Below, one piece after another: positions 1 to 53,178 of a stretch of DNA of 53,178 nt (its first letter is position 1; each line of letters begins with the position of its first letter). Below the pieces are notes generated by a model, which did not search any database, was not told where the DNA came from, and saw only the letters and a list, made by a program, of their open reading frames with translations. The DNA comes from Selaginella moellendorffii (lineage: Eukaryota > Plantae > Lycopodiophyta). The stretch lies in the NCBI RefSeq assembly GCF_000143415.4, contig NW_003314465.1:1-53178 (forward strand), written 5' to 3'. The translations under genes and the position numbers were made by a program.

Positions 1-1379
1 ATAGACAAACCACTTACCTCAAGTCCACGTGTAAAGAATCCTTAGTTAAAGACAAAATAGGAGAAGATGATGCATCGATAGTAGTATATACTTGTTGCTG
101 TTATCCACTAGAACTAGTAGCAATATAAGCTTAAGGGAGTTGCCATGGATGAAGAATAACATGAGAAATTGAACAAGTATTATTTAGGTATTGATAACAA
201 AATTAAAAAATATGGTTAGAACGATGATAAAACCCAGAAGATTGATGATAAAGGCATGCTTATCAACCATAATTATAACAACTATTGCCCAAACCACCAT
301 AAGAATGAAATGAATTTTATTAAAAAGAGAACCACTTATTTGAAACATGAGCATTAATAGATGGTGACTGAGAGTAAAGTGTCGGGGGAAGCATATTGAA
401 CAACAATTCTAATCACAAATTGCAGTAAGAGCAATCTTAAAATTATAATGATCATTCATCATAAGATTAGTAACCACAATAGAATACTTTAAAGGAAGAG
501 TGTTCAAAAACCAAAGAAAGCAATCCTCAAGGGTAAGAGTCATATCTCAGCTGTAAGTCTAGTTGTATCATATAGCCTTTGTGATATTGCTTGGATCTAT
601 AATTCTTAAGTGAAAACTTGATGAAGTTCTTTGGTGTAGTTTGGATTGCAATTGCGACTAATTGCGCTAGTCTGCTGTTGTAGTTGCAAAATGACAAAGG
701 GCTTTTGATGTTATTGATCTTGTGTTGGTACAGTAATTCTCACCCTAGAACAAGCTACCAAACACAGGAATCAATTAAAAACTAACTTGAGATCTTCAAT
801 GCTCAAGAAGGCTCATGCAAATGGTTGTGAGTAAGGATAGGCTTGATATTACTAGAATACTCCAAGTCGTGAGAAAATGGATATGCATTGGTCATAAGCT
901 AGAATACAATAGAGAAGTGCTAACTCTCCCCTTTAATTACTCTTACATGGTGGCAACTGCCACTTCTTCATGAGTCATGATTGTCAACTACGAAGCTTTG
1001 CGCTTTTTTTAGCGAGCTAGTCATTGATGCATTGTGTTTTCGCACATACTGTCCTCTAGGACATATCTCTAGAGTTAGGATTTTGCTTTTTGCAATGGAG
1101 TGTCAAGTTTGAGTCCTTGTGGTAACTTTCTTGAGTTTTTTCTTTGTTGGTGTGGTAGTGTTGGAGAAGCTTGCTTTATGTTGGTCTTTGGCATGTTTGT
1201 TAATGAGTCTTAAGACATTTGTTAGTATCTAAATCTTGTTTTGGGTCAAAGTTCTTCAAATTATTATTTTTCTTCATGTTGTTTTCTTGAGCTTGATTTT
1301 TCAGAGTTTTTCTTGTGTTGGATTTTTGAATTTGAGCTTTGCTTTTAAGATTGTTGTTGATGATGTTTGAGTCGTATGA

Positions 1380-2881
1380 TTGGTATTTCTTAAGCTTGTT
1401 AAGGTTGACGGTTTGGAGATGTTTGCCATCGAATGTTGCAATTGTTCCCATTCCTGGAGCTTTGAATTTTTTAATGAGGAATGGTCCTTCTCATCTTGAC
1501 TTCACTTTCGAGCCGATTTTCTCAATGTTTTTTAGAAACCAAAGTACTTGATCATTGATCTTAAATTCTTTATTTTTCTTTAATTTTCTCTTTTAGTCAT
1601 GGTTGGATTTTCTTCAAGCTTAAATGGCTTCGAGTGTCTAAATTGCTTATAGTTTTTCTTTATCGACTAGTTTTTTTTTAATTGATTCTTCTTGGTTGAT
1701 CTCGTAGTGTATTGCCATTCACAATGAAGGACGATGTACTTGAGTGGTGTTAGAGCTTCTAAGTCATAAGCAAGCTTGAATAATGTCGAATTTGTTGAAA
1801 CCTTGTATGTTGTTCAATATACCCATAAGGTATTGTCCATATGATTGTCCCAATCTTTCTAATTTGTTTTTATGATNNNNNNNNNNNNNNNNNNNNNNNN
1901 NNNNNNNNNNNNNNNNNNNNNNNNNNNNNNNNNNNNNNNNNNNNNNNNNNNNNNNNNNNNNNNNNNNNNNNNNNNNNTTGTTATGAGTAGTCCAAAGAAG
2001 TCGAGTCCTTATCGTTAAAATGGTTCCAGTGGTGTTGTTAGATGAAGCTCTTAAATTTGTTTCTTTGATGTGTACTTGGTTTGTTGACAAATGTTGCATT
2101 CTTGACAAAATTTTACTAAATTATGCCAAAGTGTTAGCCACCAGAGTCCTACTTGCAAAATCTTGTGAGCTGTGATTTCTTCTGTGAAGTGGCCTCTTGC
2201 TTGTCCATAGTGGGCTTCTCCAAGTAGATCTTGAGTTCTTCAAGTTGTACACATCTTCGTAGCACATTGTCTCGTCCTTTTTTGTACAATCTTCCTCCCA
2301 TGACTGAATACCTCAAGGCAAATTGTTTACGGTGATTAGAGATGGAGTATTGATTTGGAATTATTGTTGTTATTAGGTAGTAGTAGATGTCATTCGTCCA
2401 TGTTGATGATGTGTGGATGCAAAGTATGTTGGAGTCAGGAAAGTCGTCCATATTATATTTTAGTTGTTCACTAGTTGTAATGTAGCTAAGGTGGTTGGTT
2501 TATACATGTTGTTTGCCAGGTTTGTGAATAATCTTGAAGTTGTATTCTTGAAGTAATAAGAACCATTAGGTAATTCTACTGGTGAAGATGGTCTTGTTGA
2601 GGAGATGTAAAAGTGCTTTGTAGTTAACAATGATCTTGACTTTGGTGCCGAGTAGGTAGTGTCAAAACTTTTATAGTGCATAGACCATTGCTAAAACTTC
2701 TTTTTTAGTGGTGGTGTAGTTCATCTCAGCTGAGTTGAGTCTTTAGCTCGCATAATAAATTGGTCGGTCTTATTGTTGTTGAGAAAGTATTGCTCTGATG
2801 GCATAATCAAAGGTGTCAATGTGTATTGAAGTCTTTGTCCCAGTTTGGTTGGGCAAGTATTGGAGCCCTTGTTAAGGAATT
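1380..2881 (-). pseudogene. Degenerate Ty3/gypsy pol remnant (RNase H + integrase)
   Basis: Minus-strand translation with stops/frameshifts: LTRAPILAQPNWDKDF, HIDTFDYAIRAILSQ, AEMNYTTTKKEVLAMVYAL, FLLLQEYNFKIIHKPGK, DDFPD..GGRLYKKG..LRRCV, and C-terminal EGPFLIKK. It is cut at 2881 by the next element. Confidence 0.85.
1877..1977. other. Assembly gap (N run)
   Basis: Ns; the homologous sequence is present in copy B near 27150-27255. Confidence 0.99.
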
Positions 2882-3267
2882 TGTTAGGAACCCCCAATTC
2901 TTGCCACATTCCTGACTCTCGCCAAATTCCTGACCCACAGACCACATTCCTGACTCTCAAGACACGACCACATTCCTGACTCTTAAGACACTTCCCTATT
3001 CCTGACTCTTTGATTTCCTGTATGATTCCTGATTCTCGGACCACATTGCTGATGATGATGTGGCACCTCCTCGACCTCAGTTATATTTAGACTGTCCTCG
3101 ATCCAAGAGTGTTGAAGCTTCATCAACCTATAGTATATATAGGTTAGCCTTGTTCCATTTCTTCACAATATGAATCAACACTAGTCTAAGGCCTTTTCTT
3201 CATCTCCACTAGCTTTTCTCTTTGTCTTTTGCATTTTCCAGTCCTGATCTTATTGGGGGTCTTAACA
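2882..3267 (+). repeat. 5' LTR of chromovirus (386 bp) with U3 tandem ATTCCTGACTCT repeats
   Basis: Imperfect terminal inverted repeat tgttaggaaccccca ... tgggggtcttaaca; TATA box at 3134-3141; several attcctgactct units at 2908-3040. Confidence 0.85.
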
Positions 3268-5005
3268 GTTTGATTCAAATTGTGCTTTCTGCTTTTGTTT
3301 TAGCTCAAGATGAGTTTCCCGGCGATGTTCTCAAGCAAGTGTTTGGAGCTTCGCAGATTCCTGAACCAGATGGAGCTGATCTTTGCACTTCAACATCGGT
3401 GGTACCCCACTCTCGAGTCTCAAATCGGCACGATCGGGACATTGGTCAAAGGTGCAGCTTTGTCATGGTTTTCTCCTCTCCTGGAGAAGAGCATGAAAGG
3501 GGTCATGGTTCTGGAGCTGATGGATCTTCAGTTGTTCAAAGAGGATCTTGAAGCATGTTTTGGTGAGATAGATTGGGTTTGGGCTGCCACCACAAAGATG
3601 AGACGTCTCTTTCAGGGGTCTCATCTTGCCTCAATCTATGCTACAGAGTTCCAACTCCTTGCCTTGGATACTCAATGGGATGAGCGGGCCTTGATTGATC
3701 AATTTCGTTTTGGCCTCAACAACAGTGTCAAGGATTTGTTGCTCACCATGGAGGATCCCACAGACCTGTCGGACGCCATCAACAAAGCTATTTGATGTGA
3801 TAATCGTTTCTTTGAACGTTGTTAGGAAAGTCACCACACCACCATTTTCCCGTCCCAGACTCAGGAATCCCAACTTGAGTCTTTGGGGCATACTCCTGAA
3901 CCTACTACTCCAGTCCTAATGGATATTTCTGGCACTCCCCGACTCATCAGAGGGAAGCTAAGTCCTACTGAGAAGCAAAGTCGAGTATCTTAGAATCTTT
4001 GCCTCTACTGTGCCGATCCTAATCACTAAGCAGCTGTGTGTCCTAAGAAGCCTCCTTGATTGCTCGAGTTCACTCTGCCTTAAGGTCCACCTCTATTGCA
4101 GTCAGGAAACGACCTTGTCCAAACAGAGTAGGAGCTGTCTATTTGAACTCCCCGAATAAAAACAACTTTTCTTCTTTATCAAACTCTTCACCACCTTTCA
4201 TCAAAGCCACCACCAATTCCCGCAACTTTCGCATCCTATGTCTCCTTTCTTTCACCGAACAATCAAGACTCAAGGCTCTGGCGCTACTGGACTTGAGTGT
4301 AACTTCTTGCTTCATGGACACGGACTTTGCTGCCCGACATTATGTTCCTCTTTCTCCTACCATACGGGATATGAGGGTTGAAGGCATTGGCAAGCAATTT
4401 GTGTCTCCATCTTTTGGACTTAGGGAAACATTGCCCGTTTGAGTACATATTGGGTCCACCGTCACTGATATCGCCTTCAACATCATCAACAACAAGTTTT
4501 CCTCTGTGGTGCTCAGCCTTCCTTGGTTCCAACTGCACCAGCCTCAGATCTATTGGAAGGAATTACAGCTCGTTTCTCCCACATCAACATCTCCCATGTC
4601 TTCCCCTATTGTTCATCAAGTCCAAATCAGGAAAAGTTCCCTAAACTCAAATTGGGGTTTTGTTCCTAACTCTATAAATTTTTCACCCTCTTATTTTCCC
4701 TCTTTTCCATCTTACATTGAACAGTATCCTTGTCCCATCATTCCATTCAGTCATACGCCTCCTCCTATCTCCACAATTACAATGAAAGAACTCCTTCATA
4801 AAAAACCTATTTTCCTTTTTGCTTTGCATGTTTCTCTTGTCAGTCTTTCTGAGAAGTATCATGATTTTGGGAATGTGTTTGACAAGAAAAAAGCTAGTGT
4901 ACTATCTGTTCATCGGCCTTATGACTGTCCTATTGATTTACAGGAAGGAGCATCACCTTCGTGGGGGCCTATCTACAAATTATCCCCGTCCGAGTCTAAG
5001 GCCTT

Positions 5006-5199
5006 TATAAGCAACCAAAGGGAACGATTCGAGACATAGTCTATAGGGTTCAAATATAGAGGAAAAGGGCCCATGAACAATAGTGCACCCCCTTCTCGAA
5101 TCGGTTAAGGGTCTTGGGATATTTGGGGTTAAGCGTCCTTGGGTTTGAATAGTACTGGGCTGAGTGACCTCCCCGGAAGTCCAAACTTAGGAGTTTACA
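5006..5199. mobile_element. 194-bp solo LTR nested in the chromovirus RT
   Basis: Interrupts ...SESKA|LKEYMDENL. Termini t(a/g)taagc..gtttaca (TG intact in copy B); 5-bp TSD gcctt/gccct. Confidence 0.85.
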
Positions 5200-8100
5200 G
5201 CCCTCAAAGAGTACATGGACGAGAACCTTGCATCGGGGTACATTTAGCATTCGCAATCCCTGGCTGGAGCACCTATCTTCTTTGTCAAGAAGAAGCATGG
5301 GAGTTTGCGGTTAGTCATTGACTACTGAGGTTTGAACAAGGTGACTATTCGGAACCATTATCTTTGGAACGCCTCGGTGGTGTGCACTTCTTCACCAAGA
5401 TTCACCTTTGTGGAGCATACAACTTGATCTAGATCCGGCCTAGCGATGAATGGAAGACTGCATTCTGAACCCGCTATGGCCACTTCGAGTACACGGTCAT
5501 GCCCTTTGGCTTGACAAATGCTCCAGCAGTTTTCCAACATATGGCAAACGACATTTTTCAGGAGTTTCTTGATGTGATGGTGATCGTCTACCTCGACGAC
5601 ATCCTCATCTACTCAAAAACTTAGGAGGAGCACGATGAGCATGTGCGTAAGGTGCTAGTGAAGCTGCGGGAACATGGCCTATATGCAAAGCTTGAGAAAT
5701 GTTCCTTCAATCAGGAGTCTATGGAGTTCCTTGGGTACATTATCACTCCTGAGGGTATCACGATGGATCCTGCCAAAGTCAAGACTATTCTCGAATGGGA
5801 GCCTCCACAATCAATGTCAGACATTCAGGTTTTTCTTGGCTTCACCAACTTTTACCGCAAATTCATTGATCACTACTCCGACATTGTCCTTCCTCTCACG
5901 CATCTCACTTGCAAGGATGTTCCCTTCTTTTGGTTTGCTGCTGCCCAGCAAGCCTTCAACACACTCAAGGTGGCCTTCAGTTTTGCTCCCGTCTTGATCC
6001 ACGCTGATCCCTCACAACCTTTCTTCATCAAGGCAGATGCCTCCGACTTTGCCATCGGTGCTATGCTGTCTCAACTCGGAGCAGATCAGCTCCTTGCCAT
6101 TGTGGATTCCTTTAGAAAGTGGCATCATTTCTTGGAGGGGGCGAGCCATCAAACAATGGTGTAGACGGATCACAAAAATCTGGAGTACTTTGCCACTTCC
6201 CGAGTTTTGAGCCGTCGTCAGGCAAGGTGGGCATAATTCCTGAGTCAGTTTGAATTTGTTATCAAGTACAAACCTAGAAAGCTTTAGGGCCTTCCTGATG
6301 CTCTTTCAAGGCACTCCTATCTCAGTCTCAGGCCTGGTAATCCTGCTTTCGATCAACAGGATCAAGTTATCCTTGGTCCTAATCTTCTTCAAGTTATGGC
6401 AATTTCCCTGGCCCCTCAGGACTCCTCCTTGATGGACGTGATCAGAAATGATCTTCAATCTGACGACCTCGCCAGTGACATTTTCCCCCATCTTTAGGCT
6501 GGACATCCAATGACTCCCGATTGCCGGCGATTTGACAAATTCGAGTTTGTTGTACCGTGGGGAGCAGATTTACATTGCTAAAGGTGATGCTCGAAGGTTG
6601 GTCCTGATGGCATGCCATGATAGCCCAACTGCTGGTCACTTTGGCATTGCGAAAACCTATGAGCTGGTTGCACGGGACTTTTGGTGGCCTCACATGGACA
6701 ATTACATCAAAGCTTTTGTTACTTCTTGTGACACTTGTGCCCGGAATAAGGTACCTTGCCACTTTCCTTTAGGTTTGCTTCATTCCTTCCTGGTCCCTTC
6801 AGGTCCTTGGGAATCCATCTCAATGGATTTCTTGAGTGATCTTCCAAGTTCTGGAAGCTTCAACAACATTTTAGTTGTGGTGGATCACTTCACAAAGATG
6901 GCACACTTCCTGCTGTGTACCAAGGAGCTTTTAGGCGAGGACATGGCAAAACTGGTATTCAAGGAAATTTTCCGACTTCATGGGATTCTTGTAGATGTAG
7001 TTTCGGATCCAGGACCTCAATTCATCTCTCATTTTTGGCAACAGTTCCTGCAGCTTCTTGGAGTGAAGGCCAACCTCTCTTCAGCATATCATCCTTAAAC
7101 TGATGGACAGTCCGAGCGAACGATTTAGACATTGGAACAATTCCTGAGGTGTTTCATCAACTATCATCATAATGACTGGTTCAATATCCTTCCCCTTGCT
7201 GAGTTCTCCTATAACAACTCCATTCACTCCTCCCTTCAAGTTTCCCCCTTCTTTACAAACTCTGGCTGAAATCCCTGATTTAATCTCTCACTTCCTTCTC
7301 TATCCGAATCCTCTCGTTCAAATCCCCGCTTTGAGGCATTTATCTCTAACCTCTAGGAAATCCATAACTCCATCTCCTTCCACCTTCATCGTGCTCAAGA
7401 ATCTCACAAAACACTCACCAATGTCCATCGTCAGGATTGTCCCTTTTACAATATCGGGGATATCCTTAGGTGAAATATCTCCACCACCAGGCTATGTCCC
7501 AAACTCAATTTCAAATGCCTTGGTCCTTTCCTTATCACTGCCATCATTAATCCTGTCATTTATCGCCTTGCACTTCCCTCCTCATATCAAATTCACCCCG
7601 TTTTTCACTCCTCTCTCCTTGAGCCTTACATTCCCAATCCTATTCCAAATCGGGTCATTCCTCCACCTCCCCAGTGCAGCTTGAAGATGGGTCTAAGTAC
7701 AAGGTTCAGGACATCCTTGATTCCAAAATCTCACGGTCTAAACTCTATTATCTGGTAGATTAGAAGGGTTACGAACTTAAGGAATGCACTTGGGAACCTG
7801 CAGACCACTTAATTCATTCTCCTGACCTTATTCATGACTTTCACTGCCACTATCCTTCTCATTTTAGTCCTCATTCTTTTCATTCCCCATCTCCTGTCCC
7901 TCGACGCCCAAGAAGGATCGTAGTCCGGTGACTAAAGCACTATTATATGAGTATGGACTATCTTTTTAAGTTGGAGGCATTAGTGATGTGAGCGGTGCTT
8001 GCTTTCCTTAAGGATATCCTAGTACTCCCTCATCTTGGCTGTGCCATAATTCTCTACCTCAAAAGTACACTTAGCTCAGAAAAGTGAAATCATTTATAAA

Positions 8101-9173
8101 GAGACTATCTAAACTGCTGCGTAACCTTGTGTTATTGTGAAAGTTCTTGCTTCTTCATCATGTTATTTACTTTAATCGGTCTTCAATCTATTCTCGGGCT
8201 TTATGATTCCCATATTCTTGTCTTGCTTGCTCACAACATTGTGTTTTTCCTGCAGAGGATTCCAAGTGTTGGATCTGGTACTATTGGATATGTTTGGCCT
8301 GATCATGTCCTAGTATGGAAACCGTCTATGTGTAAAAGTTTTTGATATTTTCTTTGGAAAAACAAAAGAGTTTGAAACTTTGTGTTTTTTGGGATAAAGT
8401 TTCATACTTATATTAGAGAGTGTCCCAACAAATATTAAAGTCTTCAACTAAAATTATAATATTGAATGCATTTCAATACAAAATTAAGCAAGATATTTAA
8501 TTATTCATCTTTTTCTATAAACAATGCTGGGTATAAACCCATTTAAAATATTTCATAATTTCTTTATATTGTAGGTTATGCTTGATTTAAAGGAGTTTTT
8601 GTAAGTTAATAATTTTTTTTCTAATCTAGATGTAATATAATATAAATAAGGAAGTAAAATTAATATTAGAGTAACTTAAAAATTAATGTTTCTTACATCA
8701 TTATTCATTATATAGCTGTCTCTTGGTCTAGCTGATGTAGCATTCTAATTTCAGTACTATAAGTTTATGATAATAATATTAAATATATTTTCTCTAAATT
8801 ATAAGAAAATATGTCTCTGATATATTTTTTTTCAATTATAGTTAATCACTTGGATCCCTTGGAAATGATGAACTTGAAAAGATTACATAATGGCTAGTTG
8901 TAATATAGAGGGCACAAAATCTAGCTATCTAAGATTGATGGCCTGATAGTTAAACATGAAAGAACTTAAGAGAGTTAAATATTGTTCTAGCTATTTAAAA
9001 ACTAGAAACTAGTGGGGACACCATTCCTTGCCATTTGTCCTGGTGTGCAACAGCTAGCAATTAACATTAATATTCAATGGTATGCAAATGCCTCAATTTA
9101 AACAAATGCCGAGTCTCATTAGTTGTTATTCTTAGCATTCAAGTATGTTAAGAAATATTTTAGAATATACATT

Positions 9174-9348
9174 TGTGAGTGCTTGGAATATGGAAAGGGA
9201 ATACAGAAATGTGCATATCAATTAGCCCAAAAACCCTAGCTTATATACAGGAGCAAATGGTCCAGATTAAAACCAATCCGACGGCTACCAAAATCCCACT
9301 ACGCTAATATTAGTATATGGCATCGTAACCGTACACTTGGCCCTCACA
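9174..9348 (-). repeat. 3' LTR (175 bp)
   Basis: tgtgag..ctcaca; about 10 differences from the 5' LTR, counted by eye. Confidence 0.95.
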
Positions 9349-12300
9349 TCATCCCATCCTCTCGGGATAATGGAAGACCATCAGGGTTCTCTTGAAGATG
9401 GGCCGGGATCTGGAGGAACGTCAGGAGGAGGCATCGGTGGATCTGTAGGTGGTATTAACTCCTCCTGATCCCTTTATACGAAGCGTTTCAGCCGCTGCAC
9501 ATGCACAATCTCTGGAGGATCGGCCTGCTGAACATCATGCCGAACCTCATAAACTTGTGGTCCAACTTGCCGCAACACTCGATACGGTCCTTTCCATTGC
9601 ACAAGAAGCCTCTTAGATAAACCATGTACCATAAGATGGGGAAAACGGACTAACACCAAATCATCCACTTTGTACTCCGCAGGTGGACGATGATGGGAGT
9701 TGTAGCACCATTGTTGTCCCACTTGTACGCGGCCTAAGTGTTCGGCAAACTCTGCTCGAACAAGTGGAAGAATGCTCGTCAAATACTGATCCCATGATCT
9801 AGCATCGGCAGCTCGTGGCAATCGCGAAGGTAAACCCAGCTCCGTTGGTAATATTGGATCATGACCATATAGAAGTTTATATGGTGAAGCACCAACAGAA
9901 CTCTGCACCCCTGTAACATATGCATACCGAAGAGACGGCAAATAACCATCCCAATCCGAATGCTGAAAGTTCACATACTTCGCAATCATCCCTTTGAATG
10001 TCCGAACAAGCCGTTCCACCAAACCGTCTGATTGTGGATGATAAGCACTCGTAAGAGTGTGGCGTATCCCCAACCGAGATGTCAAAACATGAAATATCTC
10101 AGCCATAAATGCGGGACCATTATCTGAAAGAATCTACTCTGGACAAGAATGCTGGAACACCACTCGATTGAGAAGGAAGTATCCAATAGCAGTTGTAGAG
10201 GCACTAGCAAGAGCACCAACTTCCACCCAATGAGTCAAGTAGTCAGAAGCAATAATAACATACTCATTGCCAACAGTCGACCATGGAAAAGGTCCCATAA
10301 GATCAAACGCCACTAACTCAAACAGACGGGAAACCACAATTGACTCCAACCATCCTTCTGTAGCACGAGGGGGAGTATTACGAGCTTGGCACCAAACGTA
10401 GCTACGCACATACCGGATAATATCATGTCGCATCTCCGGCCAATAGAAAGACCTGCGCAGCTTCTCGGTGACACGACGGTGTCCCATATGCCCACCAAGA
10501 ACAGGAGAATCATGGTAGGCATGGAGAAACCGCGGAATAAACACCGAAGGCACCACCAGCCGTAAATGATCATCAGGATCCGTCCCCACAAAATAAAGAA
10601 GGCCATCTTCAAGGCAATATTGAGAATGTAAATGCTGGAAAGGCAAGTTATCAGCAAGTGATGCAGGATTTTCAAACCCATCTCAAAGCCTTCGAATCCA
10701 CGGCTTAATCTTTTGAGCCTCGCGAACCTCATCAAGATAAGGTAGATCTTGCTCTGCGCCCTGTGGACACTGAACGTCAAGGACAGTAACCGCCGACGGC
10801 ACAGAATCCTCATCTAGAAAATCCACAGATGCTGGAATAATAGGTTCATCAGAAACATGAGAAGTGAGTGGAGAAGGAAGAGGAGCTCGAGAAAGGGCAT
10901 CAGCATCAACCATAGAACTCCCTGGGCGATGAACAACATCAAAATCATATATCTGAAGCTTCAAAGCCCATCAAGCCGTATGACCAACCAGGTTCTTCCG
11001 CTTCAATAATGAAGTAACAGTAGCATGGTCACCTTCAAGTAACGTCCGAGAACCATGTAGATATGCATGAAGTTTCTCGAAACCCCAGACTGCTGCTAAA
11101 CACTCCTTCTCCGTCGTGGAGTAGTTCATCTCCGCTGGTTGTAATGTACAGCTTATGTATGCAATGGGATGGCGCTGACTAGGCACACTTGAGCTCTCTT
11201 GCATCAACACACCTCCAAGACCAATGTCAGAAGCATCCACGTGCAAAATAAAAGGTCAAGTGTAGTCAGGATACGCCAAAACCGGAGGAGTCGTCAATAG
11301 CTCTTTGAGATCCACGAACGCCCGCTCACAATCTGAAGACCAGATGAAAGATGACATGGATGACTTCAGCAACGCTCGCAATGGTGTAGTGCGATCGGAA
11401 AGATGATCCACAAAACGACCAAGATACTGCACCTTACCCAAAAAGCGTTGCACATCATTCACACACTTCGGAGTAGGGAACTTTAGAACAGCCACAATTT
11501 TGTCAGGATCAACTTGCAAACCCTCACGAGAAATACGGTACCCAAGATAAGTTGTGTCCTTGGACCCAAACACGTACTTTGACCGCTTCAGCTTTAAACC
11601 AACGTCGTGTAGCCGATCCAACACTTTACAAACATCATGAACGTGCTCCTCCCACGTCCCCTCCGAGTGGATCAAGACATCATCAATGAAGTCAGCAGTC
11701 ACCTCCGGCATATCACAAAGAACCTCGTCCATCATCCATAGGAAAGTTGCTGGAGCATTGTTCAAACCAAACGGCATCACCAAGAACTCATACAAACCAA
11801 ATAGTGTACGAAAAGCAATCTTAGGAATATCTTCTTCAGCCATCGGTACTTGCCAATACCCAGAAGGAAGATCTAGCTTGGTGAACCAACGACTTCACCC
11901 CAGACGATCCAAGAGATCAGCAGTATGTGGAAGAGGATACACATCTGGGATCGTCACTTCGTTTAACAGACGATAGTCGATGCAGAAACGAATACTCCCA
12001 TCAGGCTTCGTCACAAGATGAGGTTCGCCCAAGGACTCTGTGACTTCCGAATAACACCTTTCTCTAGCATTTCCTTGACGTTTGCTCGTAAAATCTTGAT
12101 CTCCTTAGGTGACCAACGACAAACAGGAACCTTGATTGGACGAGCATCCCCAGTTGGAATCGGATGACATGTGGCAATCTTGGCCCCAGACGATAGGTCA
12201 AATTCAAATAGATCAGAATACTCCTTCATGAGCCGGTCAACTGCTGCAACAAAAGATCGTCGGAGGGATCGGAAAAGGGAAAAGCAGAACAAGATGGAAA

Positions 12301-12856
12301 CACAAAAGGAAAGAGTGGGGGAACAAAAGTAATGGAAATAGAGGTAGAAGTAGAGGGACGAAGAGGTATGGAAGTGAGAGGAATGGATGAAACATAAAGA
12401 AGTATAAGACAAGGGGAGAAGCCTCAAAGTCACATTTGGCATGATTGCGCTGCAACCAATCCATACCAAGAATGAGGTCAAAAGCTTGACTTGGCACCAC
12501 CCGCAACGACTACAACTCAAGCTCAAGATCGCTCACACGCACAACTAGGTCCACCTCATCCCGTGCACATGCATGTGTACAGCCGTTGCCATAAAGAATG
12601 AAAAATGGTTCCGCCACATGACGCAAGTGTAGACGACAACGTGTGGCAACAGGTCGAGCAATAGAAGATAAACTCGAACTTATATCAACCAACACGAAGA
12701 GAATAATAGGAGACCTCTGGTTATAAAAACGAACTTGGAAAGTAAACACTGGATGAACTGGTGCCGAGTGAACCCCTTGATGGTACTCCCGAAAGAAAGA
12801 TGGAGGGGTCACTGATTTATTTGCGCAAGGTCCCTCCGTTACTCGCGCGACTCCTC

Positions 12857-12863
12857 GTTTCCC
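12857..12863 (-). promoter_or_regulatory. -1 ribosomal frameshift heptamer G GGA AAC at the gag/pol overlap
   Basis: In phase with gag (ccg gga aac gag gag tcg cgc gag taa); the -1 frame reads GKRGVARV into the protease; a stem begins 6 nt downstream. Confidence 0.75.
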
Positions 12864-14004
12864 GGATGCATCTCGGTGTCCAGACCTTCCACTGCAGCAG
12901 CACCCACGGGATGTTGCTGACGCCAAGGTCTCCACCTAGGAAATGGAGGTCGCCAATCCAGAAAACGACGGCAATGCCGATAAGTATGACCAACTTTATC
13001 ACACACCCAGTAGCGAACATCACGGCCACGACCATGTCCTCGCGCTTGTCCTTGGACTCGAGCAGCAGCAGCATCAACCTCCATTGGAATAGGACCATCA
13101 CTCATAGGAAGTGGAGCGGAAGGACGTGCAGCGAGAAGTGGAAGAGGCGACATCTCATAACGTTGTGCCAAGTGAAGAGCATTGTCAAGGGTGGCAGGAG
13201 CAAGTGCATGCATAAGGCCGACAAGATCTTGACGAAGTGCTGGCCACAACATTCCTAGCTTGATCCGCTCCGACATATTTGGCTCCGCATGAAGCAAAAG
13301 ACTTCGGAAACGAACGCCAAATTGCATCACCGACTCAGATGGCCCTTGGCAAAGACAATGCAATTGTTGGAAAGTATCATCACAATCATCGGCATGTCCG
13401 AAGGCGCGTTTGAAGACGTCCGGGAGAACACTCCAATCCCCACGAGTGGCTGTGCTCAAACCATTGTACTACTGCAACGCCATCCCTTGGAGACACATGG
13501 GAAACTCACGCAACCGTCGAGCATCATACCAAGAATGATATGTGGCAATCACCGTGAAGTGATCGAACCAATGGTACACATCATCCCTAGGATTCCTGCA
13601 AAAGAACTCCGGCCAAACGCGAGGATTGGCACCAAGAGCAGGAGGAGTTGTACCACGTGCCGTGAATGCCGCCATCAACTGAGTTTGGTTGTTCAACTGC
13701 AAGCGCATAGCATCAAGCAATTGTACCAATTGCTACTCTAGAGTCAAAGGAGGAGATTGCTGATTTGCCATGAAGATGAACGAAAAAGAAAGAGCAAAAG
13801 AAGAGAAATGACAAAAAGCTAGAAGGAAATGGTAGATCTAGACAACGCAAAAAGCTAAATCTAAACCAAAACCATGAATAGAAAGAACAAAAGACAGGAA
13901 ATGGAAAAAGCTAGATCTAGACGATGCAAAAGCTAGATCTAAACCAAAATCCCAAATCCAAGCACTCCTTAGGGACAATCAAAGATGCCCCTTACCTCCA
14001 CCAA

Positions 14005-14179
14005 TGTGAGTGCTTAGAATATGGAAAGGGAATACAGAAATGTGCATATCAATTAGCCCAAAAACCCTAGCTTATATACTGGAGCGAGTGGTCCAAATTA
14101 AAACCAATCCGATGGCTACCAAAATCCCACTATGCTAATATTAGTATACGGCATCATAACTGTACACTTGGCCCTCACA
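14005..14179 (-). repeat. 5' LTR (175 bp)
   Basis: tgtgag..ctcaca, adjacent to the PBS. Confidence 0.95.
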
Positions 14180-14277
14180 CATTGTGATATATTTTAGATA
14201 GCACAAAAGAAATTTAAAAAGAGTAGTATATTTTAAATAGCACAACAAATTATTTAAAAAGAGGAGTAGTACTCAAT

Positions 14278-14759
14278 GGAATTTAACAATTGGTTCCTCA
14301 AGGTATGGAAGAAACTAGAAACCTAGACAGATAAAATTGATGGATCAATTCCTCTCTCTCTCTCTCTCTCTCTCTCTTCATTTGTTTCTTTCTTTCTATG
14401 ATTTTGCAGAGTTGTCAAAAAAGGTACTTGGCATTGGCTTTGAGGTTCCCATAGGCAAAAAGAAACTCATTCACTCTGTACCACAACAGAACTTGCAGGG
14501 GTGAGCTTTTAAATGTTCTGAAGCTACTCTCTCTTGTTTTGACTTCCAGGTTCTGTGGATTCGAAAGGCCTGTAGGAAAACGTTTCACAAAGGTGCAGAT
14601 ATTCTCTCTACAAAAATCAACAATCCCGCCATTTTCTTCATCACATCTCCCAAGAATTGGGATAGCTCTCCAGCTTCCACTTGATCTCTGCCCACTTGAG
14701 ATGAGATGCATGGATCCTACAAGAAGCCAGCCGTGGACACCACGCTGTTGCATCTCCCG
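14278..14759 (+). repeat. Long inverted repeat, left arm (core; continues at 9113-9168 and 8901-9005 beyond the gypsy insertion)
   Basis: Reverse complement of 19453-20090. The MQQRGVHGWLLVGSMHL.. ORF appears on opposite strands in the two arms; outer matches include gagggcacaaaatc and ttgttctagctattt. Confidence 0.9.
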
Positions 14760-14880
14760 AGCTATTTTGTTCAAGATGTGTGGTATACCGACGTGAACTA
14801 TAAATTGCAGTGCAGGATCACATTCTAACTGATTTAATGCTAGAAGCAGCTATGATATCTGACAACTCCAAAATGTTGAG

Positions 14881-15600
14881 CCTTCGTGACTTCCAACGCA
14901 AGAAATTAACCAGCTAGGAAACCCAGAGCAGTTATTAAAGAAATACGTTCCATTTCTTTGTGAGGAGTGTCAGCAATCGCAACTAACACTGATACTCTTG
15001 AATTTTTTTTCATCTGTGCATAATTTAGGTTGATTATGTATCTCAGTTCGGTGCTGACCAGTATCTACGTCTGGGGAAACTTCTTGTATTGTGTAGGATC
15101 ATCTCGTTCTTGGACTCCAACATAATAAAATTCCATCGAGAAGAAATACTAATCTTCTCTATTGCAGGTTCGTGATAGTATTTATCTTATTTTCGCAAAA
15201 CTTTCCGGGAAGTTTACTGTTAATTCTCCTTGGGCATACTCCCGATGCTGTTTCTTTTCTTTTGGAAAGCTCAGTGTTTTACTTGTCGTCACTAACACTA
15301 ATACCAGATAGCACTACGCCTGTACAAGTACATAGCCTGAACATCCTAGCATGGTTTATTTCTGAAACTTCTATTTCGGACGAGAAGCAGTTACTGTTGG
15401 CCGTGGTTGGCTGCATTGTAGCTCTTGCAAGCACTTTGAAGGTAAATCTTGATCTCATAATTTAAACCAGTCTTAAATCTTTGTTTGTAGTCTGTGCCAT
15501 GCAGTGCTTTAAAGAAATCAAGCAGGAAGGTCAAGTCTTGAAGCTTTCTGTGCTTTTGCGAGCCATACATGACAATACCAAGAACTTCGTAAACAACAGG
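14881..15600 (+). pseudogene. Host gene fragment, HEAT-repeat-like (possibly UTP10/HEATR1)
   Basis: One frame with several stops: PEQLLKKYVPFLCEECQQSQLTLILLNF..VQVHSLNILAWF..KQLLLAVVGCIVALAS, followed by a GT..AG intron. The resemblance is recalled by eye only. Confidence 0.3.
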
Positions 15601-16014
15601 AGGTTTTTGTCATCCTTTCTTCATACTAGTCTGCTCATCGAATGAGAGCAAGACAATTAGAACATGTGGTACGTTTCATTAAGTTGCACCTCCGCCAACA
15701 ATTTCAATCTTTCTAAGAACTTCAGACATCTCCCACCTTGCTTTGTTGGTTCGATCCAGCTGAAAATTATTGACTTGCCAGAAGGAAAGAAAGCAGAAAA
15801 GAATTCCTTGATTTGTTTCGTTACATGTATACTTCTTTTCTTTCTGGCATGTCACCAGTTTTCTATGTTGGATCAAATCAATAGAGCAAGGCGGCTGTAT
15901 GAAAGATTGAGACCCTCTGCATTAGCTATTGCATCAACAACCCACAGATGTATGGCTAAGGGAGGGATGGAAATGAGTGGGATGACCATAACCTAAACGA
16001 GACGCAGACAAAGT

Positions 16015-16340
16015 TTAATACCTCACAGTCTCAATGGCTGCTTTGCCATCTAGTTTTGAAGCGTAGAACGATTGAAGGTAATTTCCATAGACGCTATCTT
16101 TGAAGCAAGCAGGCGCTTCGTCAGCGACCAGCTGCGCCAGCAGAGCAATGTGACTATCTTCTGCTGGCCCATAGAATGAAGCAATGGAGACCATAGAATG
16201 AAGCAATGGAGCAATGAGGGTGGCGGCCAGGCGGCGGTGCAAGAGCTTCCCTCGCGGGAGGGAGTTGGAATCACCACATTGGCGCAGAAGAGTCGCGATT
16301 TGGCGTGGAGATGCCTGCAGGAGGCACCGCGATCACTCCT
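16015..16340 (-). pseudogene. Chimeric fragment beginning with a PPR (PLS-class) N-terminal motif
   Basis: IATLLRQCGDSNSLPRGKLLHRRL; no in-frame ATG; joined to unrelated sequence at a 21-bp tandem duplication (16169-16211). Confidence 0.55.
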
Positions 16341-16798
16341 CTTGCTACTTCGCTGGATGTCATGGCAAAGACACACTCTCTCTCTCCATGATCCTGTGAA
16401 GAGCTTCATATGGATCATCACATTTTTTGTCAATAGCTTCACATAGGCACTAAACAACAGACATAAAGGAACTCAGAAGCAATCAGTCTTCTAAGCATCT
16501 TATCCTCCGGCATCAAATGTTGGATCAGTGATGTCCTTTTTGAAGTCTCGCTTGTTGTTTGAGGTGGGCACGTGCTCCTATTGGTGTTCATGGGGTGTTG
16601 CAAAGCTGTGGGCTCTCAATGTAAAGGGGATTTCCTTGGCAAAAGAGCTTGAAATTTTGGTGTGCTGTTTTTCTTGTTTTACCATTTTGTTTTACATGAG
16701 ACATGTAGGAAATCCTGAGCTCAAAAGTTCACTAAGATTTATTCGCATAAACTACACTTTGGCAGAAAAATTATAACATTTACTACAAAATACAATAA

Positions 16799-17386
16799 TC
16801 AGTTAAAAACAACCCATTCATCATCGAATGGATCTAGGACGTACAATTTGCCTTGCTTCTCCACACATTGTCCAATATTCCAGCGATGGGTAACTTTGGT
16901 AAAATCCACACACTTTGACAGCGCAAGAAGGAACGGGGTTACATCTGCCAAGAAGTGGTCATCCTTTGACCCCTCAAACTTTGGAGCCACCACCACGCTC
17001 TCTTGATGACCTTGGTAGAAGTCAATAATGTCATCCAGTGCCACCACCCGCTTGAAATCCCGAAACCCTACATGGTCAAGATTCTTGACTTTCGTCCCGT
17101 CCTTTAGAACAACGCAATTGCCACCATGTAGCCTCCTCGACACAAGCCCCCCAGTAGGATCCAGATGGTCAACCACAAGGTTGACATACTTCTCCTGGGC
17201 GGCACTAAACACCACGATATCGTACACTTTTGAAACCTTCCCCAGAAATTCATCTACGCCTGGTCTCTTCATGATGTGGAGTGGTGCATCATCGTCGAAT
17301 TCCATGCTGAAACTCACAGAAGAGACGAGATCCTTATGAGCGTATACCAGTGTATTGTCTAGATCAAGAATGAGTGTCTTCTTCAT
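16799..17386 (-). CDS. FCP1/SCP (NIF-domain) HAD-family protein phosphatase, 195 aa, single coding exon
   Basis: KKTLILDLDNTLV (DxDxT nucleophile motif), KRPGVDEFL, DIVVFSAA, LDP, VKNL, VVALDD, KFEGSKDD.L; ORF is intact. Confidence 0.93.
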   Translation of the reverse strand: MKKTLILDLDNTLVYAHKDLVSSVSFSMEFDDDAPLHIMKRPGVDEFLGKVSKVYDIVVFSAAQEKYVNLVVDHLDPTGGLVSRRLHGGNCVVLKDGTKVKNLDHVGFRDFKRVVALDDIIDFYQGHQESVVVAPKFEGSKDDHFLADVTPFLLALSKCVDFTKVTHRWNIGQCVEKQGKLYVLDPFDDEWVVFN

Positions 17387-17812
17387 GATACCCTAAAAAA
17401 TGACTCGTATTCCGTGGAAATGTAGAAGGGCCACAAAAGGTGACCAAAGGTGCCACGTCTGCCCTAAACTCTATCCGACGTGGCCTTTTTGTATTCTTGT
17501 ACCCTACTATTGGCAAAGCCCAAGGGAGCCGGAGGAGCGCGTCGATCCTCAATGCAGCTTAGATTCCAAATCTAGGGCTGCCGTGATCGTCTGGCAAGGG
17601 CAGAGGTGAGTGCGCTGCTGGTTTGCGGCCTACTGTTGGCGAGGCGGAAGGAGGTGAGCATGCAATTGTAGCAAGTTTGTTGTGAATCCATTGACGGACA
17701 GCTGATGTGCGCATTCTAGGCTCCAGCCGTTGGATAAGTGCAGTAACGACTCCTCAATCTCTTTTGTGCTTTCAGCAACGACTCACAATGTTAACACTGA
17801 CCAGAGTCCACC
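17387..17812. promoter_or_regulatory. Compact bidirectional promoter / 5' UTR region
   Basis: 426 bp between divergent ATGs; inverted ACGTGGC (ABRE/G-box-like) pair at 17452-17459 and 17477-17484; site-II AGCCCA at 17517-17522; likely 5'-UTR introns on both strands (acceptors at 17775+ and ~17393-). Confidence 0.55.
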
Positions 17813-19171
17813 ATGGAGAGGAAGAGAGCTGCTGGTCCGAAGAAACTACACACTCAGAAGCGATCCGACGTCATGCTCGAAAGGACCCGCCCACTGGATC
17901 CGATTAACCGAGCTCGATCAGGTTGGTCAAAACTTGAAACATCTGCACTTGTCTGACGAAGATCCTCGTTGAAGCAGGAGCAGGAGAAACTGATCATGAT
18001 GCATCCGCGTTGCAGGCTGCTCCTGACGCTGGTACGAAGAATTCCTTTTGTTGGCTGACACGACTCTTTGCTGGTTTGATTCATGACTTGCAGAATATGT
18101 TCGGCAATTCCTCGCAATGGCGCAACGCTTGGAGAGATTCAAGATGCTCTCGGCGAATGTTGTGAGCGGGATCGTGGAATCGATCCAAAAGGGAGGGGAC
18201 ACTCCAGTTGCAGCAGCAGGTGGATACAATAATTTCTCTCTTTGGCATCTTTTCGCTTCTGAGTGGCCCCTTGTCTCTCTTGTCCAGGCCGCTTCTGCAG
18301 CAGCTACGAAGTGCTCGCTTGTGTTGGCCAGGGGGCGTCCGGGAAAGTATACAAGTGCCGTAGCAAGGAGGACGAACAAATCTACGCCATCAAAGTCATC
18401 AAGGTTCGCACAGCAACGAAGTCCAGAGACCAGGATGTCGCGCTCGTCTTCAAGGAGGGAGAGATGCTCCAGCGCTGCGAACACCCCAACATAGTCAAAT
18501 ACTTCGACATGTGGAAGGAGGAAGGCGAGCCGGGCAAGTCGAAAGTGTACATTGTCATGGAGTTTTGTGGCCGCTCGCTCCAGTCGGTGCTCCTCGGCGG
18601 TGAGTCACCACCTGCAGATGCGTTTAGGCAGCTTCTTCAAGCTGTGGCGCATGTGCACGACAACGTGGGTGTTCATCGGGATATAGCACCACACAACATC
18701 TTCGTCACAGACGATGGACGCATCAAGCTGGGAGATTTCGGTCTTGGTAGGCAAATGAAACATCTCTTCCATCTCTCATTTGTTGGCTTACAGCTAAAAA
18801 TAAGGAGTCCATGCTCGAGACCGAAAATATCAAGAAGGGGAGAGCAGTTTACTACTCTCCCCAGCGCCGGAGCAACTCAACCTACACTGACATGCTTGCG
18901 CTTGGAGTTATACTCTTCGAACTTCATTGGAGGTGTCCCCCGGACCAGGTTTGGCTGCAGTTTGTGCAACGTGCTTGCTTAGTTTGGTGAATCTGTGTAG
19001 GAAAGGGAGTCGGTATTGATTGACGTCCGGGATGGCGTTTTACCAGCAGACTGGGCGTACCAACACCCATCAATTGCGCCCAAGGTGTTGGAGCTGGTCG
19101 CAGCAAGACGCGACCAGCGTCCATCCGCGCGCGACATCCTCTGCGATCCTGCCTGGCAATCTGTTTGGTGA
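17813..19171 (+). CDS. Stand-alone GCN2/eIF2-alpha-kinase-like Ser/Thr kinase, 6 exons, 357 aa
   Basis: Exons 17813-17921, 17978-18031, 18094-18219, 18288-18746, 18794-18948, 19001-19171. All introns are GT..AG (47-68 bp) and phase-consistent; start context ccaccATGG. Motifs VGQGASGKV, YAIK, KEGEML, IVKYFDMWKE, YIVMEFC, HRDIAPHNIF, IKLGDFGLAK, YYSPQ, DMLALGVILFEL, ERESVLIDV, RPSARDIL. The first two exons are less certain than the kinase core. Confidence 0.85.
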
Positions 19172-19452
19172 GTTTCTTTCATTACTCTGATTCTCTGCTT
19201 GGCTTCTAACATGTCTGTTTGCAGCTGATCGTTGTAGTTGTTTAGATTTACTTGCTCCTTTTTGTCATCTTTGTAGTCTTGGTCTTTTTCAGCATGCTGA
19301 TTTCGATTCAGAAATATGAATTCGTTGCCAGTTCATTGCATTTCTGCCAGGCCGAGTTGTTCTCGATCACGGTTGCTGAACAACTCAAGGGCTTCCGACA
19401 TTCTTGTAGTCAGGTTCGGTTCAAGGAACAGGATTGGTAAACAGCACATTGA

Positions 19453-20090
19453 CGGGAGATGCAACAGCGTGGTGTCCACGGCTGGCTTCTTGTAGGGTCC
19501 ATGCATCTCACCTCAAGTGGGCAGAGATCGAGTGGAAGCTGGAGAGCTATCCCAATTCTCGGGAGATGCGATGAAGAAAATGGCGGGATTGTTGATTTTT
19601 GTAGAGAGAATATTCGCACCTTTGACCTGTTGACCTTTTTACAGGGAAACGTTTTCCTACAGGCCTTTCTGAATTGAATCCAAGGAACCTGGAAGTCAAA
19701 ACAAGAGAGTAGCTTCAGAACACTCAAAAGCTCACCCCTGCAAGTTCTGTTGTGGTACAGGGTGAATGAGTTCCCCTTTTTTGACGAGTCTGCAAAATTA
19801 TAGAAAGGATGAGTCAAATGGAGAGAGAGAAATATATATATATATATATATGAATTGATCCAGGTTTGTTTTTTTCATACCTTGAGGAACCAATCGTTCA
19901 ATTCTACTGATTTCTTTGCATACTTGAATGCAAAGAATAACAAATAATGAAGCTAGGTGCTTGGTTAGATTGAGGCAAGTTTTCAAATAGCTAGAACAAT
20001 CTTTAGCTCTTTTAAGTTGTTTAGTGTTTAACCATCATGACATCAATCTTAAAACATGTCCAGAAGTTGGATTTTGTGCCCTCTAGATTA
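19453..20090 (-). repeat. Long inverted repeat, right arm
   Basis: Reverse complement of 14278-14759 plus 9113-9168 and 8901-9005. Confidence 0.9.
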
Positions 20091-20250
20091 ATGATGTTAA
20101 TTTTAGACTCTTTGTCAGTGTTAATCCTTGTAATTTATAGGATAATATAGAGTTTCTCAGTTTTATATTGTTTTTCAAATTTTACTTGATACTCTTCCAG
20201 TTCTAGATATGAGGCAAAATAAAGAACTTCATAGTTTTTATATGAAAATT

Positions 20251-22114
20251 TTAAAGTTTCAAATCATTATGACCGCCATCTTCAGTCTCCTCGCCATTGG
20301 CACCAACAGTGTTGACATTCTCATGGCCATCATCTTTGTCATTCGGCATGTCTTCATTGTTGCCTCTTGTAGCCTCTTGGTGGGTTGGTGTATAATCTGG
20401 CATCTCTAATTCCCAAGGACAAGCTTGCTTTATTGCCACTGGAAACTTCATTGTTGTCGGGTACATGCCTCCATCTCTCACACCATGCCTCAGGAGTCGT
20501 GTGCATACCGGTGTTTCGAGAGGAACACCTCTATATTAGAGATACCTATAATAGAATATAAACAAATTGAGTATAGTTGAGAAATTGTATGTTACCTAAA
20601 AGCCGCTCGACGCATGAAATAAAGTTGGCCAAGTTGTTTATCAAATGGAGTCGTGCTTGTGGCCTTCTTTGGCAGCCAGTCCTCTCCGAGTTTTATAAGC
20701 TTAGTGGTGATGAAGTCCTTGAATGGAAATTGCTCAAGATCATCCCCTATAAAAGGTGCTAGACACAGCTGTTATAAAAGCCATTGGATTCTTGTACCAT
20801 CTATTGGCATCTTGACGACCTCGATGATGCCGAATAAGTAATGCTAAATCATCACCATAATGGCTGCAGACTGCATCCTCGTTGAGATTAGCAAGAAACC
20901 AGATTTGCTCAATATCATGTACTAGGCTTCGTTTCTGCACTACAAATTATCCTAACTTGCAAAACACAAATTGTTAAAAGTGATTGAAGAGGGAGTGGTA
21001 CCTATGCATTAATTTTGTGGCAAGCTATCACAAGCTTTGCCACATCTAGAGATCCTCTCGTATGTACATGTCCAACCGGAACATTGATGTGATAGATAGG
21101 ATTGTCTCGGAAGCATTCATTGATGCACTTTATCTACGCACACCAGCGATGATTCCCGTCGATAATGTAGAACATTTTCCCCACAAATTGTTGAGTCTCA
21201 AGATGGCTCATAAGCATGTTGTAAAATTTGCGGGACTTCATTTTCCAAATGTCATCCCAAACCCTCTCGATTTCTGGTGACACCGAGAGGGTATTTGTCG
21301 TTCCTGGCTTGAAGACCCAAACAAGGAACATACCTATGTTTGTCCCAAGGCCATTATGTTTGTACAGACTATAGATGTTCATGTTGATGAAGTGTGGTGA
21401 AGCAGACCGAATGATGCTTGTCTGAGTGAATAGACATAATGGGATTTCTCGGATTATGTCTCCCGGGCCTTCCCACTTGAGAAACTCTAGAGTCGTGTGA
21501 ATGGCCTTTTCTTTGGTTCTCAAAACTGTCTCTTGGAAGCACTTGTCTACAATGTGTTTAAGTAACTCCACTTCTCTTTCAGATTCAGCTACACCTCCAG
21601 TAGCACCATTATCAGATCTAGCCCTCAGCTTGGGCCTAACACCCCCGTCAGGCGCACTTGGGCACTACTTTGTAATGTAGTTAGTTTCTGCCATATTTTG
21701 TGAATATGTTAAGAGTAGTGGCATTTGTGGTTGTGGCTGCAATGGTAGTGACGACAATCGCGCTGCTGGTGGTGATGATGGTGGTGGTAGTGGTGGTAAT
21801 AATGGCGATGATGGCATTGGTGGTAATGGTGGTGATGACGGTGGTGGTAATGGTGGTGATGAAGGTAGAGGTGGCAATGGTGGTGGCAGTGGTAATGGTG
21901 GTGGTGGTAGTGGTAATGGTGGTGGTGGTATCGATGGTGGTGGTGGCAAAAATGGGGGTGCATGTGGACTAGAGCTATCTGGTTGTGAAGACGGCAGAGT
22001 TGTCGCTATGGAAATCTCTATCTAAAGGTCAACTTGATTGTCGTCTTGGATCTCATCTTCCTCATGTCTTCTCTTTGATCCAACATCCTTCTCCTTTTGT
22101 AATTGCTTTCGTTT
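20251..22114 (-). pseudogene. Multi-exon ParB/Srx-motif protein with poly-Pro linker, decayed (probable transposon accessory gene)
   Basis: FVGKMFYIIDGNHRWCA motif; (CCA)n poly-Pro at 21770-21945; GT..AG introns; premature stops near 22022, 21665 and 21134 (the last two are Q and W in copy B); internal deletion at ~20767. Confidence 0.6.
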
Positions 22115-22149
22115 CTGAAAATAATATAAATTAAAAATGCATAAGAAGC

Positions 22150-22690
22150 GAGGACTTTGGGGCGTGGACTTGGCGTAGGAGCCGGTTCGCTGGCGAACTA
22201 GCCCTCCTCCCAATGCCAAGTCCAAGTGCCCTGGCTGGGCATTTGGCGCGGGCCGATTCGCTGGCAAACCGGCCCTCCTCCCAGCCCCAAGTCCAACTGC
22301 CTAGGTCAGGCACTTGACGTGGGCCGGCCAAGGTGCTTGGGGGAGGGCCGGTTCGCCAGCGAACTGGCCCGCCCCCAAGCGCCTTGGCCGGCCTGCCCCC
22401 AAGTGCCTTTGCCGGCCCCGCGCAGAGTGCCTGGCCTGGGCACTTGGCACAGGCACTTGGCACGGGTGCCGATTCGCTGGTGTACCAATGGCCTGCCCGG
22501 GCGGAGTGCCGGGCCAAATGCCCGGCCTGGGCACTTGGCAGCGGTGGTGCTGGGCAGCGGTGGCCCTGGGCAGTGGCAGCCCTGGGCAGTGGCGGCGCTG
22601 GGCATGGCATGGCGTGGGCGCGGCAGCACTGGGCATGGCGGTGATGGGCAGCGGCAGCCCTAGGTAGTGGCGGCACTGGACGTGGTGTGG
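22150..22690. repeat. GC-rich complex repeat with internal direct and inverted units
   Basis: Recurrent gccggttcgc..gcgaact, ccaagtgcc/ggcacttgg and ctgggcagtggc units; lies between a gtaagt donor (22713-) and a ttttcag acceptor (22115-). Confidence 0.7.
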
Positions 22691-23619
22691 GAGTGGAGGA
22701 GTAAAAAACTTACTCTTGGCGGCATTCTGTTCATCGCTGATGGATCCCATAGTCACTCCCAATCTCCCACTCTCATTACATTCTGCAAATATTTGCTAGC
22801 AATGTACAATTTCTATTCTATCCTAGATTTGATCACGTGACAAAGTCCTTTTGAGTTGTAATTTAATAATGGAGGTGTGCTTTAATATGACTATGCTATA
22901 ATGTGAAATAATGTCACAAATGCATGTGTTGAATTGATGATAGTACGAAATTATAAATGAGAATTATGTGTTTCTTGCAAGTAATAGTATCTTGTCAGAA
23001 AATATAAGATTATTAAATTGTAAGGTGTTATTTCCAAAGCAATGTATATAGATAATTTACTATAGGTGATAGATGGTATTACAAAGATGGAATATATTTA
23101 AATGAGTTCAGAAGAATATGACGATTTCTGGCTTTAATGAAGTACTGAAAATATGTACAATATTTAATTTGTTTGGCAACAGTTAGTTGATGGTAGATCC
23201 TAGAATAAAATCATTCATATCTTTCATATTATGGCATATGCTTGAGGTGATATTTCTTTCCGTTCTACCAAAAGTTAGTCCATATAATAAATTTGAGCAT
23301 GTTTTTGAATTCAATGTATACAGACTTTTAATATTGTACAACATAGTCCTATATACTTCATATAGAATTTATTATAACAACATTATTCAATGTTAGATCC
23401 TAGAATAAAATCGCCCTTTCTTTTCACATAATGGCATAGCACATGTTTGAGGTGACATTTCTTTATAAAAGTTTAAAGTTCCAAAACTTAAAGGCAACAA
23501 AATGGAGAGTTTCCTTTTGCATTACCAAAATCACCCACCGCTTTTTTTCTCTCAAAGTCTTATTTCAGAAAGTTTTCTTTGCCGACATTTTGATCTTTCT
23601 TTCAGTTCTATTTCATTGG

Positions 23620-26033
23620 AGGCTGTGATTCGCAACAACATTGGTGTAGTTGAACAATCAGAGTTTCTTCTTTTAGGTGTAGGTGAAGGTGGACAACATT
23701 GGGATTTGCAACATTCCAAGTCAAAGGAGATTCGAGTTTTTGGATCTCCAATTAAAGTGCGAGGCTGCAATCCTGCCAAAGTGAATGTGAAGCAAGATTC
23801 GGTCGTCATCATTTCTTCCTATTCTAGTTCTAATGGAGATTTTAGTCTAGTGCAAGCTAAGAATTTCCAAACTCGAACTTCACTGATATTCAAAGTTGTT
23901 TGCAATGCTTTCCAGTTTTCGCACCTCTCTATTGTGTGTTCCTTTCTGGATAGGCCCGTTAGCGAGCTCCCATCTACATAAAATGGCAATATCTTCTTTG
24001 AACTACCACCTTTTGTCAGCTCAAAACAAAAGGGGATCGAGACGAAGCAAGACTTTCACAACTGGTGCAAGATTAAGACCACACATTTCCAGCATTTCAA
24101 AGGCACAGTGTCCATGGTTCATTGTGGTGGGTATTTGGATTGTGTGAATAAAGCATGCAATTGAGAGCGTGGTAAAAAACTCCATATTTTTTGAAGGATC
24201 TGCAACCAATCCTCTCATCTGTGACACCATTGGTGTTGGATTCAAGTGTCAGTTTTGCAAGAATGCTCCATTGTGTTGTGCCATCTACGGGGCCAAGATG
24301 TACTATTTTCTTCCATGGGATGGAGAGGCTGGTAGAGTTGCAGTACATATTGGCATGCACACACATCCAATGCAGGAAGGGATACAAAGGAGTTCAGTCA
24401 ACCGTTTCAAAGATGCAATGCAAATAGAGACTGTAAGAAACTCATCTGCAACTCTAAAGCATGTTCAAATGACAGTGTTTAAGGATTTTATCACAAGCAC
24501 TTTACTTGATCCGGACTGCAAGAATACTCAACTGGATGAGACTAGCTTGCGGGAGTTACTACGACATGTGCAACTTGCAACTAGCCTCAGGAGGTATGAA
24601 AATATTATTACATACTTTTCAATAATATCTCTCTTACATTTTGTTTTATTTAGGATAAAATCTTGGATGTGTGAATCTCAAGAGGGGAAACTCCAATAAA
24701 AAATCAACTCAATCCTTGAACTAAAATGGATTTATCCCTACGAGTTTATCCACCTTATCAAGCCAGATTTCCAATTAGCATTTAAAGAGTTGTGCAAACA
24801 ATGGCAGACTGTACCTTCTGAAGAAGAGCACAAGGCAAAAACAAACAAGATCTGAATGTGGTGGCATAAAAATAGCCATACTGACGTAAGTTGTCTACCA
24901 CAACTTGAGTCATGGTTGGGGTGGTGGGAAGTTAGAATGTTCCAATGGGGACATCACTCTTTTCAGATTGGTTTTTCATTTTTTCCTCTCTTTTTATTGC
25001 TTTTTAATATCATCTTTTTATAAGGATCAACTACTTAAAGATCTTGCATACACCCCAACTTTGAATCTCTCAGAGAGTAAATATTGGAGCTGGCATTCCT
25101 CTGAGGCAGGGAAAGGGAAAATGAGTTTATATGAAGCATGTCTATCAAATTTGATACACGTTGTAGAGCAGCCTTCAAAAGCCTTGGCATTTGAGGAAGG
25201 AAGATACATGGGAACAGGACTTTCGGTTGAGATGTTACAAGAAGAAAGTGACTCCACCAGCACAAACAGTGGCAACTGCAGTGGAGGAAGTGGTCTGTGG
25301 AACATCTATGGAGTACACTCCCCGGGCTTCTATTGGTGATATGAAGACTGTCCGCTCAAAGCGTCGCTTTTCCTTTGTTGGTGAAGATGTTAGCACAGAT
25401 CTTGGAGCAAAAAGCTCTCACAAGCTTGATGTTGAGTATCATTCTGCTCCAAGACATCACCCCCGAACCGAGCCACCTCAAGTGGCTGATGAAGAAAGTG
25501 CATCACAGCAAGTTGAAATTGCTTATCGTAGCATAGAGCTGAAGCAATGGGCAATCCATTGAGTGCCAGCAAAATCAAATGTAAGGTGTGTGGGGATGCT
25601 TCCGAGAGGCAAGTGTTGGGCTTGGATCCGTGGTGACAAGTCTGCTTCTATTCCAACCCCATATTTCTATGGGGAACGAAAGCAAGTAGAATTTTCAAGA
25701 TGGTGTTGGTTATATTGCTACAACATTGATGTCAACCATACAAAGTGGCTTGAAAACACTATAGAGACTAAACCTGATGCAGTACCTAAAGAATGACCGG
25801 TTGCTAATGGGGTTGCGCTCACCTCGGATGAGATTGAAAACCTTGAGAAATTTGGTTTTAATCTTGAAAGGTAAGGCAGTTAAATTTATTGGTACCATCT
25901 CCAAGTAGAAGCAAGGTAAAATAAACTTGGCTCAAACACTTGAGTATGAGATTCTCTCCACAAAGTACATCATTGCGTTTGCAAAGGAGTACATAGTCAA
26001 AACAAAAGGTGGAGAGTACATAATTGCCATTTA
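23620..26033 (+). pseudogene. Decayed Mutator-like transposase with GCM-type zinc domain (MuDRF-like)
   Basis: NGNIFFELPP..DFHNWCK..HCGGYLDCVNKAC, CQFC..CCA..RVAVHIGMHTHP, Trp-rich WLGWWEVR..QWG, and PTLNLSESKYWSW..KMSLYEAC (last catalytic E-type motif). Stops and frameshifts are present, and the DD core appears deleted. Confidence 0.55.
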
Positions 26034-26465
26034 AGACTTTCCAGAAATTCTAGACATTCAAGACATAATAGTCTTTTGGGTGCATGATGTTGCAATGTAT
26101 TATGAGAGCATATGTACTATCATAGTTGTTTTTTTTTTCCTTTCAAATGGTTATATGTCCTTATATATAATCTTAATTCAAATTTAATAATTTTAAAATT
26201 CTAATGAACCTGACATTTACTAGCTAGAAAGCACAGAGTACAAATTTAAAGAAGTGACAAGAATACTCTTTTTGCAAACATTTTATTTTATGTTCTAACA
26301 AACGTCTCTATCATTGCATGTAGTAAATATTTAAATTATTCAAACAAGAAGTGTCCTTTAGAACATTTTTATCTATATAATATATAAAGAGTTATGAAAT
26401 TATTAAGTTCACCATAACTTTAAAATTTTAAAGTTTATAATGTTTGTACTAAATTATAATTGAAA

Positions 26466-26534
26466 ATTGAGCTCAACTCATGAGCTCAACTGTTCAACTC
26501 GTGAGCTCAAGTATGGTCTGCGCTCTGGATCGGG
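26466..26534. repeat. Candidate DNA-transposon terminus with three TGAGCTCAA subterminal repeats
   Basis: tgagctcaa occurs three times and the segment ends ..ctggatcggg exactly where homology to 8603-8862 begins. No partner end was seen. Confidence 0.35.
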
Positions 26535-26761
26535 AAGTTATTAATTAATTTTGTTTTATTTCTAATCTAGATGTAATATAAAATAAATAAGGAAGTATAC
26601 AGTAACTTAAAAATGAATTTTGCTTACAGCATTATTTATTATATAGCTAGCAATATAATAATAATAATAAATAAATTTGCTCTAAATTATAAATAAATTA
26701 TAAGAAAATATGTCTCTGATATATTATTTTTCAATTATAGTTAATCACTTGGATCCCTTGG
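26535..26761 (+). repeat. Diverged direct copy of AT-rich segment 8603-8862
   Basis: Shared ttctaatctagatgtaatata..ataaggaagta and tatagttaatcacttggatcccttgg. Confidence 0.85.
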
Positions 26762-26768
26762 ATCACTT

Positions 26769-28145
26769 GAGCTGATTTTCTCAATGTTATTTAGAAACCA
26801 AAGTACTTGATCATTGATCTTGAATTCTTTATTTTTCTTTAATTTTCTCTTTTAGTTATGGTTGAATTTTCTTCAAGCTTAAATGGCTTTGAGTGTCTAA
26901 ATTGCTTATAGTCTTTCTTTATCAAGTTTTTCTAGTGTGATTAGTTTTTTTTTAATTGATTCTTCTTGGTTGATCTCGTAGTGTATTGCCATTCACAATG
27001 AACGACGATGTACTTGAGTGGTGTTAGGGCTTCTAAGTCATAAACAAGCTTGAATAATGTCGAATTTGTTGAAACCTTGTATGTTGTTCAATATACCCAT
27101 AAGGTATTGTAAATATGATTGTCCCAATCTTTCTAATTTGTTTTTATGATTTTCTTAAGGATGTTCTTAAGTGTCTTGTTTGTCAACTCTGTTTAACCAT
27201 TGCCTTGAGGGTAGTATGGTGTTAAAACCTTATGCTTGTTTACCTTGAAGCTTGTTATGAGAAGTCAAGTCCTTATCGTTAAAATGGTTCCAGTGGTGTT
27301 GTTAGATAAAGCTCTTAAATTTGTTTCTTTGATGTGTACTTGGTTTGTTGACAAATGTTGCATTCTTGACAAAATTTTACTAAGTTATGCCAAAGTGTTA
27401 GCCACCAGAGTCCTACTTGCAAAATCTTGTGAGCTGTGATTTCTTCTGTGAAGTGGCCTCTTGCTTGTCCATAATGGGCTTCTCCAAGTAGATCTTGAGT
27501 TCTTCAAGTTGTACACATCTTCGTAGCACATTGTCTCGTCCTTTTTTGTACAATCCTCCTCCCACGACTGAATACCTCAAGGCAAATTGTTTACGGTGAT
27601 TAGAGATGGAGTATCGATTTGGAATTATTGTTGTTATTAGGTAGTAGTAGATGTCATTCGTCCATGTTGATGATGTGTGGATGCAAAGTATGTTGGAGTC
27701 AGGAAAGCCGTCCATATTATATTTTAGTTGTTCACTAGTTGTAATGTAGCTAAGGTGGTTGGTTTATACATGTTGTTTGCCAGGTTTGTGAATAATCTTG
27801 AAGTTGTATTCTTGAAGTAATAAGAACCATTAGGCAATTCTACTGGTGAAGATGGTCTTGTTGAGGAGATGTAAAAGTGCTTTGTAGTTAACAATGATCT
27901 TGACTTTGGTGCCAAGTAGGTAGTGTCAAAACTTTTATAGTGCATAGACCATTGCTAAAACTTCTTTTTTAGTGGTGGTGTAGTTCATCTCAGCTGAGTT
28001 GAGTCTTCAGCTCGCATAATAAATTGGTCGGTTTTATTGTTGTTGAGAAAGTATTGCTCTGATGGCATAATCAAAGGTGTCAATGTGTATTGAAGTCTTT
28101 GTCCCAGTTTGGTTGGGCAAGTATTGGAGCCCTTGTTAAGGAATT
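26769..28145 (-). pseudogene. Degenerate gypsy pol remnant, copy B
   Basis: Homologous to 1510-2881. Confidence 0.85.
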
Positions 28146-31100
28146 TGTTAGGAACCCCCCAATTCTTGCCACATTCCTGACTCTCGCCAAATTCCTGACC
28201 CACAGACCACATTCCTGACTCTCAAGACACGACCACATTCCTGACTCTTAAGACACTTCCCTATTCCTGACTCTTTGATTTCCTGTATGATTCCTGATTC
28301 TCGGACCACATTGCTGATGATGATGTGGCACCTCCTCGACCTCAGTTATATTTAGACTGTCCTCGATCCAAGAGTGCTAAAGCTTCATCAACCTATAGTA
28401 TATATAGGTTAGCCTTGTTCCATTTCTTCACAATATGAATCAACATTAGTCTAAGGCCTTTTCTTCATCTCCACTAGCTTTTCTCTTTGTCTTTTGCATT
28501 TTCCAGTCCTGATCTTATTAGGGGTCTTGACAGTTTGATTCAAATTGTGCTTTCTGCTTTTGTTTTAGCTCATTTTGATTGTTTGATTGCATTTGCCTTT
28601 TTCCCCCTTTTCTTTCTTCTTTGCTGATGGAGTCTCTAAGCCATCTTGATTTCTTTGCCGAAGTCCTTGCAAAAATCCAGTATGAGAATACCGAGCTAAA
28701 GGCAACCCTTCTTCACATGCAACAGAAGCTTGCTTCACTTTCGGCTCAAGGATCAAGCAGAGTTCCTGAACCAAAGATGAGTTTCCCGGCGATGTTCTCA
28801 AGCAAGCGTTTGGAGCTTCGCAGATTCCTGAACCAGATGGAGCTGATCTTTGCACTTCAATATCGGTGGTACCCCACTCTCGAGTCTCAAATCGGCACGA
28901 TCGGGACATTGGTCAAAGGTGCAGCTTTGTCATGGTTTTCTCCTCTCCTGGAGAAGAGCATGAAAGGGGTCATGGTTCTGGAGCTGATGGATCTTCAGTT
29001 GTTCAAAGAGGATCTTGAAGCATGTTTTGGTGAGATAGATTGGGTTTGGGCTACCACCACAAAGATGAGACATCTCTCTCAGGGGTCTCATCTTGCCTCA
29101 ATCTATGCTACAGAGTTCCAACTCCTTGCCTTGGATACTCAATGGGATGAGTGGGCCTTGATTGATCAATTTCGTTTTGGCCTCAACAATAGTGTCAAGG
29201 ATTTGTTGCTCACCATGGAGGATCCCACAGACTTGTCGGATGCCATCAACAAAGCTATTTGATGCGATAATCATCTCTTTGAACGTTGTTAAGAAAGTCA
29301 CCACACCACCGTTTTCCCGTCCCAGACTCAGGAATCCCAGCTTGAGTCTTTGGGGCATACTCCTGAACCTACTACTCCAGTCCTAATGGATATTTCTGGT
29401 ACTCCCCGACTCATCAGAGGGAAGCTAAATCCTGCTGAGAAGCAAAGTCGAGTATCTTAGAATCTTTGCCTCTACTGTGCCGATCCTAATCACTAAGCAG
29501 TTGTGTGTCCTAAGAAGCCTCCCTGATTGCTTGAGTTCACTTTGCCTTAAGGTCCACCTCTATTGCAGTCAGGAAACGACCTTGTCTAAACAGAGTAGGA
29601 GCTGTCTATTTGAACTCCCCGAATAAAAACAACTTTTCTTCTTTATCAAACTCCTCACCACCTTTCATCAAAGCCACCACCAATTCCCGCAACTTTCGCA
29701 TCCTATGTCTCCTTTCTTTCACCGAACAATCAAGACTCAAGGCTCTAGCGCTACTGGACTTGAGTGTAACTTCTTGCTTCATGGACACGGACTTTGCTGC
29801 CCGACATTATGTTCCTCTTTCTCCTACCATACGGGATATGAGGGTTGAAGGCATTGGGAAGCAATTTGTGTCTCCATCTTTTGGACTTAGGGAAACATTG
29901 CCCGTTTGAGTACATATTGGGTCCACCGTCACTGATATCGCCTTCAACATCATCAACAACAAGTCTTCCTCTGTGGTGCTCGGCCTTCCTTGGTTCCAAC
30001 TGCACCAGCCTCAGATCTATTGGAAGGAATTACAGCTTGTTTCTCCCACATCAGCATCTCCCATGTCTTCCCCTATTGTTCATCAAGTCCAAATCAGGAA
30101 AAGTTCCCTAAACTCAAATTGGGGTTTTGTTCCTAACTCTACAAAGTTTTCACCCTCTTATTTTCCCTCTCTTCCATCTTACATTGAATAGTATCCTTGT
30201 CCCATCATTCCATTCAGTCATACACCTCCTCCTATTTCCACAATCACTATGAAAGAACTCCTTCATAAAAAACCTATTTTCCTTTTTGCTTTGCATGTTT
30301 CTCTTGTCAGTCTTTCTGAGAAGTATCATGATTTTGGGAATGTGTTTGACAAGAAAAAAGCTAGTGTACTATCTGTTCATCGGCCTTATGACTGTCCTAT
30401 TGATTTACAGGAAGGAGCATCACCTTCGTGGGGGCCTATCTACAGATTATCCCCGTTCGAGTTTAAAGCCTTTGTAAGCAACCAAAGGGAACGATTCGAG
30501 ACATAGTCCATGGGGTTCAAATATAGAGGAAAAGGGCCCATGAACAATAGTGCACCCCCTTCTCGAATCGGTTAAGGGTCTTGGGATATTTTGGGTTAAG
30601 CGTCCTTGGGTTTGAATAGTACTGGGTTGGGTGACCTCCCGGGAAGTCGAAACTTAGGAGTTTACAGCCCTCAAAGAGTACATGGACGAGAACCTTGCAT
30701 CGGGGTACATTCAGCATTCGCAATCCCTGGCTGGAGCACCTATTTTCTTTGTCAAGAAGAAGCATGGGAGTTTGCGGTTAGTCATCGACTACTGAGGTTT
30801 GAACAAGGTGACTGTTCGGAACCATTATCTTTGGAATGCCTCGGTGGTGTGCACTTCTTCACCAAGATTCACCTTTGTGGAGCATACAACCTGATCCAGA
30901 TCCGGCCTAGCGATGAATGGAAGACTGCATTCTGAACCCGCTATGGCCACTTCGAGTACACGGTCATACCCTTTGGCTTGACAAATGCTCCAGAAATTTT
31001 CCAACATATGGCGAACGACATCTTTCGGGAGTTTCTTGATGTGATGGTGATCGTCTACCTCGACGACATCCTCATCTACTCAAAAATTTAGGAGGAGCAC

Positions 31101-33191
31101 GACGAGCATGTGCACAAGGTGCTAGTGAAGCTGTGGGAACATGGCCTATACGCAAAGCTTGAGAAATGTTCCTTCAATCAGGAGTCTGTGGAGTTCCTTG
31201 GGTACATTGTCACTCCTGAGGGTATCACGATGGATCCTGCCAAAGTCAAGACTATTCTCGAATGGGAGCCTCCACAATCAATGTTAGACGTTCAGGTTTT
31301 TCTTGGCTTCACCAATTTTTACCGCAAATTCATTGATCACTACTCCGACATTGTCCTTCCTCTCACGCATCTCACTCGCAAGGATGTTCCCTTCTCTTGG
31401 TTTGCTGCTGCCCAGCAGGCCTTCGACACACTCAAGGTGGCCTTCAGTTCTGCTCCCGTCTTGATCCACGCTGATCCCTCACAACCTTTCTTCATCAAGG
31501 CAGATGCCTCCGACTTTGCCATTGGTGCTGTGCTATCTCAACTCGGAGCAGATCAGCTCCTTGCCATTGTGGATTCCTTTAGAAAGTGGCATCATTTCTT
31601 GGAGGGGGCGAGCCATCAAACAATGGTGTAGACGGATCACAAAAATCTGGAGTACTTTGCCACTTCCCGAGTTTTGAGCTGTCGTCAGGCAAGGTGGGCA
31701 CAATTCTTGAGTCAGTTTGACTTTGTTATCAAGTACAAACCTAAAAAGCTTTAGGGCCTTCCTGATGCTCTTTCAAGGCACTCCTATCTCAGTCTCAGAC
31801 TTGGTAATCCTGCTTTTGATCAACAGGATCAAGTTATCCTTGGTCCTGATCTTCTTCAAGTTATGGCAATTTCCCTGGCCCCTCAGGACTCCTCCTTGAT
31901 GGACACGATCAGAAATGATCTTCAATCTGATGACCTCGCCAGTGACATTTTCCCCCATCTTTAGGCTGGACATCCAATGACTCCCGATTGCCGGCGATTT
32001 GACAAATTCGAGTTTTTAGATGGTTTGTTGTACCGTGGGGAGTAGATTTACATTGCTGAAGGTGATGCTCGAAGGTTGGTCCTGATGGCATGCCACGATA
32101 GCCCAACTGCTGGTCATTTTGGCATTGCGAAAACCTATGAGCTAGTTGCACGGGACTTTTGGTGGCCTCACATGGACAATTACATCAAAGCTTTTGTTAC
32201 TTCTTGTGACACTTGTGCCCGGAATAAGGTACCTTGCCACTTTCCTTTAGGTTTGCTTCATTCCTTCCTGGTCCCTTCAGGTCCTTGGGAATCCATCTCA
32301 ATGGATTTCTTGAGTGATCTTCCAAGTTCTGGAGGCTTCAACAACATTTTAGTCGTGGTGGATTGCTTCACAAAGATGGCACACTTCCTGCCCCGTAGGT
32401 GGACGATGATGGGAGTTGTAGCACCGTTGTTGTCCCATTTGTACGCAGCCTAAGTGTTCGGCAGACTCTGCTCGAACAAGTGGAAGAATGCTCGTCAAAT
32501 ACTGATCCCATGATCTAGCATCGGCAACTCGTGGCATTCGCGAAGGTAAACCCAGCTCCATTGGTAATATTGCATCATGACCATATAGAAGTTTATATGG
32601 TGAAGCACCAATAGAACTCTGCACCCCTGTAACATATGCATACCAAAGAGACAGCAAATAACCATCCCAATCTGAATGCTGAAAGTTCACATACTTGTCA
32701 ATCATCCCTTTGAATGTCCAAACAAGCCGTTCCACCAGACCGTCCTCCCTGATTTAATCTCTCACTTCCTTCTCTATCCGAATCCTCTCGTTCAAATCCC
32801 TGCTTTGAGGCATTTATCTCTAACCTCTAGGAAATCCATAACTCCATCTCCTTCCACCTTCATTGTGCTCAAGAATCTCACAAAACACTCACCAATGTCC
32901 ATCGTCAGGATTGTCCCTTTTACAATATCGGGGATATCCTTAGGTGAAATATCTCCACCACCAGGCTATGTCCCAAACTCGATTTCAAATGCCTTGGTCC
33001 TTTCCTTATCATTGCCATCATTAATCCTGTCATTTATCACCTTGCACTTCCCTCCTCATATCAAATTCACCCCGTTTTTCACTCCTCTCTCCTTGAGCCT
33101 TATATACCCAGTCCTATTCCAAATCGAGTCATTCCTCCACCTCCCCAGTGCAGCTTGAAGATGGGTCTGAGTACAAGGTTCAGGACATCCT
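28146..33191 (+). mobile_element. Tcn1-like chromovirus, copy B (LTR 28146-28532), truncated in the chromodomain
   Basis: Homologous to 2882-7717; retains the gag N-terminus (ATG 28627) that is deleted in copy A. Confidence 0.9.
30473..30666. mobile_element. 194-bp solo LTR, copy B
   Basis: tgtaagc..gtttaca with TSD gcctt/gccct. Confidence 0.88.
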
Positions 33192-33258
33192 CACCGAGCC
33201 TCATTAGTTGTTATTCTTAGCATTCAAGTATGTTAAGAAATATATTAGAATATACATT

Positions 33259-36200
33259 TGTGAGTGCTTGGAATATGGAAAGGGAATACAGAAATGTGCA
33301 TATCAATTAGCCCATAAACCCTAGCCTATATACAGGAGCAAGTGGTCCAGATTAAAACCAATCCGACGGCTACCAAAATCCCACTACACTAATATCAGTA
33401 TATGGCATCGTAACCGTACACTTTGCCCTCACATCATCCCATCCTCTCGGGATAATGGAAGACCATCAGGGTTCTCTTGAAGATGGGCCGGGAGCTGGAG
33501 GAACGTCAGGAGGAGGCATCAGTGGATCTGTAGGTGGTATTAACTCCTCCTGATCCCTTTGTACGAAGCGTTTCAGCCGCTGCACATGCACAATCTCTGG
33601 AGGATCGGCCTGCTGAACGTCATGCCGAACCTCATAAACTTGTGGTCCAACTTGCCACAACACCCGATATGGTCCTTTCCATTGCGCAAGAAGCCTCTTA
33701 GATAAACCATGTACCGTAAGATGGGGAAAACGGACTAACACCAAATCATCCACTTTGTACTCCGCAGGTGGACGATGATGGAAGTTATAGCGCCGTTGTT
33801 GTCCCACTTGTACGCGGCCTAAGTGTTCGGCAGACTCTGCTCGAACAAGTGGAAGAATGCTCGTCAAATACTGATCCCATGATCTAGCATCGGCAGCTCG
33901 TGGCAATCGCAAAGGTAAACCCAGCTCCATTGGTAATATTGGATCATGACCATATAGAAGTTTATATGGTGAAGCACCAACATAACTTTGCACCCCTGTA
34001 ACATATGCATACCGAAGAGACGGCAAATAACCATCCCAATCCAAATGCTGAAAGTTCACATACTTCACAATCATCCCTTTGAATGTCCGAACAAGCCGTT
34101 CCACCAGACTGTCTGATTGTGGATGATAAGCACTCGTAAAAGTGTGGCGTATCCCCAACCGAGATGTCAAAACATGAAATACCTCAGCCATAAATGCGGG
34201 ACCATTATCCAAAAGAATCCGCTCTGGACAAGAATGCTGGAACACCACTCGATTGAGGAGGAAGTATCCAACAGCAGTTGCAGAGGCGCTAGCAAGAGCA
34301 CCAACTTCCACCCAACAAGTCAAGTAGTCAGAAGCAATAATAATATACTCATTGCCAGCAGTTGACCATGGAAAAGGTCCCATAAGATCAAACGCCACTA
34401 ACTCAAACAGACGGGAAACCACAATTGACTCCAACCATCCTTCTGCAGCACGAGGGGGAGTATTACGAGCTTGGCACCAAACGTAGCTACGCACATACAG
34501 GATAATATCACGTCGCATCTCCGGCCAATAGAAAGACCTGCGCAGCTTCTCGGTGACACGACGGTGTCCCATATGCCCACCAAGAACANNNNNNNNNNNN
34601 NNNNNNNNNNNNNNNNNNNNNNNNNNNNNNNNNNNNNNNNNNNNNNNNNNNNNNNNNNNNNNNNNNNNNNNNNNNNNNNNNNNNNNNNNNNNNNNNNNNN
34701 NNNNNNNNNNNNNNNNNNNNNNNNNNNNNNNNNNNNNNNNNCGTCAAGGACAGCAACCGCCGACGGCACAGAATCCTCATCTAGAAAATCCACAGGTGCT
34801 GGAACAACAGGTTCGTCAGAAACATGAGAAGTGAGTGGAAAAGGAAGAGGAGCTCGAGAAAGGGCATCAGCATCAACCATAGAACTCCCTGGGCGATGAA
34901 CAACATCAAAATCATATATCTGAAGCTTCAAAGCCCATCAAGCCGTACGACCAACCAGGTTTTTCTGCTTTAATAATGAAGTAACAGTAGCATGGTCACC
35001 TTCAAGTAACGTTCGAGAACCATGTAGATATGCATGAAGTTTCTCGAAACCCCAGACTGCTGCTAAACACTCCTTCTCCGTCATGGAGTAGTTCATCTCC
35101 GCTGGTTGTAATGTACAGCTTATATATGCAATGGGATGGTGCTGACCAGACACACTTGAGCTCTCTTGCATCAACACACCTCCAAGACCAATGTCAGAAG
35201 CATCCACGTGCAAAATAAAAGGTCAAGTGTAGTCAGGATACGCCAAAACCGGAGGAGTTGTCAATAGCTCTTTGAGATCCACGAACGCCCGCTCACAATC
35301 CGAAGACCAGATGAAAGATGACGTGGATGACTTCAGCAACGCTCGCAATGGTGTAGTGTGATCAAAAAGATGATCCACAAAACGACCAAGATACTGCACC
35401 TTATCCAAAAAGCGTTGCACATCATTCACACACTTCGGAGTAGGGAACTTTAGAACAGCCACAATTTTGTCAGGATCAACTTGCAAACCCTCACGAGAAA
35501 TACGGTACCCAAGATAAGTTGTGTCCTTGGACCCAAACATATACTTTGACCGCTTCAGCTTTAAACCAACGTCGTGTAACTGATCCAACACTTTACAAAC
35601 ATCACGAACGTGCTCCTCCCACGTCCCCTCCGAGTGGATCAAGACATCATCAATGAAGTCAGAAGTCACCTCTGGCATATCGCAAAGAACCTCGTCCATC
35701 ATCCATTGGAAAGTTGCTGGAGCATTGTTCAAACCAAACGGCATCACCAAGAACTCATACAAACCAAATGGTGTACGAAAAGCAATCTTAGGAATATCTT
35801 CTTCAGCCATCGGTACTTGCCAATACCCAGAAGGAAGATCTAGCTTGGTGAACCAACGACTTCGCCCCAGACGATCCAAGAGATCAGCAGTATGTGGAAG
35901 AGGATACACATCTGGGATCGTCACTTCGTTTAACGGACGATAGTCGATGTAGAAACGAATACTCCCATCAGGCTTCGTCACAAGATGAGGTTCACATGCC
36001 CAAGGACTCCGCGACTTCCGAATAACACCCTTCTCCAGCATTTCCTTGACATTTGCTCGTAAAATCTTGATCTCCTTAGGTGACCGACGACAAACAGGAA
36101 CCTTGATTGGACGAGCATCCCCGGTTGGAATCGGATGACATGTGGCAATCTTGGCCCCAGACGATAGGTCAAATTCAAATAGATCAGAATACTCCTTCAT

Positions 36201-38150
36201 GAGCCGGTCAACTGCTGCAACAAAAGATCGTCGGAGGGATCGGAAAAGGGAAAAGCAGAACAAGATGGAAACACAAAAGGAAAGAGTGGGGGAACAAAAG
36301 TAATGGAAGCAGAGGTAGAAGTAGAGGGACGAAGAGGTATGGAAGTGAGAGGAATGGATGAAACATAAGGAAGTATAAGACAAGGGGAGAAGCCTCAAAG
36401 TCACACTTGGCATGATTGCGCTGCAACCAATCCATACCAAGAATGAGGTCAAAAGCTTGATTTGGCACCACCCGCAACGACTGCAACTCAAGCTCAAGAT
36501 CGCTCACACGCACAACCAGGTCCACCTCATCCCGTGCACATGCATGTGTACGGCCGTTGCCATAAAGAATGAAAACTGGTTCTGCCGCACGACGCAAGTG
36601 TAGACGACAACGTGTGGCAACAGGTCGAGCAATAGAAGATAAACGCGAACCTGTATCAACCAACACGGAGAGAATAATAGGAGACCTCTTGTTATAAAAA
36701 CGAACTTGGAAAGTAAACACTGGATGAACTGGTGCCGAGTGAACCCCTTGATGATACTCCCGAAAGAAAGATGGAGGGGTCACTGATTTATTCGCGCAAG
36801 GTCCCTCTGTTACTCGCGCGACTCCTCGTTTCCCGGATGCATCTCGGTGTCCAGACCTTCCACTGCAGCAGCACCCATGGGATGTTGCTGACGCCAAGGT
36901 CTCCACCTAGGAAATGGAGGTCGCCAATCCGGAAAATGACGGCAACGCCGATAAGTATGACCAACTTCATCACACGCCTAGCAGTGAACATCACGGCCAC
37001 GACCATGTCCTCGCTCTTGTCCTTGCACTCGAGCAACAGCAGCATCAACCTCCATTGGAACAGGACCATCACTCATAGGAAGTGGAGCGGAAGGACGTGC
37101 AGCGAGAAGTGGAAGAGGCGACGTCTCATAACGTTGTGCCAAGCGAAGTGCATCGTCAAGGGTGGCAGGAGCAAGTGCATGCATAAGGCCGACAAGATCT
37201 TGATGAAGTGCTGGCCACAACATTCCTAGCTTGATCCGCTCCAACATATTTGGCTCCGCATGAAGCAAAAGACTTCGGAAACGAACGCCAAATTGCATCA
37301 CCGACTTAGATGGCCCTTGGCGAAGATAATGCAATTGTTGGAAAGCATCATCACAATCATTGGTATGTCCGAAGGCGCATTTGAAGACGTACGGGAGAAC
37401 ACTCCAATCCCCACGAGTAGCTGCGCTCAAACCATTGTACCACTGCAACACCGTCCCTTGGAGACACATGGGAAACTCACGCAACCGTCGAGCATCATCC
37501 CAAGAATGATATGTGGCAATCACCGTGAAGTGATCGAACCAATGGTACACATCATCCCCAGGATTCCCGCGAAAGAACTCCGGCCGAACGCGAGGATTGG
37601 CACCAAGAGCAGGAGGAGTTGTACCATGTGCCGTGAATGCCGCCATCAACTGAGTTTGGTTGTTCAATTACAAGCGCATAGCATCAAGCAATTGTACCAA
37701 TTGCTGCTCTAGAGTCAAATGAGGAAATTGCTGATTTGCCATGAAGATGAACGAAAAAGAAAGAGCAAAAGAAGAGAAATGACAAAAAGCTAGAAGGAAA
37801 TGGTAGATCTAAATAACGCAAAAAGCTAAATCTAAACCAAAACCCTGAATAGAAAGAACAAAAGACAGGAAATGGAAAAAACTAGATTTAGACGATGCAA
37901 AAGCTAGATCTAAACCAAAATCCCAAATCCAAGCACTCATTAGGGACAATCAAAGATGCCCCTTACCTCCACCAATGTGAGTGCTTAGAATATGGAAAGG
38001 GAATACAGAAATGTGCATATCAATTAGCCCAAAAACCCTAGCTTATATACTGGAGCGAGTGGTCCAAATTAAAACCAATCCGATGGCTACCAAAATCCCA
38101 CTATGCTAATATTAGTATACGGCATCATAACTGTACACTTGGCCCTCACA
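33259..38150 (-). mobile_element. Full-length gypsy element, copy B (LTRs 33259-33433 and 37976-38150)
   Basis: Same TSD catt/catt, PBS, PPT and domains as copy A; longer RT (35223-36497) and integrase (33466-34572) ORFs; N gap at 34589-34741. Confidence 0.95.
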
Positions 38151-38249
38151 CATTGTGATATATTTTAGATAGCACAAAAGAAATTTAAAAAGAGGAGTAG
38201 TATATTTTAAATAGCACAACAAATTATTTAAAAAGAGGAGTAGTACTCA

Positions 38250-38731
38250 ATGGAATTTAACAATTGGTTCCTCAAGGTTTGGAAGAAACTAGAAACCTAG
38301 ACAGATAAAATTGATGGATCAATTCCTCTCTCTCTCTCTCTCTCTCTCTCTTCATTTGTTTCTTTCTTTCTATGATTTTGCAGAGTTGTCAAAAAAGGTA
38401 CTTGGCATTGGCTTTGAGGTTCCCATAGGCAAAAAGAAACTCATTCACTCTGTACCACAACAGAACTTGCAGGGGTGAGCTTTTAAATGTTCTGAAGCTA
38501 CTCTCTTGTTTTGACTTCCAGGTTCCGTGGATTCGAAAGGCCTGTAGGAAAACGTTTCACAAAGGTGCAGATATTCTCTCTACAAAAATCAACAATCCCA
38601 CCATTTTCTTCATCACATCTCCCGAGAATTGGGATAGCTCTCCAGCTTCCACTTGATCTCTGCCCACTTGAGATGAGATGCATGGATCCTACAAGAAGCC
38701 AGCCGTGGACACCACGCTGTTGCATCTCCCG
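38250..38731 (+). repeat. Inverted repeat left arm, copy B
   Basis: Reverse complement of 43425-43875. Confidence 0.9.
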
Positions 38732-38852
38732 AGCTATTTTGTTCAAGATGTGTGGTATACCGACGTGAACTATAAATTGCAGTGCAGGATCACATTCTAA
38801 CTGATTTAATGCTAGAAGCAGCTATGATATCTGACAACTCCAAAATGTTGAG

Positions 38853-39572
38853 CCTTCGTGACTTCCAACGCAAGAAATTAACCAGCTAGGAAACCCAGAG
38901 CAGTTATTAAAGAAATACGTTCCATTTCTTTGTGAGGAGTGTCAGCAATCGCAACTAACACTGATACTCTTGAATTTTTTTTCATCTGTGCATAATTTAG
39001 GTTGATTATGTATCTCAGTTCGGTGCTGACCAGTATCTACGTCTGGGGAAACTTCTTGTATTGTGTAGGATCATCTCGTTCTTGGACTCCAACATAATAA
39101 AATTCCATCGAGAAGAAATACTAATCTTCTCTATTGCAGGTTCGTGATAGTATTTATCTTATTTTCGCAAAACTTTCCGGGAAGTTTACTGTTAATTCTC
39201 CTTGGGCATACTCCCGATGCTGTTTCTTTTCTTTTGGAAAGCTCAGTGTTTTACTTGTCGTCACTAACACTAATACCAGATAGCACTACGCCTGTACAAG
39301 TACATAGCCTGAACATCCTAGCATGGTTTATTTCTGAAACTTCTATTTCGGACGAGAAGCAGTTACTGTTGGCCGTGGTTGGCTGCATTGTAGCTCTTGC
39401 AAGCACTTTGAAGGTAAATCTTGATTTCATAATTTAAACCAGTCTTAAATCTTTGTTTGTAGTCTGTGCCATGCGGTGCTTTAAAGAAATCAAGCAGGAA
39501 GGTCAAGTCTTGAAGCTTTCTGTGCTTTTGCGAGCCATACATGACAATTCCAAGAACTTCGTAAACAACAGG
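38853..39572 (+). pseudogene. HEAT-repeat-like host fragment, copy B
   Basis: Near-identical to 14881-15600. Confidence 0.3.
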
Positions 39573-39986
39573 AGGTTTTTGTCATCCTTTCTTCATACTA
39601 GTCTGCTCATCGAATGAGAGCAAGACAATTAGAACATGTGGTACGTTTCATTAAGTTGCACCTCCGCCAACAATTTCAATCTTTCTAAGAACTTCAGACA
39701 TCTCCCACCTTGCTTTGTTGGTTCGATCCAGCTGAAAATTATTGACTTGCCAGAAGGAAAGAAAGCAGAAAAGAATTCCTTGATTTGTTTCGTTACATGT
39801 ATACTTCTTTTCTTTCTGGCATGTCACCAGTTTTCTATGTTGGATCAAATCAATAGAGCAAGGCGGCTGTATGAAAGATTGAGACCCTCTGCATTAGCTA
39901 TTGCATCAACAACCCACAGATGTATGGCTAAGGGAGGGATGGAAATGAGTGGGATGACCATAACCTAAACGAGACGCAGACAAAGT

Positions 39987-40312
39987 TTAATACCTCACAG
40001 TCTCAATGGCTGCTTTGCCATCTAGTTTTGAAGCGTAGAACGATTGAAGGTAATTTCCATAGACGCTATCTTTGAAGCAAGCAGGCGCTTCGTCAGCGAC
40101 CAGCTGCGCCAGCAGAGCAATGTGACTATCTTCTGCTGGCCCATAGAATGAAGCAATGGAGACCATAGAATGAAGCAATGGAGCAATGAGGGTGGCGGCC
40201 AGGCGGCGGTGCAAGAGCTTCCCTCGCGGGAGGGAGTTGGAATCACCACATTGGCGCAGAAGAGTCGCGATTTGGCGTGGAGATGCCTGCAGGAGGCACC
40301 GCGATCACTCCT
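39987..40312 (-). pseudogene. PPR-headed chimeric fragment, copy B
   Basis: Near-identical to 16015-16340. Confidence 0.55.
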
Positions 40313-40770
40313 CTTGCTACTTCGCTGGATGTCATGGCAAAGACACACTCTCTCTCTCCATGATCCTGTGAAGAGCTTCATATGGATCATCACATTTTTT
40401 GTCAATAGCTTCACATAGGCACTAAACAACAGACATAAAGGAACTCAGAAGCAATCAGTCTTCTAAGCATCTTATCCTCCGGCATCAAATGTTGGATCAG
40501 TGATGTCCTTTTTGAAGTCTCGCTTGTTGTTTGAGGTGGGCACGTGCTCCTATTGGTGTTCATGGGGTGTTGCAAAGCTGTGGGCTCTCAATGTAAAGGG
40601 GATTTCCTTGGCAAAAGAGCTTGAAATTTTGGTGTGCTGTTTTTCTTGTTTTACCATTTTGTTTTACATGAGACATGTAGGAAATCCTGAGCTCAAAAGT
40701 TCACTAAGATTCATTTGCATAAACTACACTTTGGCAGAAAAATTATAACATTTACTACAAAATACAATAA

Positions 40771-41358
40771 TCAGTTAAAAACAACCCATTCATCATCGAA
40801 TGGATCTAGGACGTACAATTTGCCTTGCTTCTCCACACATTGTCCAATATTCCAGCGATGGGTAACTTTGGTAAAATCCACACACTTTGACAGCGCAAGA
40901 AGGAACGGGGTTACATCTGCCAAGAAGTGGTCATCCTTTGACCCCTCAAACTTTGGAGCCACCACCACGCTCTCTTGATGACCTTGGTAGAAGTCAATAA
41001 TGTCATCCAGTGCCACCACCCGCTTGAAATCCCGAAACCCTACATGGTCAAGATTCTTGACTTTCGTCCCGTCCTTTAGAACAACGCAATTGCCACCATG
41101 TAGCCTCCTCGACACAAGCCCCCCAGTAGGATCCAGATGGTCAACCACAAGGTTGACATACTTCTCCTGGGCGGCACTAAACACCACGATATCGTACACT
41201 TTTGAAACCTTCCCCAGAAATTCATCTACGCCTGGTCTCTTCATGATGTGGAGTGGTGCATCATCGTCGAATTCCATGCTGAAACTCACAGAAGAGACGA
41301 GATCCTTATGAGCGTATACCAGTGTATTGTCTAGATCGAGAATGAGTGTCTTCTTCAT
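40771..41358 (-). CDS. FCP1/SCP-type HAD phosphatase, copy B
   Basis: Protein identical to copy A; one synonymous change seen. Confidence 0.93.
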   Translation of the reverse strand: MKKTLILDLDNTLVYAHKDLVSSVSFSMEFDDDAPLHIMKRPGVDEFLGKVSKVYDIVVFSAAQEKYVNLVVDHLDPTGGLVSRRLHGGNCVVLKDGTKVKNLDHVGFRDFKRVVALDDIIDFYQGHQESVVVAPKFEGSKDDHFLADVTPFLLALSKCVDFTKVTHRWNIGQCVEKQGKLYVLDPFDDEWVVFN

Positions 41359-41784
41359 GATACCCTAAAAAATGACTCGTATTCCGTGGAAATGTAGAAG
41401 GGCCACAAAAGGTGACCAAAGGTGCCACGTCTGCCCTAAACTCTATCCGACGTGGCCTTTTTGTATTCTTGTACCCTACTATTGGCAAAGCCCAAGGGAG
41501 CCAGAGGAGCGCGTCGATCCTCAATGCAGCTTAGATTCCAAATCTAGGGCTGCCGTGATCGTCTGGCAAGGGCAGAGGTGAGTGCGCTGCTGGTTTGCGG
41601 CCTACTGTTGGCGAGGCGGAAGGAGGTGAGCATGCAATTGTAGCAAGTTTGTTGTGAATCCATTGATGGACAGCTGATGTGCGCATTCTAGGCTCCAGCC
41701 GTTGGATAAGTGCAGTAACGACTCCTCAATCTCTTTTGTGCTTTCAGCAACGACTCACAATGTTAACACTGACCAGAGTCCACC

Positions 41785-43143
41785 ATGGAGAGGAAGAGAG
41801 CTGCTGGTCCGAAGAAACTACACACTCAGAAGCGATCCGACGTCATGCTCGAAAGGACCCGCCCACTGGATCCGATTAACCGAGCTCGATCAGGTTGGTC
41901 AAAACTTGAAACATCTGCACTTGTCTGACGAAGATCCTCGTTGAAGCAGGAGCAGGAGAAACTGATCATGATGCATCCGCGTTGCAGGCTGCTCCTGACG
42001 CTGGTACGAAGAATTCCTTTTGTTGGCTGACACGACTCTTTGCTGGTTTGATTCATGACTTGCAGAATATGTTCGGCAATTCCTCGCAATGGCGCAACGC
42101 TTGGAGAGATTCAAGATGCTCTCGGCGAATGTTGTGAGCGGGATCGTGGAATCGATCCAAAAGGGAGGGGAGACTCCAGTTGCAGCAGCAGGTGGATACA
42201 ATAATTTCTCTCTTTGGCATCTTTTCGCTTCTGAGTGGCCCCTTGTCTCTCTTGTCCAGGCCGCTTCTGCAGCAGCTACGAAGTGCTCGCTTGTGTTGGC
42301 CAGGGGGCGTCCGGGAAAGTATACAAGTGCCGTAGCAAGGAGGACGAACAAATCTACGCCATCAAAGTCATCAAGGTTCGCACAGCAACGAAGTCCAGAG
42401 ACCAGGATGTCGCGCTCGTCTTCAAGGAGGGAGAGATGCTCCAGCGCTGCGAACACCCCAACATAGTCAAATACTTCGACATGTGGAAGGAGGAAGGCGA
42501 GCCGGGCAAGTCGAAAGTGTACATTGTCATGGAGTTTTGTGGCCGCTCGCTCCAGTCGGTGCTCCTCGGCGGTGAGTCACCACCTGCAGATGCGTTTAGG
42601 CAGCTTCTTCAAGCTGTGGCGCATGTGCACGACAACGTGGGTGTTCATCGGGATATAGCACCACACAACATCTTCGTCACAGACGATGGACGCATCAAGC
42701 TGGGAGATTTCGGTCTTGGTAGGCAAATGAAACATCTCTTCCATCTCTCATTTGTTGGCTTACAGCTAAAAATAAGGAGTCCATGCTCGAGACCGAAAAT
42801 ATCAAGAAGGGGAGAGCAGTTTACTACTCTCCCCAGCGCCGGAGCAACTCAACCTACACTGACATGCTTGCGCTTGGAGTTATACTCTTCGAACTTCATT
42901 GGAGGTGTCCCCCGGACCAGGTTTGGCTGCAGTTTGTGCAACGTGCTTGCTTAGTTTGGTGAATCTGTGTAGGAAAGGGAGTCGGTATTGATTGACGTCC
43001 GGGATGGCGTTTTACCAGCAGACTGGGCGTACCAACACCCATCAATTGCGCCCAAGGTGTTGGAGCTGGTCGCAGCAAGACGCGACCAGCGTCCATCCGC
43101 GCGCGACATCCTCTGCGATCCTGCCTGGCAATCTGTTTGGTGA
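41785..43143 (+). CDS. Stand-alone GCN2-like kinase, copy B
   Basis: Same exon structure at offset +23972; one D>E change seen (GGDTP/GGETP). Confidence 0.85.
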
Positions 43144-43424
43144 GTTTCTTTCATTACTCTGATTCTCTGCTTGGCTTCTAACATGTCTGTTTGCAGCTGA
43201 TCGTTGTAGTTGTTTAGATTTACTTGCTCCTTTTTGTCATCTTTGCAGTCTTGGTCTTTTTCAGCATGCTGATTTCGATTCAGAAATATGAATTCGTTGC
43301 CAGTTCATTGCATTTCTGCCAGGCCGAGTTGTTCTCGATCAAGGTTGCTGAACAACTCAAGGGCTTCCGACATTCTTGTAGTCAGGTTCGGTTCAAGGAA
43401 CAGGATTGGTAAACAGCACATTGA

Positions 43425-44059
43425 CGGGAGATGCAACAGCGTGGTGTCCACGGCTGGCTTCTTGTAGGGTCCATGCATCTCACCTCAAGTGGGCAGAGAT
43501 CGAGTGGAAGCTGGAGAGCTATCCCAATTCTCGGGAGATGCGATGAAGAAAATGGCGGGATTGTTGATTTTTGTAGAGAGAATATTCGCACCTTTGACCT
43601 GTTGACCTTTTTACAGGGAAACGTTTTCCTACAGGCCTTTCTGAATTGAATCCAAGGAACCTGGAAGTCAAAACAAGAGAGTAGCTTCAGAACACTCAAA
43701 AGCTCACCCCTGCAAGTTCTGTTGTGGTACAGGGTGAATGAGTTCCCCTTTTTTGACGAGTCTGCAAAATTATAGAAAGGATGAGTCAAATGGAGAGAGA
43801 GAGAAATATATATATATGAATTGATCCAGGTTTCTTGTTTTTTTCATACCTTGAGGAACCAATCGTTCAATTCCACTGATTTCTTTGCATACTTGAATGC
43901 AAAGAATAACAAATAATGAAGCTAGGTGCTTGGTTAGATTGAGGCAAGTTTTCAAATAGCTAGAACAATCTTTAGCTCTTTTAAGTTGTTTAGTGTTTAA
44001 CCATCATGACATCAATCTTAAAACATGTCCAGAAGTTGGATTTTGTGCCCTCTAGATTA
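43425..44059 (-). repeat. Inverted repeat right arm, copy B
   Basis: Homologous to 19453-20090. Confidence 0.9.
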
Positions 44060-44216
44060 ATGATGTTAATTTTAGACTCTTTGTCAGTGTTAATCCTTGT
44101 AATTTATAGGATAATATAGAGTTTCTCATATATTGTTTTTCAAATTTTACTTGATACTCTTCCAGTTCTAGATATGAGGCAAAATAAAGAACTTCATAGT
44201 ATTTTATATGAAAACT

Positions 44217-44751
44217 TTAAAGTTGCAAATCATTATGACCGCCATATTCAGTCTCCTCGCCATTGGCACCAACAGTGTTGACATTCTCATGGCCATCATC
44301 TTTGTCATTCGGCATGTCTTCATTGTTGCCTCTTGTAGCTTCTTGGTGGGTTGGTGTATAATTTGGCATCTCTAATTCCCAAGGACAAGCTTGCTTTATT
44401 GCCGCTGGAAACTTCATTGTTGTCGGGTACATGCCTCCATCTCTCACACCATGCTTTAGGAGTCGTGTGCATACCAGTGTTTCGAGAGGAATACCTCTAT
44501 ATTAGAGATACCTATAATAGAATATAAATAAATTGAGTATAGTTGAGAAATTGTATGTTACCTAAAAGCCGCTCGACGCATGAAGTAAAGTTGGCCAAGT
44601 TGTTTATCAAATGGAGTCGTGCTTGTGGCCTTCTTTGGCAGCCAGTCCTCTCCGAGTTTTATAAGCTTAGTGGTGATGAAGTCCTTGAATGGAAATTGCT
44701 CAAGATCATCCCCTATAAAAGGTGCTAGACACATCTCCCCTTCATATACAG
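44217..44751 (-). pseudogene. ParB-motif gene copy B, 3' part
   Basis: Homologous to 20251-20766; the reading frame ..YISLTV|YEGEMCL.. is split by the LTR insertion. Confidence 0.6.
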
Positions 44752-44979
44752 TGTGAGACACAAAATCCGTAGGCCCCAAAGTGGAGCCGGAAGGGCGCCA
44801 CATGGTAGTGGCCGAAGCGAGAGCCAAATGAGTGTGACACGTTTGGACCAAAAGCTCCGACTTGAAAAGTCAAGAGCGGGAGTGGAATTCCCAACGAAGT
44901 GCTCGAGGAACAAGCACGAAGCAAGCAAAAGGCGAGGCTCCAAAAAGGGACCCAAAAGGACCAACACATGACACGTGGG

Positions 44980-45437
44980 AGTGTCTGAGATGGACTCGAG
45001 TTGGAGTCCGAAGTGGAGTCCGAGATGGACCCGAGTTGGAGTCCGAAGTGGAGTCCGAGATGGACCCGAGTTGGAGTCCGAAGTGGAGTCCGAGATGGAC
45101 CCGAGTTGGAGTCCGAAGTGGAGTCTGAGATGGACCCGAGATGGAGTCTGAGATGGAGTCCGAAGTGGAGTCCGAGGTGGACCCGAGATGGACCCGAGTT
45201 GGAGTCCGAAGTGGAGTCCGAGATGGACCCGAGATGGAGTCCGAGATGGAGTCTGAGATGGAGTCCGAGGTGGACCCGAGATGGACCCGAAATGGAGTCC
45301 GAGATGGAGTCCGAGATGGACCCGAGATAGAGTCCGAGATGGAGTCCGAGATGGACCCGAGATGGACCCGAGATGGAGTCCGAGATGGAGTCCGAGATGG
45401 AGTCCGAAGTTGAGACCGAGACCGGGACCGAGACCGG

Positions 45438-45473
<36 letters not shown>

Positions 45474-45560
45474 GATCGGGACCGAGACCGAGCCCGAGCC
45501 CGAGTCCGAGTCCGAATCCGAGTCCGAGTCCGAGTCCGAGTCCGAGTCCGAGTCCGGAGC
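44980..45560 (+). repeat. Minisatellite array inside the 5' LTR (gagtccgagatg / gacccgagatg / gagacc / gagtcc)
   Basis: Directly visible 11-12-bp and 6-bp units; the equivalent region of the 3' LTR is an N gap (50841-51152). Confidence 0.95.
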
Positions 45561-47378
45561 CTGAGAGGGTGAAAGCCCAAAGCGTTCGTCTCCCAGACCC
45601 TGGGGGGTTTGGTGAGCTCCAAAAGTATAGTAGGGGGAGGACTGCAGTGGAGCCAGTTTGGCCAGGAAAGGCCAGTTTGGCCCAGGAAGGCCGGACCCAG
45701 TGTTGGGTGATGAGCTGCCCACTGGGAAGTCCAAGACTAGAGTGAACACAGACTGACAAGTGGGGTAGCTTGGTGAAGTGTTCAAGAGCCGGCTCTAGTT
45801 CCCCCGGGAGATCGACTGGCCGATGCTCCCAGTCCAAGTGTGGGTGGCACTACCTACTTGGATACCAGGCGTGGCTCAACGGAACCTCGCTCTAAGCCCA
45901 TGGCTAGAGCACCTAAAGGCGAAAGGTGGGGAGAGTACCCAGGTGGCTCGCGTAAGGCCACGGTGTTCCGAAATGGTGTCCCAAAGTCCCAGACTGTGGA
46001 AAGGAAGAGGGGTAGCCCGCGGGTGGGGTGACCAAGGACACAGTCACACAGTGAGGAAGTCCTCAAGGATAGTGGGATTTAGTGGTCGGGCCGGTGGGCC
46101 TTGATCCAGTGGCAGTGTTGGCGAACACAGCCAAGGACAGAAAGGGACTTGGTGGGGACCGGAACAAAGATATTGGGGAAGGCTATTCCCCATGTCTGTA
46201 GGCATCCTAAGGATGTTAAGGAGTGGATCTGGGATGATCCCTCATGGACGGATGACCCAGTCTTTGAGAGACGGGATTGGAATGCAGGTGGTGTTGGACC
46301 ACCAGTGTGACCAAGGTAATTGGGCATGGCCTTAGCGTAACGGGCCGATACGTCGGTGGTACCTTGGGGTGTCTATCATGGGATCGGACACGTGGAGCAC
46401 TTGGACCAAGTGCTAAGGTTGAGTGGCATGGATGCCATTCTTGGGGCTAGCAAGCCCCAAGTCCTGAGTTGGACTTATGGAGGTTGTGAATAAGACTCCT
46501 CCAAGTGGTCGGAGGTGTGGTTAAGTGACTAAAGTAGAATGGAAAAATTAGTCGCTTACAACTTGGTATCGGAGCTGTTCCTTAGTCCGACTTTTATTGG
46601 TGCTCAAGTATATCACCACTAGTGTTGGCATCGAAAGGTCCGAGGAGTGGGCCTATCCTTGAGGAGTAGCAAGTCGGGAAGACATGGCTCTCCATTACAG
46701 TTCATGTGTGAACTTGTAGACGAGGTGGTGGATAGAAAAGGGCCAATAATGGAACGACTTTGGGATCTTGGGAACAGTATATGGTTTTCCTCAAAGAGTT
46801 GAGGATGTGATCTAGATGAGCGTTTGACTTAGCAAATTGGCTAATGTAGTTGTGGTAAACAACTACAGTTGGGATCACGGGAAAGATAAAGACTCCAAAG
46901 CAATAAGGAGTCACAAGATTTTCCTCATATAGTTGAGGTTGGTGCTCATGAATGTGAGACCAGAAGTAATGACCGTGGGAGGTCAAATACGGAAGAAGAC
47001 TCAAGTCCTTGAAAAGGTAGCCGGGGCTACCTCTAATAAATGCTGGAATAACCTCAGGAGTTGGGGGTGTATTAAGTGGATGAGTTGGTGTTCTCATCAC
47101 ATGGACAAGTAGTCCTAAGGGGCAAAGGTTGCCCCCAGAGAACAAAATCAAGTGTCGGAGTAACACTTGTGAAAATAGTCCTTTTGAGTAGGACAGGAAT
47201 GCAAGAAGTGTATTCCAGTGAGCTAGTGCCTCACAAGTAGGACCTTACGGGTCTGTGGATTAACCAAGTCCAAAACTGCTGGATGGGAAAGGTGTTCCCA
47301 GAAGAAAACAACTTTGACATAAAGTTGTGTGTGACCTCTATGGTGCAGTGCTAACGGATGGTTGGCATGAGAAAGAGC

Positions 47379-47662
47379 GGTGTTGGTCTTGGCAAAGACT
47401 TAGACACGAAGGGGAAATGTCATAGAGGTAGGCTCGTGGAGCCGATGGTGTGGAGACACCAAATGTCGAAAGGTGTGATACCTTGAGGCTATGTTGGTGG
47501 GTTCATGAGAACCCCTCAAAAGGGGTGTTGGTCTTGGCAAAGACATAAACACGAAGTGGGAAGTGTCATAGAGGTAGGCTCGTGGAGCCGATGGTGTGGA
47601 GACACCAAATGTGCCAAGGTGTGATACCTTGAGGCTATGTTGGTGGGTTCATGAGAACCCCT
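47379..47662 (+). repeat. ~145-bp tandem duplication in the internal region
   Basis: ggtgttggtcttggcaaagac..ggttcatgagaacccct at 47379-47516 and 47524-47662. Confidence 0.9.
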
Positions 47663-50600
47663 TGCCAAAGGAATCCCAATGGAAATGGGAATGGCATAGC
47701 CTAAGCTGCAGAGCATGTAGTTGGAGTGTGGTGACCCAGATAATGATGGAGGTGTGAAAGCACCAAACAATGAGTTGTAGGACTTGACAACTATGAGGCA
47801 ACTAAGCAAGAGGTGCAAAATAACTGGTTGAACAGGTAGAAGGTAGCTACCCAAGACTTCTTAATAGCATAGGGAAGTCGGATACACCCTTACGGGGGAT
47901 AAGTTGCCTGTGTTGCGATATAGTAAGTCAATGTCATAAAAGGAAATACTCATTGTCAAAAAAAAACCATCATTGGGACACCCAAACACTCTAGAACACC
48001 AGAAGGTGGTGTTTGATGTCGCGAGGGCAATGGATAAAGCCCAAGGGACTAAGTCCCTAGCGAATGATGGATAGAAGGTGCTATCCAAATGTCCAAGGTT
48101 ACGGAGACAGAAGAGGACTGTCTACCCGAGTTGGACAAAGCCAAAAATGGAATTTTGGCAAGGCTAGTGATGGGCATGCAAAGGCCCATAAGCAACAATG
48201 TAATCCCAGTGTGTGGGATTATAAGGTGAGCATACCCGGATTGAGGAAGCCCTCCCTAGGCTATTGGGTAGGTTCATCCCTAAGAATACTTGCTAAAGCA
48301 TGATAGAAAGTGCAAAGCTATCCTCCTGGTTTGGAGGAGAATGACCAAAGGAAAGGTGTGAAGCCAAAAAGCAAGAAGTAAGGGGATAGAACCAAACCGT
48401 AGGAATCAAAGGGCATAACCAAGGTTGGTTATGCCAGCTGGGAGTGGAGAATCAAGTGGGGGCTCGAGGGTGTTGCCGCTAGCAACCGTGATGCCATGGA
48501 GAGTCTAAAATATGGAATTGTCCATGTTAGACTATGTGGCATTTGGAAGGCTTGCAAAAAAGGAGGCCTTAGCAAGCTGAGGGACAGAGTTCCTTCAAGG
48601 TTCCCAAAGACGATTCTAGGTAGCTTAGTACCTAGAAAGGCCAAGTGTAAATGGTTCATGGAACGCGCGAAATCAGAGTGGCGCAGCAGAAGCGTGGTCT
48701 TGAAGCTTGCCATGAGGCAAGGCTATCAAGGTTAGGGAAGTAGTTCCCGAGTGTTCAAAGAGAGGGCTTTGAACGAAAGTCGATGGTCAAGGACTTTCAC
48801 GCTTATGCAGGAACCATGTTACAGTGGTCGGAGGACTTGCCAAGCGAGATTGGCACGTCAGGGGAACAAATACCCTAGTTGAAGGTGATAACTTCAAAAA
48901 GGGTGGGCCATGGGGCCGAGCATGGAGGAGTCCATGCATGATCATAGACATGTCAAGTGAGAGGACTTGGCAGTGTGGAGGAACTAGGTTCCTAAGTTGT
49001 GATCTGTAGCGCGCTTTAAAAATAAGTTGGTGCACTGGCGTGGGGAGTCACGCCAGGCATCTTGTGTGATGCCGTCCGTAGATGCATATACAGAGGTTGG
49101 GTTCGAGTCCCGACCCTCTAGTGCTTGGGTTCGAGTCCCAAATCACTAGGGCGTGGTGATGGTTTGGAATATGAGGACACTCATATTTTGGTGGTCATGG
49201 ACTCTCAGTGGGGAGACTGGTTTGGGCCCACCGCCAAGCGAGGGATGCCTCGGAGTCGTGATGCACGGTTAGATTGCTTAGTGTGAAAGCTCAGCATATC
49301 TAACTTGAACACTTTGGTGCAAGTGGCACCAAGGTCGTGGTGAGTGAGATGGGGACACCTAATCTCAGTTGCTATGAACCCTTGGCCGTAAGGGCTAGCT
49401 TGGGTGCACCGCCAAGTGTGGGGGATGCCCCCGGGGTTATAGTCAACAACTTGGAGGTCTAGAAGACCAAGTACCTCTTGGCAACTCTGTTAAGGTGCCA
49501 AGGTGAGATCACCAGGTGATCTTATGGCCAGATAAGGACAAGGTCCTTGGTTGGCTAAGGAATGAAGTTCCTGGTTCAAAATGTTGAAATTGAACTGTTT
49601 AAGGTGGTGTGGCTTGGTCGTGATGACCAAGTGGGAAGAGCACCTAAGGGAAGTAAACTATGTCCGTGCGATGGCATAGTGAGTCCGAGGAAAGTAGTCT
49701 CTAAAGAGACCCATGGGAGGGTCACAAAGTTGGGCCATGGATAGAGCCCATAGCAGAAGATGCTAAAAGAGACTTACTAGGGGTGAACACCCTAGTCTTG
49801 GCAAAGCAGAGCCTTTGCTATGGAATCAAAAGAATACCTCAAGGAGGGAGGTAGAGATTCGATGTTGCTTGGTGCAACAATCAACGGATAGGAGCAAAAG
49901 ATGAGTGGCCAAGATAGGGCCATGGAATCCCTTGGAAGGAATCCAAGTGACAAAGTTAGGCGAGGAACACTAATGTGTTGGACGCTAACAAATTCCGGAA
50001 AAGGAAGTGTGTTTCCAAGGATGAATTCCGAATTGCTCTGATTTGGCGAAAGTGGAAGCTCCAAGGGAGGGAGCGGTAAGGTAGCCAAATGATAGGGCCA
50101 TGGACAGCCCTAGCACAAAGTATGATAACTGGAACTTTGGCACAAAATAGAAGAGAGGATGATGGTGCCCTCAAGTAATGAGCTTCCTAGGATGGGAAGT
50201 GGAGTTGCACAAAAAGGTGCAAGGCAAGGTGTCGGAGACACCTAGGAAATTGACTCCAAGAAGTCAAAATTCAAAGTTCCAAAGTGCAAAGGTTATATCG
50301 ATGGAAATCGAGACTACTCAAGAAGGAGTAGTGGGATTGACTTAGAGAAGGGTCTCTAAGAGGTTTAGCGGGAACTAAACCACTAAAAGGAGAGAACCAC
50401 TACATGTGGTCCAATCAGTCTCTAAGTTGGAGAGACTACCCTCCTTAGAGGATAGGCAAGGCATGGTGAGCCTTTGGTGTCAAACCATTAAAGAATATGC
50501 AAAAGGCATGGTGAGCCTTCAATGTCAAACCCTTGACAAATATTGGCTAGGTGCCAAGGATGTAAATGGTAACACGTGCGGGTGTTACTTTATAAAATGG

Positions 50601-51678
50601 TTTACCGTTCGATGAGGACATCGAACTTCGTCTATGGGTGGTGGAGTTGTGAGACACAAAATCCCTAGGCCCCAAAGTGGAGCCGGAAGGGCGCCACATG
50701 GTAGTGGCCGAAGCGAGAGCCAAACGAGCGTAACACGTTTGGACCAAAAGCTCCGACTTGAAAAGTCAAGAGCGGGAGTGGAACTCCCAACGAAGTGCTT
50801 GAGGAACGAGCACGAAGCGAGCAAAAGGCAAGGCTCCAAANNNNNNNNNNNNNNNNNNNNNNNNNNNNNNNNNNNNNNNNNNNNNNNNNNNNNNNNNNNN
50901 NNNNNNNNNNNNNNNNNNNNNNNNNNNNNNNNNNNNNNNNNNNNNNNNNNNNNNNNNNNNNNNNNNNNNNNNNNNNNNNNNNNNNNNNNNNNNNNNNNNN
51001 NNNNNNNNNNNNNNNNNNNNNNNNNNNNNNNNNNNNNNNNNNNNNNNNNNNNNNNNNNNNNNNNNNNNNNNNNNNNNNNNNNNNNNNNNNNNNNNNNNNN
51101 NNNNNNNNNNNNNNNNNNNNNNNNNNNNNNNNNNNNNNNNNNNNNNNNNNNNCTGGGGGGTTTGGTGAGCTCCAAAAGTATAGTAGGGGGAGGACTGCAG
51201 TGGAGCCAGTTTGGCCAGGAAAGGCCAGTTTGGCCCAGGAAGGCCGGACCCAGTGTTGGGTGATGAGCTGCCCACTGGGAAGTCCAAGACTAGAGTGAAC
51301 ACAGACTGACAAGTGGGGTAGCTTGGTGAAGTGTTCAAGAGCCGGCTCTAGTTCCCCCGGGAGATCGACTGGCCGATGCTCCCAGTCCAAGTGTGGGTGG
51401 CACTACCTACTTGGATACCAGGCGTGGCTCAACGGAACCTCGCTCTAAGCCCATGGCTAGAGCACCTAAAGGCGAAAGGTGGGGAGAGTACCCAGGTGGC
51501 TCGCGTAAGGCCACGGTGTTCCGAAATGGTGTCCCAAAGTCCCAGACTGTGGAAAGGAAGAGGGGTAGCAAGCCCCAAGTCCTGAGTTGGACTTATGGAG
51601 GTTGTGAATGAGACTCCTCCAAGTGGTCGGAGGTGTGGTTAAGTGACTAAAGTAGAATGGAAAAATTAGTCGCTTACA

Positions 51679-53178
51679 TACAGTTAGTGAAATGTAGACG
51701 GTCCTCCTCATCACAGTCTCCATTATACTGTCCAAACCTTTTTCTCCTTCCCTGAGTCTGTTATTAAGGTCGTTGAGAATATGTATCTATTCCTCATATG
51801 TAAGCTTTGACTTTGAGATGTTGTAAATAATCTCATCTGGAGTCTTGCCCACTAAGAAATAACTTTTGTGAGTAACCTTCATGTAAACGCAAACAATACT
51901 TACTTTCATGACAAGAAATTTCTATTATAATATCAAACCACTCCTTTGGGCGTCGAGGGTCAGCCATACTAAGTAATTTCTTTACCTTTGTCTTCTTTGT
52001 GTTGTTGATTTTCTTGTCAATTGTAGCTAATGCTCCAATAGTTCTTGATCATTTTCAGCTCGATACGATTGTGCATATGCATCTTGCTTAACCTTCACCA
52101 ATGGCTGAAGATAACACAAACATTCTATGATAAGAAGTATACTTGGAAAAACATACCTTACTCCACACAGCTCTTATAAAAGCCATTGGATTCTTGTACC
52201 ATCTATTAGCATCTTGACGACCTCGATGATGCCGAATAAGTGATGCTAAATCATCACCATAGTGGCTGCAGACTGCATCCTCGTCGAGATTGGCAAGAAA
52301 CCGGATTTGCTCAATATCATGTACTAGGCTTCGTTTCTGCACTGCAAACTATCCTAACTTGCAAAACACAAATTGTTAAAAGTGATGGAAGAGGGAGTGG
52401 TACCTATGCATTAATTTTGTGGCAAGCTATCACAAGCCTTGCCACATCTAGAGATCCTCTCGTATGTACATGTCCAGCCAGAACATTGATGTGATAGACA
52501 GGATTGTCTCGGAAGCATTCATTGATGCACTTTATCCACGCACACCAGCGATGATTCCCGTCGATAATGTAGAACATTTTCCCTACAAATTGTTGAGTCT
52601 CAAGATGGCTCATAAGCATGTTGTCAAATTTGCGGGACTTCATTTTCCAAATGTCATCCCAAACCCTCTCAATTTCTGGTGACACCGAGAGGGTATTTGT
52701 CGTTCCTGGCTTGAAGACCGAAACAAGGAACATACCTATATTTGTCCCAAGGCCATTATGTTTGTACAGACTATAGATGTTCATGTTGATGAAGTGTGGT
52801 GAAGCAGACCGAATGATGCTTGTCTGAGTGAATCGACATAGTGGGATTTCTCGGATTATGTCTCCCGGGCCTTCCCACTTGAGAAACTCTAGAGTCGTGT
52901 GAATGGCCTTTTCTTTGGTTCTCAAAACTGTCTCTTGTAAGTGCTTGTCTACAATGTGTTTAAGTAACTCCACTTCTCTTTCAGATTCAGCTACACCTCC
53001 AGTAGCACCATTATCAGATCTAGCCCCCAGCTCAGGCCCAACACCCCCGTCAGGCACACTTGGGCACTGCTTCGTAATGTAGCTAGTTTTTGCCATATTT
53101 TGTGAATATGTTAAGAGTAGTGGCATTTGTGGTTGTGACTGCAATGGTAGTGACGACAATCGCGCTGCTGGTGGTGAT
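51679..53178 (-). pseudogene. ParB-motif gene copy B, 5'/central part
   Basis: ORF 52404-53159 with FYIIDGNHRWCAWIKCI, plus further short-intron exons at 51680-52345 that are partly absent from copy A. Confidence 0.6.

Follow-up and report, generated by a model that had tools for sequence, protein, structure and literature searches.

A stand-alone kinase gene resembling eIF2-alpha kinases in profile and predicted fold lies head-to-head with an SCP-type phosphatase gene in a duplicated region of Selaginella moellendorffii

The closest described relatives of the genes analyzed here are, on one side, the eIF2-alpha kinases GCN2 (EIF2AK4), PERK, HRI and PKR and, on the other, the small CTD phosphatases SCP1 (CTDSP1) and CTDNEP1 (Dullard), together with the plant SSP-type NIF proteins. 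The alphaG region of the kinase domain is the surface on which eIF2-alpha docks in PKR. In animals, phosphorylated eIF2-alpha is reset by GADD34-PP1; PP1, the enzyme recruited by the GADD34 or CReP scaffold, belongs to the PPP family and is genomically unlinked to the kinase. We have analyzed a stretch of 53,178 nucleotides (the window) of the lycophyte Selaginella moellendorffii, 100% identical to scaffold GL377769.1, in which a kinase gene and a phosphatase gene stand head-to-head. The reading that we favour, with a probability of roughly 0.62, is that they are a host gene pair within a recently amplified segmental duplication, with a functional kinase and a phosphatase that is a decaying historical neighbour, and not a mobile or selfish element. 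The features of the pair and of its second copy are, in window coordinates:

16799-17386, minus strand: phosphatase open reading frame, copy 1, 195 aa, intronless, SCP-type NIF (frame open; Pfam NIF E 1.6e-36; SCP1/CTDSP1 1.3e-19)
17387-17812: spacing between the two start codons of the head-to-head genes, exactly 426 bp
17387-17486, no strand: gap from the phosphatase ATG to the kinase transcript starts (17487-17530), about 100-145 bp (contigs from 17487; read-end pile-up at 17518-17530)
17487-17812, plus strand: kinase 5'UTR, exons 17487-17653, 17720-17742 (alternative donor 17737) and 17805-17812, with a 7-codon uORF (RNA-seq joints 17653/17720, 17742/17805 and 17737/17805)
17813-19228, plus strand: kinase coding region, copy 1, 358 aa, 7 coding exons (model identical to RefSeq P0005; Pkinase Pfam 1.9e-41)
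40771-41358, minus strand: phosphatase open reading frame, copy 2, intact, 195 aa (locus L019)
41785-43200, plus strand: kinase coding region, copy 2, intact, encoding variant P0400 (locus L019)

The original prediction of two intact divergent genes with ATGs 426 bp apart, duplicated together, holds, with the qualification that the kinase is intact only after splicing. The 2373-bp module occurs for the second time at 40771-43143, with 4 differences between occurrences (the whole gene pair repeated covers 40771-43200), and both occurrences lie inside a tandem duplication of ~20 kb within the window. GenBank annotation across 7.8-29.2 kb lists the kinase and the phosphatase as the sole genes; their RefSeq product names are 'eIF2-alpha kinase-like' and 'probable phosphatase PSR2'. 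The ORFs flanking the pair are pieces of Ty3/gypsy gag, protease, RT and integrase, and Pfam searches gave no match for the ORFs at 14.4-16.5 kb and 19.4-19.8 kb or for those of a stretch homologous to 2OG-oxygenases (14.9-16.2 kb).

The kinase gene has eight spliceosomal introns in total, those of the coding region being 47-68 bp long, and its coding exons are 17813-17921, 17975-18031, 18094-18219, 18288-18746, 18794-18948, 19001-19167 and 19225-19228. The module end initially placed at 19171 does coincide with a stop, reached by read-through, but in most transcripts the sixth coding intron (19168-19224) is spliced out, which makes Cys the last codon and 19226-19228 the stop. In the RNA-seq covered here (four data sets from three studies; X1, X21, X22 and X3), every splice junction of the kinase was supported by plus-strand RNA at depth 60-250 in stranded runs. 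The same stranded runs gave 0 phosphatase reads in X21, X22 and X3, where the kinase reaches depth 60-380, and X1 yielded one 339-nt phosphatase contig, at depth 3.8, carrying the allele of another copy. Co-expression of the two genes from one promoter, as had been proposed, is not supported by these figures. They also weigh on the idea of a conditional writer/eraser, in which the kinase and the SCP-type phosphatase would share a substrate (eIF2-alpha or other) and the phosphatase would be induced only under unsampled conditions. We consider such a pair unlikely: the kinase is well covered while NIF reads are missing, even if the low-depth contig of X1 and a kinase TSS located about 100-145 bp from the NIF ATG would fit it. 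As the RNA evidence comes from only four data sets of three studies, the phosphatase may still be induced conditionally.

The sequence profile and the predicted fold both place the kinase among the eIF2-alpha kinases. Pfam recognizes Pkinase only (residues 104-350 of 358 aa, 1.9e-41), with no domain match in residues 1-100 and no RWD, pseudokinase or HisRS-like domain in the 358 aa. The PDB sequence matches were HRI (1.1e-29), PERK (6.5e-28) and GCN2 (2.6e-26), and a two-sequence profile against the PDB ranked 19 eIF2-alpha kinase chains first, with scores of 170.7 bits for GCN2, 163.9 for HRI, 155.6 for PERK and 126.6 for PKR, followed by NEK1 with 122.1. A Foldseek search with an AF2 model built from an alignment (pLDDT 89.4, against 40 for single-sequence AF2 of the whole kinase) returned GCN2, PERK and PKR at ranks 1-45 (E down to 1.8e-19, TM 0.75-0.83) and the first NEK2 entry at rank 46; neither the profile ranking nor the fold ranking separates GCN2 from HRI or PERK. 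The C-lobe alone (residues 283-358) matched, among all PDB chains, only PERK (1.8e-4) and HRI (3.1e-4), over alphaF-alphaI including the alphaG region (ER..L.DVRDG..P). Profile, C-lobe, fold and Pfam all agree with the kinase domain that had been predicted, one of eIF2-alpha-kinase type devoid of RWD or HisRS-like parts. Its best 150 HMMER matches were mostly unnamed multi-kinase or metagenomic proteins, and a Protein Atlas search with the kinase gave generic 'protein kinase' clusters only. This kinase family is annotated, unstudied and lineage-specific.

The catalytic loop reads HRDIAPHN in place of HRDxKPxN (Lys to Ala) and the APE motif is replaced by SPQ (Glu to Gln). Of 56 aligned relatives, 54 retain this Lys and this Glu, and only the two Selaginella proteins lack them. 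Kept are the beta3 Lys, the alphaC Glu, the HRD Asp, the catalytic Asn, DFG and the eIF2-alpha-kinase-type alphaG region. From the retention of these core residues, DFG and the alphaG region we infer that the kinase binds ATP and docks eIF2-alpha or a similar substrate. Its catalysis is probably altered by the replacement of the catalytic-loop Lys and the APE Glu, and with both lost an eIF2-alpha kinase activity has to be called putative. Phosphorylation of eIF2-alpha itself is a tentative proposal, to which we give somewhat less than even odds.

The 195-aa phosphatase has NIF as its single domain, no BRCT domain being found by Pfam, and its best PDB matches were SCP1 (1.3e-19) and CTDNEP1. 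The catalytic motifs (DLDNT at residues 8-12, FSA, Lys101 and Asp118-Asp119) all align to SCP1 catalytic positions. Of the label 'FCP1/SCP phosphatase', the SCP-type DxDxT NIF (1.6e-36) stands and the FCP1 half falls for want of an FCP1-type BRCT: the phosphatase is SCP-type, not FCP1-type. A predicted complex of the kinase domain and the phosphatase scored 0.00, a value that is evidence for neither outcome.

Retrieval with the exact protein sequence of the kinase gave 13 loci on 9 scaffolds, a lower bound (at least 13 copies) in which both haplotypes of the reference may be counted; kinase models of reduced length (75-295 aa) are also present. A NIF gene was head-to-head at 13/13. Ten of these copies have it intact, every catalytic motif included; in the other three it is disrupted next to an intact kinase (L011 and L014 carry a frameshift, and in L018 the gene is in two parts about 5 kb apart). 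Over the 13 copies, segregating sites amounted to 3.23% of the NIF CDS and 3.2-4.2% of the flanks, compared with 0.56% of the kinase CDS and 1.2% of the kinase introns, a low value that could result from gene conversion rather than selection. The two window copies differ by one change per gene, which makes dN/dS between them powerless, and the ratio was taken instead from the 13-copy comparison. The pN/pS was 0.49 for the NIF (below 1, not significantly) and 0.15 for the kinase, whose non-synonymous variation is biased downward because the loci were fetched by its exact protein sequence. A phosphatase broken in 3/13 copies beside intact kinases, with a CDS as variable as non-coding DNA, does not support the notion of a poison requiring its antidote. 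The same breakage and the same variation speak against a conditional writer/eraser, in favour of which the intact NIF catalytic motifs and the pN/pS of 0.49 can be counted. Actually, the phosphatase half of the pair combines no or almost no transcripts with a dN/dS indistinguishable from 1, both of which the original prediction had listed as evidence against it.

A role of the kinase in defence has to be considered at this point, as at least 13 near-identical expressed copies of an eIF2-alpha-family kinase could represent a PKR-like, GCN2-independent enzyme whose amplification served dosage or an arms race, the phosphatase being a bystander. We regard it as quite improbable: Pfam finds Pkinase only and no sensor domain, the change among copies is purifying and not diversifying, and the kinase no longer has its catalytic-loop Lys or its APE Glu.

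Inverted repeats do bracket the pair, as had been noted, with arms of about 0.6-0.85 kb and 83-96% identity, the left one interrupted by a retrotransposon:

9174-14182, minus strand: Ty3/gypsy LTR retrotransposon, 179-bp LTRs, inserted in the left arm (empty site in L013 and L017)
14183-14759, no strand: left inverted-repeat arm, inner part (outer part, about 8901-9173, split off by the gypsy insertion)
19453-20090, no strand: right inverted-repeat arm

The adjoining 'transposase' turned out to be the Ty3/gypsy integrase, which is the only recombinase nearby and sits in the left arm; inside the repeat-bounded unit no transposase was found. Besides, no target-site duplication was found at the repeat ends (the outer flanks GTTGTAATA and GATTAATGA do not match), and the homology from copy to copy extends past both arms, so the claim of a mobile unit is not supported. 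The left arm occurs alone at the paralogous locus L001, so the repeat would seem to have arisen by inverted duplication in place. A selfish poison/antidote or a transposon-borne phospho-switch would account for many copies in TE-rich DNA, for the flanking repeats and for divergent genes with very close starts. It would have to live with a highly expressed kinase and a silent antidote that is broken in three copies, with a unit devoid of target-site duplication and transposase, and with a duplicated segment that reaches well past repeats of which the left arm is also found alone. We hold it to be extremely improbable, and neither the poison/antidote nor the mobile-switch reading is supported. 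Between the tandem copies of the window, the 14.3-19.8 kb block diverges by 0.27% versus 3.2% in the gypsy flank. Divergence shifts at the edge of the TE, inside which 99 transitions were counted against 13 transversions; given this boundary and the strong transition bias, TE hypermutation is sufficient to explain the difference, and gene conversion may also have kept the divergence of the block low.

The linkage of kinase and NIF goes beyond one locus, as the original prediction required. The only diverged kinase paralogue, P0129/P0275 (GL377674.1), which is also the nearest relative (40% identity, E 1.3e-48), likewise has a NIF neighbour, located 643 bp upstream and in tandem on the same strand. 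P0275 carries an N-terminal Fumble/pantothenate-kinase-like domain (2.6e-63) fused to the kinase, and the NIF next to it is 38% identical to that of the window. Both kinase-linked NIFs fall in one fast-evolving Selaginella-specific NIF clade of the tree (weak support, 75/71). Both paralogue families of Selaginella inherited the loss of the catalytic-loop Lys and the APE Glu from their common ancestor. The kinase-NIF adjacency has outlived a long divergence and a change of orientation, and its persistence at an anciently diverged paralogue hints at a functional tie. For a conditional writer/eraser, the adjacency at two anciently diverged loci and the shared clade are favourable, while four other NIF paralogue loci, with no kinase found within 10 kb of them, are not.

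A PanK-like tail relic in the N-terminus of the window kinase was searched for and rejected (BLASTP E = 11). A giant-virus (NCLDV) origin was also rejected: a search of IMG/VR viral contigs turned up no relative of the NIF proteins, and the kinase has eight introns. The NCLDV-like genes of Selaginella described by Maumus et al. 2014 (PMC4083422) include no listed kinase or phosphatase.

We come back to the host gene pair as the preferred reading. The pair would be carried in a recently amplified segmental duplication of about 20-25 kb, in TE-rich genomic surroundings of S. moellendorffii. The kinase, transcribed, correctly spliced and almost invariant between copies, would be the functional gene, a predicted stand-alone catalytic domain of eIF2-alpha-kinase type with an N-terminal extension of roughly 100 residues. 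The phosphatase would be a minimal SCP-type HAD enzyme, with intact motifs, practically no transcription and relaxed constraint, and with some copies already broken; its position beside the kinase may be inherited from an older kinase-NIF neighbourhood and does not appear to be a currently required partnership. A more speculative proposal, to which we give a small probability, is that lycophytes have a second, GCN2-independent branch of eIF2-alpha type, made of a minimal kinase with a rewired loop and an ancestral SCP-type partner that resets the same phospho-site under unsampled conditions. If true, it would be a gene-linked kinase/phosphatase regulatory pair older than the separation of the two Selaginella paralogue families and conserved since. 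In any case, a land plant appears to have an expressed, multi-copy, stand-alone kinase of the eIF2-alpha family that has lost two near-universal core residues, with one paralogue being a PanK-like fusion. If eIF2-alpha proves to be its substrate, plant translational control would have a new input; if not, the kinase would be an example of an eIF2-alpha kinase scaffold that has been repurposed. The phosphatase linkage is an evolutionary curiosity, and the poison-antidote and mobile-switch readings can be dropped.

Compared with GCN2/EIF2AK4, PERK, HRI and PKR, the Selaginella kinase is alike in kinase-domain profile, predicted fold and alphaG region. It differs in being a protein of 358 aa without RWD, pseudokinase, HisRS-like, dsRNA-binding or luminal domain and without the long N-lobe insert, in the Lys to Ala and APE Glu to Gln replacements, in having at least 13 copies and in a substrate that is putative. 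The PanK-like fusion P0275 shares with it HRDIAPxN, the lost APE Glu and a NIF neighbour, and departs from it in the Fumble domain and in a NIF in tandem at 643 bp, unlike the head-to-head pair of the window. The phosphatase has the NIF domain, the DxDxT, the motif II Ser, the motif III Lys and the motif IV Asp-Asp of SCP1/CTDSP1, CTDNEP1/Dullard and the plant SSP-type NIF proteins, and is set apart from them as a minimal, intronless protein of 195 aa from a Selaginella-specific clade, almost untranscribed and under relaxed constraint. With GADD34/CReP-PP1 the writer/eraser reading has in common the idea of a dedicated phosphatase opposing an eIF2-alpha kinase; the Selaginella candidate, by contrast, would be a HAD-family NIF enzyme whose opposing activity is putative.

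The region that carries the pair (13500-21000) is 100% identical, at equal coordinates, to Selaginella moellendorffii GenBank GL377769.1. RefSeq already models both genes, the kinase as 'eukaryotic translation initiation factor 2-alpha kinase-like isoform X1' (P0005, XP_024523577.1 and others) and the NIF phosphatase as 'probable phosphatase PSR2'; a full-text literature search gave no papers on either gene. The features of the locus are the following.

8901-9173 and 14183-14759: left inverted-repeat arm
9174-14182: gypsy element of 5 kb within the left arm, with 179-bp LTRs
16799-17386, minus strand: NIF phosphatase ORF
17813-17921, 17975-18031, 18094-18219, 18288-18746, 18794-18948, 19001-19167, 19225-19228, plus strand: kinase coding exons
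19453-20090: right inverted-repeat arm
40771-43143: second copy of the module (2373 bp)

As originally noted, the two divergent genes are intact and their ATGs are 426 bp apart (kinase ATG at 17813). The phosphatase frame is open over 195 aa (Pfam NIF, 1.6e-36), and the seven coding exons of the kinase join into a product of 358 aa that matches P0005 exactly. The pair is also duplicated as a unit, with only four differences between the two modules, inside a ~20-kb tandem duplication (10775-20767 versus 34742-44733 at 98.4%, plus further blocks), and is flanked by Ty3/gypsy retrotransposons. Since the scaffold is small and the tandem copies are 98% identical, haplotype mis-joining could be behind part of the apparent duplication. 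Three assembly gaps (N runs) are found in the window, at 1877-1977, 34589-34741 and 50841-51152. Besides, two short units form arrays in 44983-45556, one of 12 bp (GTCCGAGATGGA, ~36 copies, with periods of 35 and 93 at a higher order) and one of 6 bp (24 copies of GAGACC); these arrays give rise to spurious long ORFs at 44725-45837.

The inverted repeat bracketing the pair is real and bigger than first seen. The gypsy element in its left arm is polymorphic among the repeat copies, two of the other loci compared (L013 and L017) having an empty site. Between the tandem copies, the element and its counterpart in copy 2 (33259-38153) differ ~10 times more than the adjoining gene block does; 99 of these changes are transitions and 13 transversions, a bias suggestive of mutation of the element driven by methylation. 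The position between inverted repeats had been part of the basis for proposing a mobile phospho-switch or a selfish poison-antidote pair. Neither a target-site duplication where the repeat ends nor a transposase between the arms was found, and homology among copies extends past both arms (for example 8000-9178 and 20090-24000 in loci L017, L018 and L020). The paralogous locus L001 (GL377684.1) has a single occurrence of the left-arm sequence, beside a 2OG-oxygenase gene, with a degenerate NIF copy in inverted orientation and no kinase. The selfish or mobile reading is contradicted, and we consider it hardly tenable; the amplification is a matter of segmental duplication, local inversions and TE insertions, not of cassette transposition.

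Looking up exact protein sequences gave 13 kinase loci, spread over 9 scaffolds, a count that exceeds the copy number per haploid genome because the reference contains two haplotypes. NIF was head-to-head with the kinase at equal spacing in all 13. Its ORF was intact in 10, frameshifted in L011 and L014, and interrupted after residue 86 by ~5 kb in L018.

Segregating sites among the 13 copies
NIF 3' flank: 3.5%
NIF CDS: 3.23%
Intergenic and 5'UTR: 4.2%
Kinase CDS: 0.56%
Kinase introns: 1.2%
Kinase 3' flank: 3.2%

For NIF, 12 non-synonymous and 7 synonymous changes gave a pN/pS of 0.49, not significantly lower than 1 by a rough binomial estimate. For the kinase the ratio was 0.15 (2 non-synonymous, both in the N-terminal extension, and 4 synonymous), a constraint somewhat overstated since the loci were chosen via intact kinase proteins and truncated kinase models occur too. 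Downstream of the kinase, at a distance of ~2-2.5 kb, L010 has a second, degenerate NIF pseudogene (9295-9787), as do L011, L013 and L014, and L012 at other coordinates; in L010, L011 and L014 it has ~74% protein identity and a stop codon. The 5.9-kb segment containing it, together with a PPR gene, is absent from the window.

The two genes were expected to be expressed together. In two stranded RNA-seq runs (X21 and X22) the kinase was covered by plus-strand RNA at 60-250 depth, while the phosphatase had zero reads. Spliced reads, numbering from tens to hundreds, back all the kinase introns, six coding and two in the 5'UTR, and transcripts start at ~17487-17530, just 100-145 bp from the phosphatase ATG. 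A transcript assembly (X3) had no phosphatase versus a kinase contig of depth 380, and another RNA data set (X1) had a single phosphatase contig of 339 nt and depth 3.8 (kinase 9.3), an allele of another copy (L005 type). The window-type allele at 18200 was found in ~8% of the kinase reads, the majority coming from the commoner P0398-type copies. With the kinase well covered and the phosphatase nearly readless, the pair is not co-expressed in the samples examined. A conditional writer/eraser relation seems to us unlikely. We favor, with a probability of about 0.62, that the kinase is a functional, expressed, lineage-specific gene of the eIF2-alpha-kinase family, and that segmental duplication would have amplified it along with an SCP-type phosphatase gene to which it has been linked historically, the latter now apparently nearly silent and drifting.

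Two introns interrupt the kinase 5'UTR (17487-17812), which includes a micro-exon of 23 nt (17720-17742; 17737 serves as an alternative donor) and a uORF of 7 codons (MQLRFQI). The end originally assigned to the pair, 19171, is a real stop in unspliced RNA, but most transcripts splice out a terminal sixth coding intron (19168-19224, ~55 spliced reads in X21) that interrupts the last codon; the protein ends in QSVC if spliced and QSVW if not, with 358 aa either way.

An exhaustive HMMER search over 1.84 billion representatives gave one closer kinase relative only, the Selaginella paralogue P0129/P0275 on GL377674.1 (40% identity, E 1.3e-48, residues 50-350), the remaining matches being at most 37% identical. 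P0275 (635 aa, L007:10001-12471 on that scaffold) combines an N-terminal Fumble/pantothenate-kinase-like domain (2.6e-63) with Pkinase (1.5e-42). A NIF gene of 213 aa lies 643 bp upstream and a second copy 12.9 kb further on.

L007:8726-9358: NIF gene upstream of P0275, same strand
L007:21603-22244: second NIF gene

This NIF-kinase unit is tandemly repeated, with a further copy at the scaffold end (L006). In the NIF tree the minimal Selaginella NIFs group together with weak support (75/71) and split into two subclades that are well supported. Each subclade has one kinase-linked member plus others (P0004, P0394, P0380, P0003) that lack a kinase within 10 kb. The linkage therefore recurs elsewhere, although on a shared strand and not for every NIF; together, the neighbouring gene and the tree indicate that the kinase-NIF neighbourhood is old and outlasted an orientation change. 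NIF genes have also been freely duplicated away from it.

Of the FCP1/SCP assignment of the phosphatase, the SCP part stands. The closest solved structures are SCP1/CTDSP1 (1.3e-19) and CTDNEP1, and DLDNT, the motif II Ser, motif III Lys and motif IV Asp-Asp all align; the class is SCP-type, not FCP1-type. In the NIF copies of the window scaffold and L004 (and L018), Asp25 is replaced by Ser through a three-base substitution (17313-17315). All other paralogues have Asp there, aligned with an Asp of SCP1, as does the sole transcript contig seen (X1).

In the kinase, Pfam matched a protein-kinase domain only (residues 104-350, 1.9e-41); residues 1-100 gave no match, and neither an RWD nor a HisRS-like domain was seen, as first noted. 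GxGxxG, the beta3 Lys133, the alphaC Glu, HRD Asp229, Asn234 and DFG are conserved; HRDIAPHN and SPQ stand in place of HRDxKPxN and APE. Of 56 aligned relatives, 54 keep the catalytic-loop Lys and the APE Glu, which only the two Selaginella proteins lack; as the 40%-identical paralogue has both losses too, these are old and conserved, not recent decay. Comparisons with solved kinases place the protein with the eIF2-alpha kinases. HRI, PERK and GCN2 rank first by phmmer against PDB, and the first 19 sequences found with a profile of the kinase and its Selaginella paralogue are eIF2-alpha kinases (GCN2 170.7 bits, HRI 163.9, PERK 155.6, PKR 126.6; then NEK1 122.1). The C-lobe segment 283-358, searched alone, matched only PERK and HRI, and with an alignment-based AF2 model (pLDDT 89.4, pTM 0.88) Foldseek ranks 1-45 were GCN2, PERK and PKR. 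A defence-type eIF2-alpha kinase would be compatible with these rankings, yet we judge that role quite improbable. The profile, C-lobe and fold rankings make the label 'eIF2-alpha-kinase-like' well supported; the gene may plausibly descend from plant GCN2 in particular.
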